From the IMG/VR virus record IMGVR_UViG_3300025151_000001, positions 1-64,000 of that record: a stretch of DNA of 64,000 bases; one strand, written 5' to 3'. Positions 1 to 64,000 of this stretch are shown one piece after another (positions within the stretch are counted from its first letter, which is position 1; the number at the start of each line of letters is the position of its first letter). The translations under genes were made by a program, and so were the position numbers. This DNA comes from a virus. The notes beneath the pieces were generated by a model. The model worked only from the letters and a program-made list of their open reading frames with translations, made no database searches and was not told the origin of the DNA.

Positions 1-374
1 ACTTTAATTTCAATCGTATCTTTTGGAATTCCAAGTGTTACGAATTCCGCTTTGTATTTCTTTCTAATGTATTCTTGGATTTGTTCTTCACTCATACCAG
101 ACTTTACCAACTTTTCAATCTTAACGTTTATGTATGGGATTGAAATTTCATAATGGCCCCGATTCGGTGAAGGTTGACCTCTAGCATTCGCTTGAGTATC
201 TTCTCGCATTAAATTTTTTAATTTTTGGTCCATATTTTGAATCAAATGTGTATCAAGTTCTCTAAGAGCCCTTTCTTTTTCCATCTTAACGTTTTCACGA
301 CTTTCTCTAGCCATTTGTCTGCCTGCCCTTCGTGTTCCAAAAGGAGCCTTTCTTAGTTCATCTTTCCAACTCAT
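1..374 (-). CDS. Hypothetical protein, 3' end outside the window; N-terminus MSWKDELRK
   Basis: Manual translation from ATG at 374 is open to position 1; AGGTGA Shine-Dalgarno upstream. Absent from the ORF track because it has no stop in the window. Confidence 0.8.
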   Translation of the reverse strand, partial: MSWKDELRKAPFGTRRAGRQMARESRENVKMEKERALRELDTHLIQNMDQKLKNLMREDTQANARGQPSPNRGHYEISIPYINVKIEKLVKSGMSEEQIQEYIRKKYKAEFVTLGIPKDTIEIK

Positions 375-588
375 ATTTTTCACCTGTTTTGTGTGTGTTT
401 AAGACCTTAATTTTCTCAAAAAATGGCCCGGAATTTTTTTGGCACTTGCGCCCATTTTTTAACTTTAATTTATGTATTTCCAGTTTAAAAACATACGCGA
501 TTTTTCGTTAAGTTTGCAATTTGAATGTTTAATTGTTAAGGGCGCGCCGTTTATGTTTTAATGTTGAAGTTGTAACTTTAAGTTTGAA

Positions 589-810
589 TCATTCAAATTG
601 CAACGTTGTTTGCACGGTCTTAGGACTCATGTAATCTAGTAATTGGCTTTTTACGGCAGTAAGTTTCTTTTGAATCTCCTTAACTAATGCGCGAGTCTCG
701 GGAGTAAGTTGATTAGATTTGGCTTCATTACCTTTAACATCAGCCAATAATGACTCAATGGACGCAACTACAGAAGTAAGTGCATCTTTAACTGACTGTT
801 CAGAAGCCAT
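589..810 (-). CDS. Small helical hypothetical protein
   Basis: ORF track 589..846; likely start MASEQ after GAGGG; amphipathic helical pattern. Confidence 0.6.
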   Translation of the reverse strand: MASEQSVKDALTSVVASIESLLADVKGNEAKSNQLTPETRALVKEIQKKLTAVKSQLLDYMSPKTVQTTLQFE

Positions 811-1020
811 GTAACCCTCTCGGATTAGCCTAGTCTTGTCTAGCATATAATGATGTCGCTTGGCTAAGTTTTTGCCCCGAAATAGCGCGTTTAACTCACG
901 AAGTTGACGTTAAATCGTTCAATTTGCAAAGTTAAAATAAAAATAAAATTTGGAACAAAGCCATATGGTTGTAGGGCTTTGTATCTAGAATCCCATAAAT
1001 GCAAATTGTGTGATTCTGGT

Positions 1021-1290
1021 ATGAAGCAAGAAACATCCTGCTATGATTGTGGAACTGAGATGGATATTGAGATGAATGGTCGAATCGTTGATATCGAAGA
1101 CGTGATGATTCTGTGCGCCGATTGCGACCACTACCGCGAAATCCAGAAGGAGAGAAATAAGGCTCAATGGAAGAAGCATCTTCTCGAACTCGGAAAGAAT
1201 GTGGTTGAGTTGTGGGATGCAGCAGGCGAACCTGAAAACGCAGACGTTTTCCTCAAGGCCAACAACCTCACCCGTGAAGATTTGGTTTGA
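1021..1290 (+). CDS. Small Zn-finger protein (CxxC...CxxC)
   Basis: CYDCG and CADCD motifs; start chosen from promoter spacing; followed by a hairpin. Confidence 0.7.
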   Translation: MKQETSCYDCGTEMDIEMNGRIVDIEDVMILCADCDHYREIQKERNKAQWKKHLLELGKNVVELWDAAGEPENADVFLKANNLTREDLV

Positions 1291-1312
1291 CGGCCCAAAA
1301 CAACGCAACTCG

Positions 1313-1360
1313 GTCCCTGCCCTCAATCCTTCGGGATTGGGGGTGGGGTTTTCATTTTTA
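1313..1360 (+). terminator. GC-rich hairpin plus T-run closing cassette 1
   Basis: CCCTGCCCTCAATCC-TTCG-GGATTGGGGGTGGGG followed by TTTTCATTTTT. Confidence 0.7.
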
Positions 1361-1471
1361 TTCAAACCATATGGTTTAGTCTTTGAATTGTGAAACAATA
1401 AACCCTAAACTACCTATCCTGACGAATTCTATCGTCTCCGGGGTGGAGAATAGCCAACAAAGGTGAAAAAC

Positions 1472-1954
1472 ATGAACACAGAAAAGTATGAAATGAATCT
1501 GAATAAGATTCGTGAATGGATGAAGATGAACGATGCGGGTTCATTGGGTGTTGTGCTTGAAGCACAAATCGCCCTTCCCGTTGAAAACGATGATGACCGC
1601 GTTCGGGTTTGGACGGCTATTCGCGCTATTGCGAAGATGCTCCCAAATTCGCCAATTCGCCCCGGTGCCGCTTCCAAGTATAGCCCCGAGGTTCAAGCGA
1701 CTTTGGACTCTATTGCGAATGGTGTCCGAACTGCTGCGCGTAACTACTTCAAGGCGGGTATGCATAATCTTTTGCGAATGCACGGAAAGTCTGGTGGCGG
1801 CCTTTATGCCGATGCTGATGAATTCGGTGATGCAGAAGCAAAGAAGGTCGTTAACGACCTTAAGCGCCGAATGCGCGAAGGTATCTGGGATGGAACCATT
1901 CCGGGTCTTGATACGCAAACCTTCCCCGTTCTGGAGGTGAACGAAGAAGAGTGA
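1472..1954 (+). CDS. Hypothetical protein, paralog family A copy 1
   Basis: GGTGA SD; shares NDAG..VVL.AQ, W.AIRAIAKMLPN..IRPG, HGK.GG.YA.A and G.W.G with 3815-4330. Confidence 0.85.
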   Translation: MNTEKYEMNLNKIREWMKMNDAGSLGVVLEAQIALPVENDDDRVRVWTAIRAIAKMLPNSPIRPGAASKYSPEVQATLDSIANGVRTAARNYFKAGMHNLLRMHGKSGGGLYADADEFGDAEAKKVVNDLKRRMREGIWDGTIPGLDTQTFPVLEVNEEE

Positions 1955-2095
1955 ATCGTGGCGGATTCCACCCCGGGGGCCCCTTTAGCAGATAATGCTA
2001 TTGGGGTTCCCGTTTCACGGGCAAAGGCCGAACCATATGGTATGTTCTTTGGTTACTTGTTCATACCCTAAAACGTCATTATGTAGGGATTTATC

Positions 2096-2332
2096 ATGGT
2101 TTTATGTAACTGTGCAGAGTGTTTGAAAGAATTTTACGCTGAAGGTGCTGACGCTTATACTGATACACATGGCTTGGACCACCATCCAAGGTGTAATCAT
2201 ATTACGCAGAAGAATTTCAGCGTGATTAGCGACTACATTGAAGTTGACTATTATGGGACCGTTGAAAAAGTTATTCTGTGGCAGGGCTATAATTGCACCT
2301 GTGAAGAAGAATACGACAAGGACGAATCCTGA
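2096..2332 (+). CDS. Small Cys/His-rich acidic protein
   Basis: CNCAEC, HHPRC, CTC; fills one cassette. Confidence 0.7.
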   Translation: MVLCNCAECLKEFYAEGADAYTDTHGLDHHPRCNHITQKNFSVISDYIEVDYYGTVEKVILWQGYNCTCEEEYDKDES

Positions 2333-2461
2333 AAAAGCCCAAAAAACCCTGTATTGGGTTTTTCCTCCTCGTTGGGGTTTTTTCCTCAAAGATAGAACCA
2401 TATGGTTGCTATGCTTTGTCGCTTGTAGCAACCCTATCTACTGTAATTGCTGCATTTTACC

Positions 2462-2800
2462 ATGTCTAAGAAACAAATCGAATACATTGTCGAAAACACG
2501 CGCTCGCACTCGTCAACCTCGTTTGAAACACGGTTTAGAAAACTCTTTTCGGAAAGCAGGTCTGATTCTGCGTTCTCGATGGCCCTTGAGAAGAAGACCG
2601 AGGAAGAAATCAGTATGATTGAGAGCGCGATTGTTGCTTATGTGAGTTTAGAAAAAAAACTGAGGGACACTAAGAGGCAGTTGAACAAAGCGAGTGACGA
2701 CTACATGAAACTTCACAATGAAGCGAGGCGAAACAGGAAAACCCTTGATTCGCTCAACTTCATGTTTCATCAACTACACCAAGTAGGCGACGAATACTGA
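2462..2800 (+). CDS. Coiled-coil hypothetical protein
   Basis: Fills one cassette; heptad-like C-terminal half. Confidence 0.7.
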   Translation: MSKKQIEYIVENTRSHSSTSFETRFRKLFSESRSDSAFSMALEKKTEEEISMIESAIVAYVSLEKKLRDTKRQLNKASDDYMKLHNEARRNRKTLDSLNFMFHQLHQVGDEY

Positions 2801-2918
2801 ACAAACCCGCACGGGTGGCCGAACCTCGGGGGTCTGCGGACCTCCGGGGTTCCTTTCGTCAGACCAAAGTGACTCGAACCATATGGTTGCTGACTTTGGA
2901 TTAAACCCCAAATTTATT

Positions 2919-3209
2919 AAAAATGGGGGTGGTGAGCCGGACTGAATACCGACATGAATGAAGCAGTTTAGGTCCGCTTTGACCGTTGCTCTCCTAGTTC
3001 CTTGGTCTAGAAGCCATTCAATCACATTCACCGACGAATCCGCTAAGAAACGCGCCCTTTTGGGGTCTTACCACGGCATAAATCCACAAGTGCGCCACGC
3101 ATTCACGCATCTTCACTATAGAATTCTGGCCCGCTAAAGCCGAATGTGTCCCTTAACCCCGAGCAGGGGTTATTCGGGCATCACCTGTGCCGGTGGCCGC
3201 CGACACAGT
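2919..3209 (-). ncRNA. Candidate structured ncRNA (~290 nt) in an inverted cassette
   Basis: No credible ORF; several helices; stems pair fully (with G-U) only on the minus strand; promoter-like ACCTC ~27 nt upstream; ends in a T-run. Confidence 0.55.
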
Positions 3210-3314
3210 AATATTGCCACAAAAGGATATGTTTGAGGTTATAACAAAGCCGAACCATATGGTATGGCCTTTGAATGTAATATACCCCTATCAAATGGAA
3301 TAGATGTGTTTTAG

Positions 3315-3690
3315 TGGAGCATGGGGGACAATGACCCCACCACCCGGAAACTCAGCATTGACTCGCTGAAGGGATTCCGGTAAAACGTCGCTGACCGCGT
3401 GAAAGTCTGTAACTGAGCAATCACACATTGTTGCTCCCGTAGCATCCTCAATCAATACGGTAAAAATTTGGTGGGGTAGGTGAAGCGTAAGCGAGTATAG
3501 GCGATTTGAACACTTTGGACAGAAGGTCGAAGGCCGATAATCCTCATTGTTAGAAAAGCCAAAAAACGCCTCATAGTGGTCCTGTAAGCCGCAGCCCTAA
3601 TATAATTGTATTGCAATAGAAAAATGAATCATGATTCAATGCTACCTCTGGGGCGGTTCATTCATCAATGGACCTCGGGGTAGTAATTTC
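3315..3690 (+). ncRNA. Candidate large structured ncRNA (~300-370 nt)
   Basis: Nested helices 3334-3342/3469-3477, 3344-3349/3375-3380, 3352-3356/3365-3369, 3415-3420/3431-3436, 3437-3441/3456-3460, 3499-3503/3567-3571; no ORF of 60 aa or more. Confidence 0.6.
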
Positions 3691-3814
3691 ATTCAAAGGC
3701 TACTACCATATGGTTTGTGCTTTGTAAGTGTAACGCAAACCCCATATGTAATTGGTTGAATGCATTTTACTGTCTAAGGGGGACAACCAAAGGACACACA
3801 TCGGAGAGATTAAC

Positions 3815-4330
3815 ATGACCGAAAAAGACGAAAACTATTGGAACGAAAAAACGCAAACGATTGATGCGTGGATGGAACACAACGACGCCGGAGCGATGGC
3901 GGTTGTTCTTAACGCACAGAATGACCTTTTGAAGCAGAATGTTGGAAATCCTACGGAAGCGGACCAGATTTGGGCCGCGATTCGTGCGATTGCCAAGATG
4001 CTTCCAAACACTTTCATTCGCCCCGGACGCCAACCGGGCTTGAGTCCAGAACTTCAAGCATCTGTGGATTCTGTGGCGCATTGTGTCGAAACTGCCTATG
4101 CGGAATTCTATGAGGCCCATTGGGAACTTCTGTCCGCTATCGTCCTTCCTCACGGAAAGACCGGTGGTCACTACGCAAACGCTCAGGATGCGGCTTCATA
4201 CATGAATGGCCGCACCACGCGCATCCTGAAGGAAGCCATGAAGGATGGCCGTTGGGAAGGCAAGTCGGAAGACGGAATGCCTATCGAATTGGCTGCTCCC
4301 CCAATGCCGGAGGTGGCAGAAGAGGAGTGA
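3815..4330 (+). CDS. Hypothetical protein, paralog family A copy 2
   Basis: Clear similarity to 1472-1954; GGAGAG SD. Confidence 0.85.
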   Translation: MTEKDENYWNEKTQTIDAWMEHNDAGAMAVVLNAQNDLLKQNVGNPTEADQIWAAIRAIAKMLPNTFIRPGRQPGLSPELQASVDSVAHCVETAYAEFYEAHWELLSAIVLPHGKTGGHYANAQDAASYMNGRTTRILKEAMKDGRWEGKSEDGMPIELAAPPMPEVAEEE

Positions 4331-4459
4331 ATTGTCTAAGGAAGTCCCCCTTAGGCCCCTTTGTTCGCCTTTGGGCGTTCAAGTGGGGTTAGTGCAAAGC
4401 AAACCATATGGTAGTAACTTGCGGATTAGCGGGCTACCCCGACTAACCCCCCTTTTGGG

Positions 4460-4597
4460 TCAGCAACGCGTTCCTCTACACCACCTTTCCTCATCTGCTC
4501 GCTTTTCACACCCATACATCGAAATCACACCATCACAGGTATAGCACCTCTGAATGCCTTTTCCACAGTTTTCTTGATTACAGCACTTTTTCGCCAT
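4460..4597 (-). CDS. 45-aa Cys-rich microprotein MAKKCCNQENCGKGIQRCYTCDGVISMYGCEKRADEERWCRGTRC
   Basis: Manual translation; 8 Cys; ACCTTAAG box ~27 nt upstream on the minus strand. Confidence 0.65.
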   Translation of the reverse strand: MAKKCCNQENCGKGIQRCYTCDGVISMYGCEKRADEERWCRGTRC

Positions 4598-4734
4598 GTT
4601 TAGACGTTAGGTCACTAATACTTAAGGTTGTTCCTTAATTCCTTAATTACGTCTTTGACTCTAATTAAGACTCAACCATATGGTAGTAGGCTTTGTTTTA
4701 CTACCCCCATGAATAGCGTCAAAAACCGATTAAC

Positions 4735-4929
4735 ATGAAGATGGAGAGGTTCGAATTGGCTATGAAGCACCTTTTGAAAATGCATGAGAAGGTCATTGAT
4801 GATGCTATCCAACACCATGCCGTGAATAAGTCCTTCACAACGTATGCAAGCGTTGAGGCCCTTATCGCTCAAACTAAAGAAGATGCGGCCTTTGTTCTGA
4901 TGCACGGCAATATTGACGAGGAAGAGTGA
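4735..4929 (+). CDS. Small hypothetical protein
   Basis: ORF track; start matches promoter spacing. Confidence 0.7.
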   Translation: MKMERFELAMKHLLKMHEKVIDDAIQHHAVNKSFTTYASVEALIAQTKEDAAFVLMHGNIDEEE

Positions 4930-4933
4930 TAAA

Positions 4934-5170
4934 ATGAAGCAAGAAGAATCCGTTAGATTTGCTGAAGCCTTTGGATATAAACTGTATCAAGATGGCCTTC
5001 TGCCGCCTTTTGAAGAAAAGGGCATCTATGCAGCAATTGAAGCATTCTGTGGAGCGTGCATGGAAAACAACAACCGCTTCGATGAGGTGCTTTTCTTAGA
5101 AAAAGTGCATGAATTCCGTAACAAATTGATTCAAGAAGATTTGGATAATCATTACAGAGAAGAGGAGTGA
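4934..5170 (+). CDS. Small hypothetical protein, paralog family B (FAE.F...AFC.AC...N.RFDE)
   Basis: Similar to 5468-5668 and 11881-12072. Confidence 0.75.
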   Translation: MKQEESVRFAEAFGYKLYQDGLLPPFEEKGIYAAIEAFCGACMENNNRFDEVLFLEKVHEFRNKLIQEDLDNHYREEE

Positions 5171-5291
5171 AAAGTTAAAAACCCGATGACCCACCCTTAG
5201 GGGTGGCGAGGTCTTAAAATCAAAGTAAGACCATATGGTAGCAGGGCTTTGTTTCTGACTACCCTATCAAATGAGTTTGATTAACATTAAC

Positions 5292-5471
5292 ATGGCAACA
5301 GATTGGACACCTACGAATGTGCTTGAAGGATGGGAAGAGGTTTGGGTCACTTTCCACAGCGAAGAATTGAACAAAGATGTGACCATTGAGGTATGCTCCG
5401 TTGAAGACCTCATTTATCGCATCATTGGCGATTCTTCAGAAGTCGCGGCACGAATTGCAGAGGAGGAATGA
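5292..5471 (+). CDS. Small acidic hypothetical protein
   Basis: ORF track; start MATDW chosen from promoter spacing. Confidence 0.7.
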   Translation: MATDWTPTNVLEGWEEVWVTFHSEELNKDVTIEVCSVEDLIYRIIGDSSEVAARIAEEE

Positions 5472-5668
5472 ATATGGGAATGACCAGAAAGCACTTTATC
5501 ATCTTTGCAGAAGAATTTTCTAAGTTGAAGAACCGGATGGAAACGTCTTCCTATGGTTTGGAGCCTTGGACGGTATATTCTGAAATGCTCGTCGCTTTTT
5601 GCAACGCTGCAAGTGAAGTTAACGATCGATTCGACGAAGAACGGTTCATTGAGGCGGTGAATGAATAA
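5468..5668 (+). CDS. Small hypothetical protein, paralog family B (MTRKHF...NDRFDEERF)
   Basis: ATGA overlap with upstream gene; paralog similarity. Confidence 0.75.
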   Translation: MNMGMTRKHFIIFAEEFSKLKNRMETSSYGLEPWTVYSEMLVAFCNAASEVNDRFDEERFIEAVNE

Positions 5669-5808
5669 ATCAATAAGAAAACCAAAAAATAACCCTTCAA
5701 GGGTTGTTTTTCCTTCTATGTGGGGTTTTATTTTTCAAAGTCACATATTACCATATGGTAGTATGCTTTGTTTTCTACCCCATGAATAAAACCAAAAAGA
5801 AGTAAGTG

Positions 5809-5976
5809 ATGAACATCAAGAGGTTTCAAAAACTGAGGCATGAATACTTGGAAAAATATTTGCATTGTTCTCTTTCGTGGGAAATGGAATTCACATTTGA
5901 ACAGTTCCTTCTATTGGAACTTGAGGCCTATGTAGCCCTATTTCATAACCTTAAAGCCGAGGAGGAAGAAGAATGA
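5809..5976 (+). CDS. 55-aa hypothetical protein (MNIKRFQ...KAEEEEE)
   Basis: Manual translation; promoter spacing. Confidence 0.65.
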   Translation: MNIKRFQKLRHEYLEKYLHCSLSWEMEFTFEQFLLLELEAYVALFHNLKAEEEEE

Positions 5977-6140
5977 CCACGAAACAAAACGAACTTCTGA
6001 AAGAGATTAAAATGCTCAAGCGAGCAATCCGAAACATTGGGCATACGCCCGAAACGGAGAAAATCATTCAGGCACATAACCTTCTGGTTGAAATGTGCGT
6101 GGAACAATTTGAAGAGTTGAGGAAGGTGGAGTCAAGATGA
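5973..6140 (+). CDS. 55-aa hypothetical protein (MTTKQNE...KVESR)
   Basis: Manual translation; ATGA coupling and GGAGG upstream. Confidence 0.65.
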   Translation: MTTKQNELLKEIKMLKRAIRNIGHTPETEKIIQAHNLLVEMCVEQFEELRKVESR

Positions 6141-6389
6141 TGGAGAGGTTTAAGGAGAAATAAGACCGATGACCCCGGCCCATTTGGGTCGGGCGAGGTC
6201 TTATCACAAAGACAGACCATATGGTTTGAAACACAGAGAAAGAATCAAAATGGCTTAATCCCTACCCTCTCCCTATTATTGAATAGGTAGAAATAATCAT
6301 CCCCTTGATTTCCACACCATTTGTTAGGGTGCTTTCAATTGGAGATATGAGTATGAGTATAATCATATGGTATATACTATAGTTAAGTA

Positions 6390-6905
6390 AATGATGTTTC
6401 TAATCGAGGGCGGGCCTTAGAATAATACAAACATCAAGAAACTGAGGGCTTGTGCAACAGAACCGAGAGAGTTCTATATTATTATATTTTTATCATTATT
6501 ATACTACTACTACTACTACTACTACACACAGAGAGGGAATCACACAGGGAGAGAGAGAAAGACCCCCCCTTAGAAAATTAGAAAAATAGAATCGAAGTTT
6601 TTCTCAAAGGTCTGAAGGGTTTGTGCTGCACAGACCCTCAGAATCTCGATTCAGGCCCCCTTAGAATTTTCTTAGAAGGTTCGGGTGGGAAAAGAGTGCA
6701 TTTTTCAAAAGTTGATTTTCGAGCATTGTTAATGATTGTTTTAAATTTGATTATCTTAGAAAGCAATATAAGAGATTCCCTCCTCAATCCTAAAGTTTCT
6801 TTGCTCTTATGTAACACTTCTAACTAGGTTCTATTGTTAAGTGTGCCCTTCTCAGGGCATTAGACTCACCTTGGTTATTAGAATCTTTAGAAAGATTAGA
6901 AACTT
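6390..6905. repeat. Non-coding repeat-rich region: (TAC)8, GA/CA runs, many TTAGAA/TTCTAA copies
   Basis: (TAC)8 at 6502-6525; TTAGAA clusters near 6417, 6570-6585, 6661-6677, 6757, 6878-6902. Confidence 0.8.
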
Positions 6906-7017
6906 CTGATGTGAACATTCAGAGCGAATCACCTTCATATAGGGTAAAGCCGTCCACGAATTGTCCAAAGCGACCCACCGAAATATGAGGAAGCGGAGGA
7001 CAGGATTAGTGAACAAA

Positions 7018-7509
7018 ATGGATGATATGACTTGGCAAAGCCTAGTAATTGAAGTAAATGAATACCTTGCAGCCGATGACCAACTTGATGCTTCCCTGCG
7101 TCAAGTTGTGGAATTGAACCTGCAAGTAGGAACGAACAACCCAACAGAGCGAGATGCTGCGACAAATGCGTTAAAGGCGCTTTTGAAGGGCCGTGACGGA
7201 ACTCCTTTCCGCCGTGGTCAAAAGTCGTCTGTTCCCGCTGCGGTTCGTGTTGCGATTGACCGTATTGCCGGTGTTGTGGAAGAAGGCGCTTTGGCGTATT
7301 ACAACCACGATGCGGTAATTGCTGCGGTTTCCTTCCAACACGCTCGCTCTGGCGGCGGACTCTATGAGTCTGGTGAGGATTACGCTGTTGCTCAGGCAAA
7401 GCGCGTTAAAACTGCTCTTGGTAAGAAATACAAGGAAGGCGCTTGGGATGGTTCCCTCGAAAGCCTCCTTTCTGCCGAGGACGTTGCCGATTCCGGCGAC
7501 ATGGAGTGA
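7018..7509 (+). CDS. Hypothetical protein, divergent paralog family A copy 3
   Basis: ALKALL...PFRRG...IDRIA...HARSGGGLY...GAWDGS aligns with family A. Confidence 0.8.
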   Translation: MDDMTWQSLVIEVNEYLAADDQLDASLRQVVELNLQVGTNNPTERDAATNALKALLKGRDGTPFRRGQKSSVPAAVRVAIDRIAGVVEEGALAYYNHDAVIAAVSFQHARSGGGLYESGEDYAVAQAKRVKTALGKKYKEGAWDGSLESLLSAEDVADSGDME

Positions 7510-7722
7510 ATCCTTCGGGATTCCTCTGGTTTAGAGTAATCTAGACAACCCGGTTTGGGGGAGGGGAGTTTTAACGCTCCCTTCCCTCATTCCACCCTTT
7601 TAGCCCCTTTTTAGATGTGCGGAGCCGAGACGCGGGGCTTCATATACCCCCTCGACCGCCTGCTACTGTGTTTCGGGATATCCGGCACGATGACCCTTTG
7701 ATGTTCAATCATCAAACAATAA

Positions 7723-7804
7723 GCGGGAGTAGCCGAGTGGTCAAAGGCGTGAGGTTTAAGCCCTTATCTCAATGAGTTCGCAGGTTCAAATCCTGCCTCC
7801 CGCA
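7723..7804 (+). tRNA. tRNA-Leu (anticodon TAA)
   Basis: Acceptor GCGGGAG/CTCCCGC; anticodon loop TT-TAA-GC; long variable arm; GGTTCAAATCC T-arm; no CCA. Confidence 0.93.
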
Positions 7805-8017
7805 TTCTCTTTACATGGGGAAGGTCGAGTCAGGGGCCTATTTAGACAAAAACTAAGAACGCGCATCTCTTAGTTTGACTCCCTTCCCCTCCTTTTCACA
7901 ACGCGGTTTTATCAAGTAATAAAGTGCAAACCTACCTCCTATGATAATGGGGTTCTGTCTGTTCCTCTAGGGCTTTTCCGCGACCTTTTCTCCTTATTTT
8001 AAGGGGAGGTAATTAAA

Positions 8018-8377
8018 ATGGAAAACAATGATTATATGACTAATGGTGGACCTCATGAACTTCATGAGTATTCATCGGCAGTAACTGAAAAGATTGAACA
8101 ACTTGGAACAGATGGACTAACAGCATTGGAGTTTGTTTGTCTTAAGAAGTCACCACATTTTAGAGTTGATGGATATCCTTACGATGAAATTATCGTAACG
8201 GATTGTTCTCGTCTTGTTGGTGGCGAAGTTGGCGAATCTGCTGACTTTGAATACTTTCAAATTTCTCTTTCTTTTTATGAAAATGACGATGAGTCATACG
8301 CTCTCTATGATATTAAGAGAGAGAAGGTGTATGATTGCTATTATAATTTCCCTAACTATCTTTTGGGGGAGGAATGA
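8018..8377 (+). CDS. Acidic hypothetical protein
   Basis: GGAGG SD; coupled to next gene. Confidence 0.75.
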   Translation: MENNDYMTNGGPHELHEYSSAVTEKIEQLGTDGLTALEFVCLKKSPHFRVDGYPYDEIIVTDCSRLVGGEVGESADFEYFQISLSFYENDDESYALYDIKREKVYDCYYNFPNYLLGEE

Positions 8378-8754
8378 AAATGGTATTGGGCATGGAATAT
8401 TTGGAACACCTTGAGAATTGCCGATTGATTGCAAGCCGTATTGTGGCTGACATTAAACTTTATCCTAACAGTAAGGTTAGGGATATCGTTAATGCCTATT
8501 GGGAACAACTTCCCCGTTTGAAGGCTAATCAGACAACATACGTTCTTGAACTTTTCAAGAAATCGGACATGGATTCTTTGGCTACCTTTTACGCTGAAGT
8601 TGCAATTCGAGATTGTATCGTTAATGCTAACGAGCGTAACTACTTTAACCCAAGCGAAGAAGTCGCTTTTCAGCGCAAGCATGAGATTAAGCAATTTGCA
8701 CTCATGTTGAAAGATTCTGCAGATTTTTATAAGCAGATGGAGGAATTGGAATGA
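8374..8754 (+). CDS. Hypothetical protein
   Basis: ATGA overlaps at both ends. Confidence 0.75.
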   Translation: MKMVLGMEYLEHLENCRLIASRIVADIKLYPNSKVRDIVNAYWEQLPRLKANQTTYVLELFKKSDMDSLATFYAEVAIRDCIVNANERNYFNPSEEVAFQRKHEIKQFALMLKDSADFYKQMEELE

Positions 8755-10181
8755 GCAATTGGACAGAACAACAGAACGAAATTTTTGAAGAAATTGTGAA
8801 CGGTGAAGACGATGTTTTCGTTTATGCCGGTGCAGGAACCGGAAAGACGACGACAATTGTTGAAGCGTCACATCGTGCAAATGCACGCCGTATGTGCTTT
8901 CTTGCATTTAACAAGAGTATTGCAACTGAACTTGGAGAACGCCTCCCTGATGATGTAACGGCAAAGACGTTTCATGCATTGGGTTTTGCGGCTTTCCGTT
9001 CTAATGGTGTGCGAACCAAGGTCAACACCAAGAAGACTTGGGATATTATCTCCGAAGTTCTCGGTAAGGATTACATCGCGGCTCCTCTTGTGAAGTTGGT
9101 TTCGCTTGTTAAGGGTTCTATGATTGACCCAAAGGATGTTCGTGCTATTCGCGCTTTGATTGATTCTTATGATATCAACTTTGCAGAAGGTGAAGAAGCA
9201 GATGGAATTAAGGCTATTCCTGCGATTCTAACTATCGCTCGAAACCAAGCCTACCACATTGACTTTGATGATATGATTTGGATTCCTCTTGTTGAGAATT
9301 ACAATTTCCCTCGCTTTGATATGCTTTTTGTTGATGAAGCGCAGGACTTTAATGAAATGCAACGTTCTCTCATCAAGGAATGTGTCGCTGAGAATGGCCG
9401 TGTGGTCGTTGTGGGCGACCCTAATCAAGCCATTTACGGATTCCGTGGTGCTGATTCAAACTCGATGGACATTTTCAAGTCAGACCTTGAAGCCCGTGGC
9501 CGAGAAATCAAGCAATTTCCTTTGTCGGTTTCGTGGCGATGCCCACATACGGTCATTAAGGAAGCAAACAGATATGTCAAAGACATTACTTGTCCCGATT
9601 CTGCTGATGATGGTTCAGTTAAGGTCAATGCTCCGTTCAATCCTGTTCGTGGTGATATCGTCCTTTGCCGATATAACGCACCTTTGGTGAACGCATTTTA
9701 CACGATGATTCTTGAAGGCAAGTCTTGCTACATTCTTGGTCGTGATATGACGAAGGGATTGATTAACCACGTCAAGAAAATCACCAAGAATGAAAAGATG
9801 ACTACGGTTGAATTTACGAGGATGCTTGATGAAAACACCGCTATGATGCTGAAGAGATTCCGTGATGCAGGTAAGGAAACTCAGGCAAATAACCTTGAAG
9901 ATAAGGCCGAATGCATCCGTATCTTTGCTTCTCGCGTTGAAACGGTCGGAGCAATTATTGCTGAAATCAAGCGCGTGTTTGACGGCAAGGATTACGGCGA
10001 CGTGATGCTTTCCACCGTCCATAAGGCAAAGGGTCTTGAAGCGGATAACGTCTATATTCTCGCCACAGATAGGATGCCTCATCCCCGTGGCGGCTCAGAA
10101 GAGAACAATATCTGCTATGTTGCGATTACTCGCGCAAAGAAGAACCTTTACTACTGTGGTCCTCAACCGGGGATTAACTGA
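8751..10181 (+). CDS. UvrD/Rep-like superfamily 1 helicase
   Basis: AGAGTGKT, VDEAQD, VGDPNQAIYGFRGA, STVHKAKGLE, YVAITRAK. Confidence 0.93.
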   Translation: MSNWTEQQNEIFEEIVNGEDDVFVYAGAGTGKTTTIVEASHRANARRMCFLAFNKSIATELGERLPDDVTAKTFHALGFAAFRSNGVRTKVNTKKTWDIISEVLGKDYIAAPLVKLVSLVKGSMIDPKDVRAIRALIDSYDINFAEGEEADGIKAIPAILTIARNQAYHIDFDDMIWIPLVENYNFPRFDMLFVDEAQDFNEMQRSLIKECVAENGRVVVVGDPNQAIYGFRGADSNSMDIFKSDLEARGREIKQFPLSVSWRCPHTVIKEANRYVKDITCPDSADDGSVKVNAPFNPVRGDIVLCRYNAPLVNAFYTMILEGKSCYILGRDMTKGLINHVKKITKNEKMTTVEFTRMLDENTAMMLKRFRDAGKETQANNLEDKAECIRIFASRVETVGAIIAEIKRVFDGKDYGDVMLSTVHKAKGLEADNVYILATDRMPHPRGGSEENNICYVAITRAKKNLYYCGPQPGIN

Positions 10182-10195
10182 AGTAAAACCAAAAT

Positions 10196-10273
10196 GGGCC
10201 GTTAGCCAAGTCAGGTAAGGCGTCGGGCTTTTAACCCGAAGATTCGTGGGTTCGAACCCCACACGGCTCGCCA
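10196..10273 (+). tRNA. tRNA-Lys (anticodon TTT)
   Basis: Anticodon arm TCGGG-CT-TTT-AA-CCCGA; GGTTCGAACCC T-arm; encoded CCA. Confidence 0.93.
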
Positions 10274-10322
10274 TTCATTTCCTGAGTATGAATTTAAACT
10301 GCTCAACTTTTGAGGAATTAAA

Positions 10323-10769
10323 ATGGAAAAATATAAGATTATGTATGGAGAAAGAGAATCTCATGTGAAGAGTTATCGTGTTATTTTGCACGGACCCTTT
10401 GACCATGATTTGGGTGAAATTGAAGTTCGAGGACACTTCACAAATGGTGATGTATTTACTTTGAGGCGTTCCGCTTACGATTATAGTATCATAATTGAAT
10501 CGATTAACTATACTCCTGAATTGTTTATGCTCGAAGAACCCTCAGAATGGGATGAAAAGGCTGACAGTCAAACAAGATATGTTGAAAATGATACTGTGAT
10601 TTATACGGAAGACTATAGCCACATGGAAGAATGGATGATTATTGACTTCCTCGAAACTGCATATCATCGCCACTATGAGCAAGAATATACTTTGTTTGAT
10701 GTGGTTTGTGACGAATTTCAAATTAATGATGAAAAGGTCGAAGGACCATTTGGGAGGAATAAAGAATGA
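10323..10769 (+). CDS. Acidic hypothetical protein
   Basis: GAGG SD; ORF track. Confidence 0.75.
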   Translation: MEKYKIMYGERESHVKSYRVILHGPFDHDLGEIEVRGHFTNGDVFTLRRSAYDYSIIIESINYTPELFMLEEPSEWDEKADSQTRYVENDTVIYTEDYSHMEEWMIIDFLETAYHRHYEQEYTLFDVVCDEFQINDEKVEGPFGRNKE

Positions 10770-10903
10770 CTTGTATTATTGAAGACCAATGTGAAATCAG
10801 AACTCTTATTAAGCCAATGCGTGTCGTGGATGCTGCGGGAAGACTTATTGAAACCCGCTACGTCCATGAAAAGCGTTGTCGAAATTGCTACAGGTTGGTG
10901 TAA
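10766..10903 (+). CDS. 45-aa Cys-containing protein (MTCIIEDQC...RCRNCYRLV)
   Basis: Manual translation; fills the gap, with ATGA coupling. Confidence 0.55.
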   Translation: MTCIIEDQCEIRTLIKPMRVVDAAGRLIETRYVHEKRCRNCYRLV

Positions 10904-10905
10904 AA

Positions 10906-11241
10906 ATGACAGAAAAACTATTTGAAGAACAATGGCACAGAATCGCAAAGAAGGTTTGGATGAATGCAGTAAAGCATGGTTTCTGGGATGATGCCCGGAA
11001 CGATGGTGAATCTATTGCACTTGTTCATTCAGAACTATCTGAAGCATTAGAAGCCATGAGGCAGGGTAATCCTTCCTCGGATAAGATTATCGAGTTTTCA
11101 GCGGTTGAAGAAGAACTCGCTGATGCAGTAATTCGCATTATGGATTATGCGATGGGTAAAGACTTGGATGTTGCGGGTGCAATTATCGCCAAGTTAGAGT
11201 ATAACAAGTCCCGTGAGTTTATGCACGGGAAAGCGTTTTAG
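10906..11241 (+). CDS. MazG-like all-alpha NTP pyrophosphohydrolase
   Basis: SELSEALEA...EEELADAVIRI motif. Confidence 0.85.
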   Translation: MTEKLFEEQWHRIAKKVWMNAVKHGFWDDARNDGESIALVHSELSEALEAMRQGNPSSDKIIEFSAVEEELADAVIRIMDYAMGKDLDVAGAIIAKLEYNKSREFMHGKAF

Positions 11242-11529
11242 TTCTGAGAGTTGTCTTGGCTCTCTTAACGCGGTGGTTTGAACGGTAAAAACTGTAACGG
11301 TTTCGGTAAAAAATGCTCGTTTTGCTACATTAAAACAGTTTTCCACCAACAGGGTTTGCAAAAGTAAAAAGGCTAAATTCTATGTTGGAACTCTTCAGGT
11401 TCTTGCAGCGTGGTGTTTTCCCCGCGTGGCCTTCCCTACCTTTTAGGTGATAATCATGGTATGGTTAAAACTATTTACATTCTTATTCTTTGTGGGCCTC
11501 ATCGCCCATTTACTTTCTAGGTGGGAACT

Positions 11530-11793
11530 ATGAAATTAATTGATGCTTTTAGAAATGCTTTTTCAATGAAGCCAGACGATATTAAGAGGCGTAAGCCTTG
11601 CTTGAAATGCGGACTAAAATCTGCATATTCAGCAGAAGTAACTTTTACTCGCCACGGGTTTGATATTCCTGAGGTGACAATTAGATATGAATTATGCAGA
11701 GGTTGTTTCAATGAAGCGAATGAAAGATATAATCCCAATTACTCAGCATCACTATTGGAAGCCGAAATATTTGAATCGGTTGGTGACTGTTGA
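11530..11793 (+). CDS. Small Zn-finger protein
   Basis: CLKCG...LCRGC. Confidence 0.65.
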   Translation: MKLIDAFRNAFSMKPDDIKRRKPCLKCGLKSAYSAEVTFTRHGFDIPEVTIRYELCRGCFNEANERYNPNYSASLLEAEIFESVGDC

Positions 11794-11880
11794 AATGCGC
11801 CGTCGAGAACGGTATAAAGAATTGAGGAGTCTGGGTTACTCCTTTAACAAAGCCCACCAAATCTCAAGGAGAGGAATTAA

Positions 11881-12072
11881 ATGATGACGAAAAAGAATTT
11901 TGAAACGTTTGCAAAGGAATTTGCATATGCACACCGAGAACAAATTGGCGGTAGCCTTTCAGTTCAAGAAGAAATTATGCTTGAAGCCTTTATGTGCGCT
12001 TGCAAGAAAATTAATCCTAAGTTCGATGAAGAAGTTTGGATGAATTACTTTTGGAACGAGGTGTTTCCATGA
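11881..12072 (+). CDS. Small protein, paralog family B
   Basis: MTKKNF..FAKEF...AFMCACKKINPKFDE. Confidence 0.75.
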   Translation: MMTKKNFETFAKEFAYAHREQIGGSLSVQEEIMLEAFMCACKKINPKFDEEVWMNYFWNEVFP

Positions 12073-12728
12073 ATATTTTTGCTCTTAGCACAGACCCTAT
12101 CAATGCTGCACAACAGATGTTGGATAAGCATATTGTGAAGATGCCCACGGAAACGTGTCAAATGCTTCACACCAATGTTCTTTACAAGCATTTTGTTCAT
12201 GAACATGGTAAAGAACCTAAACTTGCAGAATTGAAGGATTTTCATGCACGAACCGGCTCGTATTTGATGAAGCCTGCCATGCTCAACCACCCCTCAACCC
12301 AATGGGCGAGAGAATCTGAAGACAATTTCACATGGCTTTATCATCATGGACTCGCTCTTTGCAAGGAATACACGCTTCGTTATCAGAATCGTGTTCATCG
12401 AACAGAAAAGCGTATTCGTAATATTGAAGAATATGTGAAGGGCGACCTATCAAAAGCAAGTCCTGTTTGGATTGCTATGGACGACAAGTATCGTCTTGAT
12501 GGTGTGCAATATTTCAAAGATAATCCTAATGCAACAGATTGGGATTTTGTTATCGCATCCTATCGCCACTATTACCTTGAAGGTAAGTGGGAATTTGCAG
12601 CATGGAAGTCCATTCGTGGACGACCTTCATGGTGGCCTGAACACCATGCAATTATCAAATACAATGAAAGAACCGAAGTGTTCAATAAAAAATATGGGGC
12701 TAACTTCCCCCTCAAGGAGTTGAATTAA
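12069..12728 (+). CDS. Pyrimidine-dimer DNA glycosylase (T4 DenV-like) family protein
   Basis: MNIFALS.DP..AAQ...DKHIVKM..E..QML, NHPST.WARES..NF.WL, LCKEYT.RY. Confidence 0.75.
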   Translation: MNIFALSTDPINAAQQMLDKHIVKMPTETCQMLHTNVLYKHFVHEHGKEPKLAELKDFHARTGSYLMKPAMLNHPSTQWARESEDNFTWLYHHGLALCKEYTLRYQNRVHRTEKRIRNIEEYVKGDLSKASPVWIAMDDKYRLDGVQYFKDNPNATDWDFVIASYRHYYLEGKWEFAAWKSIRGRPSWWPEHHAIIKYNERTEVFNKKYGANFPLKELN

Positions 12729-12729
12729 A

Positions 12730-13062
12730 ATGATGAAAACTTGTGAAAATGAATCATGCAAAAATGGTTATCTCTTGGTCCCTAATCATCAACACGATGT
12801 TATGGAACGTATTGAGTGTATGGACTGTTTGATTAATGAAAAATACCGCTATGACCTTGCTTCCAAGGTCCGTGAAACGCTCCGTGAAGGTTCACGGGAG
12901 CGACTTATAAGCATCGTTTCTGATGCCTTTTCTCAGGTTATCCACATGAATGTTGAGGCTTGTGCTGATGCTGAAGACCTCATTCATTCCAAGAGGACTG
13001 AAGACCTCATGGCTATGATTTCCGTCTATTTGAGTCGCCCTTATAGTAGGAGGGCGGCTTGA
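12730..13062 (+). CDS. Hypothetical protein with N-terminal Cys cluster
   Basis: CENESC.NG...CMDC. Confidence 0.7.
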   Translation: MMKTCENESCKNGYLLVPNHQHDVMERIECMDCLINEKYRYDLASKVRETLREGSRERLISIVSDAFSQVIHMNVEACADAEDLIHSKRTEDLMAMISVYLSRPYSRRAA

Positions 13063-13071
13063 AAACAACAT

Positions 13072-13143
13072 GGGTGCGTGGTGTAATGGATAGCATTTTG
13101 GCCTTCTAAGCCGAAGATGGGGGTTCGATTCCCTCCGCGCCTG
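13072..13143 (+). tRNA. tRNA-Arg (anticodon TCT)
   Basis: Anticodon arm TTGGC-CT-TCT-AA-GCCGA; GGTTCGATTCC T-arm. Confidence 0.92.
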
Positions 13144-13300
13144 CCTTTTCTCAGGAGTAATTTAAATGATAAAACTAACGTTTCAACTTATCGGGTGGTC
13201 TTTTGTGATTGCCTTTTTTGTGATTCTTATTCCTATTTTGTTTATACTAGATGACCATATGGGTTTTTCTGGTGAAGAAGAGTTTTGATTTGGTGATAAA

Positions 13301-13555
13301 ATGAATTTAATTAAAGATAAAGTAAAGCCTGTTGAATTTCGTAAGGTGATGGATGAGGAACTTCCTCCTATTATTATTACGATGAATGAAGATGATGAAC
13401 CAAAGATGGTATTAAATATGTATCATCGCATTTGGATTAGTCTTCACCGAAAGACTATTGCGGGAATCATCAATGTCTTCCCTGAGAAGATTGATGAGAT
13501 TCTTGATGATTTCCTCTCTGACCAACGAGCGAACGAAAAGATGGATTGGGATTGA
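13301..13555 (+). CDS. Hypothetical protein
   Basis: GGTGA SD; ORF track. Confidence 0.75.
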   Translation: MNLIKDKVKPVEFRKVMDEELPPIIITMNEDDEPKMVLNMYHRIWISLHRKTIAGIINVFPEKIDEILDDFLSDQRANEKMDWD

Positions 13556-13556
13556 A

Positions 13557-14024
13557 ATGGGATTTAGAAAGAACGATGAAGAAGCGCAAAGGCGTCGTGA
13601 CCTCCGAGCAAATGAAATTGCTTTGGAATATGCAAATAAGAAGGGCATTACCCCAACTGTGATTATGGGTAGTGAACTACATACTGTTGGTATGCCTATT
13701 GCTATAAATTGTTCAACTTGCATCGAAGAAGGTCTAGACCATAGAGATTCTCTTTTGATGATTGCTCATCACACAAATCCAATGAAAGATGAAGATTGGT
13801 ATACGAATCCTATTCTAAATGTGGAATGTATGAATGGTCATAAAGCATTCATTAAACTGAACACTATTCTTCATACGGGCAAATATCCCGTCCACCTTCG
13901 ATTTTTGAATGGTGGCGTTGCTTGGTTAGAAGAGGGAATTTCTATTGGGAATATTCCTTCCCTTAGAGAAGAAGGCTATTGGCCTTATAGCGATGATGAA
14001 CCGTCAATGGGGGTTATGAATTGA
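13557..14024 (+). CDS. Hypothetical protein (CxxC...CxxxH)
   Basis: Operon packing; ORF track. Confidence 0.7.
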   Translation: MGFRKNDEEAQRRRDLRANEIALEYANKKGITPTVIMGSELHTVGMPIAINCSTCIEEGLDHRDSLLMIAHHTNPMKDEDWYTNPILNVECMNGHKAFIKLNTILHTGKYPVHLRFLNGGVAWLEEGISIGNIPSLREEGYWPYSDDEPSMGVMN

Positions 14025-15280
14025 AATTAAGAAAACTTGGAAATGGTCATTGGGACCGCAAACTTATTGAGCGTATGCTTGAAATTTCTATTTCTCCTGA
14101 TATTGATGAGGCGCTGAAAGAATGGAAAGCCACGGGTGAATGTTGGTGGCCTTCCCTTAACAATACTAATCCTCCTGAATGGGTTCGTGAAAGTCGAACA
14201 GGTGTTGGATATTGTCTCTGTGGCCATGCTATCTATTACCACTTTGCTATTGAGAACACCGAGAATGGAACGAAAGAATGCGTTGGTTCTGACCATATTA
14301 ACGCTTACATGATTGCCCGTGCAATTGCAGATGAATTGGGTGTCGCACCTGAAACCATTAGTGATGATAAGATTGCTGATTGGATTAAGGTTCGCGTTAA
14401 GAACATGAAGGCAGATGCTTGGTGGGAAGAGAACGGAATTTGGTGGAACGACATGATTGATGGCCTTCGTCCTGTTGACCATTGGTTGAATTGGAAGAAT
14501 ACAGATGAACATGAATATGATTACGTTTATCGTTGGCATATCGTGAAGAAAATTCCTCGAAAGCGAGCAGAAGGAAAGTTTGGTGAAAGGAACTATCAAA
14601 TGGCTTCTGTGTTTTGGCGTTGGGATAATCCAGAAAACTCTCGTAATCAAATGGCTAGTCGCGGCTATCCGAATGATGCTCTTATCGCTGACGTGACTTA
14701 CCTTTCTTTTAAGAAGCCTGCTTATCTTAAGTATAAAGAAAGTCAAGATAAGAGAAAGGAAAACCGTCTTGAACAAATTCGCCTTGATGAAATTGCACGC
14801 CTTAAGCGAAAAAAGCGACAGGATGAAGAAAGAAAGGAAAGAGAGCGCCTTCAAGAGATTCAAAGGAAGAAGCATGAGGAAAATAGGGCATTGTCTCTTG
14901 ATGAATTACAACAAAGCATGACTTTTAGAAAGATGTGTAAGTTTTATGGCTCTCCTACGATTATTTCTGCCTATGCTTTTGATAGTGCTTCTTTGATAAA
15001 GTTGCGTAACTTTGCAGATTCCCTCTCTAAAGGAGAGCAGTTAGATGATTACGCTCTTAAGCAACTTGCATCAATTATGAGCGATAAGCGCAGAGTAACT
15101 GAAAAGCAAGTTAAGTTTATCAAGGACTTGGGTGGGGAAATTAGAGGCCCCATCACAAGATTTGAGGCTAGCACCTACATTGAAACTCTAATGGCTGAAA
15201 GGGACGGCAGGGATGCAGTAGCCGAACCAACGAATCAGCCTTATAGCCTGAGCGACCGTCCACAGAATAGGAGAGATTGA
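14021..15280 (+). CDS. Hypothetical protein with CxCGH...VGSDH metal motif, coiled coil and C-terminal TEKQ..EAS module
   Basis: CLCGHAI...CVGSDHI; charged helix; directly upstream of the Ubl gene. Confidence 0.75.
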   Translation: MKLRKLGNGHWDRKLIERMLEISISPDIDEALKEWKATGECWWPSLNNTNPPEWVRESRTGVGYCLCGHAIYYHFAIENTENGTKECVGSDHINAYMIARAIADELGVAPETISDDKIADWIKVRVKNMKADAWWEENGIWWNDMIDGLRPVDHWLNWKNTDEHEYDYVYRWHIVKKIPRKRAEGKFGERNYQMASVFWRWDNPENSRNQMASRGYPNDALIADVTYLSFKKPAYLKYKESQDKRKENRLEQIRLDEIARLKRKKRQDEERKERERLQEIQRKKHEENRALSLDELQQSMTFRKMCKFYGSPTIISAYAFDSASLIKLRNFADSLSKGEQLDDYALKQLASIMSDKRRVTEKQVKFIKDLGGEIRGPITRFEASTYIETLMAERDGRDAVAEPTNQPYSLSDRPQNRRD

Positions 15281-15281
15281 A

Positions 15282-15488
15282 ATGATTCGACTAAGAATTT
15301 TGAATGATACCGGCCATACAGAAGTCATGCTCGCCTCTTCCGAGGTAATTGAGCAAATTGATACCCACCCGACCCATTGGGTTTTCATCAATGGGGAAAT
15401 GGTGAGTCGTGAAGAGATTACGACACTCGATTGGAACACAGTCGAGAATGTTGACCTTACTCCGGCAATTGTTGGAGGTGCTTTCTGA
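15282..15488 (+). CDS. Ubiquitin-like (ThiS/MoaD/SAMP beta-grasp) protein with GG-AF C-terminus
   Basis: 68 aa; VFINGE motif; ends VDLTPAIVGGAF, matching the ThiS/MoaD V.I.P...GG pattern plus a 2-residue extension. Confidence 0.8.
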   Translation: MIRLRILNDTGHTEVMLASSEVIEQIDTHPTHWVFINGEMVSREEITTLDWNTVENVDLTPAIVGGAF

Positions 15489-15521
15489 GGACTACCTAAC
15501 GGTAATGCTCAGGAAACATTT

Positions 15522-15604
15522 GGGGAAAGAAGACCGCATCCCATTGTCTTCTTTCCCCTCCATTGGGGAGGGAATAGCCGTCAGGCTTTCCTTCCCCTTT
15601 TTTT
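15522..15604 (+). terminator. Tandem GC-rich hairpins plus T-run after the Ubl gene
   Basis: GGGGAAAGAAGAC/GTCTTCTTTCCCC and GGGGAGGGAA/TTCCTTCCCC-TTTTTTT. Confidence 0.7.
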
Positions 15605-15614
15605 ATTGAGAGTC

Positions 15615-15992
15615 ATGGACCTAAAGACGACAATTTCTGAGGGTGCTATGAAACTCATGTTTGAACTTAATGGTTGGACTTTAACCAAACCATTCATCCA
15701 CGAAGGTATTGCTTTCGTAAAGCCCGACTTCTATCCCGATAGATTCGTAATTGGGACAAGTAAGAAGGGCTACATTTATGCGGGGGGTCACTCTCGCATT
15801 ACTTACCGTGGTCGAGCCTTCGACTCGGTAAATGAATTAATTGATATGTATGGAAATTCAGCCATTGATAATTTTAAAGAATGGCTATTTGAGGTTGAAA
15901 AGGAATGGGTAATAACCAGAGATGGTAGTGACTTTATTTATTCCTTTACGACTCTCGATAAACTACCCAAAACAACTAAAGTGAGGTGCTAA
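15615..15992 (+). CDS. Hypothetical protein
   Basis: ORF track. Confidence 0.7.
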   Translation: MDLKTTISEGAMKLMFELNGWTLTKPFIHEGIAFVKPDFYPDRFVIGTSKKGYIYAGGHSRITYRGRAFDSVNELIDMYGNSAIDNFKEWLFEVEKEWVITRDGSDFIYSFTTLDKLPKTTKVRC

Positions 15993-15993
15993 A

Positions 15994-17847
15994 ATGAACA
16001 CAGAAATTTTGTCCGATATTACCGTGCATATGAAATATGCTAAATATAATTCTGAACTCTTACGAAGAGAAACTTGGAATGAAATTGTTGAGCGTAATAA
16101 AACTATGCATATTAAAACTTATCCGAATCTTTCGGAGGAAATCAAAAATGTCTATGAAAACTTTGTCCGAACCAAAAAAGTCCTCCCTTCTATGCGCTCT
16201 ATGCAATTTGGCGGTAAGCCCATTGAGATTAGTCCGAATAGGATTTACAATTGTGCTTATATGCCTCTTGATTCCTATTTATCTTTCTCTGAGGCTATGT
16301 TCCTTTTGCTCGGTGGAACGGGGGTGGGCTATTCCGTTCAACGACACCATATCGAACAACTACCAGAAATCAGGCATCCCAAGGCTGACCGGCAGCGTCG
16401 TTACCTTATTGCTGATTCTATCGAAGGGTGGGCTGATGCTGTAAAGGTTCTTTTTGAATGCTATATTGGAACCAGAACCTCAACACCTATCTTTGACTAT
16501 TCTGATATTAGACCGAAAGGTTCGATTCTTAAAACATCTGGTGGTAAAGCACCCGGTCCTCAACCTCTTCGTGAATGTCTAGTTAAAATTGAAGGTATTT
16601 TTCAAAACACGATTGATGGTGAGAAACTTTCAACCATTCAAGCACACGATATTATGTGTCATATTGCTGATGCAGTTCTTAGTGGAGGTATTCGTCGTGC
16701 GGCTATGATTAGTCTTTTCTCCGCTGATGATGCTGAAATGATTGCGTGTAAATCTGGTTCTTGGTGGGAGAACAATCCCCAACGTGGCCGTGCAAACAAT
16801 TCTGCCGTTATTCTCCGACACCGTGTAACAAAGGAATTCTTCATGGATTTGTGGAAGCGTATTGAAGCAAGTGGTTCCGGTGAACCCGGACTTTATTTCA
16901 GTAACGACAAAGATTGGGGAACCAATCCCTGTTGTGAAATTGCTTTGCGCCCATATCAATTCTGTAACCTTACAGAAGTGAACGCTTCTGATGTTGAAGA
17001 CCAAGCAGACCTCGAATCTAGGGTTAAAGCCGCCGCTTTTCTTGGAACACTTCAAGCCGGTTACTCTGATTTTCATTATCTTCGTGAAGTTTGGCGAAGG
17101 ACCACAGAAAAAGACGCATTACTCGGTGTGTCTATGACGGGGATTGCATCAAATCGTGTTGAAAACCTTGACCTTGAGATGGCTTCCTTTGCCGCAAAGT
17201 TAGAAAACAGTCGCGTTGCTAAGATTTTAGGAATCAAGGAGGCTTCTCGCGTTACTTGTGTAAAGCCTGCCGGAACAACTTCTCTTGTTCTTGGAACCTC
17301 TTCTGGCATTCATGCATGGCATGATAAATACTACATTCGACGCATTCGTGTTGGAAAGAACGAGGCCATCTATGGCTACCTTTCCCAGAATCATCCTGAG
17401 TTAATTGAAGATGAATTCTTTAACCCAACACAACAGGCAGTAATTTCTGTTCCGCAGAAGGCTCCCGAAGGTGCAATCACTCGTAGTGAAAACGTATTTG
17501 AACTTCTTGAACGGGTGAAGAACTTCAGCATTCGATGGGTGCGAAGCGGACACCGTGAAGGTTCAAACACACATAACGTTTCTGCAACTATTTCTATCAA
17601 GAAAGATGAATGGGGCGATGTTGGAGAATGGATGTGGATGAATCGCCACTATTACAATGGTTTATCCGTATTGCCTTACGATGGCGGAACTTATACACAA
17701 GCACCATTTGAAACCTGTAATAAAGAAACATTTGAAGAACTCTCAAAGGCTTTGAAGGGTCTTGACTTAACACAGGTAATTGAAGAAACAGATGAAACAG
17801 ATTTGTCTGGTGAACTTGCTTGTGCGGGTGGTGCTTGCGAAATCTGA
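15994..17847 (+). CDS. nrdJ: Ribonucleotide reductase, probably class II (B12-dependent)
   Basis: PSMRSMQFGG, YNC, TNPCCEI, FCNL, KPAGTTS, C-terminal CAGGACEI; no beta subunit seen in the window. Confidence 0.88.
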   Translation: MNTEILSDITVHMKYAKYNSELLRRETWNEIVERNKTMHIKTYPNLSEEIKNVYENFVRTKKVLPSMRSMQFGGKPIEISPNRIYNCAYMPLDSYLSFSEAMFLLLGGTGVGYSVQRHHIEQLPEIRHPKADRQRRYLIADSIEGWADAVKVLFECYIGTRTSTPIFDYSDIRPKGSILKTSGGKAPGPQPLRECLVKIEGIFQNTIDGEKLSTIQAHDIMCHIADAVLSGGIRRAAMISLFSADDAEMIACKSGSWWENNPQRGRANNSAVILRHRVTKEFFMDLWKRIEASGSGEPGLYFSNDKDWGTNPCCEIALRPYQFCNLTEVNASDVEDQADLESRVKAAAFLGTLQAGYSDFHYLREVWRRTTEKDALLGVSMTGIASNRVENLDLEMASFAAKLENSRVAKILGIKEASRVTCVKPAGTTSLVLGTSSGIHAWHDKYYIRRIRVGKNEAIYGYLSQNHPELIEDEFFNPTQQAVISVPQKAPEGAITRSENVFELLERVKNFSIRWVRSGHREGSNTHNVSATISIKKDEWGDVGEWMWMNRHYYNGLSVLPYDGGTYTQAPFETCNKETFEELSKALKGLDLTQVIEETDETDLSGELACAGGACEI

Positions 17848-17856
17848 GGTGATAAA

Positions 17857-18225
17857 ATGTTATTCTCTTCTTTTGAAGAGATGCAACTCGTAATCTATTC
17901 TCTAATTAAACAGAAGGAATTAAAATCCAAAAATTTAGAGATTGCTCTCAAAGCAACAAGTGTCTATTATAGTGACAAAGATAAAATCTTCAGAGTGTGG
18001 CAAACTCTTGAAAAAGAACTATGGTCTGTTCCAGAAGCAGTTGAAAAGGGATTCCATAAATACATCTCAGAAAAAAGAGAGAGAATCCTTCAAGCCTTTG
18101 AATATCATGATATCAATTGTCAATCTAAATGTAAATTATGTGAGGTTTTAATTTGTGTAAAAGAACAAGAAATTTCAATGTCGCTCGGAAAAAAGCCATC
18201 GAATGCGATTACTTCTACCGTTTAG
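17857..18225 (+). CDS. Hypothetical protein
   Basis: GAGGTGA SD. Confidence 0.7.
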   Translation: MLFSSFEEMQLVIYSLIKQKELKSKNLEIALKATSVYYSDKDKIFRVWQTLEKELWSVPEAVEKGFHKYISEKRERILQAFEYHDINCQSKCKLCEVLICVKEQEISMSLGKKPSNAITSTV

Positions 18226-18473
18226 GAGCAGTAATTGTTAAAGGTGGAAAGATTCTTTCCATTGCGAGTAATACTCGCAAAGGTCATGCTGAAGTGAACG
18301 CCATTAAACAGGCGAGCAAAACCGAAGGCGCAGACATTTATGTTACACGTCATACGCCAACAGGAATGGCGATGGCGAAACCATGCGATAATTGCATGGA
18401 AGCAATTAAAGCGGCGGGCATCCGTCGAATTTATTACACTAGCCGTGATGGCTACCATAAGGTGATGGTATGA
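18153..18473 (+). CDS. Zn-dependent cytidine/dCMP deaminase family protein
   Basis: GAVIV, HAE, PCDNC, GIRRIYY; start uncertain. Confidence 0.88.
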   Translation: MCKRTRNFNVARKKAIECDYFYRLGAVIVKGGKILSIASNTRKGHAEVNAIKQASKTEGADIYVTRHTPTGMAMAKPCDNCMEAIKAAGIRRIYYTSRDGYHKVMV

Positions 18474-18637
18474 AAGAACACGACCCGGAATATGTAAAAA
18501 ATATTAGAGGTTATAAAAAACGTGTAGCAACACGTTGTCGAATTTGTGGTGGACAACTCCTACACCCCGAAGACTTTAAAAGAGAGATGCACGAAAAATG
18601 TGCAAAATTAGAAGACAAATCAACTTATCTGATGTGA
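18470..18637 (+). CDS. Small Zn-finger protein (CRICG...HEKC)
   Basis: Manual translation MKEHDPEY...STYLM. Confidence 0.65.
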   Translation: MKEHDPEYVKNIRGYKKRVATRCRICGGQLLHPEDFKREMHEKCAKLEDKSTYLM

Positions 18638-18641
18638 TATT

Positions 18642-19778
18642 ATGGAATTAGAAAAAAATGTTAAAATTTATAAGCCTGACGATACTAGAGGGTTTTATAG
18701 CACAGTATTACTTCTTGGAGAAAATCATCCAAGTAGGATTGAAATACACCCTTCTAGGGCATTGAAAGACCCGGTTCAAGGAGCAATTGCTTCTGAGTTA
18801 AAACTTATTCTTCAGGGTAAGCACAGTCGTTGTTGGTTCTCTGTTTCTGCAAAACCTAAAACAATCACAATCGGTAGCCTACCTATCCTTATTCAAAAGC
18901 AAGGTAGTCGCTATCTTCTAAATGGTCAGGCGCTCAGTCTTAATGAAATTACGAACACTTTGGCGCGAGTAATGTATAAGAGTTGCTTCACTAACGACCA
19001 AGGACTTTTGATGAAGACTATGATTAGTTACATGAATATGCCAGAAAATGTTCGGTATGTTCTGGAGAATCGTCTTCCTTATTTCTTTTATGAGAACTTT
19101 AGGAAGATTGATGTTAGGCTTAACGTCATGCAAATTGAAGATGAGAAATGTGCCATTGAGATTTCAGATGGGGTATGGGGCGAAATTTCTTTCAAGGATT
19201 TGAATACGATGTGTAACTTCTATATCCACGGGAAGCAAAGGGGTTCATGGAAGTTTATTTCACCAGATGACCTTTACTTTAGGTTAGTTGGTGAGCAGAT
19301 TTCAGAATCAACTGAGAAAGTAATGCTTGAGTTTTTGAAGCAGAATCGTCAAAGTGACATTGTTGAAAAGAGAGCCGAAGAATTGATGATGGATTTGCAG
19401 AAACAATACCCTCAAAGAATTAAGATTGTTGAAGGAGAGGATGGAACTACCATGTATGTTCGAGGAAAGGGCTACGATTGGAAATTAACAGACAACAAAT
19501 ATAAGTCTGATATTCAACAAGTTAGCACATATGTCTGGCAACCGAACGGTGTGAAATCAAATTCAGAAACAAACGAAATTGAACTTTCTGAAGCAACTTG
19601 GCGAGGGCCAATTTGCATTGATAACATGGCTAGAGGTTCTTCTTTGGGCGACCAATTTGCTGCAAGAGCCCTTGCACTTCTAAATGACACTTTGACTATT
19701 CAAGTCGTGAATACAATTAAGCGTTACATCAACGCGAATGAAAATGAAAATAGGATTGATTGGCATGAAATGCGATGA
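18642..19778 (+). CDS. Hypothetical protein; C-terminal domain possibly E2-like
   Basis: Long ORF; TYVWQPN...GPICID resembles E2 HPN...GxICL; function tentative. Confidence 0.5.
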   Translation: MELEKNVKIYKPDDTRGFYSTVLLLGENHPSRIEIHPSRALKDPVQGAIASELKLILQGKHSRCWFSVSAKPKTITIGSLPILIQKQGSRYLLNGQALSLNEITNTLARVMYKSCFTNDQGLLMKTMISYMNMPENVRYVLENRLPYFFYENFRKIDVRLNVMQIEDEKCAIEISDGVWGEISFKDLNTMCNFYIHGKQRGSWKFISPDDLYFRLVGEQISESTEKVMLEFLKQNRQSDIVEKRAEELMMDLQKQYPQRIKIVEGEDGTTMYVRGKGYDWKLTDNKYKSDIQQVSTYVWQPNGVKSNSETNEIELSEATWRGPICIDNMARGSSLGDQFAARALALLNDTLTIQVVNTIKRYINANENENRIDWHEMR

Positions 19779-20598
19779 ATGTGGTTCGCGTAACAACACC
19801 TTCGATGAAAGAATGGGTGAACGCATTTGTGATGATTGCGGACTCGTTATTCAAGTCGAAGCCTTTGAAGAAACTGTTCGTCTAAGCATGGGCGAAGATG
19901 GTTCCTTTCGTTCCAAGGATTATGGTCTTGGTTCTGAAACTACCTTCATGAAGCGTGCAAAATCTTCAAGAAACGACTCTGAAAGAACACTAGAGAATGG
20001 TTATAGAGTCATGCGTATGGTAGTTTCATCTTTGAAGTTACCATTTAACATTAACGACAGATTAGAACAAATCTATCGTGAGTTGATTACTAAAGGTATT
20101 CTTTCTGGTTCTACCTTAGAAACAAGAGCAACAGCGATTGTCTACTACGCTTTGAAGGAAAATAGAACACCTGCAACCTTAAAAGAAGTCTGTGGTGAAT
20201 TCCAAGTCCAAAGCAAATTAGTTCGAAAACTAACTAGAAGAATTACTAGACATTATGGCAACAATGTATTAAGAAATGATGATTCCCATTTCTTAATGCA
20301 ACGTGCCATTGCGAATATTTCAAATGACCCTGCCTTTGTATCTCATTGTTTGCAGACATTTGAATTCTTTGAAAAACTAATGAAAGAATTAGATGAAAAT
20401 AAGACAAAGTTGCACTACGCAACAATGGTGTATTTTACATCATACATTCACAACTATCCATACTCAGCAACTTCGATTTCTAAAAATTTGAAGTGTTCTG
20501 CTAATGGAATCAGAATCTCCGGTAGGAGGTTGCTACCCCTAATTGGTCTAAAGGGAGTTGAGCAACTCAAAGGAATTGACCTAGAAAAATTGATGTGA
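19765..20598 (+). CDS. tfb: Transcription initiation factor B (TFIIB)-like protein
   Basis: Zn ribbon CDECGS...GERICDDCGLVI; GLGS; ERTL; cyclin repeats (A.AIVYYA...PATLKEV). Confidence 0.85.
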   Translation: MKCDECGSRNNTFDERMGERICDDCGLVIQVEAFEETVRLSMGEDGSFRSKDYGLGSETTFMKRAKSSRNDSERTLENGYRVMRMVVSSLKLPFNINDRLEQIYRELITKGILSGSTLETRATAIVYYALKENRTPATLKEVCGEFQVQSKLVRKLTRRITRHYGNNVLRNDDSHFLMQRAIANISNDPAFVSHCLQTFEFFEKLMKELDENKTKLHYATMVYFTSYIHNYPYSATSISKNLKCSANGIRISGRRLLPLIGLKGVEQLKGIDLEKLM

Positions 20599-20603
20599 TA
20601 TAA

Positions 20604-21161
20604 ATGAAGAAAGTATTGATTATTGGAGCAGGTGGTATTGGGAGTTTCTTGATTCCACTTCTAGACAGAATTAACGAATACGATATTCAGGTGGCTGACC
20701 CTGATAAGGTGGAGACAAAGAATCTCCTGTATCAGAATTACCTACCTTTGAATGTTGGGCAGAATAAAGCACAGTCAATGCAAGACATTCACAATAATGT
20801 CTCAAAGGCTAGCCCCTATCCAATTTTAACTGCGAAACAAATGGAAGGTTATGACCTTGTTGTTTCATGTGTAGATAACCTTGGAGTTAGAAGAACTCTT
20901 TACAACACAACCCTTAAGTGGCTTGACCTTCGCGCTCAAGGTAGAAATGCGGCTCTTGTGTCGCACAACGCGGACCCCTCGCTTTATGATACTCTCTTAG
21001 CAGGTCCAGAAGGTTCATTTTCATGCCAAGCAGGAGATTGGGACGGTTCAGGAAAGAATGTGAATCTAATGAATGCTATGATTGCAGGTGCAGGCGCTCA
21101 ATGGATTCAGAAGTATTTTAACAATGAAGAAACAAAAGCGTTTATGACGTTTAATATTTGA
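20604..21161 (+). CDS. ThiF/MoeB/E1-like adenylyltransferase
   Basis: VLIIGAGGIGS, DPDKVETKNL..Q, VGQNKA, DLVVSCVDN...R, WLDLR, candidate catalytic Cys in SFSCQ. Confidence 0.9.
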   Translation: MKKVLIIGAGGIGSFLIPLLDRINEYDIQVADPDKVETKNLLYQNYLPLNVGQNKAQSMQDIHNNVSKASPYPILTAKQMEGYDLVVSCVDNLGVRRTLYNTTLKWLDLRAQGRNAALVSHNADPSLYDTLLAGPEGSFSCQAGDWDGSGKNVNLMNAMIAGAGAQWIQKYFNNEETKAFMTFNI

Positions 21162-21171
21162 GGTGAATAAA

Positions 21172-21744
21172 ATGAAGTATAATAAATGGAAACAAGAAGA
21201 AATTAATTTTGTGCGAAAGTGCAGAAAGAAAGGAATGAAGTGGCGAGAAATTTGCGATAAACTCGAAGTAGTTTATGGACGAAAGACTACACCACAAAAC
21301 ATTATGCGCTTTAGGGAAGCAAAGCCAAAAACCGTAAATGTTAAGAAAGTTGTTGAGGAACTCGTTGAGCCAAAGGAAAAGAAGTGGGCTTACACCCGAT
21401 TTAACTATACTCCACAACAGGAGTTAGGAATTATGGTTGATTTCCCCAACCTGAGTATTGACGAAATGCGTGAAAAATACCAAAGAGATTATCGCGCCCT
21501 CGCAGCCCGATATGAAAACATTTGGGACTCGGAAGAACCTTCAAGAATTGCATTGGTTATGGAGGCTTCTCAGATTGTCGCCGCCCGTAAGGCGGAAGCG
21601 GACGAGAAGGCCACAGAACCCCGTATGGGATGGTTTGAGAAGCGAAGGATGCGACGTGTGGCGCGTAAGGCCGCGAAGATTCAGAAGCGATTGGATAAGA
21701 TGGCTACCAAGTATGGTGCAATTCTCACCAAAGGAGATGAATGA
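21172..21744 (+). CDS. Myb-like/HTH DNA-binding protein
   Basis: KWKQEEINF...GMKWREI..KL...GRKT. Confidence 0.6.
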   Translation: MKYNKWKQEEINFVRKCRKKGMKWREICDKLEVVYGRKTTPQNIMRFREAKPKTVNVKKVVEELVEPKEKKWAYTRFNYTPQQELGIMVDFPNLSIDEMREKYQRDYRALAARYENIWDSEEPSRIALVMEASQIVAARKAEADEKATEPRMGWFEKRRMRRVARKAAKIQKRLDKMATKYGAILTKGDE

Positions 21745-21745
21745 A

Positions 21746-22270
21746 ATGGGTAAGATTAAAGATAGGTTCTTTGATGAAATCAATTCAGAAGATGATTCTG
21801 ATTATGAATATTACCAATCTGCTGATAATGTAATCAGGGGTGCTTGGGATATCTGTATGGACCATTACGGTCAAATGTCAAACACGCATCATCCTGAATT
21901 GAATGAAGCAATCTGGGATTGTTCAACAATGTTGTTTCCCGGTCTTGAAATTCAAGTTGTGATTGATGGTGCAGATAATTTGCATTGGTCCCTCGGTTCA
22001 CCCGGATATGTTGATTTTCCTGCACCACCATACGGAATGAAATTGCCGATTAAGTGTTGGATTCATACTCATCCCTTTGGTTCTGCATATTTTAGCGGAA
22101 CAGATTGGAAGACTATTGATACATGGCGCATTCATATGCAACGTGCCGAAGTCCTTGGAAACATGGAATGGGGTGTTTGGGATGGTGAAGCGGGCCACCA
22201 ATACACCCATATTAAGGTTACAGAAGACAGTAACCTACTGCTAAGAAAAATTGGAAGTGAAGAAGAATGA
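21746..22270 (+). CDS. JAB/MPN+ (JAMM) metalloprotease
   Basis: Upstream Glu (LEIQ) and WIHTHPFGSAYFSGTD, matching HxHP-x-SxxD. Confidence 0.85.
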   Translation: MGKIKDRFFDEINSEDDSDYEYYQSADNVIRGAWDICMDHYGQMSNTHHPELNEAIWDCSTMLFPGLEIQVVIDGADNLHWSLGSPGYVDFPAPPYGMKLPIKCWIHTHPFGSAYFSGTDWKTIDTWRIHMQRAEVLGNMEWGVWDGEAGHQYTHIKVTEDSNLLLRKIGSEEE

Positions 22271-22668
22271 AGAAATTTGAAAGAAGACAACAAGAAAAGA
22301 GTCAATCATTTACGATTGACTATTCTAGGACCACGCGCCGTTATAAGAACGGAACTGCGAATATGCATACCGTTTATATTAACGAAACAATTGATGGAAG
22401 AGGTGGAAAGAAGTTCACCAACACCATTCAGATGCTTGTTCCTGTTGAACCTATGGAATGTTCAAAGCGTGTTGAAAAGCATAAAGCCCGCCATCCAAAT
22501 GATGTGAAGAAGATTCATGATGAGATGCACATTCCCGGTAATGCTCGTCAAGCAAAAGCCGGAAAGCGAGATAAGCATTTGAAGGAGTTTTATAAGACCC
22601 ACGTTTATGCTTACGTTTCTGAAGGAAAGCGTCGTTGGATTAAGATTCCCGAAGGTGATGAACAATGA
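22267..22668 (+). CDS. Basic hypothetical protein
   Basis: ATGA coupling at both ends. Confidence 0.7.
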   Translation: MKKFERRQQEKSQSFTIDYSRTTRRYKNGTANMHTVYINETIDGRGGKKFTNTIQMLVPVEPMECSKRVEKHKARHPNDVKKIHDEMHIPGNARQAKAGKRDKHLKEFYKTHVYAYVSEGKRRWIKIPEGDEQ

Positions 22669-22886
22669 TGAAAGCGGTTGGAAAATACGCTCTTATTCGT
22701 ATGGAAACAACAGAAACGAAAGGCGGCATCGTTACTTCTCATGGGAATGTAGGTAAGTGTATTTCCTGTGCTTATGAACAATCCATCGTAGGGAAGAAAG
22801 TTATGTTTAATGGTCGCAACTCATATGAAAATGATGGAGATATTCTTTTCGTGCCTTTTGAACACATTTTCTGCGTGGTGGACTAA
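22665..22886 (+). CDS. groES: GroES-like co-chaperonin
   Basis: MKAVGKYALIR...ETKGGIV...LFV..EHIFCVV; adjacent to GroEL. Confidence 0.75.
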   Translation: MMKAVGKYALIRMETTETKGGIVTSHGNVGKCISCAYEQSIVGKKVMFNGRNSYENDGDILFVPFEHIFCVVD

Positions 22887-22966
22887 ATGTGCGGCGCTAT
22901 TCCAATCGAATGCAATTCCTGTGGAGCATGGTTTAGATTTGACCACGAATGTAAGGAGGAAGATGA

Positions 22967-24475
22967 ATGATTACTACAGAAAATGAAGTCAAAGAAAAAC
23001 TATTGAAAGGGATTAACATGGTTGCTGATGCAGTTTCGCCTACGCTTGGCCCACAAGCAAAGACGGCGATTCTTCAAGGAAACCCACCTGTGGTCATCAA
23101 TGACGGAGTAACTATCACCAAATACGTTACTCATGAAGACCCTTATGTTCAAATGGGTATTCAAATGGTTCAGAACCTTGCTTCACAAGCACAAGATAAG
23201 TCCGGTGATGGAACAACAACTGCGTGTATTCTTGCTCGCTCTCTATGCAACAGTATTTTCGACCACTACAAATACATTGAGAATATGCGAGACTTCCAAA
23301 ATGATTTAGAACAAATGCAAAGTTTTGTTGTGAACAAAATCGAAGAATCATCTATTGATATTAAAGAAGACGAAGTATTTGATGTTGCCTTTGTTTCCTC
23401 AAACAATGATACAGAAATTGCCGGTATGATTACCGATGCAGTTAAGACGGTTGGGAAGGACGGAGTAATTACTGTTCAAGAAGGTAAAACTTATAAAAAT
23501 CGCCTTATGGTTCGTGAAGGGGTTAGACTTGATGAAGGCTACTTAAGTCATCTTATGGCTAACAAAGAGGATGGAACGTGTGAGTTTGAGAACCCTCTCG
23601 TCTTTATGTCTAATCTTGCTTTCCGCAAATTCCAAGACCTTCTGCCTATGCTTGAGATTGCATCCACCAATAAAAGGCCGCTAATCATTATGTGTAAAGG
23701 CATTGAAGGTTCTGCAATGAATAACTTAATTGCGAACATTCTTCAACAGACTGTTCAAGTTGCTGCAATTCTTGCGCCTAATTTTGGTGATGCGCAGTTA
23801 GATGAGTTAGGCGACCTTAATGCTCTTATTGGTGGTAAAATTTATAATCATGAAAGTCGTGACGACCCAACCCTAGTTTCCATTGGAGATTTCGGTTCTT
23901 GTGATAGAGTCATTGTGACTAAGGAATACACGACAATTATCGGCGGTGACGGTGATGTTCAGTCCCGAATCGAAACGCTTCGTTCAATGGCTGAAGATAT
24001 GGAAGGATATGATAAGAACAGAATTAAGCATCGCGTTGCTCGTTTGAAGGGTGGAATCGCCACTATTGAAATTGGTGCTTCCTCTGCTATTGAAATGCGT
24101 GAATCAAAGGAAAGATTGGATGACGCTCTCAATGCAACCAAAGCCGCACTTGCTGAAGGTATCGTTGCGGGTGGAGGCATGACTTATGGTAATATCGCAA
24201 ATGCAATCATTGAAACGACTAATGATACTCCCGTGGAAATTATGGTTGTTCGTGCGTTAATGGAACCCATTACAGCATTATTGGCTAACTCCAACGTATC
24301 TAAAGAATCCTTTGAGACTTGGAAGGAAGGAGGTTTCAATGCCTTAACGGGTAAGTTTGGTGAACTAGATGATGTTTATGACCCTGCTCGCGTAGCCCGC
24401 GAATCTTTCTTAGCAGCAATGTCTATTGCTAAACTGTTCTTAACTACATCTGTAGCAATTACCGTGGAGGAATGA
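22967..24475 (+). CDS. groEL: Group I chaperonin (GroEL-like)
   Basis: TLGP, INDGVTI, GDGTTT, VGKDGVITVQE, D.GYLS, APNFGD, RLDDALNATKAA, EGIVAGGG. Confidence 0.93.
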   Translation: MITTENEVKEKLLKGINMVADAVSPTLGPQAKTAILQGNPPVVINDGVTITKYVTHEDPYVQMGIQMVQNLASQAQDKSGDGTTTACILARSLCNSIFDHYKYIENMRDFQNDLEQMQSFVVNKIEESSIDIKEDEVFDVAFVSSNNDTEIAGMITDAVKTVGKDGVITVQEGKTYKNRLMVREGVRLDEGYLSHLMANKEDGTCEFENPLVFMSNLAFRKFQDLLPMLEIASTNKRPLIIMCKGIEGSAMNNLIANILQQTVQVAAILAPNFGDAQLDELGDLNALIGGKIYNHESRDDPTLVSIGDFGSCDRVIVTKEYTTIIGGDGDVQSRIETLRSMAEDMEGYDKNRIKHRVARLKGGIATIEIGASSAIEMRESKERLDDALNATKAALAEGIVAGGGMTYGNIANAIIETTNDTPVEIMVVRALMEPITALLANSNVSKESFETWKEGGFNALTGKFGELDDVYDPARVARESFLAAMSIAKLFLTTSVAITVEE

Positions 24476-24657
24476 AAATGCCACAAGTTATGCATCAAGA
24501 ACTATTAGACTACATTACTTGGTTAGAGAGTCAAATCCCTGAAGGATTAGAAGGTCAATATCCTTTCCATAGATTATATAAGAAGAACATCTTTATGGGT
24601 TCAAATGGCTACTTTTACTTCATTCATAAAGATGATGAACCGGGGAGGAAGCATTGA
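24472..24657 (+). CDS. Small hypothetical protein
   Basis: Coupled ORF. Confidence 0.6.
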   Translation: MKMPQVMHQELLDYITWLESQIPEGLEGQYPFHRLYKKNIFMGSNGYFYFIHKDDEPGRKH

Positions 24658-25049
24658 TGAAACGGGCAGTTACAGTTACATTACCTGCACCTCATGATGC
24701 AGAGATTAATTGTCCAATCTGTGAAGGAAACAAATGTAAGGTGTGCAACATGACCGGGAAGATTAAGTTTCAGGTTGCACCTAAAATTCCCATTCAAAGG
24801 GCTCACATTATCAAATACGTCAACGATAATCTCAATGATGTAGCATTTGAACTAACTAGAATGTTTGGCCTCGTTCCTGAAATTTCAACAAAAGAAGTTG
24901 TTGAAATCAGTAGTGGTCAATATGAAATCGTTCAGGTATCTTCAATCGGTGGAGCCTGTTGGATTGCTAACCGTTTAGATGAATTAGAAGCGCCACGTTA
25001 TTTTAGAACGTGGAAGGACTTAGAAAAGTTCAAGGAGGAATCAATTTGA
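24654..25049 (+). CDS. Protein with DnaJ-type Zn motif (CPICEG..CKVCNMTG)
   Basis: CxxCxG repeats. Confidence 0.65.
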   Translation: MMKRAVTVTLPAPHDAEINCPICEGNKCKVCNMTGKIKFQVAPKIPIQRAHIIKYVNDNLNDVAFELTRMFGLVPEISTKEVVEISSGQYEIVQVSSIGGACWIANRLDELEAPRYFRTWKDLEKFKEESI

Positions 25050-25252
25050 CTGATGATGGATTTGAACTGATTGGAACTATACCCCGAAACGAAACTGATG
25101 TAGTTAAGGTTCGTAAGGGTAATTATTATAAAATCGACGTTATTGATATTCGTTGGTTTAAGGGAGATAAAATCTCCCGCAAAGGCATTCGCCTTAACCG
25201 AGAAGAGGCTACATATCTTCTCAACCTTTTAAGGAGGGAACTCGATGAGTGA
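25046..25252 (+). CDS. PC4/Sub1-like ssDNA-binding protein
   Basis: VIDIRWF...SRKGIRL..EE signature; TTG start after GGAGG. Confidence 0.75.
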   Translation: MTDDGFELIGTIPRNETDVVKVRKGNYYKIDVIDIRWFKGDKISRKGIRLNREEATYLLNLLRRELDE

Positions 25253-25553
25253 AATTAAAAAACGTATTAGCGTTGTGCAAGCAAAGAAAGCAGTAAGAAA
25301 AGCAAATGAAGATAGACAGTATGGACATGGAGCGATTGAGAGATTCGTTTCTCATAGTTCTAGTTTAGTGGACTTATTTGCACTAATGGTTGAAAAAGAT
25401 ATGGTAGTTTCTCCGGGTGAAGGTCGTGGTTGTCGTGTTCAAATGCAACACATTGACTCCACCTTCCTCAAGGTTCAAACTGCTTTCATGAATATGCTAA
25501 TGGAGCGTGAAGTAAATGAATACGAACAAGATGTATCTAGTGACGACGAATGA
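25245..25553 (+). CDS. Hypothetical protein, possible divergent histone fold
   Basis: Short helix, long helix, then GR..RV...HI pattern. Confidence 0.45.
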   Translation: MSEIKKRISVVQAKKAVRKANEDRQYGHGAIERFVSHSSSLVDLFALMVEKDMVVSPGEGRGCRVQMQHIDSTFLKVQTAFMNMLMEREVNEYEQDVSSDDE

Positions 25554-25884
25554 TAAAAAGTTCGCAGAATGGACTAAACGGATGCTTAAGAAATTAAGCC
25601 GAAGTGAAGTCTTGACTGAACATTTCAAATCTCAAGTAACAGAAATGCGCTATGCCAATTACTTAGCAAAGTCTTCATTTGTTGCTTATTGGGAAGTCCA
25701 AACAGATAACGGTTTGGCTAGATTAGCACCGGCAATTACTCAAGCGACTCTGATTCAGATGACTCATCGTTTCCTTGAGCAACAAAAGATGGAAGAAGTG
25801 GAAATTACTTCACAAATTATTGCGAACTTTATTCGTTTGCTAGGGAGGCTTGACGATGACGTATCGCAAGATGAAGAAGAATGA
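25516..25884 (+). CDS. Hypothetical protein
   Basis: ORF track; operon context. Confidence 0.7.
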   Translation: MNTNKMYLVTTNDKKFAEWTKRMLKKLSRSEVLTEHFKSQVTEMRYANYLAKSSFVAYWEVQTDNGLARLAPAITQATLIQMTHRFLEQQKMEEVEITSQIIANFIRLLGRLDDDVSQDEEE

Positions 25885-26110
25885 ATGGATTAAGGTTGCA
25901 AAATTCCTACATTGGTTTTTTGTGACTGAAGAAAAAGAACCGAAAGACTACACAACGATTTCGGACGATATTAAGAATTTAATTTATACAGTAAATAAAG
26001 AGGTGAATTTTGATGACATGGAAAATGATGAGCAATCTGTTGGAAGCAACGGACCAATCCCTACCAAGCAGGCAAATCTCAATGATTTCGAAGGCTCTGG
26101 AGAATTTTGA
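25871..26110 (+). CDS. Small protein with PIP-box-like C-terminus, overlapping the ligase start
   Basis: KQANLNDF motif. Confidence 0.5.
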   Translation: MKKNEWIKVAKFLHWFFVTEEKEPKDYTTISDDIKNLIYTVNKEVNFDDMENDEQSVGSNGPIPTKQANLNDFEGSGEF

Positions 26111-27539
26111 AGATAAGAGTAGCGTCGTTGCTATTCTTTCTCTGGAATACCCTTCAAATAATATTGGTGTTTCTAGAGCGAAAAAGTGGGTAGCAAATGC
26201 TTTCAATATTCATGATGATGAAATTGATGGTGATATGTCTGTTTATGAAGATATGGGAGATGTAGTCTATTTCTTAGACTCTTCAGCAGATTCAACAACA
26301 GAAACTTCAGTCTCTTCTGTTCTTAGATTTTTAGGAACTGATTGCTCAGGTATTGGCTCAGACTCATATAGGGCTTTTCGAGAAATGATTACCTCTCTTT
26401 CTGCTATTGAGCGAAAGTGGTTTATTCGTTATTGGATTAGAACGCCCCGTAATGGAATCAGCGAAGGAAACGTGGTCAAGATTCTAGCAAAGCATTTTGG
26501 TAAGAAACAAGCGGAAGTAAAGAAACATACTACGTTTAATAGTATTGCTAATGTTTGTGAATATTATATGGGAGACATGGAACCTTCTATGGTTCTCAGT
26601 CATGGAACATTTGTTTCTCCTATGTTAGCCAAATCAGTTCCACTAAATAAATGGCCTAAGAATCGTATTGTTGATTATAAATACGACGGTAATAGATACC
26701 AAATCCACAAGAAAGGTGACAACGTTATCATCTTTAATCGGAAAGGAAAGATTGTAACTAATCAATATCCAGATGTTGTCGAAATCATTCGTGATTATGA
26801 CTGTGATAACTCAATCTTTGATGGTGAGATTTACCCGATTCATGGAGATGGTTCGCCTGCCCCCCATCAACGTTTAGGAACCCGCGTTCATTCCAAAGAC
26901 CACGCGGAAGCCGTCAGGAGAGTCCCTGTGACGTGGGTAATCTTTGATTGCTTGAAGATGAACGGCGAAGTTGTTTTGGGCCTCTCATACTCTCATAGGC
27001 TTGAAGTTATGAAGGAGTTACCCAACCAAGCCCACCGGCAAATTGGTGGTAATGCAATCGCTTTCTACCACGAAGCGATTAATGCAGGTTTTGAAGGCAT
27101 CATCGTAAAAGATGCAGATGCCGAATATCAGCCCGGAAAGCGTTCTGTTTCTTGGGCTAAACACAAACCACCGCGTATTGAATTAGATGTGGTAATTCTT
27201 TCTGCTTCATATGGCGAAGGAAAGAGGGCAGGAGTTTTTGCTTCATTTGAAATTGGTGTTCGTTCAGGTAACGAATTTGTTAGCATTGGTCAAGTTGGAA
27301 CAGGCTTTAGTGAAGCGGAACTATTTAACTTAACTAACGCTTTGAGAAAGAATATCGAAGCAGTTGAAAAGAACAAGTATAAATTTTTGCCTAGAGTTGT
27401 TCTTGAAGTTTCTGCCGATTTAGTTAGCAGGGATGCTAAGGGTAATATTGGGCTAAGATTCCCAAGATGTAATAGAATTAGAGATGATAAGTTCGTCAAT
27501 GATATTAATACATTTGATGATGTAGTGAGGCTGATGTAA
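26010..27539 (+). CDS. lig: ATP-dependent DNA ligase
   Basis: PMLA, KYDGNR, FDGEI, FDCL, EGIIVK, Y.PGKR, VGTGFS, LRFPR. Confidence 0.95.
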   Translation: MMTWKMMSNLLEATDQSLPSRQISMISKALENFEDKSSVVAILSLEYPSNNIGVSRAKKWVANAFNIHDDEIDGDMSVYEDMGDVVYFLDSSADSTTETSVSSVLRFLGTDCSGIGSDSYRAFREMITSLSAIERKWFIRYWIRTPRNGISEGNVVKILAKHFGKKQAEVKKHTTFNSIANVCEYYMGDMEPSMVLSHGTFVSPMLAKSVPLNKWPKNRIVDYKYDGNRYQIHKKGDNVIIFNRKGKIVTNQYPDVVEIIRDYDCDNSIFDGEIYPIHGDGSPAPHQRLGTRVHSKDHAEAVRRVPVTWVIFDCLKMNGEVVLGLSYSHRLEVMKELPNQAHRQIGGNAIAFYHEAINAGFEGIIVKDADAEYQPGKRSVSWAKHKPPRIELDVVILSASYGEGKRAGVFASFEIGVRSGNEFVSIGQVGTGFSEAELFNLTNALRKNIEAVEKNKYKFLPRVVLEVSADLVSRDAKGNIGLRFPRCNRIRDDKFVNDINTFDDVVRLM

Positions 27540-27887
27540 ATGCAAAAAACATACAATTATTTTACTGAAAACGATGGTTCTTCGATTGAAATTGATTCAA
27601 TGAACGCTAAACAGTTAGGCAGGGCTATCAAATCCACCTATGATAGACTGAGGGGGCAGTTTTACCTTCTATCTAGTTTGCATTCTAAATTAGGAGAAGT
27701 TAGGTCTAACAAAAAGACTCCAGACACAAAGAAAAAGGTCTTGAAACTGCTGAAGATTAAAAGTCTTCCCTCAGATAATGAAAAGCGATTAGAGCAAGTA
27801 ATTGAAACTGCAATCGTTCTTATGGACTCTGAAAAAGATTACGAATTTGTTAAAAAAGTATTAGAGCAGGGGATTAAAAATGATTAA
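27540..27887 (+). CDS. Hypothetical protein
   Basis: ORF track. Confidence 0.7.
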   Translation: MQKTYNYFTENDGSSIEIDSMNAKQLGRAIKSTYDRLRGQFYLLSSLHSKLGEVRSNKKTPDTKKKVLKLLKIKSLPSDNEKRLEQVIETAIVLMDSEKDYEFVKKVLEQGIKND

Positions 27888-28338
27888 GGAAGGACAATTT
27901 ACTATTATTGATGGAAAGACATATCAAGTTGTTAGAGTTGATGGGACATTTGCTCATCTTCATAACGTCGAAACTTATAAAGGGCGTCCACGCAAGATGC
28001 TTTTGTCGAGAGTCCCGTATTTTGATGAAAGTGGAACTCTAATAGAGCCAAAGCAGGAAAATACTAAGATTCCAACTAGAAAATTTCAATCGAAAGTAAA
28101 TGTAAGAGAGATTGTTAAGAACGAAACGGAAATGCAGGTTTCTAAAAAAGCAATTATGTTTCTTCAAGAACAACTTAGTAGCATTTGTGAAATTTTAATT
28201 TCAAACGCTGAACAAACCGCAGAAAGACATGGGCATTCGAGGATTGGACCAGAACATATTTGTTATCTCAATATTCCAGACCTTCATTATGAAATATTAG
28301 TTGACCATAAGGAATACATCGAGGACGGTATGGGCTGA
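27880..28338 (+). CDS. Protein with C-terminal archaeal-type histone fold
   Basis: VREIVK...QVSKKAI..L.E.L.......ISNA...A..HGHSRIGPEHI. Confidence 0.7.
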   Translation: MIKEGQFTIIDGKTYQVVRVDGTFAHLHNVETYKGRPRKMLLSRVPYFDESGTLIEPKQENTKIPTRKFQSKVNVREIVKNETEMQVSKKAIMFLQEQLSSICEILISNAEQTAERHGHSRIGPEHICYLNIPDLHYEILVDHKEYIEDGMG

Positions 28339-28694
28339 TGTTTCAAGATGAACTTATTCAGACTTGGCTTGCTAAGTATGATAACTTAACATCATTTAGT
28401 TTTATGGCTTTCTTAAATGTTGATGAGGAACTGCTACAGTTTGTTGCTAAAGGACTACATCTTAGGTTAATGATACTAAATGAGTCTGAGCAATTCGCTA
28501 TTGTTCATGATAGAGTTGACGAGCAAACTGCAAAGGCATTAGGAACATATCAAGGAACCTCGTTCTCTCTTATTTTTCCCGGAAAAAATAGTGATTTTGA
28601 AGATTTAGTTAAAACAACAGTTCTAGAGGGTATGGATTTTCTTAGAATTAAGGTAGAATATCTTGGAATGACGGAGGCATATGATTATGTATAG
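28338..28694 (+). CDS. Hypothetical protein
   Basis: ORF track. Confidence 0.7.
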   Translation: MFQDELIQTWLAKYDNLTSFSFMAFLNVDEELLQFVAKGLHLRLMILNESEQFAIVHDRVDEQTAKALGTYQGTSFSLIFPGKNSDFEDLVKTTVLEGMDFLRIKVEYLGMTEAYDYV

Positions 28695-29082
28695 TAAAGA
28701 TATGCTCACAGGAATTTTATTGTGTGGGTCAAAAATTGATTTTCATATTGAAAAGAATGAGAAATCTAATATTGGCTATTCAATTAGACTTAGAGTAAAT
28801 CTAAGAGCAGAACAAGAGTTCCTTCTCGGTGTGCAAAGAAGCCTTTTACAGTTTGATATCAAAAGCACACTTAAAGAACAAGAGAATAAGGCTCGACCAA
28901 AACCAATTTTAAAAATTGGTGGGATTAAGAATCTATACCTTCTCACGGAAATGGTGGATAACTTACCCGATGCAAAGGGTGAATGGATTAGATTCAGAGA
29001 GGCAGTTGATATTGTCTCTAATAAAGAGCATTTGACTCTTGAAGGAATGGAAAGAATGTTAGAATTAAAAGGAGTGTTATAA
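28687..29082 (+). CDS. Single-motif LAGLIDADG-like protein, apparently lacking the catalytic acid
   Basis: LTGILLCGS helix; GYSIRLRV strand; C-terminal F.EAV.IV..KEHLTLEG typical of the I-CreI-type fold. Confidence 0.65.
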   Translation: MYSKDMLTGILLCGSKIDFHIEKNEKSNIGYSIRLRVNLRAEQEFLLGVQRSLLQFDIKSTLKEQENKARPKPILKIGGIKNLYLLTEMVDNLPDAKGEWIRFREAVDIVSNKEHLTLEGMERMLELKGVL

Positions 29083-29927
29083 TGGGACTCACCAATTTAA
29101 ATAGAAAGCGTGCAATTTTGATTACAGGAAAACCGGGAACAGGAAAATCAACGAAGGCAAAGACCTTCTGCGAAGACCCTGTTGTTATGTTCGCAAATTC
29201 GATAGACACAACCGATATTGGTTCTCTATCAAAGGATAATGGAATCATTATTGAAGACGTTCACCACAAGCCAAATAAAGAAGACATTCTATATTTACTT
29301 CGGAACTATAAAGGGCAAATTGTCTTGACTTCAATCAATGAAAAGTCTGTTCCGTCTGAAATCAAAAATATGTGCCAAATTAAAAGAGCCGGGAGTAACA
29401 ACTACTTGCGTGATGAAGTTATGTCTTTAGCACCAAGAAGTGAAACTCCTCAAGCGGCTGAAATAGATACATACTCTTTGGTTAGAATGTATCTTAAGGA
29501 AACAGATAGAGACAAGGTAGCGAATGCCTTGCTCTTCAATAAGCCATCAGATACACAAATCGTTTCATGGCTTGCAGAAAATATGCATCCGAATCGTTTA
29601 ATTTTTGTTGATGGTGTAGTTAAACGAAGATGGAAGCAAGATTACTTCTATCAAATGTTGGCTTATGCTCACGAAGGTAATTCCTTTGGTCGAGTAAATA
29701 TGCCAAAGCGGAATGCTTATTCTAAAGTTCCGTATATCTGTCGAAAGTTAGGGGTCAGGAATGAAAAGACTCTTCGACAGTTGCTCAAAGACCCTGAATT
29801 TTCTGCTTGGGCAGGAAAGAAACTCAACAACACCGAGCGTCGAATTATCGGTATCGCTGATAAGAAACGCCGTAAAAAGACGGACCCTGTTGTTTATGAC
29901 GTGGGAACTCTTGACCAATTTATGTGA
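29082..29927 (+). CDS. Clamp loader large-subunit-like AAA+ protein
   Basis: GKPGTGKST; IIIEDV; PIP-like end TLDQFM; next to RFC small subunit. Confidence 0.7.
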   Translation: MGLTNLNRKRAILITGKPGTGKSTKAKTFCEDPVVMFANSIDTTDIGSLSKDNGIIIEDVHHKPNKEDILYLLRNYKGQIVLTSINEKSVPSEIKNMCQIKRAGSNNYLRDEVMSLAPRSETPQAAEIDTYSLVRMYLKETDRDKVANALLFNKPSDTQIVSWLAENMHPNRLIFVDGVVKRRWKQDYFYQMLAYAHEGNSFGRVNMPKRNAYSKVPYICRKLGVRNEKTLRQLLKDPEFSAWAGKKLNNTERRIIGIADKKRRKKTDPVVYDVGTLDQFM

Positions 29928-29931
29928 TAAT

Positions 29932-30192
29932 ATGAAACCAAAAAACAAAAGAATCATTGATGGTTGTGTAGAAATTATTCTTGAAGTAGGAAGACCGCTA
30001 CCAACCAGAACCTTAACTGAGATGTTACAGGATAGAATGCCTAGGCATTGGCTTCCTGCAAATTCTCGAACAACTGCTAATATCTTATCTAAATGTGATA
30101 AGGAAAGAAAACTAAAACTAGTCCCTGTGGATATCAACAGACCAAAGAATAGAGACTATCTTTGGACTGTTAGAGATGAATGGAGGAATTAA
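29932..30192 (+). CDS. Small winged-helix-like protein
   Basis: IL.EVGRPLPTRTL.E pattern. Confidence 0.55.
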   Translation: MKPKNKRIIDGCVEIILEVGRPLPTRTLTEMLQDRMPRHWLPANSRTTANILSKCDKERKLKLVPVDINRPKNRDYLWTVRDEWRN

Positions 30193-30193
30193 A

Positions 30194-31102
30194 ATGCTAT
30201 GGACAGAAAAATATAGACCAAGTAAAATCAGCGAAGTGATTGGACAAGAACACTTCACAATGGACGCATCAACATGGGTTGAAGAAAGGAATATGCCTAA
30301 CGTTCTTCTATACGGTAATCCCGGTAATGGAAAAACTGCTGCGGGTATTGCTCTCGGCAAGTCTATTCTCAAAGAAGCCTTTGATGATAACTTCGTTGAA
30401 GTGAATGCATCCGATGACCGACGGTTAGAAACAGTCAGAACAACAATCAAAACTATTGCACAAAGCGGAACAATTGGTGAAGTTCCTTTCCGCATCATGC
30501 TTCTAGATGAAATGGACGGAATGACTTCTGATGCTCAGAATGCACTAAAGCGAATTATGGAAAGATATTCATCTAACATTCGTTTCATCATTACATGTAA
30601 CGACAGAAACAAGATTATCTTTGCTCTTCAAAGCCGATGTGCAAACTACTATTTTAGGCCATTGACTAATGAAGTCATCCTTGAAGTAATACAGAAAATC
30701 CTTCAGGCTGAAGGAGTCGAGCGATTTTCTCAGGATGAATTAGTCACCTTTATATCCTCGGCGTCCCTCGACTTAAGGAGGGTCATTACCGAAGTGCAGG
30801 CAGCAAAGTCTAGCAATACTTCCCTCAAGAAACAAATTGAAATTGGGCTTGAAGACTTCTCTAAAGGCTTAGATATTCTAATCAACAATAAAAATTCAGC
30901 AATTGCTTACTTTCATAAGATGCTTGTTGACGGTAGGTCAGTAAAAGAAATCTGTATTGGAATGCACGATGCGGTAATCAATTCAGAAGGATTAGATGCG
31001 AAAATTAAATTCAAGTTCTTAAGAACAATTGGCGAAACAGAATGGCGGTCCACAACTATGACTCCGAAGGTATTACTTTCGTGGATGGTTGGACAACTTT
31101 GA
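30194..31102 (+). CDS. rfcS: Replication factor C small subunit
   Basis: WTEKYRP, GNPGNGKT, NASDDR, LDEMD, AQNAL, QSRC. Confidence 0.93.
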   Translation: MLWTEKYRPSKISEVIGQEHFTMDASTWVEERNMPNVLLYGNPGNGKTAAGIALGKSILKEAFDDNFVEVNASDDRRLETVRTTIKTIAQSGTIGEVPFRIMLLDEMDGMTSDAQNALKRIMERYSSNIRFIITCNDRNKIIFALQSRCANYYFRPLTNEVILEVIQKILQAEGVERFSQDELVTFISSASLDLRRVITEVQAAKSSNTSLKKQIEIGLEDFSKGLDILINNKNSAIAYFHKMLVDGRSVKEICIGMHDAVINSEGLDAKIKFKFLRTIGETEWRSTTMTPKVLLSWMVGQL

Positions 31103-31123
31103 AAAAATAAGAAGTGATTAAAA

Positions 31124-32332
31124 ATGCAAGAAGATATGAAAAATGAAATCGGGAAGTCCCTTCAATACATTGGGATGACTCAAGAAGAAGCAGAACAAAA
31201 GTATGGAGAAATCTGTGCTGAGAATGGTTTGGAAATTACCGATGCTTTCGGTAAAGCCCTTTGGCGCTCATTTGTGGCGCAACATCGCCGTTCTCAGAAC
31301 AGACCCTCAACCGATAGTGGAAGCCTAACAAAAAAGGTATTTGGGTTCTTCATGGCTTTAGATGCACCCCGCGATATGATGGCTTGGCGTCGTCGTCGTG
31401 CCGGTGAAGAATACCGGCGTGATTCAGACAATGCTCTAGAAAGCGGCATCGTTGCGGTTGCTACGCAGAATGCTCTTGGAAAGTGGGTTGTTTCCCGCTA
31501 TCATAAGGGCGAATACCAAGAGAAGACTGTAAGTGGTCTTCCGAATGGCGCTGAAGAAGGAGAAGATGGTTCCTATTACATCCCACTTGATGATACGGAA
31601 CGATACGGAAACGGTGGAGAAAATAAGGGATATGGCAAGCCTCTCCCTGTTGAACAATTCCGCCGTCAAGGTCTTTTCTATGGTTCGGTTGAAGGTAAGG
31701 AAGGAATGGCTCTTTATCCATTCTCTTATAAGAATCAACCTGCCGTGGAGTTTGAACCTAACACCTTTGAATGGGTTCACTTCCTAGCAATTCCGAACGA
31801 TAACGGTAATCTTTACGGCATGACCGATGTAACAAAGGCTAGCCTTGTTTTGAATTCGGCTCTTGACCCTGAAAATAGCGACCATAGGAACATGGATAGT
31901 TTCGACTTTGAGAACCTTCTCATTAATGAAATGTCGAGTCATATTGTTCCTCTCGTTGAAATTGACCGAGCGCACGTTGAAAGGCAATCCCTTCCATATA
32001 ACGAGCGTTTCATCGTAACTGATGGTGTGGTCTGCAACATGAACATGACTCCAACCTCTAACGGAAACCGAATCCTAAACATCACAGACTTGAATGCTGA
32101 GTTTGACTATGATGAAGGAAGCGGTGTAGTTACCTGTTGGATTCCTGCACATATCGAAATTGATTTCGGTATTGGTTCATCTGTTATCGTTATTGGTAAT
32201 ACCTCTCAACGCTCAGTTGACGGGGAATCTGAACCTGCAACTATTAACACAACCGGACTTTATGTCCTTGACCGAAAGGGTTCAGCCGTTGAGGTGACTC
32301 AAGCGGTTGAAGAGGACTACGATTGGTTCTGA
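31124..32332 (+). CDS. Putative RPA/SSB-like OB-fold protein
   Basis: C-terminal OB-like strands (ILNITD...VTCW...GSSVIVIG); acidic-aromatic tail EEDYDWF; replisome context. Confidence 0.55.
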   Translation: MQEDMKNEIGKSLQYIGMTQEEAEQKYGEICAENGLEITDAFGKALWRSFVAQHRRSQNRPSTDSGSLTKKVFGFFMALDAPRDMMAWRRRRAGEEYRRDSDNALESGIVAVATQNALGKWVVSRYHKGEYQEKTVSGLPNGAEEGEDGSYYIPLDDTERYGNGGENKGYGKPLPVEQFRRQGLFYGSVEGKEGMALYPFSYKNQPAVEFEPNTFEWVHFLAIPNDNGNLYGMTDVTKASLVLNSALDPENSDHRNMDSFDFENLLINEMSSHIVPLVEIDRAHVERQSLPYNERFIVTDGVVCNMNMTPTSNGNRILNITDLNAEFDYDEGSGVVTCWIPAHIEIDFGIGSSVIVIGNTSQRSVDGESEPATINTTGLYVLDRKGSAVEVTQAVEEDYDWF

Positions 32333-32409
32333 ATTAAACTACCGTGTAAGCGTGGCGGTCGAATGACGCTCAATAGGGTGCAAAGCCCTTTCCCGTTGGG
32401 GGTTTAAAT

Positions 32410-32673
32410 ATGTTAAAACAAAATAGATACTTTTTACTAGAAAACAATTATGTGATTGATTTAATCAATGTTGACTTTATCACATTCAAAGAAAACGAAA
32501 AGAAAAACGGCGAATATTGGCTCAAGTTTCATCTTGGTTCAAAAGAATGTCGTTATAAGGCTGATGGACAAGACGAAGTTGCTAAGATTTTGCGAGTTTG
32601 GTCAAATGTTCACGGCCAAGAACTGAATTTAGAAGAATATGAAATTGGTGGTTTCAATGGGTCTAACGTCTAA
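32410..32673 (+). CDS. Hypothetical protein
   Basis: ORF track. Confidence 0.7.
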   Translation: MLKQNRYFLLENNYVIDLINVDFITFKENEKKNGEYWLKFHLGSKECRYKADGQDEVAKILRVWSNVHGQELNLEEYEIGGFNGSNV

Positions 32674-33478
32674 GCAAGGAACTACGGCAGCAAGTAACGA
32701 AACTCAGAACAATTCTAGACTTATTGCCTTCAAGCAAAAACTTCAAGCGCAAACCGAGCGCCGTCTAGAGCGTAACAATCGCTTGGTTCTTGGTATTTGG
32801 GGTGAACCTAAAACTGTTAAGTCGGGTCTTGCTCTAGATTTCCCAGATAAGAAAATTTATGTGCTTGATTGGGATGACGGCTGCGAACCGACATGGCGTC
32901 AGAATCATGAATGCACCGATAGGATTACGCTCTGGAATCCACAAGTTCTGAATGATAAAGGCGAAGCAGACATTACCGCTTCTGAGAGAAATTCAGAAGA
33001 CTTTATTCTTTTTGTGCAAGAAAGGATTGCAGATGGCGAAGATGTTTTATTTGTGTTCGATGGTGTAGATAAATGGTTAGACATTTGCACTTTGCACGTT
33101 ACAGGTTCTTCAAAGATTGGAAAGCCACAGAAGATGAAGTTTGAATGGGGTAAGCGTAACGCTCCCTTTTATGCTCTCTTGAAGATGTGTAAAACTTTAG
33201 ATTGTGACCAAGTGTATATTACACACGCCAAGGCTGATTATGGTTCAACAGGTGAAGTCGTTGGTCAGAAGCCAAATTGGCACAATTGGGGAGATGCTCT
33301 TTTCCAAGTCATTAGCACAAAGCAAACAAAGAAACAGGGCAATACCATTTATAAGGCAACTCTAACTGCCTCTAAAACAAATACAGAACTAGTCGGTAAG
33401 ACTTGGGAAACTCTAACTGTTGGACCCAATATGGTCAAATGGGAAGGAATCCCCGAACTACGCAAAGGCAAGGTTTGA
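32657..33478 (+). CDS. RecA-fold ATPase (Sak4/RadB-like)
   Basis: GEPKTVKS Walker A variant; LDWD; FVFDGVD Walker B; YITHAK. Confidence 0.7.
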   Translation: MGLTSKQGTTAASNETQNNSRLIAFKQKLQAQTERRLERNNRLVLGIWGEPKTVKSGLALDFPDKKIYVLDWDDGCEPTWRQNHECTDRITLWNPQVLNDKGEADITASERNSEDFILFVQERIADGEDVLFVFDGVDKWLDICTLHVTGSSKIGKPQKMKFEWGKRNAPFYALLKMCKTLDCDQVYITHAKADYGSTGEVVGQKPNWHNWGDALFQVISTKQTKKQGNTIYKATLTASKTNTELVGKTWETLTVGPNMVKWEGIPELRKGKV

Positions 33479-33483
33479 GAAAT

Positions 33484-34251
33484 ATGAAATTTAATATTAA
33501 TACGAATACATTCAAAGAAGCACTAGAAAGCATTCAAGTAAAAGGCAAATACGTCAAAAAGGGTGGCCTATCATCCGGTAGTCTTGATGATATCTTTTAT
33601 ATGAAAGGTGAAGAAAATCAATTGCAACTTTGGTCAGGTAATAATACCTTCGTTGTGAACATCGTTCTTGATGTTGAGATAGAAGAAGAGGGAGGCTTTA
33701 TTTGCAGGTCTTCGTCTATCTTACCTTATTTGAAGAAGTTTGGGGAAGAAGTAACTGTTGAAACAGGTGACTTTATGACCCTTTCATCGGGGACTCGTAA
33801 GGCTTCTATTCCAAGAGTAGTTGAATGGTCTAATATTCAAGTAATTACCCGTCTTGGTCCTAGACTGTCTGAAATGCCAACTGTTTTAGACCCTGAAAAT
33901 ATTCCAACTATGGGCAAAGCAAAGTTTGAAGGAGCATTCATTATTTCTAATGAAACTCTTTCAGATGTTATTTCTGGTTGCGAACTTGTTAAATCGGGTG
34001 TATATAAAATTGACGCAAAGAAAGATACACTAACCTTTTCTAGCGAAGATGGAATCAACAACAATTATACTGAGGAAATTACACCAATGCTTCGTGTTGG
34101 TGATGAAGCAACCGTTGAATTTTCTGGTCCGCTTCACAAATTCTTCAAAAAAGACCAAGTTCTAACCTTTTATGTTTTAGATGATGCACCTATTGTTATC
34201 ATTTCTGACGATAGGAGGTTAGTTAAGGCTCCCTATGTCGGAGGCGTATGA
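33484..34251 (+). CDS. PCNA-like sliding clamp
   Basis: ~255 aa repeated beta-alpha pattern, DAPIVI..LVKAPY C-terminus; upstream of PolB and near RFC. Confidence 0.7.
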   Translation: MKFNINTNTFKEALESIQVKGKYVKKGGLSSGSLDDIFYMKGEENQLQLWSGNNTFVVNIVLDVEIEEEGGFICRSSSILPYLKKFGEEVTVETGDFMTLSSGTRKASIPRVVEWSNIQVITRLGPRLSEMPTVLDPENIPTMGKAKFEGAFIISNETLSDVISGCELVKSGVYKIDAKKDTLTFSSEDGINNNYTEEITPMLRVGDEATVEFSGPLHKFFKKDQVLTFYVLDDAPIVIISDDRRLVKAPYVGGV

Positions 34252-35919
34252 ATGATTATTAGCAAACTAAATACAGGAAGGCATATTTTTAAATCATGGA
34301 GAGAGAATGGAGAAAAGAAAACTGAAGTTGTGGAGTTTAATCCTTATTTCTATATCCGTAAGGACCATCCCGAAATCGCTGAGTATAAGCCTTCAGCATA
34401 TACCGAAAGGCGATTTAAATATAAAGAAACTGATGCAGTAACTTTGGACGGTCTTCCTCTAAAGAAGGTATTTGTTGATAAATCTGAAGATATTAGAGAA
34501 GCAAAGAAGCGTTTCTCTGAGACTTGGGAAGCAGATGTTCCTTTTCATTTCCGTTATTGTGTTGATGAACTAACCGAACTCCCAGAATATAAACTGCGAA
34601 AGTGGTATTGGGATATGGAATGGATGCCTAGTGGAAAATACAAGGATGCAATTACTGCGATTAGTCTCTATGATAACTTTAGTGAAACGTTTTATCTTTG
34701 GACTTGGTTCCCCGAACACCCTCCTAAATTTTCAGCAAACCCTGAAATTGAAGGCTACGGAAACGACATGAGAATCTTCTCTTCGGAGAAAGAGATGATT
34801 GAAAGTTTTGTTAATGAATTGAATACTCAAGACCCTGATATGCTTATTGCTTGGTTTGGTCTAAAGTTCGATTTGCCGGTATTGCTGAAGCGTATGTGTG
34901 CAAATGGGTTGAACCCTAACCTTCTAAGTCCTGTCTTCGCCGTTGATGGCATTAAGAAGACTAAGGATGGCTTCACTTACATTAAGGGAGACAATGGCTT
35001 CTCACCGATTTCTCAGCCCATCAAGGGCCGCATAACCCTTAACTTAGACCTTGCTTTTGAGCGACAATGGAACGATTCTCAGCGAGGGACGCTGCCTTCT
35101 CTCTCATTAGATTATGTTTCTAACACTTTGTTTGGAGAAGGCAAATCTTGGGAATCTAAGTTTGAAGGTGACGATTTCTATAATCGTGGGTGGCTTGAAG
35201 ATACATACCATTATCTGCAATATGCTTTAGTTGACGTTGAAATCCTTAGAAAAATTGATGAAACTAACTTTACTAGTGAGGCTATTATTTCTCTTCAAAG
35301 ACTTCTAGTTGCTCCCTTTGATGCTTGTTTTTATGCATCACACATGGGTTCAATTTACTTTATGCGTAATGCTTGGTGGAAAGCACCAACAGGCCTAAAG
35401 CCCGAAGAACGTGAACAATACGAAGGTGCTATGATTTATGACCCGACTTCTGAAGGAACAAATGGTCTTCATCTAAATGTAGCAGCATTTGACTTCGCAG
35501 GTCTATATCCATCAATGATGATTGCAAGAAACATTTCTTGGGAAACTAAGTCAGTAGAACCTACTGAATTTGCAGTTGATTTACTTACTCCTAGAGATTT
35601 CTCAGAAATGTCTGAATCAAACTATAGGTTTTATAAAACTGATAAACTCGGCCTATTGCCTCAATCTGTCCTTACGCTTAAGAACCTACGAAATGAATAT
35701 AAGCGACGGATGCGTGAGGCCCGTGAAGAAGGGAATGACGAAGATTATACGAAGTGGTATAACAATCAAATGGCTGTAAAGCGATTAATGGCTTCTTTTT
35801 ACGGCATTGTTGCCTTCCAAGGTTTTGGTTGGGCAGATGTAGAATTAGCCGCTTCTATTACTGCTTCAGCAAGAGAAGCAATTCGTGAAGCAGCATTTGT
35901 AGCAAAGGAGATGAAATAA
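34252..35919 (+). CDS. polB: Family B DNA polymerase, N-terminal part (exonuclease, motifs A and B)
   Basis: WDME, WFGLKFDLP, Y...D, DFAGLYPSMM, KRLMASFYG. Confidence 0.93.
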   Translation: MIISKLNTGRHIFKSWRENGEKKTEVVEFNPYFYIRKDHPEIAEYKPSAYTERRFKYKETDAVTLDGLPLKKVFVDKSEDIREAKKRFSETWEADVPFHFRYCVDELTELPEYKLRKWYWDMEWMPSGKYKDAITAISLYDNFSETFYLWTWFPEHPPKFSANPEIEGYGNDMRIFSSEKEMIESFVNELNTQDPDMLIAWFGLKFDLPVLLKRMCANGLNPNLLSPVFAVDGIKKTKDGFTYIKGDNGFSPISQPIKGRITLNLDLAFERQWNDSQRGTLPSLSLDYVSNTLFGEGKSWESKFEGDDFYNRGWLEDTYHYLQYALVDVEILRKIDETNFTSEAIISLQRLLVAPFDACFYASHMGSIYFMRNAWWKAPTGLKPEEREQYEGAMIYDPTSEGTNGLHLNVAAFDFAGLYPSMMIARNISWETKSVEPTEFAVDLLTPRDFSEMSESNYRFYKTDKLGLLPQSVLTLKNLRNEYKRRMREAREEGNDEDYTKWYNNQMAVKRLMASFYGIVAFQGFGWADVELAASITASAREAIREAAFVAKEMK

Positions 35920-36120
35920 ATGGTAAAACCAATTAAACAAAGAATTGAAGAAGTAATTGACTCTTATAACTCAGGTGAGACATTTTTCACAAGAGATTTC
36001 AAAGGAAGAGCATACGATAGTATGGGTAAATATACACCCTGTAACAACTCTATTGGACTTCGATTAAAGGCAAGTCCAAAAGTAATTCGTATTGGAAAAC
36101 AAACATGGAGGCGAATTTGA
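35920..36120 (+). CDS. Small basic protein between the PolB halves
   Basis: GGAG SD. Confidence 0.65.
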   Translation: MVKPIKQRIEEVIDSYNSGETFFTRDFKGRAYDSMGKYTPCNNSIGLRLKASPKVIRIGKQTWRRI

Positions 36121-36335
36121 TGAAACTAGATAACAAAAGCAGACTTAATTTATTAGAAGACAAGATTGAACAACTAACGCAGAGGATTAATCATCTTGAA
36201 GATGAAAGAGAAGAACTCTTTGCTATTGTGAAAGAAGTAATGGCCTTGCGTAGTGCAGTAACAGAAATGCAACAATTGCATGAAGCACCCGCTATGAAAT
36301 TTATACACTACTCAGAAAAGGGGTGGTGGAAGTGA
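36120..36335 (+). CDS. Small coiled-coil protein between the PolB halves
   Basis: Heptad pattern; GGAGG SD. Confidence 0.65.
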   Translation: MKLDNKSRLNLLEDKIEQLTQRINHLEDEREELFAIVKEVMALRSAVTEMQQLHEAPAMKFIHYSEKGWWK

Positions 36336-36523
36336 ACCCATCAAATAGTGCTATTTTGGCTATGATGGAGAGACTCAAAAGATTAGAAAGGTTAGTTGAT
36401 AACCTACCTGATAGCATTTGTCGTTGTTGCGGTGAATCAATGTGGACTACAGATGGTGTGGACTATATGTGCGTATCTTGTGAAGAAACATTTACTTGCG
36501 ATTGGTGTGGTGAAGAAGAATGA
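36323..36523 (+). CDS. Small Zn-ribbon protein between the PolB halves
   Basis: CRCCG...CVSC...CDWC. Confidence 0.65.
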   Translation: MVEVNPSNSAILAMMERLKRLERLVDNLPDSICRCCGESMWTTDGVDYMCVSCEETFTCDWCGEEE

Positions 36524-37407
36524 AGGTAGTTTATGGTCACACAGATTCAATCTATGTCCAGATTGATGATATAGACCAAGCCTTAGAAACCGTAAAGAAG
36601 ATTGAAAATGTCGTCAGGAAGAAGTTCCCGAATGTTCTCGGACTTGAAGAACATCCCGTTGCATTGGAGTTTGAAAAGTATTATTCAGCATTGGGTGTCG
36701 GTATTACGAAAAACAGAAACGCAGGAATGATTACATGGGAAGATGGTGTTCATCTAGATAAGCCCAAATTCACCATGACGGGTTTTACTGCAAAACGAGT
36801 AAGTGAAACTAAACTTGCTAAGGAAGTGCAAACAAAAGTGCTTAAAATGTGGGTTGAACAAAAAACTCAGGGGGAAATCAACAATTACCTGTATGAAACT
36901 TACTCCTCCGTAAGAAATGGCGAAGTTCCTATGCGTTCAATCGTAAAACGTAGTCGTTTGAGGGAGGACCGCTTTATGCTGAAGTGTCCCGAATGCAAGC
37001 GACACCATGAAATGCGTTCAGCGATTCGCATGAAGTGGTGTGACCGTTGCGGGAAGGATTCAAAGGATTTTGTGACGCTTCAGTATAAGCGACCTTCAAT
37101 TTCTTCAGGAATTGCGGGAGTTCTCTATGCTTGGGAGCATCTAGGGACAAAATTCGAAGATTCTTACCTCTATCTAAGAGTTGACGCACCCGGAAAGACC
37201 TTTACTCATCCTCTCACTAAAGAACAAAGGCAAGTTGACTATATTTCTGCATCATCTTATGATGAATTCGATAATTGGACTCCTGATTATGAGCATTATG
37301 CAGAACAGGTCATTAAAAAGGCAGAACCTATCTATCGTGCTATGGGTTGGGAAACTTCTAGCATCAGAACAAACAGAATCCAACTAAAATTAGAAGAATG
37401 GTGGTAA
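36520..37407 (+). CDS. polB: Family B DNA polymerase, C-terminal part (motif C, thumb, Zn finger, PIP box)
   Basis: VVYGHTDSIYV, LEFEK, CPEC..CDRC, DYEHY..Q, QLKLEEWW. Confidence 0.9.
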   Translation: MKVVYGHTDSIYVQIDDIDQALETVKKIENVVRKKFPNVLGLEEHPVALEFEKYYSALGVGITKNRNAGMITWEDGVHLDKPKFTMTGFTAKRVSETKLAKEVQTKVLKMWVEQKTQGEINNYLYETYSSVRNGEVPMRSIVKRSRLREDRFMLKCPECKRHHEMRSAIRMKWCDRCGKDSKDFVTLQYKRPSISSGIAGVLYAWEHLGTKFEDSYLYLRVDAPGKTFTHPLTKEQRQVDYISASSYDEFDNWTPDYEHYAEQVIKKAEPIYRAMGWETSSIRTNRIQLKLEEWW

Positions 37408-37409
37408 AT

Positions 37410-38315
37410 ATGGAACAAAACGAAAAATATAAAGCAGTAATCAACTCGATGGATGAATACACCTATCAATGGAACCCTGAAAATGCAGAAGACCCGTCTA
37501 AACCAATCCTGAAGATTACCAAATCTTCACTTGGGACGCATGATTGGTGTCCTAAGAAGTATGATTTCAGTTATGTTCAGCGTCTTCCCCAAGACCAAAC
37601 TGAAGCAATGTTAAAAGGAACGGTAGTCCACAATGCAAGAGAGGATTTCTTTAATGATTTTGATATTACTAAGGCGGAAACAATGAATAACACAGAACTT
37701 TTGGACTACTGCCAAAGTCTTTTCCCCATTGATGACTATTTAGACATTTATTTGACTATCGCATCAACTGAAGCAGAAAGATTTATTGAAGCAAAAGAAG
37801 AAGATAAGTTAGATGAGTATTTGCCGGTAGTTAACGAAGGTTTATTTGATGCAGAAATCACTTTTCGGGCAAATCAAAGCAAGAAGTTCACACTTCAGCG
37901 TGATTATAAGATTCACCTTCAAGGAATCATTGACCGAGTATTTAGAGAAGGTAATTCTCTAATCCCATTGGAGTTGAAGACAGGGCCTTGGAAGGACTAT
38001 AAAACAACAATGATGAGAAAAGAAATGGCTTTTTATCAGTTGATGATTGAATCTGCTCCCGAGGAAGTTCTTATTAAGAATGGATTAACTAAAGATATGA
38101 AAGTGACTCATTGGGGTTGGTATTACCCTGTATCAAATTACATGTATGTTGAAGAAGCAAAGAAACGGTCTATGACTTCTGTTACAGATGGTATTGCCAA
38201 ACTTCTTCACGCATATGAGCAGGGTATTTTTGCACCTAAGTTTTATTTTAAGACGTGTAGTCATTGTTCCTTCTTTGGTATCTGTGATGCGGCTCAAACG
38301 GATTCGTGGTTATGA
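37410..38315 (+). CDS. Cas4/RecB-like PD-(D/E)xK exonuclease
   Basis: WCPKKY, GTVVH, GIIDRV, ELKTG, CSHCSFFGIC. Confidence 0.85.
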   Translation: MEQNEKYKAVINSMDEYTYQWNPENAEDPSKPILKITKSSLGTHDWCPKKYDFSYVQRLPQDQTEAMLKGTVVHNAREDFFNDFDITKAETMNNTELLDYCQSLFPIDDYLDIYLTIASTEAERFIEAKEEDKLDEYLPVVNEGLFDAEITFRANQSKKFTLQRDYKIHLQGIIDRVFREGNSLIPLELKTGPWKDYKTTMMRKEMAFYQLMIESAPEEVLIKNGLTKDMKVTHWGWYYPVSNYMYVEEAKKRSMTSVTDGIAKLLHAYEQGIFAPKFYFKTCSHCSFFGICDAAQTDSWL

Positions 38316-38689
38316 TGATTAAGAATTTGATTGAATCTAAAGTATTAGCGAAAGATTGGACGTTTAATGAAATTTCAAACTTAAAACAAACAATTGAAGC
38401 ACTATCTCATAGCCTCTACTCTGAAATGAAATTAAGTGAACGCTTCCAACTAATTCGAGAAATTAGAATCAATGATGCATATGTTGGAAGCACATTTGAA
38501 GATTCTATGAGACAAGCAATTATGTCTTCACTTCAAGCAGAAGTTGCAGGCATTATTCGTGAAATGTTAAATAATGCAACAGTAAATTTCGGAGGTAATA
38601 AAAATGATGTTTCCAAGATTAGTGTGGGCGGGGAGTCACATTCCGAACGCACCACAGATGAAGAGAAAGAAAGTTCTAACAAAGAATGA
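38312..38689 (+). CDS. Hypothetical protein
   Basis: ORF track. Confidence 0.65.
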   Translation: MMIKNLIESKVLAKDWTFNEISNLKQTIEALSHSLYSEMKLSERFQLIREIRINDAYVGSTFEDSMRQAIMSSLQAEVAGIIREMLNNATVNFGGNKNDVSKISVGGESHSERTTDEEKESSNKE

Positions 38690-39647
38690 TTATTCCAATT
38701 TTGTAAATTCTCACAATAATAGAACAAATGTATATACTACAGTTTATGATTTTGAAGAGTTTTCAGAAACTACGGCTATTGATTCTTCCGTTGTTCTTAA
38801 TCGAATTTTCTTAGATTTTGATGCACACGATGAGAAATTAGAAGATGCATATAGTGATGTTAAGTTGATTATGCAAATGGTCAAAGATGAAGATTTAATG
38901 CATACACTATTTTTTTCAGGGAGGGGATTTCATTTATTCATTGAAGGAGAGCGCACAGACGATATTAGAAATATTCAGGCTTATTTCAAAGTCATTAAAG
39001 AATATCTTAGAAATGGTGGTGGCGGGTCTTCTCTCGATGATAGAGTAGGACAAGCAACTAGACTACGAAGAGTTCCAAATACAGTCAATATGGCTTCTGA
39101 TGATGGTCAAGGCAATCCCCTTTATTGCATCCCTCTTTTCTATGAAGACGTGATTTCAATGAATCTTAACGAAGTGATTGGAATGGCGCGAAGTCCGCGA
39201 CTTATTCCCTTCCGAAAGTCGGGGTCTAAGAGGGTGTTCTTCCCCGAACAACCCCCTATTGAGATGGTGGAGGGCGAGGTTTCTGTGCCCCAACACGACG
39301 GTAATCTCCCCATCCTTCCATGTTTATACCATGCGACTATGGTAGAGAATCCCGGTCATTTTGCTCGCGTGTATCTTGTTCAATGGTGGCGAGATATTTT
39401 GACTAATTGCACGGGAGTTCAGTTAAGAGGCGAACAAGCAAAGCCAATCATCAATAAGATTATGGATGAAATACATGAAGTTTATGGTAAATCAGAAGAC
39501 GTTTGGTTAGATTGGAATGAACGTGAATCTAGAAAGCACGTATCATATACCGTTAGAAACAATCGTTTCTCTCCTAGTTGTAAGACTCTGATTTCAAACG
39601 GATATTGCGTAGGTAAATGTTGGAGGTTCCCAAATGGAAAGAAGTGA
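38604..39647 (+). CDS. Archaeo-eukaryotic primase (PriS fused to PriL-like C-terminal domain)
   Basis: LDFD, SGRGFH, RLRRVPNT; PC...PSC...GYC...C Fe-S-type cysteines. Confidence 0.88.
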   Translation: MMFPRLVWAGSHIPNAPQMKRKKVLTKNDYSNFVNSHNNRTNVYTTVYDFEEFSETTAIDSSVVLNRIFLDFDAHDEKLEDAYSDVKLIMQMVKDEDLMHTLFFSGRGFHLFIEGERTDDIRNIQAYFKVIKEYLRNGGGGSSLDDRVGQATRLRRVPNTVNMASDDGQGNPLYCIPLFYEDVISMNLNEVIGMARSPRLIPFRKSGSKRVFFPEQPPIEMVEGEVSVPQHDGNLPILPCLYHATMVENPGHFARVYLVQWWRDILTNCTGVQLRGEQAKPIINKIMDEIHEVYGKSEDVWLDWNERESRKHVSYTVRNNRFSPSCKTLISNGYCVGKCWRFPNGKK

Positions 39648-39728
39648 CTTAATGTTTTATGCTAGAATTGCGTTTTATATAACAGGCACTATTGCTTTTA
39701 TTTTAACATCAATAATGGGGGTAGCACA

Positions 39729-40424
39729 ATGCTAATCATAGATTCAAGAGAAAAAGAAGGTTCTAAACTAGTTCGACTAGTTGAGCAAAAGGCAAAAGCA
39801 TTAAACATCAAAACAGAAAAGAAGTGGATTGAGATTGGCGACTACGTTTTCAATGATGTGTGTTTTGAAGCGAAATCAACCACAGACTTTTTGGGTTCCG
39901 TTATTTCAAAAAGAATGTGGACTCAGATTGATAATATGGATAGAGCATATAAAACAAATATTGTTTTAATTTATGGTAATATTCAAGAAGCGATTAACAA
40001 TGTAATAGATAATGCACCAAACAATATGCCTAGGGCAACGCGAGGAATTCTTTTAAGAAACAAATTTTTGGGAGCATACGGGCGAATTATTCTAGACATG
40101 GACACTAAACCAATGTGGGTTGAATCTGAAGAGGAAGCCGCAGAAATCATTACTGCGGTGTGTAAAATGCAACCTCTAGATAGGCCTAGTATTAAGCCTA
40201 GGATTCATAAGAGACTAGCAACAGATGATTTAAGGGTTGATATGCTTTCAACCATTAAAGGAGTATCTGAATCAAAGGCAGAACGCTTGATTAACGAATT
40301 CGGTTCCATTATGGAAATCGGAGAACAGAAAGCATACGAAATTACAAAAATGGAAGGTATCGGTCCAACGGTTGCAAACCGTATTTTAGATACATTAAAC
40401 TCAGAAGATAAGGTGAGAATATGA
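39729..40424 (+). CDS. ERCC4/XPF-family nuclease with HhH motifs
   Basis: IDSRE, GDY, EAKS..DF..S, IKGVS and EGIGP. Confidence 0.88.
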   Translation: MLIIDSREKEGSKLVRLVEQKAKALNIKTEKKWIEIGDYVFNDVCFEAKSTTDFLGSVISKRMWTQIDNMDRAYKTNIVLIYGNIQEAINNVIDNAPNNMPRATRGILLRNKFLGAYGRIILDMDTKPMWVESEEEAAEIITAVCKMQPLDRPSIKPRIHKRLATDDLRVDMLSTIKGVSESKAERLINEFGSIMEIGEQKAYEITKMEGIGPTVANRILDTLNSEDKVRI

Positions 40425-41872
40425 ATGAAGCAGAAGAATATGTTGAATTTTATGAAGAACGAGCAACGGCTTTTTCGGAGTCGCTTCCTAGATTGGTTAG
40501 GGAGTTTCAGAAGTCTGCTCTTGAAGTTTCACACATGAACGACGTGCCTGCGGCAGTATCGTTCTTTGTGATTCTAGGTCAGATTTCAAAGGATTTTGTT
40601 CAAATCGTGAATGGAAGAAATATTGAAGACTCTAGAATCCATTTCTGTTGGATTCAAACTTCGGGAACAGGGAAGTCAACCCTTTGGAACTTTGTTGGTC
40701 CGGTTGCAGAAGGTGTCTTTAGAAGAATTAATGAGAAGGGAACGCATCCTAACTTGGTTTGGAAAGACTACAATCGTCCTCAAAGTTTCGACACCTTTTC
40801 TCTAACTGACTACACAGATGCAACTCTGATTGGTGGTTTCAATAAAACAATCAATGACGAGGGTGAAGTTGAATTAGATTCTGTTCCCGGTCACTTGGAA
40901 GGTGCGGGTCTTGCCCATTGGGACGAATTTGAATATTCAGGTGTGTTCAAACCAACACAACACAATGAATCTTCTATTGTGTATCTAAATACTCTAATGA
41001 ATACACTAGCCGGTGAATCTTGGGTAATCAGTAAGGCTCTTCGTCAGTTTGATAACGAGGTAAAATACTGCCTAAGTCAACGTTCAACTATCGCTATGAC
41101 TTATCCTCCCGAGAACCTTAGTGACGTTATTGCAAATAAGGGTGTTCTTCAACGTATGCTTCTTTATGTTTGGGATGTTCCTGAACACATTCAACAAAAA
41201 ATGCGTCGTGACCAAATCATGAAAGCAGGAACCTTTGAAGAAGTCGATTCACCAATTGAGAAATTCGTAAATGGTATCTATAAAGTATATGAAGAATTGA
41301 AGAAAAAGTTCGATGAATCTGGTCGTGATGCTAAGTCAACTATCAAGTATTCCCCTGCTTTTAATGATGCTCTAATGTTAGAGTATGAAAACATGGAAGC
41401 ATTCATTAACAATACTAATGCTGACGTTCGTAAAGTGGCGCAAAACTTTACCACCCGTTTGATGAAGATTCTGATTAAGATGAGCGTTCTTTGCTGTATC
41501 GCTGAAGCGCCCTCTATTAAGAAAGCAAGCGACAAATTCGTGGTTGGGCCGAGAAACGTCCGTCAAGCGGGAAGTGTTGTCCGACAATGCTATAGCACAT
41601 TGGTTGATTGGCTAGAGCAGGGCCTCCGAGTCAAGCGACGAAGCATCGCAGAAAAGTCTCTGTTTCCTGTATTTGTTAAGGTTTATGCTGAAATGGTGAC
41701 TGAACAAAACGAAGGCTTTGTTTCAAAGAAAGACCTACTTACTAGAGTAATGAAAGAAGGCAACAAATCTCAACCATCTGTCTATAATTACTATAGAAAG
41801 ATTCAACATAAATTCAAAGAACAAAAAGAAGGACGCTCAGTCTATACTAAATTAGTTGGTGATGAAGAATGA
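40421..41872 (+). CDS. MCM-like AAA+ helicase
   Basis: SGTGKST, TDATLIGG, G.AHWDEF, LQRM; C-terminal winged helix. Confidence 0.7.
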   Translation: MNEAEEYVEFYEERATAFSESLPRLVREFQKSALEVSHMNDVPAAVSFFVILGQISKDFVQIVNGRNIEDSRIHFCWIQTSGTGKSTLWNFVGPVAEGVFRRINEKGTHPNLVWKDYNRPQSFDTFSLTDYTDATLIGGFNKTINDEGEVELDSVPGHLEGAGLAHWDEFEYSGVFKPTQHNESSIVYLNTLMNTLAGESWVISKALRQFDNEVKYCLSQRSTIAMTYPPENLSDVIANKGVLQRMLLYVWDVPEHIQQKMRRDQIMKAGTFEEVDSPIEKFVNGIYKVYEELKKKFDESGRDAKSTIKYSPAFNDALMLEYENMEAFINNTNADVRKVAQNFTTRLMKILIKMSVLCCIAEAPSIKKASDKFVVGPRNVRQAGSVVRQCYSTLVDWLEQGLRVKRRSIAEKSLFPVFVKVYAEMVTEQNEGFVSKKDLLTRVMKEGNKSQPSVYNYYRKIQHKFKEQKEGRSVYTKLVGDEE

Positions 41873-42090
41873 AATGGGAAAACACATATAAAGTATTTGA
41901 AGTATCAAAAGGCCCGAAAGTGATTATTGAATCTCTTAACACCTATGGGGAAGAAGGTTGGGAATGTTCATCTATGGTTACAGTAGCCGGACAAAATATC
42001 GTTGTCTTCTTAAAAAGAAAGATTGAAGAAGATGTTCCTGTAGATAAAGAAGAGGCTAAACTTAGCAAACTTTGGTCTGGCGGTGAGTGA
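41869..42090 (+). CDS. DUF4177-like small protein
   Basis: MKWE...LNTYGEEGWE...FLKR. Confidence 0.65.
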   Translation: MKWENTYKVFEVSKGPKVIIESLNTYGEEGWECSSMVTVAGQNIVVFLKRKIEEDVPVDKEEAKLSKLWSGGE

Positions 42091-42685
42091 AATGAATGTA
42101 ATGGCGATTGACTTAGAGACAAAAAATATGTCTTATGAAATTGGAGGATTTGGTAATACTCATATGTTTCAAGTTTCGACTGTGACTACTTGGGACGGTT
42201 CGACGGGGACGGCATATGTTGATGAAGCCGTTGATTCTTTCGCTAAGGGTGGTCACGTCGTCAAAAGCCTTCGTGACCTCAAATATGACCTAGACGATTT
42301 TCAGAAGACAGGAGGCCTTCTATTAGGCCACAATATCGCAGCGTTTGATTTACCTATCCTTCGAGATTCTTTGGACATATACTGCATTCGAAAGTATTTG
42401 GAGAATAAGCAATACATTGATACTAGTAAAGCATTACTTAAAGGACATGGGGAGAGATATCGTCTTCAAAATTTAGTTGAGTGTTCTTTAGGCGCTTCAA
42501 AGACTATGGATTCTGCTGATGCTCCTGCACTTTGGAAAGCAGGAGATTATGATACGGTCGTTGATTACTGTTTAAAGGACAGTCAATTAGTCTATGACCT
42601 TTGGAAATACGGTCAGAAAAATGGAATCGTTAAAGGATTTTCTGTTGAAAAAGAGGAGTTTGTTGATTTAGGAGTTGATTGGTGA
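42083..42685 (+). CDS. DEDD/RNase H-like 3'-5' exonuclease
   Basis: AIDLET, GHNIAAFDLP, YCLKD. Confidence 0.85.
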   Translation: MSEMNVMAIDLETKNMSYEIGGFGNTHMFQVSTVTTWDGSTGTAYVDEAVDSFAKGGHVVKSLRDLKYDLDDFQKTGGLLLGHNIAAFDLPILRDSLDIYCIRKYLENKQYIDTSKALLKGHGERYRLQNLVECSLGASKTMDSADAPALWKAGDYDTVVDYCLKDSQLVYDLWKYGQKNGIVKGFSVEKEEFVDLGVDW

Positions 42686-42837
42686 TGACAGGTTGGGAAA
42701 TTTTTGCTCTTATTGTTTTTTTGTTAATTGTGCTTTTGTTATTCTTTGCAGCATTTGGCGGTTCTAATATCACCGATGAATCTGTTGAGCAATACATGGC
42801 TCGCTTAATCAATTCGCGTGATAAGAATGGGCCTTAA
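42685..42837 (+). CDS. 50-aa single-TM protein
   Basis: Manual translation MTGWEIFALIVFLLIVLLLFFAAFGG... Confidence 0.65.
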   Translation: MTGWEIFALIVFLLIVLLLFFAAFGGSNITDESVEQYMARLINSRDKNGP

Positions 42838-42985
42838 ACAAAGATGTCCATTTTGCGATAAACATACACTAGCGAAGCGGCTAGTCGCCTTTTATGTAGG
42901 CGCACCCGGACAAGTTAAACTGTGGGAATGTAGAGAGTGTAAGGGTATTTGGTCGAAAGACACACTTAGGGAGGTTGGGGAGTAA
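42827..42985 (+). CDS. 52-aa Zn-ribbon protein
   Basis: Manual translation; CPFC...WECREC. Confidence 0.65.
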   Translation: MGLKQRCPFCDKHTLAKRLVAFYVGAPGQVKLWECRECKGIWSKDTLREVGE

Positions 42986-43009
42986 TTTTCCCCGACCTCC
43001 CCATTTTTT
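42969..43009. terminator. Hairpin at the convergence of early and late blocks
   Basis: GGGAGGTTGGGGA/TCCCCGACCTCCC followed by a T-run. Confidence 0.75.
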
Positions 43010-43059
43010 GGTCTTCTAAAAGTTAATAATATTTTTCATGAACTTATTAAGTAGTTTGA

Positions 43060-44070
43060 CTAATATGTTAATGAAAAGATAGGGAATGTATTAGGTGTTG
43101 GACCGGGACTAAGTTTTGCGTTTAGAATTACACCGGGAGCAGGACTTCCACTAATTCCCGTAGTTCCACCAAATACAGTAGAAACATAAATTGTTCTACC
43201 ATCACTCGACCAATCAAAACCAGCAATAGATTCTGCGACACTTGCGGTTGCATAAATTGGTCCCACATCACGGTCGCCAAGATAAGAACTTAAATCAAGA
43301 GTATAAACCACAGAACCCATAGTGCTTACGTCATATGGTGTTGAAAGGGCGTATTCTCTAATGGCTTTATTTTGTGAAACAAAAATCTTTGTGCCGTCAT
43401 CATTAAATTTAACGCCTGTAATATTCCCATTAGCAGAAACATCGGTTATTGTTTTAGTTCCAATAGACGTAACGCTGCTTAAATTATATGCGCTATTGCA
43501 AGTATATGAACGCAATTTATTTTGAGTGCTGCTAATACCGCTTCCTACTACAACCTTAGTCCCATCATCATTCCATGCACAGGCTTGAAGACCAACAGCA
43601 CCTAATGGATTGCTAATACTACCTGCTGCTGATAAGGTGCTACTAATATCTCCGGGTGTAGCATAAGAGGCGGCAAAAAGGTCATTACTATTCCAACCGG
43701 CCACAAGAAGATATTGCCCTGTATCATCAAAGTGAATATCTCTTAACTGTTGATTACTACCTGTAATTGCTGAAATATCGTCAACCTGAACAACCAAACC
43801 ATCTGTATTCCCAATAGGTAATTCACGAACTTGTTCGGTTCCAGAATCGTAAATAGAAGGACCATTACCGGCATTGCAAATATAAAAATCCGAATCAGTT
43901 ACAGCAATTCCCGTAATAATATCTGCTCCCTGTCCACCACTTCTTGCAGTATCTTGAGTAAAGTTAAAGTTAATTCCTACCGGGCTAACGCTTGCAAATT
44001 GTGATAAGTCGAAAGGCCCTGCGGCATTTACCTTATCTTCAGCACAAGCACCTGCAACGGCTAAATACAA
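43060..44070 (-). CDS. Beta-propeller tail/receptor-binding protein
   Basis: Repeated (F/W)xxDG(T/R)xxxV blades; EYALSTPYDVST; last gene of the tail block; TTG start inferred. Confidence 0.65.
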   Translation of the reverse strand: MYLAVAGACAEDKVNAAGPFDLSQFASVSPVGINFNFTQDTARSGGQGADIITGIAVTDSDFYICNAGNGPSIYDSGTEQVRELPIGNTDGLVVQVDDISAITGSNQQLRDIHFDDTGQYLLVAGWNSNDLFAASYATPGDISSTLSAAGSISNPLGAVGLQACAWNDDGTKVVVGSGISSTQNKLRSYTCNSAYNLSSVTSIGTKTITDVSANGNITGVKFNDDGTKIFVSQNKAIREYALSTPYDVSTMGSVVYTLDLSSYLGDRDVGPIYATASVAESIAGFDWSSDGRTIYVSTVFGGTTGISGSPAPGVILNAKLSPGPTPNTFPIFSLTY

Positions 44071-44072
44071 TC

Positions 44073-45908
44073 TCAAGCCCCCAATACTACATAATTGTTG
44101 TTTCCATCTGCAATGCAAGTAACGCCATTACGAGCCGATACACTAATATCTGTTTGTGCGCCATTCATGGTATCTCCGGCACTACTACCTGCACCTGTTC
44201 GAAGTGTAAAACCATTTGCATCATTACTGAGAATAGTAAAATGAACACCCGCGCCTTGATTATCAGGGATTGTAATAACAATACTACTCCCTGTAACAAA
44301 GATGTATTTACCCGCGTGAGTTGCTTCGGTTAAAGTCGTATTTGCAGTTAAAGAAACTGTATCTAATCTAGTTGACCTAAAATTATGTCCTGTTTCAACC
44401 ACTACATCTCCATCTAAAGTAATATCGCCTGTTCCCTTCGTTTCAATTTCAATGCCTACGTTGGTATCTCCACCCGTTGCAGATAATTTAGGAGCATTAC
44501 CCGTAGCCGCGTTAGCAATAGTAAATTCATTTACTGCACTACCTGTTTCACTAAACTTGAGAAGTTCTAAAGTTCCATCACCAAGAGCATTACCGTTAAC
44601 GTCTAACATACCGCCTAATTGTGGTGTGGTATCTTCAACGACGTTAGAAATACCTGTTTGTGTATCTAAGGATAAAACATAATACCCTGTAATCAAGGGA
44701 CTTGTGGTATCAGTCATTCCAACTAAAATAACAGATTCTCCGACCTCTAAAGTCAATGCCTGTGCCGGTGACGCTGCAACTACTCTTTGGTCTGGGTTTG
44801 GATTGATACCTGTTGCTGCTGAAGCAATACCGTCAAAAACCTCACTACCCGTCAAAGTAATAGTGCAAGCAGAACTATGAATATTTTTTAAGAAGAGCAG
44901 CCTTTGGGCGCAAGAAGCAGCAGATGGTAATACGACGCTTCCCGCATTAATGAAGTAATATAAATCATTAACCCCCATAGTTGGACCGGCTTCGATTGAT
45001 GCATCGCCGAGAATGTATGCACCGGAAGATAAAGACCCAACTGTAACATCATTTGTTGTTGAAGCACCATTACTTGTTACTGAATGTAAGGTTGGGTCTG
45101 ATGCCGTTAATGCTCCAATATCACTCACAACTTCTGTTCCGGTTCTAAAATCTACATTTCCACCGCTATCTAAAACTAAGAACTTATCTGTATCTGTTCC
45201 GGCATTGACTACACTACCTAAATTTGCTGTCCCTGCAATTGTTGTTGTTCCGGCTCCATCAACGCCAAATTTAACTGCGTCAGAATTATTTCTAACTTCA
45301 AAGTCAGTATTAGCGTCATCACTACCTAAACGCATAATGATTTTTTTATCTGCATCTGTGTTATCAATGGTAAAATCTCCACCTGCTGTTGCTACCTCAA
45401 CGGTAGTTCCACCAGAAGCGGCAGTTACTTTAGACATTTCTGTATATGTTCCGCTATTGCTATATGCTAAGGAAAGAGAGTTTTTGGTTTTTCCTGTTCC
45501 AAAATATTGAACCCTCATCGGATTGCTACCCGTATGTGCAAGAACAGCAATAGGAACATCACCGGCAGTAAAGGCGGGAACCTTGTTTGCAGCGGTAGGG
45601 TTAATTACGGCTAATGCAGAAGAACGAGCAACTAATAAATGATAGCCTGTAGTATATGTTGTTGAAAGGGTAATGCCACTACCAGAAATCTCTACTCTTT
45701 CTTCATCTCTTAAAACTACACCCGCAGCAATCGTTGCCGTTGTTGCAGTAACAGAAGTAGCATCAAAACCACTAATAACATAATTTCCTGCTACACCTAA
45801 ACTAAGTGCTTTAATCAAGCCCGTGTGTGGGTTATCCACACCGTCTTCAATTTGTGTTAAAGAACCACCTGTAGCCATTTGACTATAATATCCCGGATTA
45901 CTTACCAT
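44073..45908 (-). CDS. Tail fibre protein
   Basis: G/T/S/A-rich; DTTPQLGGMLDVNG fibre-type motif. Confidence 0.75.
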   Translation of the reverse strand: MVSNPGYYSQMATGGSLTQIEDGVDNPHTGLIKALSLGVAGNYVISGFDATSVTATTATIAAGVVLRDEERVEISGSGITLSTTYTTGYHLLVARSSALAVINPTAANKVPAFTAGDVPIAVLAHTGSNPMRVQYFGTGKTKNSLSLAYSNSGTYTEMSKVTAASGGTTVEVATAGGDFTIDNTDADKKIIMRLGSDDANTDFEVRNNSDAVKFGVDGAGTTTIAGTANLGSVVNAGTDTDKFLVLDSGGNVDFRTGTEVVSDIGALTASDPTLHSVTSNGASTTNDVTVGSLSSGAYILGDASIEAGPTMGVNDLYYFINAGSVVLPSAASCAQRLLFLKNIHSSACTITLTGSEVFDGIASAATGINPNPDQRVVAASPAQALTLEVGESVILVGMTDTTSPLITGYYVLSLDTQTGISNVVEDTTPQLGGMLDVNGNALGDGTLELLKFSETGSAVNEFTIANAATGNAPKLSATGGDTNVGIEIETKGTGDITLDGDVVVETGHNFRSTRLDTVSLTANTTLTEATHAGKYIFVTGSSIVITIPDNQGAGVHFTILSNDANGFTLRTGAGSSAGDTMNGAQTDISVSARNGVTCIADGNNNYVVLGA

Positions 45909-45909
45909 A

Positions 45910-46248
45910 TCATTCCACCTCAATAACGAAGAAAATTTCTAAAGTTTCTGTTGATGTAAAGGGGCCTACACCATCAAATGATTCTCGTCCAAATAATAAA
46001 GAGCCATCAAAGAATCCTGCTTCACGAATTACTTTGCCGGGGATGGCAGAACCCGCAATACTTAATTTAACTTCGACAACGTTTTCAGTTGATTGGTCGT
46101 TGACTACTGTAACAGTAATTGAACCAATTGGAACATCTAAATCAGTAGCGGCGGGACTTGTTGAGTTTCCACCTAATCCAATCTTACCGCCATCAACATT
46201 ATCTTTAATGTATTTGGCTAATTGAAATCTAAGGTCATCGGTAATCAA
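45910..46248 (-). CDS. Small tail/baseplate protein
   Basis: IG.GG...P...DL..P, IREAGFF pattern. Confidence 0.6.
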   Translation of the reverse strand: MITDDLRFQLAKYIKDNVDGGKIGLGGNSTSPAATDLDVPIGSITVTVVNDQSTENVVEVKLSIAGSAIPGKVIREAGFFDGSLLFGRESFDGVGPFTSTETLEIFFVIEVE

Positions 46249-49200
46249 TATTCCACATCCACTAAATCTGTTTCGGTAATTGTTCCTAATCCACCAAAGG
46301 TTGAGCCAAAACCTAGAGTAATTCCGAAACCCAAGGTCACACCCGAAGACGCTCTCTTCCTAACAAGCAGACGAAGGGGCTTGACCTTAAGTGTTTCTAA
46401 CACATCAAATGTAGAAGTATTTTCATTAAATGCTTGCTCTCGGATAGTGGCGTTGGTTTGTCTATTACTTACAAGTAATTCAGCAAATCTGTCTTCTAAC
46501 TTCTTTGAGAAAAGACCCAACTCTAAGACCATGTTTCCTGTAAGTAAGTGTTTTACTTCAAGAACGTAATATTGATTAAGTGGGATGTTTTCTCTTCTAA
46601 TTTCAACATTGATAATGTCTCCGGGTTTAAGTTGAGAAATACCTTTATGTCCAACTTCTAAAACTAACTTTTTATTTGCTCTAGTGTGTAATAAGAAAAG
46701 TTCTGTTGCCCTATCATCAACATCACTCTGAGAAGCAAGTTCTCTTTCAAACACTTCTAAAGTTTTCTTTCCGTTCTTTTTAATGTCTCTAAGATTCTTT
46801 CTAACAGTTTTGTGTTGTCTTCCAAAAACAATAATTTCGTTGTATTTATCGAAGGTTGTTGATTCGTTCTTAAAATCAAAGATTTGATATTCTCCAAAGT
46901 CTGATAAGACAACATCGGTGTAGTGGGTGTTGTCTCTCTTGGGTTTTACCTTGAATACCCCATCTTCCTCAACTAATCTAAGTTCTTTCTTTTTCGTAAT
47001 ATAGTTAATCGCTGAAAGCAAATCAACCCCTTGGAAATTTGGTGAAGCAAAACGAGGATAAGCCTGAGTTGTTAAGTCAAAGGAAATATCATTTTCTTCT
47101 AACAGGTCATTGATAATTCTTTCAGATTCATGCCCAATAGTTACACCGACTCCAATGTTTGCTCTTTTGAAGTTACCTCTCACTTGATTTGGGACAGTCA
47201 ATGTAAAGACCTCAGAAACAGAAGGAACGCCCAATGTCTTTTTCATTTCAGAGAAAGAGAAGGCAGTTCCTAATTCAGAATCCTTGGAGGTCAAGGAGGT
47301 CTTATATGTAGTAACTCCATCAGAAACACACATTTGGTAGAAACCCTGTGGAACACACGTTTTGATATTTGCAGCAGAGCGATAGACTACATTTTCTTCA
47401 GAAGAAGATTTTCTGTCCAAATCAGCAATAACATACATAGATAAAGCCGCTTCAGAGCCACCTTGATTTACATCTGTGTTATGAACAATGAATGGACCGG
47501 CCTCCTTTTCTTTAACTAGGTATGAAGAAATATTATCATAAGTTCTGTTTCTTCCATTCATTTTTGTATATCTAGATGATAACTTATTCAACTCAATAGT
47601 TTTAGGTGTGAAATCATAAGTGCAAACATGGTTGGGCTGCATAATTCTAAAATAATCATTAGCCAATTGCTTATCTGTGATAATGATATGAGTTAGAGTG
47701 CTATCCGATGTATCAATTTCATGAGACACAACATATGCAATTTTGTCTGGGTTCATTTCGTTGATTGATACTTGGTCATCTTGAAGTGCAGAGTTATCGG
47801 TATAGGCGGTTCCTTCATATCTAATCTCTTCAAATGTTCCCTGTTCTGATACCAAGTAACAACCAGAAAGACCATTGATTAAGTTTAGCCAATAATGTTC
47901 ATCAAAATCAGCAGTTTCAATTTCGTATTTATAGAAATTACCGTCACCTACTTCATTGCTCAATTGAGTTTCTGTAATTCCTGATTCAGCAGTATTAAGT
48001 TTCAGTCTGAATTTCATTCCAATATAAGCACCATCAGAGTCTTCTTCACTATTGGCCGTCTTTTCAAAGTCGTCATATCTGTAAAACTTCTGTCCATTGA
48101 CTAAACCAACCAAATAGAAATTATATAAAGAACTCAGAGCGCCGTTAATTTCTGTTAATCTAGGAGAAACCGTTCCCGGAGTTAAATTTCTAGTTGAGTC
48201 TTCAATGCTAAATCTATCCAAGAATAGAGGTAACATCTCATTTGTTAAGAAGTCATGTTCTGGATTAGATGAAGAACTACATTTCTGATAAATACCTAAT
48301 ACTTGGGAAGTGTTAGCATTGAATGTCGCTCTATGTAAATTGAGGTCTTTTCCTAAATTTGGTGGTAGGAAAATACTAGCATTATTTGTTTGAAGGCTCT
48401 GTAAAGTTCCACTATATTTCGTATTAAAGTAATCAGCATAATTGTCTTTATCAACAACAGCGCCCTTTAACATATGAATATCTGTTCTAAACTCAAATGA
48501 TTCCTTGAGTCCTCTTCCTTCAACTAAGGAATATTTTACTTCAGTCACCTTAAAAAGATTACCTGTATAAAACGCACCACTATTTGTTTTATTAGCAATA
48601 GCCGTTAATGTAATTTCTCCGCCACTCGGAGTTCCTGATACAGTTCCAATTAAATTTCCTTCACTATCACAAACAATATTGCCGTTAGCAAAATTTGTCT
48701 CATTAGACGCAGTAATCTTAAAAGGCGCTGAAGTGGTATAGTCTGAAACACTACTCACTACTGAAGTTGTTTGCGCGAGGTCAGTAAATTGGTATTCAAG
48801 TCTTGGGAGTGTAGCCTTTTTATTAGGTAAGTTCTCGGGGTCAATTTGATTAAAGTGCCAATCATAAACACATTCAGTTAATCTCATTAAACCAAACTGT
48901 TTAAGGTCTGTAACAGAATCTGAACTTGAAATGTTAAAAGTCTCATAATCAGTATCAATGTTTGATTGAACTCTAGATTGTGCTAAACTGTGGTCTTTTG
49001 GCGTTGATGAATTAACTGTGTTCGTATCTTTCTTTAACATGATAGAGTAGTTGGTTATTTCTCTAGTTAATGTAGGATTTAAAACGCTGTCCTTTCTTTT
49101 ACCACTATAAGGTTCAAGGTCAGAATTTACAAACAAGAACATTTTAGCAACTTTGGGGTCAATTTGATATAGAACATCATGGCCCCGGAAAGGACTTACG

Positions 49201-52200
49201 CCTCCGATAACGTCAGCATCTTTATACACAGGTGAAGCAGAACTTCCACTTTTGTGAAATTTAGTATCAAAAAATCTAGAACCGGAAACAGGTTGGAATC
49301 CTTGTGATTCTGTTAATGGATGATTTTCTGTCCCTGAACCTGTTTGTCCAACACCCGTAATATTAGGAAGTGTTTGTAGTCCCGGCCCAAATCTATAGGC
49401 ATCGGCATAATATCTAATCTCTGAAATGATTTCATTATAGTAATCTAAATCATAATCTTCCGACCAACTTGTCTTTTTGGGAGTTTTGTAGTTAACATTT
49501 CCTCTTTCCAAGTTAAAAATTCTATATAGGGGACTACCAAACTTATGAGTATAACTATCAAAATTTGTTGTTGAAAAAGAAAAGGGTGCTTCAAAAAGTA
49601 AATTGGTATTTGCACTAGGGGACTCTTGATATTTTGGATTTAATAGACCAACTACCTTACCTCCGTGCAAATGTGCAGCATTCAAAAATGCTAAAGAATG
49701 TGCTAAGTCATTAGCAGATGTTACTCTTTGAAGATTTCCACCAGAAGATGTTGCTCTTCTATCTAAGAAAATTGTATTAACTCCTGCTCCTGTGGTTGAA
49801 GTATGAATATGCTTTCCAATAAAAACACCGTCAACATAAACAGGTTCTTCGTAGTTATAATAAAATGCTAATGAAGTTGGACTAAATGACCTACTGTCAG
49901 AAATAGAACCCGTAACTCCTAAACTTGAAAAAGTTTTTTCTATTGTGCTTTGGCTGTTTGTGTCCACTCGACCGAGAGAAAGCGGAACATAAGGAGCCAA
50001 TTCAATAGTCGTTTCTGTATCTCCGCGAGAAATATTTAGAATAGAAAAATCAATGAGGCTATTTACTACGTCAAAGGTCTGATTTGTTCCGTCTGTGTTT
50101 TGAAGCCTCGCTTGGAAAAATCTGTCATTTTTCATATTAGAAGGGTGATGAATAGGATAGCCCAAAGAGTTAGCATCATCATCACTTGATGTCCCAACGA
50201 GAGCAGTTCCATCATTACCACTAGCATCTAGTTTTGTTCCTGAATCAAACAATATTCCCTTATCAGCGGAGCCTTCTAATGCTGTAGTCGTTTGAGTAAC
50301 AGTATAATTTGCCGCTAATGCTTTGTTTAAAACATATGACTTCGATAATCTCTTAAATAGAGAAACGCTATTTCCATAACTTCCAAACTTAGCAGTATCA
50401 ACTAATGTTACTCTTACCGAAGAAAAGGTATCAACTACACCAATGTAAGCAAAACTACCATTAGAAAATTTTCCAAATAGTTCATCACCCGGAGAAATAT
50501 CAGTTGTTGTTGAATTGATATCAAAAATTTTAGAATCTCCATTTAAGAAAACTCCTGAAGTTACTACTGTTCTGCTTAAATCTTGAACTGAATTATAAAA
50601 TGACTTAGAAGAATAAATCATATCTTTAGAGAATAACTTATTAGAATTCACAATAGGTGATAATAGTTTTCTTAAATTATTCCTTCCTTCTAATTTAACA
50701 TAAGTTTGACCCATCTCTTTAGAAGTTTCAACTGATTCAACTGCACCGTCAAATCTTTCAACAAAAATTTGATAACTGCCTAAAAGATATTTTAAAGGAT
50801 TAGTGTCATATCCATCCCCAGAAAAACTTAAAGTTAGCATCTCTTTATCCTTGTCGGAACTAGTTACCGAGGCATAGATAAATCTAAAGTTCTTTGTTGT
50901 GAACCTAACAGATAGGTTATAGTCCCTACCTTCAACGATGTTAAACTTAGTTAGAAGCGTCCCATCAGTTGAATTATATGCTCTCCTGTATAATGTCTCT
51001 TGGCCTAAACTCGTTAAAGAAGTTGAATTTGTGAACTCGCCTTCTGTTTCTAATCTACTAAATTCATTAAATTGAATCGTTGTCGAAGTGATTGCTTCAA
51101 CAATTAAAATTCTAGAACCTACCTTAACTTCATCATTAACATTTAAAAAACTAGTTAAATCATAATCACTAATTACTGTATATGTTCTAGAACCTGTATG
51201 AGAATCTAAAGATGCTTTAAGTTCGAACCAATCAAAAAAATCTCCTGTATGAACTAGATGTCTAACTCTTAGTGCATCTTCTTCTGAAACCTTTTTTGTG
51301 AAAATTCTATTGTTATCAACAATACTTACATTAGCAAATCCTGACCTCGAACCTACAGCATCAGTAATTTCTGCTTCAATAACACCCACCGCAGTATTGC
51401 AGTATGTTGGTGAAAAATCATAATGAACGTAGCGAGTTGGTCCGGTTAAATTAATTGTTCCAGAAATGTCGTTATCAACTTGTCTTCTTGCATTATAAAA
51501 AACATCTTCGTAGTCTGTGAAGTCTTCGGTAGGTAATGAATACGAAGACTCTTGGGGAACAGGAGTCCCGGCTACGTCTTTGTTTCTTAAAACGTCGGTT
51601 AATGTAACCTGTAAAGAATATGGACTATAATCAACGACAGCATTTGAGAAATCCTGTTCGACCATAAATGCTGTTTTCAAAGAGTTGACGGTAACAGTTG
51701 AACCACTAGTTACTGAATTGCTTTGAACGAAATATTTTGTGTTATGGTCCAACTCTCCCTTTTTATTTACTTTAGTTTCTTCAATATAGAAAAGAGGCCT
51801 TGAACAAACTAAGTCATTTCTGAGACTATCGCTAATGCCTCCAGAAAAAGCAATAGCATTTGAAGTTAAGAGAGGCCCCTTAAACAACATAAATTTTGTC
51901 CCTTTTGGAATTTCTTTGCCTAACTTTGGAGTAAATTCTAATGAGTCCCCTGCCGCATCATCTGTTAATGATTCAGTAATTCTAGCAAAATGGTGCTGAT
52001 TTGCATCATCTGAATGCAAAAGAATAAACCAATAGTGAGTAGTATTAATACTTAATTGGACCCCATCTCCTGTAAAGGCATTATATTGCTTAACAATATG
52101 ACCGGGCGTTGTTGCTAAATTAGTGTATTCTGTTAAAAGACCTGCGCCACTTGAGATTTCATCAAATGTTAAATTTTCACTATCATCTGAATGAATAATA

Positions 52201-52313
52201 GTAAAATGTTTTTTAGATGAACTAGAAGAAGTATTTGTTTTAATCTTAGGATTCGTTGGACAATTAGTGTTCGTGTCCGTAGTCGAACCTTTATTGAGAA
52301 CAGTTAGAGCCAT
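46245..52313 (-). CDS. Very large (2022 aa) tail tip/baseplate hub protein
   Basis: S/T-rich beta protein; C-terminal NEIIVFG and LKPGDIINV hub-type motifs. Confidence 0.7.
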   Translation of the reverse strand: MALTVLNKGSTTDTNTNCPTNPKIKTNTSSSSSKKHFTIIHSDDSENLTFDEISSGAGLLTEYTNLATTPGHIVKQYNAFTGDGVQLSINTTHYWFILLHSDDANQHHFARITESLTDDAAGDSLEFTPKLGKEIPKGTKFMLFKGPLLTSNAIAFSGGISDSLRNDLVCSRPLFYIEETKVNKKGELDHNTKYFVQSNSVTSGSTVTVNSLKTAFMVEQDFSNAVVDYSPYSLQVTLTDVLRNKDVAGTPVPQESSYSLPTEDFTDYEDVFYNARRQVDNDISGTINLTGPTRYVHYDFSPTYCNTAVGVIEAEITDAVGSRSGFANVSIVDNNRIFTKKVSEEDALRVRHLVHTGDFFDWFELKASLDSHTGSRTYTVISDYDLTSFLNVNDEVKVGSRILIVEAITSTTIQFNEFSRLETEGEFTNSTSLTSLGQETLYRRAYNSTDGTLLTKFNIVEGRDYNLSVRFTTKNFRFIYASVTSSDKDKEMLTLSFSGDGYDTNPLKYLLGSYQIFVERFDGAVESVETSKEMGQTYVKLEGRNNLRKLLSPIVNSNKLFSKDMIYSSKSFYNSVQDLSRTVVTSGVFLNGDSKIFDINSTTTDISPGDELFGKFSNGSFAYIGVVDTFSSVRVTLVDTAKFGSYGNSVSLFKRLSKSYVLNKALAANYTVTQTTTALEGSADKGILFDSGTKLDASGNDGTALVGTSSDDDANSLGYPIHHPSNMKNDRFFQARLQNTDGTNQTFDVVNSLIDFSILNISRGDTETTIELAPYVPLSLGRVDTNSQSTIEKTFSSLGVTGSISDSRSFSPTSLAFYYNYEEPVYVDGVFIGKHIHTSTTGAGVNTIFLDRRATSSGGNLQRVTSANDLAHSLAFLNAAHLHGGKVVGLLNPKYQESPSANTNLLFEAPFSFSTTNFDSYTHKFGSPLYRIFNLERGNVNYKTPKKTSWSEDYDLDYYNEIISEIRYYADAYRFGPGLQTLPNITGVGQTGSGTENHPLTESQGFQPVSGSRFFDTKFHKSGSSASPVYKDADVIGGVSPFRGHDVLYQIDPKVAKMFLFVNSDLEPYSGKRKDSVLNPTLTREITNYSIMLKKDTNTVNSSTPKDHSLAQSRVQSNIDTDYETFNISSSDSVTDLKQFGLMRLTECVYDWHFNQIDPENLPNKKATLPRLEYQFTDLAQTTSVVSSVSDYTTSAPFKITASNETNFANGNIVCDSEGNLIGTVSGTPSGGEITLTAIANKTNSGAFYTGNLFKVTEVKYSLVEGRGLKESFEFRTDIHMLKGAVVDKDNYADYFNTKYSGTLQSLQTNNASIFLPPNLGKDLNLHRATFNANTSQVLGIYQKCSSSSNPEHDFLTNEMLPLFLDRFSIEDSTRNLTPGTVSPRLTEINGALSSLYNFYLVGLVNGQKFYRYDDFEKTANSEEDSDGAYIGMKFRLKLNTAESGITETQLSNEVGDGNFYKYEIETADFDEHYWLNLINGLSGCYLVSEQGTFEEIRYEGTAYTDNSALQDDQVSINEMNPDKIAYVVSHEIDTSDSTLTHIIITDKQLANDYFRIMQPNHVCTYDFTPKTIELNKLSSRYTKMNGRNRTYDNISSYLVKEKEAGPFIVHNTDVNQGGSEAALSMYVIADLDRKSSSEENVVYRSAANIKTCVPQGFYQMCVSDGVTTYKTSLTSKDSELGTAFSFSEMKKTLGVPSVSEVFTLTVPNQVRGNFKRANIGVGVTIGHESERIINDLLEENDISFDLTTQAYPRFASPNFQGVDLLSAINYITKKKELRLVEEDGVFKVKPKRDNTHYTDVVLSDFGEYQIFDFKNESTTFDKYNEIIVFGRQHKTVRKNLRDIKKNGKKTLEVFERELASQSDVDDRATELFLLHTRANKKLVLEVGHKGISQLKPGDIINVEIRRENIPLNQYYVLEVKHLLTGNMVLELGLFSKKLEDRFAELLVSNRQTNATIREQAFNENTSTFDVLETLKVKPLRLLVRKRASSGVTLGFGITLGFGSTFGGLGTITETDLVDVEY

Positions 52314-53434
52314 TAAGCATCAGTCTCCTCAAATCTAAGATACATCAACAGGTTATTTAAGTTAGTCACGATAGTTGAAAGAGACTGAAATCTATCCTTT
52401 GAACTATTGATTACTGCTAATTCATGAATTTCTCCCATGAACTGTTGATTTGTGCTAGCAGCATTATCTCCCGTTCCACCTGTTCCATTTGCCCCAATAA
52501 AATAAGATTCTTTATCAAATGCAAAGGTTCCAGAGTTTGTGTGTTTTGAGTCAAGTATTTTATTCCCATTTACATAGATTTCAATTGCATTATCGTTTGA
52601 ATAATAAGTAACTGCAATATGCTGAAATGAATTGATATAGGAGGGTTCAACATAACTAGGAAGAAACAAACCATCCCCGGTGCTTAAGCCCGATGAATAT
52701 GCTGACGTTATGGTGATTACTGAGGACGTTTTTGTATTGATGGTCCCGACCTTCACAAACTCAGTTCCCGACCGAGCAAACACGTCTTGGACCTGCCCTT
52801 GGACAAAAGAGGTGGTCGGGCTGCATGAAATGGTAGTCCCTGACCCCGAGTAGTCGCCTGTAAGAGTTGAAACCTTATCATAGACAAATTGCCCCGTTTT
52901 ATCGAAACCTTGCTTATCTAACGCTGCATATTGGTATTGAAAGCCCGAATCTGGACTAATTGCATAGTCCGAAGTAAATGTTTGAGTCGCCCCTCCGATA
53001 GTCATAACAACTTGAATTTTATAATTAGCCGGGTTATTTTCATTATGTCCGGTATCATTGACTAGATAAATCTTAAGCGACGTGCTGTGAAACAAAGCCA
53101 TTTTGTGATTTAGCCTATCTGCTCCACCTGCATCATAGGTTTTCAAATATAAATTGCTTTGATAATTTGAAGCCGTTCCATCACCATATGTAACAGGCAA
53201 ACCGGGCATAATTTTCTTTGAGTTTGCGATTGTTCTTACTGTATCTCCTGACCACTTACCGTAACCATTTACATCATAAGGAGTAACAACTGCTTCAAAA
53301 CAAAATGAACCTTCATGGTCCCAAATGCCATAGTTAGTCGTTGCTACATTTGCAGCATAATCAATGGTAATGAACCCATTACACATGACGGGAAAGACAA
53401 TAGAACGCTGCTTTCCTGTAAGAACGTCATACAT
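52313..53434 (-). CDS. Tail protein with LamG/concanavalin-like domain
   Basis: HIAVTY...IYVNG...FIGA...FMGEIHEL. Confidence 0.7.
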   Translation of the reverse strand: MYDVLTGKQRSIVFPVMCNGFITIDYAANVATTNYGIWDHEGSFCFEAVVTPYDVNGYGKWSGDTVRTIANSKKIMPGLPVTYGDGTASNYQSNLYLKTYDAGGADRLNHKMALFHSTSLKIYLVNDTGHNENNPANYKIQVVMTIGGATQTFTSDYAISPDSGFQYQYAALDKQGFDKTGQFVYDKVSTLTGDYSGSGTTISCSPTTSFVQGQVQDVFARSGTEFVKVGTINTKTSSVITITSAYSSGLSTGDGLFLPSYVEPSYINSFQHIAVTYYSNDNAIEIYVNGNKILDSKHTNSGTFAFDKESYFIGANGTGGTGDNAASTNQQFMGEIHELAVINSSKDRFQSLSTIVTNLNNLLMYLRFEETDA

Positions 53435-53443
53435 GATAACACC

Positions 53444-54043
53444 TCAGGGAAGAATTCTAGCAATTTCAAATTCTAAAGTAAATTCAACCTCAACTGTGTC
53501 GGCAGTAAAGGTGGTGCTAAATTGGCGAATGAATCCTTTAAGTCCATCATTCGCTTCTGAATCTGGAAATTCTGTTCTGAAAGGAACATTTAAGTTATCG
53601 AATTCGTTATTGTCCCCTCTTGCGTGATAAGTGAATGGAATGTTTCTTTCAGTTACTTCATTATAGTCTTTGTCAACTTTAGATGGAATTAAAAACACTA
53701 ATTCAACAATTGCTTGATTTTTAGCAACACCTGTTGAGTCAACCGAAGAATGAATCAACTGTGCAATTTCATGTGCCGTCATAGTAACTGTTGAACCATG
53801 ACGAGTTAAAGGGCCTTCAATAATAAAACCGCTGAGGGAAAGATTTTTGCCCGCCATACCAATATCCAATGCAACTGTTTCTGATTCACCCGTAACTAGA
53901 CCAGAAAGAGGAACTTGCATTGAAGGAATTGTTTTAGATGTGCTAACTGAAACACTAGTTGCCCGTAAAGGAATGGTGTTAATGGTTGCACCATCATTAC
54001 CACTATGTTTCCCTGTCTTAAGATAAACGTAGTAATCTGGCAT
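53444..54043 (-). CDS. Distal tail protein-like
   Basis: Immediately downstream of the tape measure; size and beta-strand pattern. Confidence 0.55.
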   Translation of the reverse strand: MPDYYVYLKTGKHSGNDGATINTIPLRATSVSVSTSKTIPSMQVPLSGLVTGESETVALDIGMAGKNLSLSGFIIEGPLTRHGSTVTMTAHEIAQLIHSSVDSTGVAKNQAIVELVFLIPSKVDKDYNEVTERNIPFTYHARGDNNEFDNLNVPFRTEFPDSEANDGLKGFIRQFSTTFTADTVEVEFTLEFEIARILP

Positions 54044-54047
54044 TTAA

Positions 54048-55598
54048 TCACCCTAATGTTCTAGACGAAACGCTTCTATTAACCTTAGAGTTAACCATTC
54101 GGCCAATCTCGTCTGCAATTCTTCTTAGTTCTGCATTCGATGTATCGCGTGCATTGATAGTAATGTTGAAGGTGTTGCCTCCGCCACCCATAACTCTCTT
54201 TGAATCTTGAGCAGTTCTAACTGTTGAACCTCTTGGAAGACTAACCAACTCAGGGCCTCTTTCGCCAACTAAGGTCATTGGTGCAGTTACGGGACCACCT
54301 GCTGATTTAGCACCAAACAACTTTCCAAGTTTAGCCCCTATCCAATAAATCAAACCAGCAACTACTGCTGCTACAATTGCTGCAATCCAAGTCATACTTA
54401 AGAAGAAAATAATTCCACCAACAACAATTGCAATCAATGTAATGATTTTCTTAAATGAAGCAGCCAAGTCTGTCCAACCTGTAGTTAGCCAATCCCATCC
54501 TCTTTTGATAACATCCATGATTAAAACACCAACTAGCATAAATGCAGCACTTAAAAGAGTAACAGCAACACCAAGAGAAAACAGCAGCATTCCTCCAAGA
54601 ATCTTAAGAAGGCCGTCAATTAGCATTTCTAAATCCCCTCCGCCAAAGAAAGCATTAAAGACATCTTTAACTCCATCAAAAGCAATCATTAAACCTGCTA
54701 AAGCAATTTTTCCTACGACCTTAATTGCTTCCCAAGCCGCCTTTAGGCCTTCTAAAATAGATGGACCGAATGCTTTGAATGCTAAATAGGCTAAGATAAT
54801 AATACCAACAACTTTGAAAATAATACCCATAAACATAATTGCTGCCCTTACTACAAACTTTTTAATTAGTTTCATAATCTTTCCAATGTCAGATTTATTG
54901 AACTTTTTAATAAAATCTCTTGAATTTTTCTTTGATTCTCTAAATCTATCTGATAGTTTTCCACGAAGTTTCTTTGGATTTAATACTTGCTTTAATTGTT
55001 TGAAAGTAACAGGCATATCCATACCTGTAATAGCCTTTACCGTAGCACTTCTTCTTCTAAGCCTCATTGTTTTTTCAGCCTTTTGTCTGCCTGCTAATTG
55101 TCTTCCTAAACCTCTAATTTCATCGGCATCTGTAGATTTTCCTATTCTATTAGCAAATGTGCTTTGTGCTTTTTTTGCTCCCCTAATATTAGAGGTATAC
55201 ATCTCGATTCTTTTTAAATCAGCCTTACTTGGTGCTAATTTACTAAATAAGTTTTTGGTTCCACCAAACTTTTTTAATCCCGGAAACTTTCTAATAATAA
55301 AGTCGGTTTGCTCAAGAAGAGAAACGATTTTATTGAACCCTCTGAAGAAATCAAAAGGAAAGAAACCATATAACACTCTTCTGAATTTTGCGAAAGCGGT
55401 GTCTCCTTTCCTAGCGTATTCTGCAAGCCGTCCGAAAGCAGTTGCGGCTCCTTCTGCTTCCTTAGTAGTTTTTTTAATGTCTTTCTCAACTTTTTGACTT
55501 GCTAAAGATAGTTTTTTCATTACCTCTAGCATCTCACCCGTTGTTTTATTCAGACCATCAAGAGCCGATTGCATCTTGATAATCTGAGAAGCCTTCAT
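54048..55598 (-). CDS. Tape measure protein
   Basis: Helical, hydrophobic segments; AGGPV...LVGERGPELV; follows the chaperone pair. Confidence 0.8.
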   Translation of the reverse strand: MKASQIIKMQSALDGLNKTTGEMLEVMKKLSLASQKVEKDIKKTTKEAEGAATAFGRLAEYARKGDTAFAKFRRVLYGFFPFDFFRGFNKIVSLLEQTDFIIRKFPGLKKFGGTKNLFSKLAPSKADLKRIEMYTSNIRGAKKAQSTFANRIGKSTDADEIRGLGRQLAGRQKAEKTMRLRRRSATVKAITGMDMPVTFKQLKQVLNPKKLRGKLSDRFRESKKNSRDFIKKFNKSDIGKIMKLIKKFVVRAAIMFMGIIFKVVGIIILAYLAFKAFGPSILEGLKAAWEAIKVVGKIALAGLMIAFDGVKDVFNAFFGGGDLEMLIDGLLKILGGMLLFSLGVAVTLLSAAFMLVGVLIMDVIKRGWDWLTTGWTDLAASFKKIITLIAIVVGGIIFFLSMTWIAAIVAAVVAGLIYWIGAKLGKLFGAKSAGGPVTAPMTLVGERGPELVSLPRGSTVRTAQDSKRVMGGGGNTFNITINARDTSNAELRRIADEIGRMVNSKVNRSVSSRTLG

Positions 55599-55602
55599 GT
55601 TA

Positions 55603-55824
55603 TCAACTCTTTATTTTCTTAGAAGCCTTTTCAATTTCTTCTGCCTTGATTTCTTCAAACACTCTATGAACACTCAACAAATCTAAGACGAGAGAGGATG
55701 GCATTTTATAAATTTCTAATGGGCTGATTCCTAATGCTTTAGAAAGCGAATAGACGATAATGAGGGAAACAGTTGCAGGGTCGGATTTTCCTCCCTTAAC
55801 TGCTGCCCTCAAATTTCGTTTTTT
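55603..55824 (-). CDS. Tail assembly chaperone, frameshift extension (gpGT-like)
   Basis: In the -1 frame relative to the upstream chaperone; LGISPLEIYKMP motif. Confidence 0.7.
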   Translation of the reverse strand, partial: KKRNLRAAVKGGKSDPATVSLIIVYSLSKALGISPLEIYKMPSSLVLDLLSVHRVFEEIKAEEIEKASKKIKS

Positions 55825-56180
55825 CCTTCAGTCTCCTCAAATGCATCAAATGGATTTGGGAGAACCTCTTTAATCTGAGAACCTACATACGGATTTAATC
55901 GTAATAGGTCAACTGTGGAAAGTGATGGTTCGGATTTAACAATGAAATTTTCAACCATGTAGCGATACATAGCATTCAAATCAAGGTCAAAGTTCTGATT
56001 TTTTGCGTCAACTTTCATAAGACTATTCATAGCCTTATCAACCTCAAGCCATGTGGGTTCTTTAACCCAGACTTTTAGGTATTCTTCGCGGTCTTCGGCC
56101 ACCCTAATGTAGTGGCATTTTGGTTCGGTTAGTGCAAATAGCACGTTCTTATCTGTAACAATTTTCTTATCGTTTAACAT
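55809..56180 (-). CDS. Tail assembly chaperone (gpG-like)
   Basis: Between major tail protein and tape measure; ends at a slippery site. Confidence 0.75.
   Translation of the reverse strand: MLNDKKIVTDKNVLFALTEPKCHYIRVAEDREEYLKVWVKEPTWLEVDKAMNSLMKVDAKNQNFDLDLNAMYRYMVENFIVKSEPSLSTVDLLRLNPYVGSQIKEVLPNPFDAFEETEGKNEI
55818..55824 (-). other. Programmed -1 frameshift slippery site A AAA AAC
   Basis: GGA AAA AAC GAA ATT TGA; the -1 frame continues open into LRAAVKGG. Confidence 0.75.
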
Positions 56181-56229
56181 AGTTCCACCTTCATAACCAA
56201 CAAACAAACAAACGTATGTTGGTGGAATA

Positions 56230-56337
56230 TCATTTTGCTAATTTAGATTTCTTTAATGATTTCTTTTTAGTTTCAACTTTCTTAGTTTTCTCAACTAAGG
56301 ATTCTTTGAAACGCTTTTGCTTTTCAAATCTATCCAT
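56230..56337 (-). CDS. 35-aa Lys-rich microprotein
   Basis: Manual translation MDRFEKQKRF...KSKLAK; GGTGA upstream. Confidence 0.5.
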   Translation of the reverse strand: MDRFEKQKRFKESLVEKTKKVETKKKSLKKSKLAK

Positions 56338-56341
56338 CTAA

Positions 56342-58294
56342 TCACCCTTGGAGAATCCAATGGCTTACTGCGGTGCAGGATTGAAGAGTTCTAGGCATAA
56401 CTGTAGCCTCAACAACTACAGGGCCTTTATCGTCAGGGATTGGGAAGTTAACCGCAGAGGTTTGATAGTCAGTAAATTTGAGATTAAAGTTCTCGCCATT
56501 TGCTTTTTCAAACTGTAGTTCGATGTATTCTCCTGAAGCGGTGTTATCACCTGTTCTGCTCAAGAGTTCAGTATAGAGTTTGTCGTCAGTAACGTGTCCT
56601 GTAAATTGCAGTTCATAGGTTCTTTGTGCAGGAATGCCTTCTTTGATAGAGGTGTTACCCACGCCAATGAATCTCCGGTCTTGAAGATTGTTATTCATGG
56701 TCAAAGTTAGAGAATTGATTTTTAAGAACTGTTGACCAAAAATCTTGAAATATCCGCGAGAGAAGAAGAAAGGTTCAAGGAAGGTTGGTTGAGAACCGTA
56801 ATTGAAGAAAGTAGTTTCATCAGTTACGCCACGACGAGCATCATAAGATTCTGTTTGTTCAAGTGAATGAACTGCTCGACTGTTTAAGTCAAGAGTCATC
56901 TTGATTTCTTCATTTTCGTTAGCACTAAGCGTCAAGGTATTTACTCTATTTCCACGCGCAATCTTAACAAAGTTTAGGCTTTCATCAGCCGATGCTGTTT
57001 CAGTTCTGTAAGTGTTGGAAGAGGGAAGTTTGCTAAACACTTGCTCAATAGCAAAAGAAGGTAAGTTGTCTGTATCTTGTTCAGCAAAGGTGTATGTAAT
57101 TCCATTAGTCATGTTACCAGAAGATTCTCCCGGAACAGTAAGTTTATCCATGTTCGCAAGAGCGTCCGAACCTTTGAGAATCGGAGGGCAAATTACCGTT
57201 CCAACCGAACGATAGAAAATTGGACCCGTTTCAACGTGTGCGCCTGCATCAAAGTAGGTTGCACCGGAAGTTTGAGCAGTAAATTCATCACCTGCCGCTA
57301 ATGATTCAGTAGCGCTAGTCGCTGAAATGGTTGTGCATTTCCCTAAGAAATAATATAGCCAAGCAGCATGGTTAGCAACAATTCCTAGATTTGCACCACT
57401 AGCAGTTTCAATTCCTTTATACTGATAAGTAAAGTTACGCGAGCCACCGAGAGAAAGGTTCACCTGTTTCATTTCAACTTCAGTAGTTGGGAATGTAGCA
57501 GATTCAAGAATACCTAACCATTCATCGGCTAAGAGTCTTGCAGTTGCAGCCGTTGTGACGCTTGCACCGGCAGTAGTAGTAGTTTTAGTCATATTTGTGC
57601 TATCGGACACAGAGAGACTTTGACTAACTGTTCCTCCAAAGGTGTTAGTTAAAACTAAACTATCTCCGCTTCTTGAAGCAGAAAAATGAATAGAACCTGT
57701 TTTAGCAACTTCAGCAACAATAACGTCAATGACTTCTTCTGCCGTAGTGATATCAGCATCACTAATATCAACAGTTAAGTTAGCAGTTGCTCCTCCGTAT
57801 GAACCATCATTAGTCAAACCAATTACATAGGCAGTTGAAGTTGCTCCATCTGAAGAAGGAACTTGACCAAAAGAAATGCTATCATTATCATAGTTAGCCT
57901 TAGTATCTGAATTAAATTTAATGCTTAAAACTTGAGCAGTATGAATACTTGTGGAACCATCACCGGGTCCGGGAACAGGCGCACCATATCCACGAATGTG
58001 GAAATAATCCTGTGAAGTATTTACTGTAATGCTAGAGGAAATAGCAGGACTAAAGGTAATTGTTGTTGCGGTGTTAGCAGTAATTCTGTGAGAAGAAGTA
58101 AAAGTCCCATTGTCGTAATATTCAATAACACAACCTACATAGAGGTCTTTAACTAACCGATAATCATCTGAAAAAGCAGTTGCTACAGTAATTACGTTTT
58201 GAGTATTAATAACCGAAATCGGAACGTAAATATCAGTTTCAGGCACAAATGTGAGCGATGCTCCGCTTCCTAGAAAAATGTCGGTGTTAGGCAT
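56342..58294 (-). CDS. Major tail (tube) protein with inserted domains
   Basis: Position; C-terminal SFAIEQ / RVNTLTL / LTMNNNL tube-like pattern. Confidence 0.7.
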   Translation of the reverse strand: MPNTDIFLGSGASLTFVPETDIYVPISVINTQNVITVATAFSDDYRLVKDLYVGCVIEYYDNGTFTSSHRITANTATTITFSPAISSSITVNTSQDYFHIRGYGAPVPGPGDGSTSIHTAQVLSIKFNSDTKANYDNDSISFGQVPSSDGATSTAYVIGLTNDGSYGGATANLTVDISDADITTAEEVIDVIVAEVAKTGSIHFSASRSGDSLVLTNTFGGTVSQSLSVSDSTNMTKTTTTAGASVTTAATARLLADEWLGILESATFPTTEVEMKQVNLSLGGSRNFTYQYKGIETASGANLGIVANHAAWLYYFLGKCTTISATSATESLAAGDEFTAQTSGATYFDAGAHVETGPIFYRSVGTVICPPILKGSDALANMDKLTVPGESSGNMTNGITYTFAEQDTDNLPSFAIEQVFSKLPSSNTYRTETASADESLNFVKIARGNRVNTLTLSANENEEIKMTLDLNSRAVHSLEQTESYDARRGVTDETTFFNYGSQPTFLEPFFFSRGYFKIFGQQFLKINSLTLTMNNNLQDRRFIGVGNTSIKEGIPAQRTYELQFTGHVTDDKLYTELLSRTGDNTASGEYIELQFEKANGENFNLKFTDYQTSAVNFPIPDDKGPVVVEATVMPRTLQSCTAVSHWILQG

Positions 58295-58321
58295 TATTTA
58301 ATTCCCCCTCGTAAAACAAAC

Positions 58322-58831
58322 TTACGGGACTGTGAGGGCAAATCTCTTTGCTTCGATATTTACTTTATATCCAAATAATCTTTTAGCACGGTCGTTTGAC
58401 TCGCTTCTTGAACCGACAAACAATTGATTAAAATTGGAACCATCGGATGCGGTGTAGCCACGCCTCGCGCTCTCAAGTGCATGACGGGCAATCAGGTATA
58501 AAGCCCTAAGCCTGTCTCGGCCAAATCCTTCATCCGTTCCGCCTCTCTCATCGTGAACTGTGCGAATGTGCATCGTAAAACCATAGGTTTCATTTCTTAC
58601 ATCATAGTGAATAGTCGGATATTCAATTGATTGACTGTCTTCAAAAAAGATGATTACATCTTTAGAAGATAAATCATAGCGAACACCTTTATTCTTTTGG
58701 AGTGTTCTAACGTCAATTAAGTTAGGTTTAGCAATATGACTTGAAGTAATATAGCCACCATCTTCAAGGGCGGTAGCCGAGGTAGTCCATTTTGAATCCA
58801 AAATGTCTATGAGAAGGTTGACTTCATCCAA
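58322..58831 (-). CDS. Putative tail terminator/neck protein
   Basis: Position upstream of the tube gene; size. Confidence 0.55.
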   Translation of the reverse strand: MDEVNLLIDILDSKWTTSATALEDGGYITSSHIAKPNLIDVRTLQKNKGVRYDLSSKDVIIFFEDSQSIEYPTIHYDVRNETYGFTMHIRTVHDERGGTDEGFGRDRLRALYLIARHALESARRGYTASDGSNFNQLFVGSRSESNDRAKRLFGYKVNIEAKRFALTVP

Positions 58832-59022
58832 TTAGCCACCTCCTTAAAAATTTCATTCTCAAGATATTTGTCAAAATCTTCTTGAGCGTATTTAATTTTT
58901 TCATCTTCAGACATTCTAAAATCAACACCGAGAAGTTGAGAGACTTCTGTTAATGCCTTTTGTCTTTCTTCTTGAATATCTAAGAACTTTTGAAAATGTG
59001 AAATTTGGAATTCAATCGCCAT
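58807..59022 (-). CDS. Small hypothetical protein
   Basis: GGTGA SD before MAIEFQ. Confidence 0.6.
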   Translation of the reverse strand: MAIEFQISHFQKFLDIQEERQKALTEVSQLLGVDFRMSEDEKIKYAQEDFDKYLENEIFKEVANWMKSTFS

Positions 59023-59032
59023 TTTTATCACC

Positions 59033-60337
59033 CTAATCAATAAAATAGACGATATCACTCTTACCCGAAAGGATATCAAATGCTTCCTTACGGAGAATAT
59101 CATACTTTTCCTTAGTAGTAATATTTCCTCCTGTTTCAGCGATGAGAATTGTTTGGTCATCATGACGTAAGATTTCAGAACAAACTAACTTAGTAGCGGC
59201 TTCGTGAATCGCTGCCGGAACCCTACTGCTTCCTGCAATATAAGTAACAACAACAGAATTGTTTGTGTGATATGGATATTCTCTTAAAAAGAAAATACGG
59301 CCCTCGCTACCAATTGTCCAATAGTCACCAAGGCGCTTCATATCATTTTTGTCCGTAAATTCAACCATTCCACAAACTGTTGGAATACCGTTGATTGAAG
59401 TAAATGTTGTTGTTGCAGAACTAGCACCCGTAGCAGTTGCGCTCATAACAACTGTTGTGGAGTTAGTAATAGAAGAAATTGTCGTATTAGCCGGAATATG
59501 GCTATGTCCACTAAGAGTCATGCCTACCTTTAACTTACTGCTATCTGCGACTGTTAGATTGGTCGAGGCATTTACCGTAGTTGCTGACTGTTGAATGCTC
59601 GCTTTTAGCACACAATCCGAGCCGTCGTCGCTTGGAAGCAGGGACGAAATGAGCAAGGTGGTCCCATCTTCTGAGTCCTTCTGAGCATAAAAGTAGTCAG
59701 ACACCGTTAAATTACCAACAGTAAGGCTCTTTGCCGAAGTTGCTTTAGTAAATTGTGAAGTTGAAGATGGAAACTCTTCATTGATAAGATGGGCTAATTC
59801 AGACATAGCAGTTTTCTTTCCAAAGGTGACTTCGAATTCAGTAGCAAGAGGGGAACCATCTGTGCTTGCTTCTGTTTCAAAGGAGGTTCCACTATTGGGT
59901 AATTGCAAAGTAATAGAATGTAAATCTCTAAAATTATCTAGCATTTGGATAGACGCTTGAGCCGATGCAATTTCTTCATAATGATTACCCTGCCAAACTC
60001 TTAATGAAATAATTTTTCGGACTTTCATTTGGGGCAGTTGAATAAAACCAACATATCCGCCATAATATGAATGCATAGGATGACGAGTGAATTCAAAATT
60101 GTGAAACTCTTGTTCGTGAATAATAGGGCGATAAGAACGCTTTGCTTTATCATCAACCATTCCTTCGACGCGCTTGATAATAGCACCAACTTGTGCTTCT
60201 GATGGATTGGTTAAATCAGTAAATTCAGGAACCTGTAGCATATCTGCAACTGCCACAACATCAGTATAGAAACCATAGCCATTCGCGTAGTCAGGAGCAA
60301 TTGAGGTATAATCGCTTGGTGATGACGCTACCGGCAT
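59033..60337 (-). CDS. Head-tail adaptor-like protein with insertion
   Basis: VVVTYIAG..RVPAAIHEA motif; YTD...V at the N-terminus. Confidence 0.65.
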   Translation of the reverse strand: MPVASSPSDYTSIAPDYANGYGFYTDVVAVADMLQVPEFTDLTNPSEAQVGAIIKRVEGMVDDKAKRSYRPIIHEQEFHNFEFTRHPMHSYYGGYVGFIQLPQMKVRKIISLRVWQGNHYEEIASAQASIQMLDNFRDLHSITLQLPNSGTSFETEASTDGSPLATEFEVTFGKKTAMSELAHLINEEFPSSTSQFTKATSAKSLTVGNLTVSDYFYAQKDSEDGTTLLISSLLPSDDGSDCVLKASIQQSATTVNASTNLTVADSSKLKVGMTLSGHSHIPANTTISSITNSTTVVMSATATGASSATTTFTSINGIPTVCGMVEFTDKNDMKRLGDYWTIGSEGRIFFLREYPYHTNNSVVVTYIAGSSRVPAAIHEAATKLVCSEILRHDDQTILIAETGGNITTKEKYDILRKEAFDILSGKSDIVYFID

Positions 60338-60339
60338 TC

Positions 60340-61578
60340 TCAAACCTCCATTAGTTCAAGATAATTGTTTCTGATTACAGCCGCAAAGTCTCGAAGTTTT
60401 TTACGGTATTTTGAACCTTTTCTTTGGGTTCCTAATGGAACAGAAAAACCGATAGAGGTGTAGTCATCTCCTTCGCCCTTTCCCGAAACTAGACCTGTTT
60501 CAAACAGACCGTGTGTTTTAATACCTGATAGTTTAATCTTATATTTTGTTTTCATGGATTCGATTTCTAATTCCATATTATAGAGATGCCAATCATTAGG
60601 ATAAACTTTTTGAATAAATTTATCAGGATTTCTAATGATTTCAGAAAGAGTCATTCCTTCAAAGCGTTCACTACCTTCATCAACTTTTTTTCTCTTTTGT
60701 TTATGAAGATGGAAGATTTCCAAAAGAATTTTTTCTTTGATTGCGTTAGAAATTAAGAAATTAAATAAATCCTCACTAACAGAATTTTTAATCCTAATTG
60801 AATAGTCTTCAAAGTTTTCATCTTCCTTAGCATCCTTGACCTTACTAAATTCTTTTACTTCTTTTTTAAATTTTGAGACTAACATATTAAATGCGTTTGT
60901 GTGCAAACCGTCATCCTTAACCCTATCTCTAGAGACATCATAAAAGATTGTTCTAGGTTCTTTGACGGGAGTTAAGTAAGGACTATAGCCTTCCTTTTGT
61001 AAGTAATCTACCTTTGAACCACTAATATCACTCGTTTGGCTTTCTGAAAGTTCTACAGATAAAACATTTTCTTCACCAATAAAGCCTTCATTTTCATTTG
61101 AATAATTTCTTTTAATAGCCTTTTTCAAATAATTAGAAGTAATAAACCCATCGGTCCCTGCTTCAATTTCTGGTGGCCTTTGAAACTGCCTAAAACCTAA
61201 AAGTCTCTTAATCTTTTCATCATCTAAGATTTCATCTAGAGTTAAGTCTTCTAATGGTTTTTCAACTTCATTACCAGAATCAACTGTAAACTTTGCATAA
61301 AGTTTCTGGCCCCGAAGAAGTTTTCCAATTGGTGTCTTGCTAATATCTTTCACAACCCTTTTCATTTCTTTAACCATTTCTTTCTGGCTAAAGCCCTTTA
61401 CCTTTTCATTTCTAGGGTCTTCGATTGCCTCTTCCAATAAGTCCAAGTTATCAGCAAATGCTGAACCTGTAACTACATCAGAAAACATAGCACCTAAAAC
61501 AAGAGTTCTAAATTCATCGCTACTAGTTTCAATGGCCTTAGTAGCATCAGCGCCAATTAGAACTCTCAAGTAAAACAC
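60340..61578 (-). CDS. Charged hypothetical protein
   Basis: 412-aa ORF coupled on both sides. Confidence 0.75.
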   Translation of the reverse strand: MFYLRVLIGADATKAIETSSDEFRTLVLGAMFSDVVTGSAFADNLDLLEEAIEDPRNEKVKGFSQKEMVKEMKRVVKDISKTPIGKLLRGQKLYAKFTVDSGNEVEKPLEDLTLDEILDDEKIKRLLGFRQFQRPPEIEAGTDGFITSNYLKKAIKRNYSNENEGFIGEENVLSVELSESQTSDISGSKVDYLQKEGYSPYLTPVKEPRTIFYDVSRDRVKDDGLHTNAFNMLVSKFKKEVKEFSKVKDAKEDENFEDYSIRIKNSVSEDLFNFLISNAIKEKILLEIFHLHKQKRKKVDEGSERFEGMTLSEIIRNPDKFIQKVYPNDWHLYNMELEIESMKTKYKIKLSGIKTHGLFETGLVSGKGEGDDYTSIGFSVPLGTQRKGSKYRKKLRDFAAVIRNNYLELMEV

Positions 61579-61579
61579 C

Positions 61580-62212
61580 TCACATTAGCCACTTAGCCCA
61601 AGCCGCACCCTTTTGTGCAACTTGCATCAAGCCTAATCCTGCTTGTGGGGGTTCATAGGACATTTGCCCTGTTTGTGGGTCAATCCAATAAGGACGACCA
61701 TAGCCGTCTGTTCCGGCAGGTGGAACCGGATAACCTGAGCCGTTTTGCATAGCCCCTTGCATTTGATAACCACCGGCCATAGCACCACCCATAGCGCCAC
61801 CACCAAATGCAGCCGCGCCCGGTGAACCTGCACCAAAGCCTTGAGATTCAAGGTATTGCTGCTTCGCCATTTTACGTTGCTGAATTACCTCTTGATTTAA
61901 TGCAGATTGTAGAATTCTCTCGATATCAAGTTCGATATTTTCAGCAGTAATTCTTTCGTATTCTCGCATAGCATCGGGGTTCATTGTCGCGGAAGTTCCG
62001 TTGATATCCAATTTTAGTTTAGTTAACATTTTGCTTACTACTCTCTCAGTAACATCTTCCATTAACTTTTCTAAAGTGCTAAGAAAATCCTTACCGTGGT
62101 ATTGGAAAAATTCTTCAACATGGTTCTCTTGAAGAGAAAGAAGATTATTGACGGTTTTAAACGTCGTATCTCCTTGGCTGCTAATTGCGTTAATCACGTC
62201 TTTCTGTCCCAT
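61580..62212 (-). CDS. Helical protein with Gly/Met-rich linker and WW-like motif
   Basis: GRPYWIDPQTGQMSYEPP. Confidence 0.7.
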   Translation of the reverse strand: MGQKDVINAISSQGDTTFKTVNNLLSLQENHVEEFFQYHGKDFLSTLEKLMEDVTERVVSKMLTKLKLDINGTSATMNPDAMREYERITAENIELDIERILQSALNQEVIQQRKMAKQQYLESQGFGAGSPGAAAFGGGAMGGAMAGGYQMQGAMQNGSGYPVPPAGTDGYGRPYWIDPQTGQMSYEPPQAGLGLMQVAQKGAAWAKWLM

Positions 62213-62840
62213 TTAATTCAACTCCTTTATCAACTAAGTGATTTAATCTTTGAATGCTTGCATTAAGGTCATTCAAAAGAGCAGATGCTTCAGCCCTCTC
62301 GTCCTCAATCGTTGCAGGGGCGGGCGGCTTTATAGACCAACCGGCGGCGGTGAGAGAGGTAACATCTTGTGGTGTTAAGCCGGTAAGTGGTCCTTTTTTC
62401 ATAATTGAAGGCATTTTAGGTTTAAACCCTTTAAATTCAAGACCATGTTCATTAGCAAGAATCTGTTGCTCTAACATTTCCATTTGCATATGAATAGCAG
62501 CGTGTTTAGGACAATAGGTTCCTCTCATTGGGCGACCCTTATGGACTTCTGTTAAAGGAATAACAGGGCGTAAATAATCTCCTGCATCCCAATGGTGATG
62601 TGTTCCACAAACAACACAACGGTCCTTAAGATTAAATTGCTTTCCATATCTAAAGAACAGAAACTTCTTCTTTTCTGGTAGCAATACCTTTCTAATTTCC
62701 TTAAGTTGTTTCTTAGGTTTAATTGAATCATATTTGTATTCTTCAATCTGACCCGGAGAACGAAACATCGGTAATTTAGGCAAAAATGCCGAAGGTGCTT
62801 GGGCACTTTGCATTCCCATTAGTTGTGGTTGCTGATACAT
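62190..62840 (-). CDS. Zn-finger protein (CxxC...CxxH)
   Basis: CVVCG...YCPKH; Q/P-rich N-terminus. Confidence 0.7.
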   Translation of the reverse strand: MYQQPQLMGMQSAQAPSAFLPKLPMFRSPGQIEEYKYDSIKPKKQLKEIRKVLLPEKKKFLFFRYGKQFNLKDRCVVCGTHHHWDAGDYLRPVIPLTEVHKGRPMRGTYCPKHAAIHMQMEMLEQQILANEHGLEFKGFKPKMPSIMKKGPLTGLTPQDVTSLTAAGWSIKPPAPATIEDERAEASALLNDLNASIQRLNHLVDKGVELNGTERRD

Positions 62841-62845
62841 AATAA

Positions 62846-63505
62846 TCAATAATCCTTAATCATTGTGAAGATTCCTTTATACACCATTTCAGGGTCAGAT
62901 TTTGCAGAAACAATATACTTAAAACAAGGTATTCCTCTATCGTTTAGTTTGCTCATTCCGTATCTAAAGGGTTCAAAGATTTCATGTTTTAGAATATCAT
63001 CCGTTGGATATTTTTTTCCCCAAATATCATATTTGTTTGCCCAAATTCCTACCGCTAATGGAAAGTCTGCATCCTTTTTCTTTTTACCGTCAGGCCAATA
63101 ATCATTAATCATCGCATCAACAAAAAATTTCCATGCAATTTGGTGGTCCATATTTGAGTCGCTATCTAAGTGTCGGTGGTCAATCATAAAGATAACGTAT
63201 TTTACTTTCCTCTCTCGCATATCTTTGAGCCATTCTTTCCAATAGATTGCCTCTCCACCAATGTCTGCTGTTTTTAATGTATGAGCATTACCATCGAGTT
63301 TAACATATTTTCTTGATGCACGGTGTCTTCCGACCGTTCTTTCTTTAATTTGTTGAACTTCTCCCCGTGTTCTCAATTGATGATGTAATGTTGTCTTTCC
63401 AACCATTGTTGCTCCATAAACTCCAAAATGAACTGCATGAAGTTTTCTGTAAATAGCAAGGGCCGCTTCCGTCACAACAACCGCAAAGCCCGTAAGAAGA
63501 GACAT
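62846..63505 (-). CDS. Ras/Arf-superfamily small GTPase
   Basis: G1 GATMVGKTT, G2 RTVG, G3 DIGG, G4 NKYD, G5 SAK. Confidence 0.88.
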   Translation of the reverse strand: MSLLTGFAVVVTEAALAIYRKLHAVHFGVYGATMVGKTTLHHQLRTRGEVQQIKERTVGRHRASRKYVKLDGNAHTLKTADIGGEAIYWKEWLKDMRERKVKYVIFMIDHRHLDSDSNMDHQIAWKFFVDAMINDYWPDGKKKKDADFPLAVGIWANKYDIWGKKYPTDDILKHEIFEPFRYGMSKLNDRGIPCFKYIVSAKSDPEMVYKGIFTMIKDY

Positions 63506-63520
63506 TCATTGAAACCCTCC

Positions 63521-63736
63521 TTAATGAGTAAAAATACCAACAACGGCGTTAATCATCCAACCGATGATATCAACACCAAAGACTCCACCGACATTACCTA
63601 AAAGTAATGCGGCAACGGAACAAGTAATTCCGTAAAACCAAGCCTTTAATTTAAGAAACATAATGTCGGCAGAATGGGCGCGAGTCTGATTATACATGTA
63701 ATCAGAATCAGACATACCCATAAGGTCCATCAACAA
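63521..63736 (-). CDS. Small membrane protein
   Basis: Hydrophobic C-terminal segments. Confidence 0.7.
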   Translation of the reverse strand: MLMDLMGMSDSDYMYNQTRAHSADIMFLKLKAWFYGITCSVAALLLGNVGGVFGVDIIGWMINAVVGIFTH

Positions 63737-63746
63737 TCATATCACC

Positions 63747-64000
63747 TTATTGCAATTTAGCCAAGAAGTCAGCACTAACCTCGTTGTTTTGGTTTTGAAA
63801 ACCAAACTGCGGTGAAGTGTTATAATCCGTTTGAAATTGCTTAGATGCTTCAAGAAGTTTTTTCTTTTGTTGTTCGTCACGGGACATTCTTGCCCAATAT
63901 GCTTCAATCTTGCGGTCGAGCAAAAACAATTCAATACGGTCATTGAGGAATAAGTCCCCAATGGCTTTCATAATCATAATTGCTCCAACAGTAACTAAAC
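63747..64000 (-). CDS. Probable membrane protein, 5' end outside the window
   Basis: Frame open to the window edge (LVTVGAIMIMKAIG...). Confidence 0.65.
   Translation of the reverse strand, partial: LVTVGAIMIMKAIGDLFLNDRIELFLLDRKIEAYWARMSRDEQQKKKLLEASKQFQTDYNTSPQFGFQNQNNEVSADFLAKLQ

Follow-up and report, generated by a model that had tools for sequence, protein, structure and literature searches.

The window analysed here (64,000 nucleotides of IMG/VR virus record IMGVR_UViG_3300025151_000001) contains, near its left end, a succession of small units separated by copies of a short palindrome, and this locus raises the question of whether whole units are exchanged between viruses at the palindrome or whether it serves mainly in their regulation. 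Judged from its genes, the window is part of the 92-kb genome of a group B magrovirus, an ocean virus with Marine Group II archaea as hosts. Encoded in this genome are XPF, RFC, a TFIIB/TFB homologue and a split family-B DNA polymerase, together with GroEL, ribonucleotide reductase and two ligases, and the matches of its capsid protein are limited to archaeal tailed viruses. This gene set agrees with the features given for group B magroviruses (viz. a head-tail structural module, archaeal-type replisome genes, split PolB, GroEL, ribonucleotide reductase, two ATP-dependent ligases of which one lies in the structural block, tRNA-Leu and tRNA-Arg; PMC5434244). The array opens the rightward (early/replication) gene block.

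The palindromic core CCATATGG occurs 13 times in the window, viz. 12 times in the array (at 961, 1367, 2033, 2398, 2879, 3255, 3706, 4404, 4676, 5231, 5751, and 6217) and once at 13255, against an expectation from shuffled windows of 0.52 copies on average and 2 at most; bases 64–92 kb of the genome hold no additional copies. The sequence-only reading had placed 12 cores ~270–700 bp apart in the array and one further core, without flanks, at 13255, and these counts and the measured spacing of 272–698 bp agree with it. Its statement that nearly all cores are flanked was slightly generous, because all 12 have at least one flank but CAAAG upstream and CTTTG downstream are both present at only 8. 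The core motif is not an artefact of the search: among CAAAG-N16-28-CTTTG stretches collected from related loci as a check (n = 370), 331 contain the exact core. The core comprises 8 bp within a 10-bp perfect dyad, with near-absolute invariance over hundreds of copies in diverged viruses, and the rare one-mismatch variants in the related loci lie mostly at the outer A/T of ACCATATGGT. What the junctions have in common is limited to this 10-mer, CAAAG/CTTTG and ACC; their spacers and stems vary between copies.

On the evidence of its layout, the region appears to be an array of about eleven autonomous gene cassettes, each with its own promoter. The features are as follows (junctions carry no strand; those marked "by core and flanks" were placed by core count and flank inspection).

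960–969: junction 1, left end of array, GCCATATGGT; CAAAG directly adjoins the core on the left, without a proper left hairpin
965–1370, plus: cassette C1; terminal hairpin, then TATA-like CCCATAAAT
1021–1290, plus: C1 ORF, 89 aa, Cys-rich
1315–1358: strong GC hairpin of C1 with T-run
1366–1375: junction 2, ACCATATGGT
1371–2036, plus: cassette C2; ORF 1472–1954, 160 aa, family A, with a Shine-Dalgarno sequence and a leader of ~100 nt
2032–2041: junction 3, by core and flanks
2037–2401, plus: cassette C3; hairpin GGTATG..CATACC, then CCTAAAA, then ORF 2096–2332 (78 aa, Cys-rich)
2397–2406: junction 4, by core and flanks
2402–2882, plus: cassette C4; hairpin GGTTGCTA..TAGCAACC (-6.4 kcal/mol, z -4.5), then CTATCTA, then ORF 2462–2800 (112 aa)
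2878–2887: junction 5, by core and flanks
2883–3258, minus: cassette C5, inverted; no credible ORF; manA-like structured RNA
3205–2926, minus: manA-like RNA of C5, 43.7 bits against a gathering score of 55.2, E 7.7e-9
3254–3263: junction 6, by core and flanks
3259–3709, plus: cassette C6; no credible ORF; hairpin GGTAT..ATACC and CCTATCAAA
3705–3714: junction 7, by core and flanks
3710–4407, plus: cassette C7; ORF 3815–4330, 171 aa, family A paralogue of C2
4403–4412: junction 8; CTTGC replaces CTTTG on the right side
4408–4679, minus: cassette C8, probably inverted; AACC, then TTAAGTATTAG, then 28 nt, then ATG
4597–4460, minus: C8 ORF, 45 aa, Cys-rich; orientation from the hairpin-to-ATG spacing rule
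4675–4684: junction 9; left side lacks CAAAG at its usual distance
4680–5234, plus: cassette C9; hairpin GGTAGTA..TACTACC; ORFs 4735–4929 (no Shine-Dalgarno sequence) and 4934–5170 (GAGGAAGAG just before it)
5230–5239: junction 10, by core and flanks
5235–5754, plus: cassette C10; ORFs 5292–5471 and 5474–5668
5750–5759: junction 11, by core and flanks
5755–6220, plus: cassette C11; ORFs 5809–5976 and 5973–6140
6216–6225: junction 12, right end of array; left half normal, right side without CTTTG or hairpin
6985–7509, plus: family A gene directly outside the array; modelled as all-helical, without a fold match

Each interval holds one or two small ORFs or no credible ORF, as had been described, and most intervals close with the GC-rich hairpin ascribed to the unit ends. 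The cassette proteins have no match to any Pfam family. The manA-like RNA of C5 has its 5' end ~33 nt past the minus-strand hairpin end and TATA-like box of this cassette. For C6, the hairpin and the box following it predict a transcript start near 3314, and its cargo is a candidate non-coding RNA; an Rfam search of C6 gave no matches.

A profile of 219 cassette starts anchored at the ATG is C-rich at -32 to -28 and A/T-rich at -27 to -22, with a pyrimidine at -1 and no Shine-Dalgarno sequence, and we infer that the TATA box after the start hairpin drives transcription of leaderless mRNA. Hairpin end and ATG are most often 27–28 nt apart; the centre of the palindrome precedes the ATG by ~53 nt, which places it roughly three helical turns from the TATA box. 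A cassette starts with the half-palindrome ATGGT, followed by a weak hairpin (a GGT-initiated stem, CTTTG in the loop and a 3' arm closing with ACC). At the expressed end, ACC leads directly into the TATA box, with the ATG 27–28 nt further on; one or two orphan ORFs or a structured RNA form the cargo. The unit closes with a GC-rich hairpin and then a terminal hairpin, the mirror image of the first, of which the last letters are ACCAT. The invariant ACCATATGGT arises where two cassettes abut, the ACCAT end of one meeting the ATGGT start of the next.

Each unit has terminal inverted repeats, both termini reading ATGGT, stem, CTTTG, stem, ACC, YYA; CTTTG is present at 92% of starts and 86% of ends, the hairpin at 55% of starts and 46% of ends, and TATATA at starts only. 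Each cassette end has a hairpin of its own (GGTnnn, a loop with CTTTG, nnnACC), the stems of which co-vary between copies: stems of at least 6 Watson-Crick pairs are formed by 27% of real half-elements vs. 8% of mixed hybrids, and stems of at least 7 by 15% vs. 2.4%. The CTTTG lies in the loop in 90% of hairpins, and for 16 of the 20 half-elements of the window, folding to minimum energy gives the anchored hairpin. As DNA these hairpins are thermodynamically weak (-0.5 to -6.4 kcal/mol, with z-scores mostly above -2.5), and their stem mismatches (G-T vs. A-C) favour neither strand once base composition is allowed for.

In integrons, the two halves of an attC site pair (R''/R', L''/L') around unpaired spacers, and a geometry of this kind had been suggested for the present element. 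This fold is not supported: real elements pair their left spacer with the right one less often than mixed pairs do, and extension of the palindrome beyond the 10-mer by at least 3 pairs is seen in 2% of real elements vs. 6.7% of mixed pairs. The spacers are non-complementary, as had been noted, and even less complementary than mixed pairs; CAAAG and CTTTG are uninformative in either direction because they never vary. The co-varying pairing falls within each half-element, so that each of the two abutting cassette ends forms a hairpin of its own.

Comparison of related viruses answers the first part of our question. The palindrome is the crossover point for exchange, gain, loss, permutation and inversion of whole cassettes, and the modular shuffling proposed from the sequence is borne out by alignment across relatives, in which the content, order and orientation of the units change exactly at CCATATGG. 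Of the alignment breakpoints, 23% fall no more than 15 nt from a core, against 5% at random. Between loci L036 and L096, which differ by replaced and extra cassettes, homology switches exactly at the core in 4 of the 6 junctions listed (4296, 4744, 7890, and 8472); some replacements have one breakpoint at the core and the other inside the cassette. Two neighbouring cassettes are swapped core to core between L098 and L123 (order A-B to B-A), and inversions of single cassettes distinguish L040 from L120, L083 from L113, and the window from L032. A single cassette is common to L077 and L098, the surroundings of which are otherwise unrelated, and all 8 cassettes of L100 and L118 are common and collinear; L045 and L059 are identical. 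Arrays thus persist while genomes diverge by a few per cent, which fits rare events and not a fast switch. Related archaeal viruses have in this way swapped, gained, lost, reordered and flipped whole small-gene units at the palindrome.

The same arrays are present on more than 119 IMG/VR contigs, and 596 Gb of cellular genomes gave chance single matches and one array on a probably mis-binned contig. Cassettes in both orientations are present in 41 of 64 arrays (an upper bound, from ORF calls); the window itself has two inverted cassettes, C5 and, probably, C8. Our search of the literature found no published description of such palindrome-joined cassette arrays.

The explanation that we consider somewhat better than even is that the array corresponds, in an archaeal virus, to the PeSL mobile regulatory cassettes, but with a palindromic junction that lets the cassettes work either way round. 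PeSLs are promoter-early stem-loop cassettes found where the genomes of T4-type phages are hyperplastic (Arbiol et al. 2010, PMC2839356; Comeau et al. 2014, PMC4122927). The junction would be a conserved boundary element, probably a site for a putative dimeric viral protein, and the general recombination and replication machinery of the virus would drive rare exchange (by reciprocal crossover, or by excision and re-insertion) as it does for PeSLs. The junction would channel this rare recombination because it is the sole sequence common to all cassettes, and a cassette would stay functional in either orientation, since the site reads the same when inverted and the promoter comes along with each unit.

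Both systems place a composite promoter and stem-loop between small orphan early genes concentrated in a plastic genome region; in both, the motif bounds insertions, deletions and replacements between relatives, and promoter and terminator move together with the gene they serve. Unlike the sigma-70 promoter of PeSLs, the magrovirus promoter is of archaeal TATA type and probably gives leaderless mRNA; its junctions share a strictly invariant 10-bp palindrome in place of ~100 bp of oriented similarity, and they are symmetric, with a mirror-image hairpin per cassette end, so that both orientations occur and inversion is possible. Mini-circles and promoter and terminator activity have been shown experimentally for PeSLs; the promoters and terminators of the magrovirus array are predicted from sequence. 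On our best reading, the array would differ from the known PeSL kind by its palindromic, orientation-neutral junction.

A parallel among archaeal tailed viruses is the haloarchaeal virus HGTV-1, for which, as cited in PMC3950731, Sencilo et al. (2013) reported a conserved TATA and inverted-repeat motif before most ORFs of one arm and likened it to PeSLs. In its sequence (KC292026, 128–143 kb), many of 34 small ORFs are preceded by a repeated motif (hairpin and TATA-like boxes) and then a promoter ~25 nt before the ATG. Like the magrovirus, HGTV-1 thus has a hairpin and a TATA-type promoter before small ORFs; unlike it, the HGTV-1 motif is a sequence-conserved, oriented repeat of ~100 nt with a fixed stem CTCCTCGTG..CACGAGGAG, lacking a palindromic junction and co-varying stems, and its units all point in the same direction.

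The PeSL comparison leaves one difficulty. Identity common to two junctions amounts to just ~10 bp and two pentamers, and for PeSLs a similarity of ~100 bp has been invoked for homologous recombination (PMC2839356); ordinary homologous recombination alone is therefore a weak explanation, because junction identity is far below this length. An 8-bp core that hardly ever varies, with hairpins of conserved structure at either cassette end, is rather what one would expect of a site recognised by a dedicated enzyme. We retain, as a doubtful second explanation, site-specific recombination of integron or shufflon type, in which an unrecognised viral or host enzyme would cut and rejoin inside the symmetric core of the hairpin-flanked junction, cassettes would be excised as circles and re-inserted or inverted, and the symmetric overlap would remove directionality. 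Besides core invariance in diverged viruses and the shortness of the common sequence, it is favoured by the exact switches of homology at the core, by the same hairpin on both cassette ends whether or not a promoter follows, and by the occurrence of replacement, insertion/deletion, permutation and in-place inversion, the exact set that a symmetric crossover site predicts. Against it stand the stability of arrays between genomes a few per cent apart, the second breakpoints inside cassettes, and the enzyme searches. No recombinase had been seen in the window, and none of five families (Phage_integrase, Resolvase, Y1_Tnp (Y1-HUH), TnpB-type Zn-ribbon, and Viral_Rep) was found in the 92-kb genome; the search for tyrosine, serine and HUH recombinases proposed in the sequence-only reading was thus negative genome-wide. 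PF00589 (tyrosine recombinase) gave no matches at E ≤ 1 while controls matched, and no modelled array-associated protein has a recombinase-like fold. We consider it unlikely that some viral or host enzyme, as yet unrecognised and outside the searched families, acts on the junction, recognising its symmetric core with the flanking structure-conserved hairpins, and moves promoter-bearing cassettes either way; if true, this would make the array an integron-like gene-capture system of archaeal viruses.

Integron arrays arise by attC x attC/attI recombination by IntI, and their cassettes are mostly promoterless, in one orientation and dependent on a common promoter Pc. The magrovirus array resembles them in its tandem cassettes, imperfectly symmetric sites, and changes of content and order exactly at the site, but its genome has no detected integrase, an attC-type fold is unsupported, and the cassettes have their own promoters, both orientations and a perfect-palindrome core. 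Shufflons (e.g. R64 Rci/sfx) reshuffle the 3' ends of one gene with a linked tyrosine recombinase at asymmetric sites; they likewise have clustered short sites between which single segments invert, whereas in the magrovirus it is entire independent genes that form the segments, and the recombinase searches were negative. Transposons and MITEs share terminal inverted repeats per unit; unlike them, the magrovirus genome has no cognate transposase match in the two families searched, PF01797 (Y1-HUH) and PF07282 (TnpB-associated), and no dispersed copies, all lying in one array except the flankless core at 13255.

A role of the palindrome chiefly as operator or upstream activating site, bound by a dimeric regulator common to all early cassettes, with exchange as an incidental by-product, is improbable. 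A perfect 10-bp dyad centred ~53 nt before the ATG lies where a putative activator site could sit, each unit has its own TATA-type promoter, the element is confined to viruses, and the virus encodes several Zn-ribbon proteins alongside its own TFB homologue. However, promoter position follows the hairpin end and not the core (the core-to-hairpin-end spacing has an SD of 5 nt), promoterless cassette ends keep the half-site, CTTTG and hairpin, binding to double-stranded DNA leaves the stem co-variation unexplained, and so invariant a core would be unusual for a binding site. Least probable is an RNA-level element, in which the two hairpins around AUAU would serve read-through early transcripts as signals for processing, termination or stabilisation, like the RNase III sites between T7 early genes: the stems co-vary with conserved loops and the element is present between every pair of units beside GC hairpins and T-runs, but the start-side hairpin lies upstream of the transcript under the predicted leaderless promoter, the stem mismatches lack strand preference, the element does not differ between cassettes of either orientation, and the DNA-level exchange at the core is left unexplained.

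Among the proteins encoded near the arrays, family A is the most frequent, being found at 53 of ~119 loci.

Our analyses have identified 13 copies of the palindromic core CCATATGG in the 64-kb window: a cluster of 12 at 961-6217 and a single copy at 13255. Shuffled sequence contains a mean of 0.52 and a maximum of 2, and the 28 kb of the genome beyond the window are free of the core. These counts confirm the palindrome-bounded array of gene cassettes proposed by the sequence-only reading. The 12 cores are spaced 272-698 bp apart and bound 11 cassettes (C1-C11), and the contents ascribed to the intervals are borne out as well, viz. 1-2 small ORFs, or none, with a GC-rich hairpin closing most of them. 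The further claim that nearly all cores are flanked by CAAAG upstream and CTTTG downstream holds for at least one of the two flanks, which is present at all 12 cores, but not for both together, which are present at 8. The core sequence is close to invariant: exact CCATATGG is present inside 331 of the 370 CAAAG-N16-28-CTTTG stretches of related loci, and the variants with one mismatch are few and changed mostly in the outer A or T. The array occupies the point of divergence between a leftward block and the rightward block of early/replication genes, and it is a real feature that is conserved across its virus family.

The virus record is 92,240 bp in length, of which the window comprises the first 64 kb, and carries a 99-bp terminal repeat. 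It encodes a TFIIB/TFB homologue, an RFC-like clamp loader, a split family-B DNA polymerase, an XPF/ERCC4 protein with HhH, a PD-(D/E)XK nuclease, a primase, GroEL, ribonucleotide reductase, two ATP-dependent ligases, a head-tail structural block, tRNA-Leu and tRNA-Arg. Archaeal tailed viruses provide the sole matches of its capsid protein in the named-phage collection. A split PolB, GroEL, ribonucleotide reductase, tRNA-Leu, tRNA-Arg and a further ligase encoded within the structural block are features of the group B magroviruses, which infect Marine Group II archaea (PMC5434244). The archaeal gene set and these group B features therefore indicate TATA/BRE transcription logic and not sigma-70; sigma-70, Bacteroidetes, N4-type hairpin and crAss-type virion RNA polymerase promoters were dropped after Pfam gave the archaeal gene set. 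The TFB/TFIIB homologue could redirect host transcription:

19738-20598, plus strand: TFB/TFIIB homologue (Zn ribbon, cyclin repeat; scores above the Pfam cut-offs)

Few surface-ocean viruses are more abundant than the magroviruses, and we know of no cultures of them or of their hosts. The flanked element (CAAAG-N-ACCATATGGT-N-CTTTG) is present on at least 119 IMG/VR contigs, many of them 90-96 kb in length, and the arrays reach 14 cores in a single fetched stretch. A scan of bacterial and archaeal genomes (596 Gb) returned 37 single matches in unrelated bacteria, which is approximately the chance level, and one array of five copies on a contig of 14.7 kb (L153; NZ_NZTP01000027.1), which is assigned to an Altibacter MAG and is probably a mis-binned magrovirus fragment. 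The flanked element belongs to viruses and not to cells, and its being missing from these cellular genomes led us to reject a host promoter or host-factor site.

The nearest locus to the window (L032) is only ~70% identical, and because the window is thus without a close relative, recent events were taken from other pairs of the related loci fetched for comparison (L-numbers, nearly all IMG/VR contigs). In L036 and L096 (~89% identical), near-identity ends exactly at the cores at 4296, 4744, 7890 and 8472, with unrelated sequence just beyond; the intervening cassette is replaced and one partner contains extra cassettes. Two neighbouring cassettes occur as A-B in L098 and as B-A in L123, both alignments spanning core to core. 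L040 and L120 differ by the inversion of a single cassette whose flanks are collinear, as do L083 and L113 (~90% identical; checked base by base), and L032 carries window cassettes 6 and 7 each in the opposite orientation. The otherwise unrelated L077 and L098 have one cassette in common, at 86% identity from core to core. These cases of replacement, permutation, inversion and transfer establish that content, order and orientation change at the motif, which the sequence-only reading had proposed to check by alignment of relatives. An all-against-all comparison of the fetched loci placed 23% of the alignment breakpoints inside arrays no more than 15 nt from the centre of a core and 32.5% no more than 30 nt from it, versus 5 and 10.5%, respectively, for random positions. 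Several replacements have just one breakpoint at a core, and all eight cassettes of L100 and L118 are collinear at 90-99% identity; exchange events are rare relative to sequence divergence.

The nature of the junction emerges from its half-elements (one side of a junction, viz. GGT of the core, stem, CTTTG loop, stem and ACC), which were sorted according to whether a gene start or a gene end lay alongside. CTTTG is present at 92% of start and 86% of end termini and a hairpin at 55 and 46%, respectively; both kinds of termini share ACC followed by Y-Y-A, and the continuation T-A-T-A-T-A is found at start termini only. Since the same termini occur at both ends, each cassette possesses ~33-nt mirror-image terminal repeats and its own promoter, and the palindrome is simply the meeting point of two cassette ends. 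An ATG-anchored profile of 219 cassette starts is C-rich from -32 to -28, contains an A/T-rich box from -27 to -22 and a pyrimidine at -1, and lacks a Shine-Dalgarno sequence; the spacing between hairpin end and ATG has a sharp peak at 27-28 nt. On the basis of established knowledge of archaeal promoters, we infer that the cassette start is a BRE/TATA promoter that would give rise to a leaderless mRNA. Second genes within cassettes are preceded by GAGGAG ribosome-binding sites. A reading in which ATAT would serve as TATA box and ACCCYA as initiator was rejected, because the ATG-anchored profile puts ACC and TATA directly before the leaderless ATG.

The hairpin on either side of the core co-varies, its 5' arm opening with the GGT of the core, CTTTG lying in the loop and its 3' arm closing with ACC (e.g. 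GGTAGTA..TACTACC, GGTTGCTA..TAGCAACC and GGTATG..CATACC). When every 5' arm was matched in turn with the sequence downstream of it and with the corresponding sequence from other elements (mixed hybrids), stems of at least 6 Watson-Crick pairs were present in 27% of the real half-elements versus 8% of the hybrids, and stems of at least 7 pairs in 15 versus 2.4%. CTTTG is located in the loop of 90% of the hairpins (median loop 12 nt, median span 25 nt). When the 20 half-elements of the window were folded as single-stranded DNA, 16 had the anchored hairpin as their minimum-energy structure, and the stability of this hairpin is weak (-0.5 to -6.4 kcal/mol; z-scores mostly > -2.5). The attC-like fold suggested earlier, in which the left spacer pairs with the right, fails this kind of comparison, the palindrome extending beyond the 10-mer by at least 3 pairs in 2% of real versus 6.7% of mixed pairs. 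A strand-specific structure was also rejected: G-T versus A-C mismatches on the outward strand number 42:11, but 266:76 in mixed hybrids, and since the G-T excess equals the hybrid ratio it reflects base composition and provides no evidence for an RNA or single-strand role.

Two cassettes of the window are inverted, viz. C5 and, probably, C8. C5 contains a manA-like RNA, whose 5' end lies ~33 nt past a minus-strand hairpin end and TATA-like box, and a second match is found in the related locus L038:

3205-2926 (C5), minus strand: manA-like RNA, 43.7 bits versus a gathering score of 55.2, E 7.7e-9
2958-3192 of L038, minus strand: manA-like RNA, 46.4 bits versus a gathering score of 55.2, E about 1e-8

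Both matches are full-length to the Rfam model and below its gathering score. The RNA is the sole cargo of its cassette in two different viruses, starting ~50 nt from the adjoining core, and from these model matches structured RNAs of the manA-like kind appear to recur as cargo of magrovirus cassettes. The minus strand of C8 carries AACC-TTAAGTATTAG, and a Cys-rich ORF of 45 aa on that strand has its ATG 28 nt further along. Cassette 6 (3312-3700, plus strand) has a normal hairpin and TATA start, no credible ORF and no match in Rfam, and is a candidate for encoding a second non-coding RNA.

Among known systems, integrons are characterized by an integrase, the attC fold and promoterless cassettes, and on each of these the array fails as an integron. 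A dedicated enzyme recognising the hairpin-flanked core is the main rival explanation and, in our assessment, a rather doubtful one; in its favor are a very short shared sequence, an invariant core and hairpins that persist at promoter-less cassette ends. Six-frame searches of the whole genome for Phage_integrase, Resolvase, Y1_Tnp, TnpB-type Zn-ribbon and Viral_Rep found none, in agreement with the earlier remark that no recombinase is visible in the window, and comparison of the unannotated proteins with PHROGs, Pfam and NCBIfam gave nothing relevant. General recombination/repair nucleases and ligases are encoded by the virus. The protein most often encoded within or beside arrays belongs to a recurrent family (family A), whose arrangement in cassettes and just outside the array is repeated in many relatives; a second protein is conserved near arrays:

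1472-1954, plus strand: family A paralogue, inside a cassette (C2)
3815-4330, plus strand: family A paralogue, inside a cassette (C7)
6985-7509, plus strand: family A paralogue, just outside the array
14021-15280, plus strand: 419-aa protein, conserved near arrays in 28 loci

Family A is predicted to be an all-helical bundle (pLDDT 90). The 419-aa protein (pLDDT 85), in which C65, C67 and H74 are invariant, has no family match, and neither model has a significant fold match (Foldseek E at least 0.8, VIA-align Z at most 4.5). The models may represent a new fold, and the 419-aa protein is a candidate new nucleic-acid enzyme.

We lean toward a mechanism like that of the promoter-early stem-loops (PeSLs), the mobile regulatory cassettes of T4-type phages, which follow the same logic as the magrovirus array but are oriented, sigma-70-based and ~100 bp long (PMC2839356, PMC4122927). 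In the PeSL-like mechanism, the junction would be a conserved boundary element, probably protein-bound. We propose that, because it is the sole sequence common to all cassettes, it channels rare recombination; either orientation would be viable through the palindromic site and the cassette-borne promoters. The haloarchaeal virus HGTV-1 has a PeSL-like motif (PMC3950731); in the sequence itself (KC292026, 128-143 kb) this is a long repeat that is oriented and conserved in sequence, its hairpin is fixed and, unlike in the magrovirus array, there is no palindromic junction. Neither a palindrome nor a promoter is mentioned in the magrovirus literature consulted (PMC5434244, PMC11706807, PMC10160649), and a search of the available literature for the motif string returned no relevant use.

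The PeSL idea would thereby reach beyond T4-type phages to an entire family of archaeal viruses, with a design not described for PeSLs, viz. a palindromic junction that makes cassettes orientation-independent. The array reveals how viruses trade new genes, and the accessory "ORFan" genes of magroviruses gain a clear grammar covering the limits of a unit, its promoter, its orientation and its cargo, with structured RNAs among the latter. The defined 10-bp site with its hairpins provides a bait for seeking the recognising protein, and the exact core is a practical marker for locating magrovirus arrays and excising complete cassettes from metagenomes.

Three observations concern the surroundings of the array. 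A non-coding block of ~90 nt (404-495) with the inverted repeat A6TGGCC...GCCCAT6 is ~75-80% identical across ~17 related loci; its position is outside the arrays, 0.4-1.5 kb from their first core. Past the last junction, a 700-bp non-coding tract (6225-6960) with (TAC)8, CA/GA runs and TTAGAA/TTCTAA repeats, partly conserved at 72-76% in two related loci (L032 and L091), could be an origin or a further boundary element. Lastly, a MxW(x)DILK leader opens many leftward genes beside the array (genome 89-92 kb and window 1-374, minus strand).

What the first reader, a model, noticed from the sequence alone, without database searches (positions are those of the whole stretch)
2919..3209. Uncharacterised ~290-nt structured RNA on the minus strand (cassette 5)
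Seen: the unit has no credible ORF. The 5' hairpin CTGTGTCGG/CCGGCACAG pairs fully on the minus strand (one G-U) but has a C-A mismatch on the plus strand. Further stems: TAACCCC/GGGGTTA (3154-3160/3166-3172) and TGAATG/CATTCA enclosing two hairpins. It ends ...GTCCGGCTCACCACCCCCATTTTT. I do not recognise it as RNase P, SRP, tmRNA or an intron.
Basis: partly seen in the sequence, partly recalled or inferred. Interest (0 to 1): 0.72.

Follow-up and report, generated by a model that had tools for sequence, protein, structure and literature searches.

The report
Enlarged manA-type RNA, archaeal virus
The flagged stretch is a real, about 290-base folded RNA gene in a probable ocean virus of archaea; it is an enlarged relative of the known manA RNA and stands alone rather than preceding a gene, which argues against a riboswitch role here.

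Summary
It is not an unknown RNA. Rfam's manA model (RF01745) matches 2926-3205 end to end at 43.7 bits (E 6e-8). That is below the 55.2-bit cut-off because three insertions of 40-52 nt interrupt the core.

I found 23 further copies in related ~95-kb marine viruses whose gene set matches group B magroviruses. A model built only from these viral RNAs finds all 15 canonical cyanophage-type manA RNAs fetched (E 1e-6 to 1e-11). One sister RNA passes Rfam's cut-off (64.4 bits).

Covariation is strong. In 16 sequences not used for the model, 94% of cells pair and 54 of 67 pairs show compensatory changes. The insertions are themselves conserved helices, and a P2-loop pseudoknot or kissing contact also covaries.

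Unlike the canonical copies fetched here, which lie 17-46 nt before an ORF, this unit has a TATA-like box, a T-run at its end and no same-strand gene after it. It is inverted relative to the closest relative.

Best reading: a stand-alone manA-family RNA, possibly self-assembling as a 2026 preprint reports for manA. Expression was not tested. The scan has noted expanded manA-type RNAs in other magrovirus genomes before.

The parts
2919..3212 (-). Whole RNA unit: predicted transcript of about 290 nt, an expanded manA-type RNA
   Evidence: Rfam manA matches 2926-3205 over model positions 1-192. Model R2 matches 2928-3185 at 183 bits. The ends are inferred from the TATA-like box and the T-run.
3245..3273 (.). 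Palindromic cassette-boundary element, CAAAG-N-ACCATATGGT-N-CTTTG, upstream of the RNA and shared with the divergent neighbouring unit
   Evidence: Repeat families D3-D5. CCATATGG, mostly with flanking CAAAG/CTTTG arms, lies upstream of the RNA in nearly all 23 homologues checked.
3226..3234 (-). TATA-like promoter box AAACATATC, about 20-27 nt before the P1 hairpin
   Evidence: A similar box (mostly AACC-N-TAT/TAA) at similar spacing in most of the 23 homologues. In this window a matching box lies 27 nt before the start codon in two apparently leaderless protein cassettes, next to the cores at 2033 and 2398. Promoter function is inferred.
3186..3207 (-). P1 hairpin: 8 pairs (9 with C3208-G3185) and loop CGGCCA, which contains the self-complementary GGCC
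   Evidence: P1 covaries as helix 1.
3181..3185 (-). Closing stem, 5' strand GGUGA, pairing with 2931-2935
   Evidence: Pair types across the family are GGGAG/CUCCC, GGGUG/CACCC, GGGAU/AUCCC and GGUGA/UCACC.
3150..3178 (-). P2 arm. CCC/GGG and UAACCCC/GGGGUUA, with the conserved GAAUAA (3175-3170) and UAAGG (3155-3151). The loop UGCUC (3165-3161) is one partner of the pseudoknot or kissing contact.
3023..3148 (-). P3 domain. The stem CACAUUC/GAAUGUG encloses P3a (3129-3141), P3b (about 3092-3118), P3c CCC-CAAAA-GGG (3055-3065) and P3d (about 3034-3054). In this copy P3d is weakened by two U-U mismatches.
   Evidence: Helices 4-9. Window coordinates. This domain holds Rfam's 40- and 52-nt 'insertions'.
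2955..3020 (-). P4 domain. The stem UGAAUG/CAUUCA encloses P4a CUUCUAG/CUAGGAG (3013-3007 / 2997-2991), the segment GAGCA (2991-2987) that pairs with the P2 loop, and P4b AAGCGG/CUGCUU (2979-2974 / 2966-2961).
   Evidence: Helices 10-12..
2936..2953 (-). P5 hairpin GUCGG-UAUUCAGU-CCGGC, carrying the conserved GGUA...UCC
   Evidence: helix 13, 100% paired.
2919..2935 (-). Closing stem 3' strand UCACC (2935-2931), tail ACCCCCA, and U5 run (2923-2919) as the likely termination site
   Evidence: A short T-run follows the RNA in most homologues. Termination is inferred.
2878..2910 (.). Downstream palindromic boundary element of the cassette
   Evidence: Repeat family D1.

Best explanation
This is a self-contained gene for a non-coding RNA of about 290 nt, read from the minus strand. 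It belongs to the manA RNA family in an enlarged form.

Shown:
- It keeps the manA core: the closing stem, P2 with GAAUAA/UAAGG, the P3 and P4 arms, P5 with GGUA...UCC, and the CCACC tail.
- It keeps the contact between the P2 loop and the P4 region.
- It adds conserved helices P3b-d and P4a-b where canonical manA has short hairpins or a loop.

Inferred:
- It is transcribed from its own archaeal-type TATA-like box beside the CCATATGG palindrome, starting within a few bases of P1.
- It ends at the U-run just after the closing stem, so it works as a free RNA and not as the leader of an mRNA.

Most likely mode of action, by analogy only: copies bind one another through loop-loop contacts into closed multi-copy RNA particles, as a 2026 cryo-EM preprint reports in vitro for canonical manA RNAs. 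The extra peripheral helices would then set the geometry. What such a particle does during infection is unknown.

My odds: manA-family RNA 0.9; stand-alone transcript 0.75; self-assembly 0.45.
For: Identity:
- Rfam manA matches the full model at E 1.4e-9 (1.5 kb searched) and 6.2e-8 (whole window).
- Model R2, built only from 8 viral homologues, hits all 15 canonical manA RNAs fetched over their full length at 30-49 bits.
- A sister RNA (L196/L171) passes Rfam's cut-off at 64.4 bits; others score 46-52.

Structure:
- Covariation as given in the observation check.
- Complementarity between the P2 loop and the segment just 3' of P4a covaries: summed run length 130 against 90.8 +/- 5.4 in re-pairings, 0 of 5000 as high. 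Canonical manA has GGCAU/AUGCC at the matching places.

Stand-alone status:
- The palindrome (with CAAAG/CTTTG arms in most) and a TATA-like box precede the RNA in most of the 23 homologues checked; most are followed by a short T-run.
- Two leaderless protein cassettes in this window have a matching box 27 nt before the start codon.
- No same-strand ORF follows the RNA; a plus-strand gene (2462-2800) converges on it.
- The RNA alone is inverted relative to collinear flanks in the closest relative, L114, at 86.5% identity.
- The canonical manA copies fetched here have a same-strand ORF 17-46 nt downstream in 11 of the 12 loci with enough flank.

Prevalence: one copy in 7 of 9 complete related genomes.

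Assembly (indirect):
- manA RNAs form 8-, 10- and 60-subunit particles from pentamers held by kissing loops (bioRxiv 10.64898/2026.07.01.735769).
- P1 loops carry differing self-complementary words, UCAUGA, GCAUGC, UAAUUA and GGCC, in 12 of 24 homologues.
Against: - No expression data.
- The score is below Rfam's gathering cut-off.
- Folding energy is no better than that of shuffled sequence.
- Self-assembly has been reported only in vitro, in a preprint, and for shorter canonical manA RNAs.
- Half of the homologues have non-palindromic P1 loops (UCGCU, GGCA).
- The P2-loop contact could be an ordinary pseudoknot within one molecule.
- The T-run after the RNA is short or absent in some homologues.
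- P3d is weakened in this particular copy.
- The archaeal host is inferred from gene content, not shown.
Confidence: 0.6

Rival explanations
1. Trans-acting monomeric RNA. The manA-type fold binds a host or viral protein, a metabolite or part of the translation apparatus as a single molecule (decoy, sponge or cofactor), without forming multi-copy particles.
For: The evidence for stand-alone status is the same. The invariant unpaired nucleotides (GAAUAA, UAAGG, the CAAAA loop, GGUA...UCC) fit a binding pocket as well as they fit an interface. The family occurs in viruses of both bacteria and probable archaea, which would suit a universal target.
Against: The only experimental data on this family, a preprint, show oligomers. 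No partner is indicated by gene neighbourhood, because the neighbours are shuffled among relatives.
Confidence: 0.25
2. Cis-regulatory leader (riboswitch), as manA is annotated in Rfam. The RNA senses a ligand and controls a gene downstream on the same transcript.
For: The canonical manA RNAs fetched here sit 17-46 nt before an ORF, and Weinberg 2010 (PMC2864571) rated manA a riboswitch candidate. In many relatives a same-strand gene follows at a greater distance, starting about 390-1200 nt from the start of the RNA.
Against: In this window no same-strand gene follows, and the next gene converges on the RNA. The unit is inverted relative to the closest relative while the RNA sequence is kept. 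In L114 a T-run, a palindrome and a new TATA-like box lie between the RNA and the next ORF. No expression platform is seen.
Confidence: 0.08
3. DNA-level element. The stems serve as single-stranded DNA structure for cassette recombination or replication, not as RNA.
For: The unit lies between palindromes at which cassettes have been rearranged.
Against: Many conserved G-U pairs exist only on the modelled strand and would be C-A on the other. The model hits one strand only. Homology to an RNA family with solved RNA structures. The rearrangement breakpoints lie outside the RNA.
Confidence: 0.03
4. Small protein gene, for example the 85-codon minus-strand ORF 2774-3031.
For: An ORF of that size is listed.
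Against: No frame stays open across the homologues. Substitutions follow base-pairing, not codons. Loop lengths vary freely.
Confidence: 0.01

Closest known systems
manA RNA motif (Rfam RF01745; Weinberg et al. 2010, PMC2864571)
   Same: Same order of helices: P1, closing stem, P2, P3 arm, P4 arm, P5. Same conserved junction nucleotides (GAAUAA, UAAGG, GUGGUG-type P3a loop, GGUA...UCC, CCACC tail). Same P2-loop to P4-region complementarity. Covariance-model matches in both directions.
   Different: - About 290 nt instead of about 190.
- Three 'insertions' that are conserved extra helices (P3b-d, P4a-b).
- Below Rfam's cut-off.
- In magrovirus-like viruses (probable archaeal host) rather than T4-like cyanophages or gamma-proteobacteria.
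- Has its own TATA-like box and T-run, and no adjacent downstream ORF; the canonical copies fetched here have one within 17-46 nt.
- Sits in an invertible cassette.
manA RNA-only cages (bioRxiv 10.64898/2026.07.01.735769, 2026)
   Same: Same family core. The preprint states that variants keep the core and differ in peripheral helices, which hold the kissing-loop interfaces. Here the variation is also peripheral, and loop complementarities covary.
   Different: No structure or oligomer data exist for this variant. It has more peripheral helices than any RNA in that study, all of which were under 200 nt. The preprint is in vitro only and gives no biological role.
Large ornate RNAs of phages and bacteria (ROOL, GOLLD, OLE, raiA), reported to form RNA-only multimers (my own knowledge; also referred to in the preprint's introduction)
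   Same: Virus-encoded, stand-alone, many-helix RNAs near tRNA genes or in accessory regions, of unknown function, with homo-oligomerisation as an emerging theme.
   Different: No sequence or structure match to any of them in Rfam. This RNA is much smaller and has a different fold.
Promoter-stem-loop (PeSL) gene cassettes of T4-type phages (Arbiol et al. 2010; my own knowledge, also named in scan note e1-6001266)
   Same: Small self-contained units, each with a promoter and an end signal, are shuffled between related viruses at a repeated boundary element.
   Different: This applies to the surroundings, not to the RNA itself. The boundary here is a CCATATGG palindrome, mostly with CAAAG/CTTTG arms, next to archaeal-type TATA-like boxes.

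Membership tests
manA RNA (Rfam RF01745) | Bit score at or above Rfam's gathering cut-off (55.2) | tested here: not met
   43.7 bits, E 6.2e-8 for the whole window. The sister RNA L196 scores 64.4 bits (met); L206 52.4, L194 48.3, L120 47.4, L195 46.0.
manA RNA (Rfam RF01745) | Core architecture and conserved junction nucleotides: closing stem, P2 with GAAUAA/UAAGG, P3 multi-hairpin arm, P4, P5 with GGUA...UCC, CCACC tail | tested here: met
   Full-model alignment over positions 1-192 with standard pairs in all core stems. Descriptor search. Consensus fold of the homologues.
manA RNA (Rfam RF01745) | Complementarity between the P2 loop and the P4 loop region (the 'pseudoknot?' of Weinberg 2010) | tested here: met
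   UGCUC (3165-3161) with GAGCA (2991-2987). It covaries across 20 distinct homologues, 0 of 5000 re-pairings as high. GGCAU/AUGCC is visible in the canonical copies.
manA RNA (Rfam RF01745) | Reciprocal recognition: a model of the candidate's own clade finds canonical members | tested here: met
   R2 hits all 15 canonical manA RNAs fetched at 30-49 bits, E 5e-6 to 4e-11, over the full model.
manA RNA (Rfam RF01745) | Location in the 5' untranslated region directly before a gene (the family's 'Cis-reg' type) | tested here: not met
   No same-strand ORF follows; a convergent gene ends at 2800. The unit is inverted relative to L114. The canonical copies fetched here have an ORF 17-46 nt downstream.
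manA RNA (Rfam RF01745) | Pentamer-based homo-oligomers (preprint 10.64898/2026.07.01.735769) | not testable with these tools
   Needs native gels, SEC or cryo-EM. The only indirect hints are palindromic P1 loops and covarying loop complementarity.
Riboswitch (generic) | Aptamer followed by an expression platform that controls a downstream gene on the same transcript | tested here: not met
   The closing stem is followed at once by a U-run and then the next cassette boundary. No intrinsic terminator or start-site sequestering stem is linked to a gene.
ROOL / GOLLD / OLE / raiA and other catalogued large RNAs | Match to the family's covariance model | tested here: not met
   Besides manA, the only Rfam matches in the whole window at E up to 1 are three tRNAs and a chance hit on a tRNA's opposite strand.
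Magrovirus group B/B1 (genomic context; Philosof 2017, PMC5434244) | Genome of about 90-100 kb with GroEL, ribonucleotide reductase, ATP-dependent ligase, clamp loader, family-B DNA polymerase (split in B1), and tRNA-Leu and tRNA-Arg | tested here: met
   92,240 bp with terminal repeats. GroEL, RNR, ligase, PolB. A second PolB piece, an RFC-like ATPase and TFB. tRNA-Leu, -Lys and -Arg. The paper's description. The host is inferred, not shown.

The most novel reading that the evidence does not exclude
Probable archaeal viruses (magroviruses) and bacterial viruses (cyanophages) share one RNA fold that builds RNA-only shells. In the magrovirus form it would be a free-standing gene whose added helices (P3b-d, P4a-b) and palindromic P1 loops re-programme the size or symmetry of the particle. 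The particle would be made during infection to enclose, concentrate or shield something, making it a virus-encoded RNA compartment working across two domains of life.
Probability: 0.3. Interest if true: 0.85.

Novelty: new variant of a known kind. Interest (0 to 1): 0.6.

Why it matters
manA has been an orphan 'riboswitch candidate' since 2010. A 2026 preprint reports that it builds RNA-only cages in vitro, but no biological setting is known.

This clade offers one. The manA core is a separate gene with a promoter-like box, in abundant ocean viruses thought to infect archaea. It is kept in most complete genomes checked while its position and orientation change. That argues against control of a neighbouring gene and makes the free-RNA reading directly testable.

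It also shows that standard Rfam annotation misses most of this clade, and it supplies a model and 24 sequences with which to find more. The extra helices are natural variants for testing how peripheral contacts set particle geometry.

Tried and rejected
- Rfam at gathering threshold found only tRNAs.
- The genome search with RF01745 on the virus's own genome found nothing, because its first-pass filter dropped the site.
- BLAST of the RNA against GenBank phages and against 23 related virus records gave no real match, so the sequence is too diverged for BLAST.
- The pattern GGTATNCAG...CCACC returned canonical manA plus 9 loci with no manA match that I take as chance hits.
- The pattern GGTANTCANTCC...CCACC added no new member.
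- Eight loci from pattern ACAGGGATTGACNGAATA looked coding-like and were rejected (L197-199, L203-207).
- Model R1, built from 14 near-identical cyanophage-type manA RNAs, was too narrow. It scored the window's RNA at only 5 bits, but it did find L171 and L154.
I dropped P1 and built R2.
- Folding-energy z-scores were not significant.
- The sigma-70 promoter and intrinsic terminator scan found nothing at the unit.
- I tested whether the neighbouring cassette (3315-3690) matches the conserved modules that follow the RNA in relatives. Only the palindromes match.
- Pfam found nothing for the neighbouring small proteins.

Full report
**What is there**

- The 5' hairpin CUGUGUCGG/CCGGCACAG has one U-G pair, which would be a C-A mismatch on the other strand.
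- UAACCCC/GGGGUUA lies at 3172-3166 / 3160-3154.
- UGAAUG/CAUUCA encloses two hairpins.
- The 3' end reads ...CACCACCCCCAUUUUU.

Minimum-free-energy folding is no better than for shuffled sequence: z = -0.65 on the minus strand and +0.30 on the plus strand. The single sequence therefore proves nothing by itself.

**Identity**

At Rfam's gathering thresholds only three tRNAs are found in the window. With E-value reporting, the manA model (RF01745) aligns to 2926-3205 on the minus strand over all 192 model positions. The score is 43.7 bits against a cut-off of 55.2, with E 1.4e-9 for 1.5 kb and 6.2e-8 for the whole window.

All core stems pair, several through changes on both sides relative to the consensus. 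For example, the closing stem is GGUGA/UCACC instead of GGGAG/CUCCC. The conserved unpaired nucleotides are present: GAAUAA, UAAGG, GGUA...UCC and the CCACC tail. The score is low because 40, 52 and 45 nt are inserted in the P3 and P4 arms.

**The genome**

The window is the first 64 kb of a 92,240-bp virus record with direct terminal repeats. It encodes:
- a helicase, ribonucleotide reductase, GroEL, an ATP-dependent ligase and a family-B DNA polymerase;
- a second polymerase piece, an RFC-like ATPase and a TFIIB/TFB homologue;
- tRNA-Leu, tRNA-Lys and tRNA-Arg.

The nearest cultured relatives of the polymerase are haloarchaeal tailed viruses and T4-like phages, at about 25% identity. This gene set matches the published description of group B/B1 magroviruses, viruses assigned to Marine Group II archaea (Poseidoniales) (PMC5434244). 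The host is inferred from this, not shown. More than 590 stretches in IMG/VR encode a related polymerase.

**Homologues**

BLAST finds no copy of the RNA in GenBank phages or in 23 related virus records. I therefore combined three approaches:
- a model built from canonical manA (R1);
- a descriptor script;
- one IMG/VR pattern scan.

These gave seven more copies. Aligned with the window's RNA, they fold into 13 helices with 73 pairs, 45 of them with compensatory changes. 92.2% of cells are paired, against 75% in shuffles and 39-45% with slid partners; 0 of 500 shuffles reach the observed values.

A covariance model of this clade without P1 (R2) then found 22 copies in 80 loci flanking the helicase gene of related viruses. 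It found one copy in 7 of 9 complete genomes.

On 16 sequences not used for the model, 94.3% of cells pair and 54 of 67 pairs show compensatory changes; slid partners give 12-27 pairs. That alignment is fitted to the model, so it leans towards the structure.

The helices that Rfam treats as insertions are themselves supported. These are P3b, P3c with an invariant CAAAA loop, P3d, P4a and P4b.

No reading frame is conserved.

**Link to manA confirmed both ways**

R2, built only from the viral RNAs, hits all 15 canonical cyanophage-type manA RNAs that I had fetched. The hits cover the full model at 30-49 bits, with E 5e-6 to 4e-11. Those same RNAs score 170-186 bits with Rfam.

Rfam's model scores the sister RNAs at 64.4 (L196, above the cut-off), 52.4, 48.3, 47.4 and 46.0 bits. 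The clade therefore grades into the catalogued family, and standard annotation misses most of it.

**A long-range contact**

The P2 loop is complementary to the segment just 3' of P4a. In the window this is UGCUC (3165-3161) with GAGCA (2991-2987).

The pairing covaries across the clade. Examples are AUGGUCG/CGACCAU, GGACG/CGUCC, CUUUAGGCG/CGUCUAAAG, AUAGACG/CGUCUAU and CUUUGAUAGC/GUUAUCAAAG. The summed run length is 130, against 90.8 +/- 5.4 when partners are re-dealt among 20 distinct sequences; 0 of 5000 re-pairings are as high.

Canonical manA has GGCAU in the P2 loop and AUGCC in the P4 loop, which is the 'pseudoknot?' of Weinberg 2010. Sequence alone cannot say whether the contact forms within one molecule or between copies.

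**Context: a free-standing, movable unit**

- Upstream signals. Nearly all 23 homologues checked have CCATATGG upstream, in most with the full palindrome CAAAG-N-ACCATATGGT-N-CTTTG. Most then have a TATA-like box (mostly AACC-N-TAT/TAA; AAACATATC here) about 20-27 nt before P1. Most have a short T-run just after the closing stem.
- Same box at protein cassettes. In this window a matching box lies 27 nt before the start codon of two apparently leaderless protein cassettes, next to the cores at 2033 and 2398. The RNA's start therefore probably lies within a few bases of P1. This is inference.
- No gene to regulate. No same-strand ORF follows the RNA; the plus-strand gene 2462-2800 converges on it.
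- Inversion. Against the closest relative (L114, helicase 84% identical), the flanks are collinear but the RNA alone (2927-3210) is inverted, at 86.5% identity.
- Shuffled neighbours. Neighbouring genes differ among relatives and include many paralogues of one family with no Pfam match.
- Contrast with canonical manA. The copies fetched here have a same-strand ORF 17-46 nt downstream in 11 of the 12 loci with enough flank, as described in 2010.
- Extra modules elsewhere. In many relatives the RNA is followed by further conserved modules of about 170-320 nt. These are absent here and in L114. The window thus holds the manA-type module on its own.

**How it probably works**

A 2026 preprint reports cryo-EM structures of manA RNAs as closed octamers, decamers and a 60-subunit icosahedral-like cage. 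All are built from pentamers held by kissing loops, and variants share a core but differ in peripheral helices (10.64898/2026.07.01.735769). It gives no biological role.

The magrovirus clade differs from canonical manA in exactly those peripheral parts. Its P1 loops carry differing self-complementary words in 12 of 24 sequences: UCAUGA, GCAUGC, UAAUUA, and GGCC here. I therefore favour a free RNA that self-assembles. This step is analogy only.

The main rival is a monomeric trans-acting RNA that binds a protein, metabolite or universal machine. A riboswitch for a neighbouring gene is unlikely here. DNA-level and coding readings are effectively excluded.

**Limits**

- The promoter, the start and end of the RNA, and the host are all inferred.
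- R2's E-values are rough, because calibration was short.
- P3d is weakened in this copy.

**Earlier scan notes**

The scan has already reported expanded manA-type RNAs in other magrovirus genomes and in other phages. I reached the manA assignment and the preprint independently, before reading those notes.

Noticed in passing
window 3315-3690 (+): The neighbouring cassette diverges from the same palindrome (3245-3273), with its own box ACCCCTATC about 27 nt before about 3316. It has no Rfam match and does not resemble the modules that follow the manA-type RNA in relatives.
   Followed up: partly
window 956-6230; L114-L175 upstream of the helicase: There are 12 CCATATGG cores in the first 6.3 kb, most with CAAAG/CTTTG arms and many with a TATA-like box on one or both sides. 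The same element bounds units in related viruses, where units are reordered and flipped.
   Followed up: partly
L119, L133, L117, L123, L164, L126, L202, L152/L153: 1-320 nt after the RNA's 3' end: In many relatives the manA-type RNA is followed by conserved sequence of about 170-320 nt (starting ATTCCTATGGCTATTAGTGGCCATAAAACCATAG...AAACAAAGCCGAAAC) with no ORF noted. It may be further RNA domains of the same transcript. It is absent from the window and from L114.
   Followed up: partly
window 1463-1954 (+), 3752-4330 (+): Two paralogues of a protein family of about 160-200 aa occur in 1-4 copies beside the RNA in all 23 loci examined (family F0). They share a 58-nt DNA repeat (D8). No Pfam match.
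   Followed up: partly
L002, L005, L024, L020 (canonical manA P1 loops): Some cyanophage-type manA RNAs also carry self-complementary words in the P1 loop (UGAUCA, GAUC), as the magrovirus clade does.
   Followed up: no
window 19738-20598 (+): A TFIIB/TFB homologue (zinc ribbon plus cyclin repeat, E about 1e-8) encoded by the virus. It fits archaeal-type promoters on the cassettes.
   Followed up: partly
G003 (IMGVR_UViG_3300021958_000021, 184,733 bp): This record holds two different helicase loci about 94 kb apart (L119, L128) but only one manA-type RNA. It may be two related genomes joined in assembly.
   Followed up: no
L129:17522-17549 (-): A P5-like hairpin (AUCGGUAGUGUCAUUCCGAU) followed by UGGUG GCC, about 10 kb downstream of the helicase gene, picked up by the relaxed descriptor. 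R2 did not report it, so it is possibly chance or a more distant variant.
   Followed up: no

Follow-up and report, generated by a model that had tools for sequence, protein, structure and literature searches.

What does a unit of viral DNA encode that has its own promoter box, stands in a row of small protein genes and holds only short open reading frames? Cassette 6 raises this question; it occupies positions 3315–3690 of the window, the whole 64,000-nucleotide stretch of DNA analyzed here. The original prediction proposed a large viral non-coding RNA, carried as a cassette in the same way as protein genes. Our analysis favors this reading: with a probability of about 0.73, the plus strand of 3314–3684 is a functional stand-alone structured RNA gene of ~370 nt that represents an orphan family.

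Genome setting

The virus record is complete, with 92,240 bp and direct terminal repeats, and the window covers its first 64 kb. Among the genes of the window are those for a UvrD-type helicase, a B-family DNA polymerase (PolB), a ribonucleotide reductase (RNR) and a GroEL-type chaperonin, in addition to tRNA-Leu, tRNA-Lys and tRNA-Arg, and ~60 related IMG/VR contigs have the same layout. The gene set matches that published for group B magroviruses, which have been assigned to marine group II archaea (PMC5434244). As RNR, GroEL, PolB, tRNA-Leu/Arg and the 92-kb size with terminal repeats all fit, the virus is probably a head-tailed, group-B-like magrovirus that infects marine archaea. Magroviruses rank with the most abundant surface-ocean viruses, and we know of no magrovirus and no magrovirus host in culture. 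In the magrovirus literature covered by text search, promoters and non-coding RNAs are not mentioned.

An assignment to a Bacteroidetes or crAss-like phage, with a promoter for a virion RNA polymerase, had also been considered, prompted by a TTTG motif and a 2022-aa ORF. This assignment was dropped because the ORF has no sequence match in Pfam or PDB, and because the gene content fits group B magroviruses. The ORF itself (46245–52313, minus strand) is part of the late block on the minus strand, close to tail-like genes.

Cassettes joined by palindromes

Short units line up in the first ~6.3 kb of the window, each set off from the next by an invariant palindrome, ACCATATGGT, that is flanked by CAAAG and CTTTG arms. 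In the window, the 9-mer CCATATGGT was matched 24 times, counting both strands, where 0.25 matches would be expected; of the 13 CCATATGG sites, 12 fall within 961–6217. An ACCC(C)-TA/AA box comes after most palindrome sites, and in six protein cassettes the ATG lies 26–27 nt after the last C of the ACCC box. Box and spacing together suggest an archaeal TATA-type promoter that would drive leaderless mRNAs. Ten proteins from the units of this row have no family in Pfam. Cassette 6 and its joints comprise the following features:

3245–3273: palindromic joint (CAAAG, 5 nt, CCATATGG, 6 nt, CTTTG), common to the divergently oriented cassette 5
3284–3295, plus strand: promoter box ACCCCTATCAAA, invariant in the four homologous copies, predicted to be archaeal BRE/TATA-like
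3314–3684, plus strand: predicted RNA body of ~371 nt that begins at the predicted start (3315 ± 1) and closes with the terminal hairpin
3321–3383, plus strand: 20-codon ORF, with ATG, length and TAA intact in all four copies
3694–3724: next palindromic joint and promoter arm of cassette 7 (gene 3815–4330)

From CCATATGG through the promoter box, the upstream joint is 100% identical in the four copies, and the joint motif is retained in ~60 related virus loci. The transcript had been predicted to start near 3316, and the box-to-ATG distance in the six protein cassettes agrees with this, placing the RNA start at 3315 ± 1. The 3′ end may lie as far as ~3691 or beyond.

Three homologues of cassette 6 were found on marine metagenome contigs (L084, L085 and L086), by a metagenome scan in which the minus-strand open frame served purely as a probe. 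They are 89–94% identical across 383 columns that cover the whole unit. In the same genomes, the cassette 7 protein gene is less conserved than cassette 6, with an identity of 77–84%.

The genomic neighbors of cassette 6 vary. Immediately downstream of it, the window and L086 have cassette 7, and L084 has a different sequence. In L084 and L086 it comes right after cassette 4, with cassette 5 missing. In L085 the unit is inverted and has one palindrome in common with cassette 7 as a divergent pair, where the cassette-7 arm is fused to the promoter end of the inverted cassette 6, giving a clean hybrid joint. In L004, the nearest helicase relative (helicase 84% identical), the cassette 5 homologue directly joins the cassette 7 homologue and cassette 6 is absent, as it is from most relatives. 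Comparison of these genomes indicates that cassette 6 moves, flips and drops out as one unit at the palindromes. With its own conserved promoter box, two ACCATATGGT-type joints and its gain, loss and inversion at these joints, cassette 6 belongs to the palindrome-joined cassettes and is carried as the protein genes are, as had been proposed.

Among these close relatives (window 961–6217; L004 and L084–L086), promoter-to-hairpin units in general differ in presence, order and orientation, and in every case the change falls at the ACCATATGGT palindrome.

Only four copies of cassette 6 are known, including that of the window. Searches of 80 helicase-linked related virus loci (blastn, nhmmer and tblastn) retrieved no copy, and covariance models of domains 1 and 2 (described below) retrieved only the four known copies from 1.5 Mb of related virus DNA, with one copy in the virus’s own genome. 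No copy beyond the record itself was found in IMG/VR with degenerate peptide patterns and three exact 20–25-mers, none in one genome per prokaryote species (GTDB), and no match in a phage GenBank collection of 50,697 records. An exact 20-mer match in a Saprospiraceae MAG (L087, GTDB) was rejected; its flanks are unrelated, and ~1 chance match is expected.

Predicted architecture of the RNA

The predicted RNA consists of two closing helices, two multi-helix domains and a 3′ tail with three hairpins. Its parts, all on the plus strand, are as follows:

3314–3317/3589–3592 (H1) and 3322–3329/3579–3586 (H2), plus strand: two closing helices, with the 5′ strand at 3314–3329
3334–3477, plus strand: domain 1, closed by the 9-bp helix H3 (3334–3342/3469–3477)
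3344–3348/3376–3380, plus strand: H4 of domain 1, with a compensatory change from C-G to U-A
3351–3356/3365–3371, plus strand: H5 of domain 1
3390–3395/3405–3410, plus strand: H6 of domain 1, with a compensatory change from A-U to G-C; this helix was chosen after the variation was seen
3415–3421/3430–3436, plus strand: H7 of domain 1, with compensatory changes from U-G to A-U and U-A
3437–3441/3456–3460, plus strand: H8 of domain 1, with an invariant 14-nt loop
3478–3571, plus strand: domain 2, closed by H9, AGGUG/CGCCU (3478–3482/3567–3571)
3485–3492, plus strand: hairpin of domain 2 with a GUAA tetraloop
3500–3512/3548–3560, plus strand: H11 of domain 2, with five one-sided changes; pairing is kept save for one G-G cell in L085
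3517–3519/3541–3543, plus strand: H12 of domain 2
3525–3528/3532–3535, plus strand: H13 of domain 2, with two compensatory pairs (U-G to G-C and C-G to U-A)
3605–3617 and 3625–3638, plus strand: two small invariant hairpins of the 3′ tail, whose lack of variation neither supports nor contradicts pairing
3641–3684, plus strand: terminal hairpin whose stem has two parts, with UAAUUUC after it; it may form the 3′ end or act as a terminator

The 9-bp long-range helix of the original prediction corresponds to H3, whose strands ACCCCACCA (3334–3342) and TGGTGGGGT (3469–3477) pair in both the minimum-energy fold and the consensus fold of the four sequences. It encloses four hairpins (3344–3380, which is composite, 3390–3410, 3415–3436 and 3437–3460), where at least three had been expected. 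The second domain is also present, but with another closing helix than the AGGCG/CGCCU originally put forward: in the computed folds, CGCCU (3567–3571) pairs with AGGUG (3478–3482), and AGGCG (3499–3503) is an alternative partner whose GGC pairs with GCC at 3558–3560. The terminal hairpin of the prediction appears in the minimum-energy fold at 3641–3684. It has two one-sided changes, both compatible with pairing, and its loop accepts indels of 1 and 3 nt; termination here is inferred from a hairpin with a weak T-run.

No covariation was seen in the long-range helices on which the overall shape depends (H1, H2, H3 and H9). The predicted H1/H2 closure has a single one-sided change (U-G to U-A), and H3 has one C-A mismatch in L085. 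When the fold was computed with the flanks, CCUCA alternatively paired with UGRGG, which fits the H3-breaking change of L085. In the tail, the hairpin at 3625–3638 is a perfect 14-nt palindrome (UGAAU CAUG AUUCA), and dimerization through it is a speculation. The loop of H5, UGACU (3359–3363), is complementary to GGUCG of H13 (3525–3529) in all four copies, including after two-sided changes. This complementarity could be a tertiary or alternative pairing and is taken as a lead only, given that compatible column pairs of this kind number 31 among 1176. The heptamer AUCCUCA, which occurs at 3444–3450 and 3540–3546, was discounted as evidence, ~4 repeated 7-mers being expected by chance in 380 nt. 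A search for internal repeats or iterons in cassette 6 found none.

Conservation of the predicted structure

The stability of the fold is not above that of shuffled sequence: the folding energy of the plus strand is −104.7 kcal/mol, against −101.0 ± 5.5 kcal/mol for dinucleotide shuffles (z = −0.67), and 27 of 100 shuffles have an equal or lower folding energy. The corresponding z of the minus strand is +0.68. Two findings had been named that would jointly count against the predicted RNA, namely a fold no better than shuffled controls and the absence of conserved structure in homologues. The former was indeed obtained, whereas conserved structure was found when the four sequences were checked for covariation.

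RNAalifold on the four trimmed sequences gave 99.3% paired cells and reproduced the architecture of the original prediction. Four column pairs are changed on both sides (34:70, 112:121, 218:224 and 219:223), as compared to at most one when the partners are slid by 1–3 columns. Exchanging one invariant hairpin for the helix 3390–3395/3405–3410 adds a fifth two-sided pair, a choice made after seeing the data. When the alignment columns were shuffled within conservation classes, none of 90 shuffles reached the observed consensus energy (−97.4 vs −75.7 ± 5.5) or the observed ratio of consensus to single-sequence energy (0.93 vs 0.76 ± 0.04). The minus strand gave no signal in this test (z = −0.3; ratio 0.79 vs 0.74, reached by 12 of 90 shuffles), nor did the coding cassette 7 (0.73 vs 0.71, reached by 24 of 60). 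Restricted to the same three genomes as the cassette 7 control, cassette 6 still had a ratio of 0.93 vs 0.79 (0/60).

The least biased of the three structure tests scored the fold of the window sequence alone on the three homologues, against a null in which whole columns were permuted among positions sharing the window base, so that phylogeny was kept. Only 9 of 37 changed pair-cells break the fold (24%), against 68 ± 8% under the null, and seven cells are compensatory, against 0.8 expected; neither value was reached in 2000 permutations. The minus strand gave no signal (74% broken vs 66% expected), and cassette 7 had no effect on either strand. Altogether, these comparisons indicate that the secondary structure is conserved, and specifically on the plus strand. 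The covariation comes from four close sequences and amounts to ~5–6 independent events in four short hairpins (H4, H6, H7 and H13); most helices never vary among the four copies. The fold is thus kept in the three homologues by compensatory and wobble-compatible changes, without a coding signal, in line with the viral non-coding RNA that had been proposed.

Comparison with known structured RNAs

The Rfam 15 models searched included GOLLD, ROOL, pRNA, RNase P, SRP, small ribozymes and riboswitches. The scan of the whole window at gathering scores returned only the three tRNAs, and at E ≤ 10 nothing was found on the plus strand of cassette 6 in searches of 2800–3800 and 3300–3705. The ribozyme considered in the original prediction thus found no support in Rfam, where no other family matches cassette 6 either. 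The manA model (RF01745; gathering threshold 55.2 bits) has no match at E ≤ 10 on either strand of 3300–3705.

The adjacent cassette 5 (2926–3205, minus strand) is also poor in ORFs and matches the manA model over its full length, with 43.7 bits and E = 9.6e-10, a score below the gathering threshold of 55.2. Its copy in L004 (5304–5590) is 86.5% identical, has the opposite orientation relative to the helicase, and carries its own promoter box and a T-run hairpin. By comparison with this copy, cassette 5 of the window is read leftwards from the palindrome at 3255, which would make the latter a divergent promoter joint.

A cis-regulatory role was first proposed for the manA RNA motif (RF01745; Weinberg et al. 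2010; PMC2864571), and the class has since been reported to build RNA-only cages (bioRxiv 10.64898/2026.07.01.735769). Cassette 6 resembles manA (RF01745, PMC2864571) as a multi-helix RNA without an assigned function that is found almost only in marine metagenomes and viruses, and it adjoins the manA-like cassette 5 in the same promoter-to-hairpin format. However, it is about twice the length of the manA model and differs in helix layout, in addition to having no manA match at E ≤ 10. The two cassettes also occur separately: L084 and L086 have cassette 6 without the manA-like cassette, and L004 has the manA-like cassette without cassette 6.

GOLLD and ROOL are large “ornate” many-helix, stand-alone non-coding RNAs of phages and prophages, accessory and patchily distributed. 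Cassette 6 is likewise large, many-helix, stand-alone, carried by a virus as an accessory and patchy, whereas it is shorter (~370 nt), has a presumed archaeal host, is known in four copies and matches no Rfam family. The pRNA of phage phi29 is an early structured RNA encoded at the left end of a linear genome of a head-tailed virus, where it acts in trans within a particle; it is essential, and its virus group conserves it. Cassette 6 is also a virus-encoded structured RNA, but has no Rfam match. Because it is missing from most relatives, unlike an essential part, it cannot be a core part of the packaging machinery.

In packaging, not in the RNA itself, cassette 6 resembles the PeSL cassettes of T4-type phages, in which small accessory units, each with its promoter and stem-loop, are reshuffled, acquired and dropped at a repeated regulatory element (PMC2839356; Arbiol et al. 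2010). In both cases, units are exchanged between close relatives at a repeated element. Instead of a sigma-70 promoter, however, the repeat of cassette 6 is the ACCATATGGT palindrome with CAAAG/CTTTG arms plus an archaeal-type box; moreover, magrovirus units are also inverted, and the cargo of cassette 6 is an RNA rather than an ORF. Altogether, cassette 6 probably represents a new orphan RNA family of a general kind already known, that of virus-borne structured RNAs.

Alternative explanations

Several other readings of cassette 6 were weighed against a structured RNA gene, among which protein coding bears on the short ORFs. Plus-strand ORFs wholly inside the unit indeed have only 20–25 codons; the single 20-codon ORF of the original prediction is joined by ORFs of 21 and 25 codons. 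Others overlap the unit, namely a plus-strand 42-codon ORF (3631–3759) that runs into the next joint and a minus-strand stop-free frame of 101 codons. The variable sites of cassette 6 are distributed as 18/13/18 over positions modulo 3 (p = 0.59), as compared to 33/22/81 in the cassette 7 gene of the same genomes, which has a strong codon periodicity, and six single-base indel columns break every longer frame. The unit might be the mRNA of a micropeptide encoded by the 20-codon ORF, with the folded rest as a stabilizing or regulatory 3′ region; this ORF is intact in the four copies and starts 5–7 nt past the predicted start, amid neighboring genes that appear leaderless. However, its ATG is off the fixed 26–27-nt position of the leaderless genes, and its nine variable columns alter the amino acid at seven positions, as compared to one synonymous change; nor is the ORF more conserved than the rest of the unit. 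The ORF is also buried in helices H2–H5, the changes at codons 8–9 and 20 being the H4 compensatory pair, and the conserved structure of the other ~300 nt would have no explanation. A micropeptide is therefore very unlikely, and we judge that the ORF does not give a functional product. A protein encoded in the minus-strand frame (3596–3294) would fit the stop-free runs of 101, 118, 83 and 112 codons in the four copies, and the homologues were retrieved with that frame. Yet the reading frame switches between genomes at single-base indels, so that genomes with 90% identity would have only half of the “protein” in common, and codon periodicity is absent. There is no ATG start (the nearest starts are TTG, giving 54 codons) and no promoter box on that side, where the candidate ACCCCGAGG is without the A/T-rich part, and no protein relative was found in related loci or IMG/VR. 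Such a protein was rejected as not conserved and is exceedingly improbable. The lack of periodicity, the frame-breaking indels, the switching of the minus-strand frame and the 7:1 ratio of amino-acid to synonymous changes together indicate that cassette 6 is non-coding.

A non-coding unit could still act in cis, as a 5′ leader or riboswitch for the gene at 3815–4330, or at the DNA level as an origin or recombination substrate. Its place immediately before cassette 7 in the window and L086, and the cis-regulatory role first proposed for the related manA class (PMC2864571), would be in agreement with a leader. However, the joint and promoter box of cassette 7 itself lie between the two units, the unit of L085 points away from cassette 7, another sequence follows in L084, and L004 has the cassette 7 homologue without cassette 6; the unit is thus not a 5′ UTR in a fixed orientation to a downstream gene. 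Against a DNA element, the reliance on G-U pairs and the restriction of the signal to one strand favor RNA over double- or single-stranded DNA, and neither iterons nor internal repeats were found. We consider a cis element highly improbable. Cassette 6 might also be neutral spacer DNA or what is left of a lost gene, in which case its structural conservation would be a sampling accident among four close genomes. The folding energy, no better than that of shuffles, would suit this explanation, as would the existence of four copies only, none of them distant, in which most helices never vary. A spacer would hardly be more conserved than the adjacent protein gene in the same genomes, however, nor retain its promoter box perfectly; besides, permutations that keep the phylogeny never reach the observed break rate or compensatory count (0/2000), and neither the minus strand nor the coding control has the signal. 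We thus consider a spacer or remnant unlikely.

Proposed role of the RNA

The structured RNA would be transcribed from its own archaeal-type promoter ACCCCTATCAAA, ~27 nt upstream of 3315, like the neighboring small accessory genes. Its first ~16 nt would pair with 3579–3592 and thereby close a two-domain, multi-helix core, which would be followed by a 3′ tail of small hairpins and the terminal hairpin. As the neighbors differ from genome to genome, a cis role is unlikely and the RNA probably acts in trans. It might do so as a protein-binding decoy, a scaffold or a self-associating particle, used for host takeover or counter-defense in particular host strains. A strain-specific role of this kind would explain its optional presence among relatives, and cassette 6 sits among optional, fast-swapping early accessory genes. 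A decoy, scaffold or self-assembly role remains tentative, the odds being clearly below even. The GUAA tetraloop, the invariant 14-nt loop of H8 and the 14-nt palindromic hairpin are compatible with tertiary or intermolecular contacts, without proving them; one GNRA tetraloop was the sole known motif in the RNA of cassette 6, for which neither a target nor a partner protein was found.

To our knowledge, large structured RNAs encoded by archaeal viruses are almost unheard of. A second, unrelated structured RNA beside a manA-like one suggests that folded RNAs are exchangeable accessory tools of magroviruses. More speculatively, and in our view rather doubtfully, cassette 6 could be the first of a new class of large folded early RNAs of archaeal viruses that work without a dedicated viral protein, as a self-assembling particle or as a trap for host defense or translation factors, and that are traded like protein genes. 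The RNA is short enough for in vitro synthesis, by which its fold, self-assembly and partners could be tested without virus culture.

Other units of the cassette row

The genes at 1472–1954 and 3815–4330, the latter being that of cassette 7, are paralogous. They encode proteins of ~160–171 aa, share a 58-nt stretch of 78% identity and belong to no Pfam or PHROG family. Both lie 66–71 nt after the promoter box, unlike their leaderless neighbors. The protein of 3815–4330 has only five other related clusters in the protein database, and nothing was found when it was used as an IMG/VR query. The unit at 4404–4675 has neither a CTTTG arm nor, after its palindrome, a plus-strand ORF and may be another inverted or non-coding cassette. 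In L084 (positions 1–112, reverse strand), a degenerate palindrome, ACCATTATGT, lies downstream of the RNA and is followed by a small Cys-rich ORF in place of cassette 7.

Follow-up and report, generated by a model that had tools for sequence, protein, structure and literature searches.

The 64,000-nucleotide stretch analysed here (the window; positions 1 to 64,000 of IMG/VR record IMGVR_UViG_3300025151_000001) belongs to the complete 92-kb genome of a magrovirus-type ocean virus of archaea, and it encodes a ubiquitin-like protein (Ubl), an E1-like adenylating enzyme and a JAB (JAMM/MPN+) protease which, as judged from sequence comparison, probably serve to tag proteins. The preferred reading, to which a probability of about 55% is assigned, is a self-contained viral module for Ubl activation and conjugation that is of the SAMP/UbaA/JAMM type and is built around a minimal E1.

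The genes lie on the + strand in the early replication/transcription block. An earlier note on this DNA had described ORFs for a Ubl, an E1 and a JAMM protease dispersed among genes for RNR, a deaminase and TFB, and all three were found where claimed, at 15282–15488 (Ubl precursor, 68 aa), 20604–21161 (E1, 185 aa) and 21746–22270 (JAB, 174 aa), with RNR, dCMP deaminase and TFB genes scattered between them. A further + strand ORF at 18642–19778 (378 aa) is homologous to a family of conserved cysteine proteins, designated X. The viral TFB gene between X and E1 (19738–20598, + strand; Pfam TFIIB repeat and TFIIB zinc ribbon) keeps its position in related loci and is regarded as a neighbour gene for which membership of the Ubl system is not shown. 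The 193-aa ORF of the variable insert between E1 and JAB (21163–21744, + strand), which gave weak Myb/HTH-like hints, is missing in some relatives (G015, G021 and G013), where E1 and JAB directly adjoin, and it probably lies outside the Ubl system. The 419-aa ORF just upstream of the Ubl gene (14021–15280) showed no kinship with the X family (hhalign probability 0.1).

The Ubl precursor terminates in LTPAIVGG-AF, and its AF2 model (pLDDT 91) agrees with the β-grasp fold that had been proposed for it. The model has the element order β-β-α-β-β-α-β, and its Foldseek matches at ranks 1–50 consist almost wholly of ubiquitin, NEDD8, SUMO or ISG15 chains, or of entries in which these occur, with probabilities up to 0.97 and E values of only ~7e-3 to 3e-2 among the matches listed. 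VIA Z scores of 5.0–5.2 (rmsd ~3 over 58–63 residues) were obtained with a ubiquitin variant, MoaD and 8tyz_B, the latter being the Ubl of a bacterial E1-E2-Ubl complex. Identity in the structural alignments was 16–19% to MoaD, ThiS and TtuB, as compared with 6–10% to ubiquitin. Pfam ThiS did not match the Ubl protein, and searching the genome in six frames (E≤0.1) gave no ThiS hit; the Ubl is a separate sequence family inside the β-grasp fold.

Among the 120 Ubl homologues in the matches listed, PAIVGG is invariant, GG near the C-terminus is kept in all 120, and a hypervariable tail of 0–4 residues follows: 32 sequences stop exactly at GG, and the others carry 29 different tails of 1–4 residues. 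Conservation of the GG is, judged by these alignments, above chance, and the variability of what follows it fits trimming by JAB, as expected from the earlier proposal that a masked GG needs such a protease. C-termini in the wider family include GG, AAG, FG and YG. Tandem Ubl repeats were also found, as was a Ubl bearing a 160-aa C-terminal extension, and these arrangements may be likened to polyubiquitin-type precursors.

The ThiF/E1-like assignment of the ORF at 20604–21161 was borne out by a Pfam ThiF score of 51.4 bits (cut-off 28.1), and profile searches of the PDB returned a ThiF-type protein (9egc), UBA5 and the E1 domain of Cap2 with E values of 5e-10 to 6e-9. The protein has the Rossmann features of ThiF, namely the GxGxxG loop, an acidic residue after β2, a Lys and the Mg-binding Asp of DN, and its invariant positions comprise GxGGxGS, D32, D34, K55, D91-N92, R96, D108, R110 and S140-C141-Q142. 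It is a member of a distinct 'mini-E1' clade as delimited by sequence searches (452 clusters at E<1e-10). As the protein begins at β1, it has no N-terminal helix with the Arg finger; CxxC zinc motifs and a rhodanese domain are absent as well. Tyr43 stands where the Arg of (S/T)NLxRQ is canonical in 33/33 aligned magrovirus-type E1s, and among 106 aligned sequences of the clade Tyr occupies this position 85 times, His 9 times and Phe 4 times. To our knowledge, active E1s almost always possess the NLxRQ Arg, the Arg finger and the zinc motifs; the invariant R96 and R110 might make up for the missing canonical Arg. The sole invariant Cys, C141 of the SCQ motif, falls in the alignment on the second Cys of the zinc CxxC in UBA5 and not on the catalytic Cys, and no Cys occurs downstream of it.

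Such an atypical mini-E1, devoid of the canonical Arg and of a zinc site, could serve an adenylation chemistry other than conjugation, in which the C-terminus of the Ubl would yield a small product or be cyclised or amidated, with JAB effecting the release. The E1-like enzymes MccB and PaaA process peptide C-termini, MccB is among the PDB sequence matches of the viral E1 (E 1.6e-7), and the variation of C-termini in the wider Ubl family points in the same direction. However, the substrate is a well-folded β-grasp protein of 65–90 aa with a ubiquitin-like tail rather than a short peptide, and the partnership of a JAMM protease with a Cys protein is the pattern of a Ubl system. Processing of this kind is considered very improbable.

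In searches against 50,697 GenBank records of phage isolates, the phage-type mini-E1 gave no match at E≤1e-8, and the matches of the magrovirus E1 were confined to remote E1-like genes of phages, crAss-like ones among them; in the one such context inspected, that of a bajarodcaudo virus, no Ubl or JAB was annotated. The magrovirus terminase found no magrovirus among the same records. A scan of genome contigs revealed magrovirus-type E1 on only two contigs, from one 'Maricaulis' MAG; since both bear magrovirus-like genes, they are probably mis-binned virus.

The ATG start of the JAB gene at 21746 agrees with the MGK(I/L)KD N-termini of its homologues, and the protein carries a helical extension at its N-terminus as well as an acidic EEE tail. 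The JAMM motif that had been recognised in it (HTH-x7-S-xx-D) holds in comparison, as 43 homologues share Glu68, His107, His109, Ser117 and Asp120 without variation, and an MPN fold was modelled by AF2 (pLDDT 82). Pfam Prok-JAB scored the viral protein at 16.8 bits, below the cut-off of 25 and over the motif region only, whereas the JAB of a phage-type cassette cleared the cut-off at 51 bits. The best Foldseek matches of the model were Caldiarchaeum Rpn11 and then PfJAMM1, and VIA gave Z 9.5 for AMSH (3rzu) and PfJAMM1 (5ld9), with rmsd 3.2–3.4 over 107–111 residues (Z 9.4–9.5 for PfJAMM1 entries 5ld9/5lda). JAB is missing from 0 of 6 cassettes with a tailed Ubl, as compared with 6 of 16 with an untailed one (one-sided Fisher p ~0.11), a difference that is suggestive, not significant, of loss only where the Ubl ends in a bare GG. 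JAB is still encoded in most of the cassettes with an untailed Ubl, and it therefore has a role other than trimming.

The co-occurrence check proposed in the earlier note came out in favour of a link: Ubl, E1 and JAB are each present in 17/17 relatives of ≥90% completeness and are jointly missing from fragments, and their order is syntenic in 11/11 related loci wherever the DNA is present. Moreover, 23 distinct loci of bacterial viruses contain a tight, overlapping cassette X-Ubl-(JAB)-E1, whose Ubl is homologous to that of the magrovirus group (hhalign 94.8%, E 5.5e-8). Natural fusions of the types Ubl-E1, Ubl-Ubl-E1 and E1-JAB occur in marine metagenomes, and the Ubl-E1 fusions support a putative enzyme-substrate relation of these two proteins. 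An apparent E1-X fusion, P0499, has an Arg-rich, frameshift-like middle and was counted as adjacency only. Modules of Ubl, E1 and JAB were also found on marine contigs with housekeeping and archaeal-type genes, where the proteins share 26–48% identity with the viral ones; these cell-like contigs are plausibly of the host lineage, and on them the E1-JAB pair overlaps or abuts the gene for Taw1, a tRNA-modifying radical-SAM enzyme.

As the kit recurs beyond this virus, both in further viruses and in archaea-like cells of the sea, often fused or tightly packed, it is taken to be a real working unit, and the assignment of Ubl, E1 and JAB to one functionally linked activation/processing unit is supported by these comparisons. 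In the window itself the three genes are separated by unrelated ones (RNR, deaminase, TFB), as would suit three unrelated genes brought within 7 kb by coincidence. Overlapping cassettes in unrelated viruses, gene fusions and strict co-presence in relatives already contradict this explanation, and its probability is close to nil. The earlier proposal that the virus runs its own Ubl pathway thus stood as regards a single activation/processing unit, evident from synteny, compact cassettes and fusions; it has to be qualified in that the E1 departs from the textbook enzyme and in that homologous modules on cell-like contigs place the system outside viruses too. The host proteins or host Ubl-based defence proposed as its targets are putative.

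The presence of such modules in what is plausibly the host lineage would also accord with viral Ubl, E1 and JAB that hijack or jam a host Ubl system and form no pathway of their own, for example with JAB stripping host Ubl conjugates or the viral Ubl acting as a competitor or decoy. Deubiquitinases by which eukaryotic viruses counter host tagging are well known and provide a precedent. Another is given by Borg elements, which carry many putative deSAMPylases (PMC12660748). However, all 17 complete relatives keep every part, among them an E1 of their own and a Ubl with an invariant GG, which is beyond the needs of a decoy or a lone protease, and the full cassette exists in bacterial viruses as well. 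Interference with a host system is therefore held to be improbable.

The earlier note had also allowed for a candidate E2, and comparative genomics ties the ORF at 18642–19778 to the system. Its residues 74–363 align with the C-terminal ~270 residues of the phage X proteins (hhalign 95.6%, E 1.3e-8), which are 550–870 aa long and whose gene precedes Ubl in 23/23 distinct bacterial-virus cassettes; X thus accompanies the module in 23/23 phage loci and in all magrovirus loci. Cys325, located in the motif ICIDN...GDQFAARALALLND and followed by a conserved segment of the GDQFAARALALLND type, does not vary among the X sequences, 10 of them of magrovirus type and 12 of phage type. This protein is a candidate fourth component that may act as a carrier or E2-like partner. 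The E2 part of the claim found no backing in sequence: no Pfam family matched at E≤1, UQ_con and Prok-E2 included, and X profile searches of the PDB gave no E2. A six-frame search of the genome with UQ_con was empty, but the controls were silent too. The ESM Atlas model of the ORF was uninformative (pLDDT 0.42), and a match of the X profile to the RNF8 coiled-coil/RING in the PDB (E 0.085) was insignificant and was dismissed. Cell-type cassettes include a ~240-aa protein (HWYD..W..IC..WPGD) upstream of E1, which has no Pfam or PDB match and aligned with the ORF at 18642–19778 only over the Cys motif (hhalign probability 10%, E 0.003); kinship of the two is unproven.

A sulfur carrier offers a different explanation of the same genes. 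The Ubl, trimmed by JAB and adenylated by E1, would be converted into a thiocarboxylate via host persulfide donors and would feed a thiolation, with tRNA, cofactor or nucleotide/DNA modification as outlets. QbsE/QbsC/QbsD, CysO/MoeZ/Mec+ and SAMP2/UbaA/NcsA work as sulfur-carrier pathways, and a masked-GG Ubl with E1 and JAB but no recognisable E2 is the composition of QbsCDE. Further points in favour are the absence of a clear catalytic Cys in the E1 crossover loop, structural-alignment identities to MoaD, ThiS, TtuB and CysO slightly above those to ubiquitin, the location of the Ubl gene next to the nucleotide-metabolism genes for RNR and dCMP deaminase, and the overlap of E1-JAB with Taw1 in cell-like contigs; synthesis of wyosine by Taw1, however, uses no sulfur. 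Genes of the ThiG, MoaE and NcsA types had been reported as not visible, and this was borne out for the complete 92-kb genome, in which no rhodanese, cysteine desulfurase or PP-loop thiolase was found either. The conclusion drawn earlier, that this argues against plain sulfur transfer, holds only in part: the virus has no sulfur donor or acceptor genes and its E1 no rhodanese domain, but QbsCDE and CysO/Mec+ use the same triad. A sulfur mechanism, in which host enzymes could substitute for the sulfur partners, is judged unlikely in view of the retention of JAB in most cassettes with a bare-GG Ubl, the constant company, in viruses, of a large conserved Cys protein unlike known sulfur acceptors, and Ubl-Ubl-E1 tandem fusions, which are unusual for sulfur carriers.

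Conjugation is accordingly the best reading as compared with sulfur transfer, given the invariant-Cys fourth protein, JAB beside bare-GG Ubls, tandem Ubls and the absence of sulfur genes. The replacement of the E1 Arg by Tyr, the lack of an Arg finger and of zinc motifs, the alignment of Cys141 with a zinc-ligand Cys of UBA5 and the dissimilarity of X to E2s in sequence weigh against it, as may, by analogy, the E2-less triads that drive sulfur transfer, the overlap of E1-JAB with Taw1 and a Ubl slightly nearer to MoaD, ThiS and TtuB than to ubiquitin.

Of the known systems, the closest to the viral module are SAMP/UbaA/JAMM and the bacterial Bil-type systems. The SAMP system (SAMP1-3, UbaA, HvJAMM1/PfJAMM1) likewise has a Gly-Gly β-grasp modifier, a single ThiF-type E1, a JAMM/MPN+ protease for trimming and deconjugation (a predicted role in the virus), no canonical E2 or E3 and an archaeal setting, and the viral JAB model matches PfJAMM1. 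The present module differs in being virus-encoded, in a Ubl outside Pfam ThiS and in the extra conserved Cys protein; its E1 of ~185 aa, as compared with ~270 aa in SAMP, has neither the canonical Arg nor an Arg finger nor CxxC zinc motifs and falls into a separate clade. In QbsE/QbsC/QbsD (thioquinolobactin) and CysO/MoeZ/Mec+ (cysteine synthesis), JAB exposes or releases the C-terminus of the Ubl; they share with the virus the masked-GG Ubl, JAB and E1 and the absence of an E2, but their E1s have a rhodanese domain and are encoded beside sulfur-accepting biosynthetic enzymes, neither of which occurs in the virus. Bacterial Ubl conjugation operons (Bil type, Bub and CBASS type II Cap2/Cap3) act in antiphage defence (PMC10557695, PMC10097602). 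They have the same four-part logic of a Ubl, an E1, a Cys-bearing carrier and a JAB peptidase, and Cap2 is among the best PDB sequence matches of the viral E1, as are 8tyz_B, Cap3 and BubCD among the structural matches of the Ubl and JAB models. These operons lie in host defence islands whereas the present system is carried by a virus, with dispersed genes in magroviruses, a partner protein without an E2-family match and an E1 that is far smaller and not fused to an E2.

The ubiquitin operon of Caldiarchaeum subterraneum encodes Ub, E1, E2, a RING E3 and Rpn11 (PMC5654768, PMC6043591). Its Ub-like precursor is processed by the Rpn11-type JAMM, and the viral JAB model has CsRpn11 as its best Foldseek match; the virus, in contrast, has no recognisable E2 or RING, a Ubl unlike ubiquitin in sequence and a minimal E1. 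Tail assembly in lambda/T1 phages involves TAPI (Ubl) and TAPK (JAB+NlpC/P60) (Iyer et al. 2006, PMC1779556), which are also a virus-encoded Ubl with a C-terminal glycine and a JAB peptidase. That pair has no E1 and belongs to a tail module, unlike the E1-containing system in an early replication/transcription block described here.

In the conjugation pathway proposed, the Ubl is made as the GG-AF precursor seen in the sequence. The JAMM protease would trim the tail, exposing Gly-Gly, and probably would also strip the Ubl from conjugates. The mini-E1, given its family membership and the Ubl-E1 fusions, would adenylate the C-terminal glycine with ATP, and the activated Ubl would pass to Cys141 of E1 or to Cys325 of the ORF 18642–19778 protein and then to lysines of viral or host proteins. 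The position of the genes in the early replication/transcription block makes remodelling of host or viral proteins during takeover the likely purpose.

A broader and rather doubtful extension is that archaeal and bacterial tailed viruses and marine archaea have in common a so far undescribed four-part Ubl conjugation machine, consisting of the Ubl, a mini-E1 lacking the canonical Arg, a JAMM protease and a new Cys carrier unlike E2s in sequence, which the viruses would use early in infection to tag transcription and replication proteins of the host or of their own. A TFB gene stands beside E1 in the window, and in the phage cassettes a sigma-70 factor gene occurs 0.5–4 kb downstream of E1. If true, the four-part machine would be a virus-run counterpart of the ubiquitin-like defences Bil and CBASS of hosts.

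Accounts of Ubl conjugation in prokaryotes have until now treated it as an instrument of the host (SAMPylation, Bil, Bub, CBASS Cap2/Cap3). In the literature searched, the only Ubl system of a prokaryotic virus was the E1-less lambda tail-assembly pair, and the magrovirus papers among it did not mention the module. Magroviruses rank among the most abundant archaeal viruses of the surface ocean. With its compact phage cassettes and natural fusions, the system lends itself well to tests in E. coli. A virus-owned Ubl system would supply enzymology with a very small E1 (185 aa) of unusual active-site chemistry, would bring a new family of Cys partners into the evolution of E2-like carriers, and would be a handle on the takeover of Poseidoniales cells by uncultivated magroviruses.

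The source record of the window is 92,240 bp long with direct terminal repeats, and its completeness is rated 100%. By gene content it is a tailed, magrovirus-type virus of archaea, with genes for TFB, a class II ribonucleotide reductase (RNR), dCMP deaminase and a Cpn60/TCP1-family chaperonin, for a family-B DNA polymerase, an RFC-like AAA ATPase and ATP-dependent ligases, for portal, prohead protease, SU10-type capsid protein and terminase, and for tRNA-Leu, tRNA-Lys and tRNA-Arg. The group B magroviruses described in PMC5434244 likewise have RNR, a chaperonin (called GroEL there) and tRNA-Leu/Arg, in agreement with this set. Two genes encode ATP-dependent DNA ligases: one lies inside the replication block of the window, and the other (832 aa; genome 68059-70557, equal to 4059-6557 of locus L013, - strand) belongs to the late (structural) arm, where it is flanked by the capsid genes and the portal gene. 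The replication block also holds a 152-aa ORF (27880-28338, + strand) that matches the Pfam core-histone family at 28054-28263 (25 bits, E 1.3e-6, just below the cut-off of 26.4) and may encode an archaeal-type histone. A 73-aa ORF kept in relatives (22665-22886, + strand) lies directly upstream of the chaperonin gene (22967-24475, + strand). GroES is reported to be absent from chaperonin-bearing magroviruses and phages (PMC5434244), so this ORF is a candidate co-chaperonin.

The three ORFs that the earlier note assigned to a ubiquitin-like protein (Ubl), an E1-like enzyme and a JAB protease are all present. The 68-aa Ubl ORF (15282-15488, + strand) is assigned to no Pfam or PHROG family, and 299 homologue clusters were found for it. 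Across the 120 homologues listed, the last eight core residues are nearly fixed, reading LTPAIVGG in 101, and the GG is followed by nothing in 32 and otherwise by 29 different tails of 1-4 residues, for example NY, NL, VC, AF, SY or Q. Such a combination of an unvarying GG and a freely varying tail is characteristic of Ubl precursors. The proposed β-grasp fold was borne out by a confident AlphaFold model (pLDDT 91) and by structural matches to ubiquitin-type folds; almost all of the Foldseek matches listed are chains of ubiquitin, NEDD8, SUMO or ISG15, or entries that include such chains, with modest E values of about 7e-3. In an exhaustive structural search, a ubiquitin variant, MoaD and the Ubl from a bacterial E1-E2-Ubl complex were matched at Z values of about 5. 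The fold does not tell modifiers and sulfur carriers apart.

The 185-aa ORF (20604-21161, + strand) passes Pfam ThiF at 51.4 bits, as expected of a ThiF/E1-like protein, and its closest counterparts among solved structures are a ThiF-type protein (9egc), UBA5 and the E1 domain of Cap2 from CBASS. In a profile search over 1.84 billion representatives, this mini-E1 fell into a large clade of proteins of 185-215 aa (452 clusters at E<1e-10). It starts at strand β1, without the N-terminal helix bearing the Arg finger, and the near-universal Arg of the NLxRQ motif is replaced by Tyr43 in 33/33 aligned magrovirus-type mini-E1s; among 106 aligned clade sequences, 85 have Tyr here, 9 have His and 4 have Phe. 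Neither of the two CxxC zinc motifs is present in the mini-E1, and its single invariant Cys (Cys141, in an SCQ motif) aligns with a zinc-ligand Cys of UBA5 and not with the catalytic Cys. The mini-E1 retains the glycines that bind the nucleotide, along with D32/D34, K55 and D91; R96, D108 and R110 are invariant throughout the clade. From these residues we infer that the mini-E1 would be an active but mechanistically divergent adenylating enzyme.

The 174-aa ORF (21746-22270, + strand) matches Pfam Prok-JAB weakly (16.8 bits). Its identification as a JAMM protein is upheld by Glu68, His107, His109, Ser117 and Asp120, which are invariant across 43 homologues, and by its model (pLDDT 82), which superposes on AMSH and on PfJAMM1, the SAMP2 protease of the SAMP system (Z 9.5), as well as on Caldiarchaeum Rpn11, Cap3 of CBASS and BubCD. 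Nearly all JAB homologues end in an acidic E-E-E(-E) tail, which is kept also where the preceding 30 residues vary.

Four independent lines of evidence, namely synteny, co-presence, compact cassettes and gene fusions, indicate that the Ubl, E1 and JAB genes form one system. Eleven related IMG/VR loci (E1 identity 54-94%) keep the block wherever the DNA is present, in the order Ubl, 128-aa ORF, RNR, ..., 378-aa ORF, TFB, E1, (193-aa ORF), JAB, chaperonin, and E1 and JAB directly adjoin in some relatives. In 26 further records, reached via terminase, each of the three genes occurs in 17/17 of those at least 90% complete, as co-occurrence would have it; three fragment records without one of the genes are without all three, and a fourth stops right after Ubl. 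The genes for Ubl, E1, JAB and terminase each occur twice, as non-identical copies about 90 kb apart, in IMGVR_UViG_3300021958_000021 (184,733 bp), which looks like two related magrovirus genomes joined into one contig. Two contigs of a 'Maricaulis sp.' MAG (NZMJ01000073.1 and NZMJ01000151.1) include magrovirus-like RNR, X, TFB, E1, JAB and chaperonin genes; they are probably viral and were assigned to this bacterial genome through mis-binning.

Compact cassettes were fetched via a distant E1 branch whose members share 33-51% identity with the query profile and about 35% with the window E1. The contigs reach 230 kb and carry a nearby sigma-70 factor, so these loci belong to bacterial viruses. 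The gene order X (550-870 aa), Ubl, an optional ~260-aa gene, JAB, mini-E1 recurs in 23 distinct loci, where neighbouring genes touch or overlap; X and E1 occur in all 23, Ubl in 22 and JAB in 17. One such compact cassette is that of locus L098 (4928-8594). The small proteins are homologous to the magrovirus Ubl (hhalign 94.8%, E 5.5e-8), both having the signatures GH(T/D), W-x-(Y/F)-x-D-G and a later GG, and the phage JAB passes Pfam Prok-JAB at 51 bits. In L116 (6753-7460, + strand) and identically in L118, the 235-aa Ubl protein continues beyond its GG with an extension of ~160 aa and may be a natural Ubl fusion precursor; in L103 and L111, the separate ~260-aa gene lies between Ubl and JAB, where the L116 Ubl has its extension. 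TFB (19738-20598) is directly upstream of E1 in the archaeal virus, and sigma-70 is 0.5-4 kb downstream of E1 in phage cassettes (L098 9047-9862, L103 8893-9705, L111 9528-10343). In archaeal and bacterial viruses alike, the module thus neighbours a transcription initiation factor that the virus itself encodes, which could be functional or could reflect shared early-gene placement.

Fusions in marine metagenomes place one or two Ubl copies N-terminal to the mini-E1 (P0398, P0509, L257-L261), or join mini-E1 to JAB in proteins of 396-463 aa (GxGGxG near residue 20, SCQ near 165, JAMM near 325) with a Ubl gene just upstream.

A fourth component is suggested by X (18642-19778, + strand, 378 aa), residues 74-363 of which are homologous to the C-terminal ~270 residues of phage-cassette X (hhalign 95.6%, E 1.3e-8, 237 columns). 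Both X families share one invariant cysteine (Cys325 in the window) within I-C-I-(D/V)-(N/D), followed by a conserved G-x-D-x-(F/L)-x-x-R-x-x-A-L-x-N-D segment. On this homology, the system comprises Ubl, mini-E1 and the Cys protein, usually with JAB. In Pfam and PDB profile searches, X showed no sequence resemblance to E2 families or to any solved protein. In cell-type cassettes, a ~240-aa family with no match in Pfam or PDB is encoded directly upstream of E1 (L321 7222-7983, L308 7273-7989, L331 4551-5279, L336 1378-2097), and appears to be translationally coupled to it. Its invariant residues, H-W-Y-D ... W-x-x-I-C ... W-P-G-D, are reminiscent of the E2 HPN...C...W-x-P layout.

The earlier note had read the module as a virus-run tagging pathway. 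Its unity and the lack of sulfur enzymes stand; protein conjugation itself is given a probability of about 0.55, because the conserved Cys protein always accompanies the module, most cassettes with a Ubl already ending at GG retain JAB, and tandem and long-extension Ubls exist as precursor forms. A purely sulfur-carrier role is rather improbable. In its favour, QbsCDE and CysO/Mec+ are sulfur-carrier triads of exactly this make-up, and the mini-E1 has no evident catalytic Cys. The start of mini-E1 in the E1-JAB pair of a cell-like marine contig (L279 6944-9157) is also overlapped by the gene for the radical-SAM, tRNA-modifying wyosine enzyme Taw1; however, Taw1 uses no sulfur. A Pfam survey of 108 ORFs and six-frame searches found no rhodanese, cysteine desulfurase, PP-loop thiolase or ThiG/MoaE-type enzyme in the complete viral genome, though host enzymes could serve instead. 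Archaeal SAMPs serve both conjugation and sulfur transfer through one E1, and by this analogy a dual role of the viral module is possible.

The fusion-bearing metagenome loci carry housekeeping genes (Taw1, Dus, a phosphate transporter, a fused 3-hydroxyacyl-CoA dehydrogenase/enoyl-CoA hydratase, GDP-mannose dehydratase) and have nothing besides the module in common with the virus; therefore they look cellular and archaeal, plausibly from the host lineage. In one (L257 7881-11012, Ubl-Ubl-E1-JAB), Taw1 is convergent to the module.

Ubiquitin, ThiF, JAB and MoaD are not mentioned in three magrovirus papers, PMC5434244 among them, nor is the cassette in a jumbo-phage survey; further searches of the literature outside subscription journals turned up nothing on it. 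In phages, Iyer et al. 2006 (PMC1779556) described only the lambda TAPI/TAPK pair, which has no E1, whereas the magrovirus and phage cassettes have a mini-E1. The system is thus a Ubl system of the SAMP/Bil kind that is carried by viruses. The viral JAB is nearer to cell-type JABs (33-48% identity) than to phage JABs, and X is common to magrovirus and phage cassettes; thus, the kit is a mosaic moving between cells and viruses.
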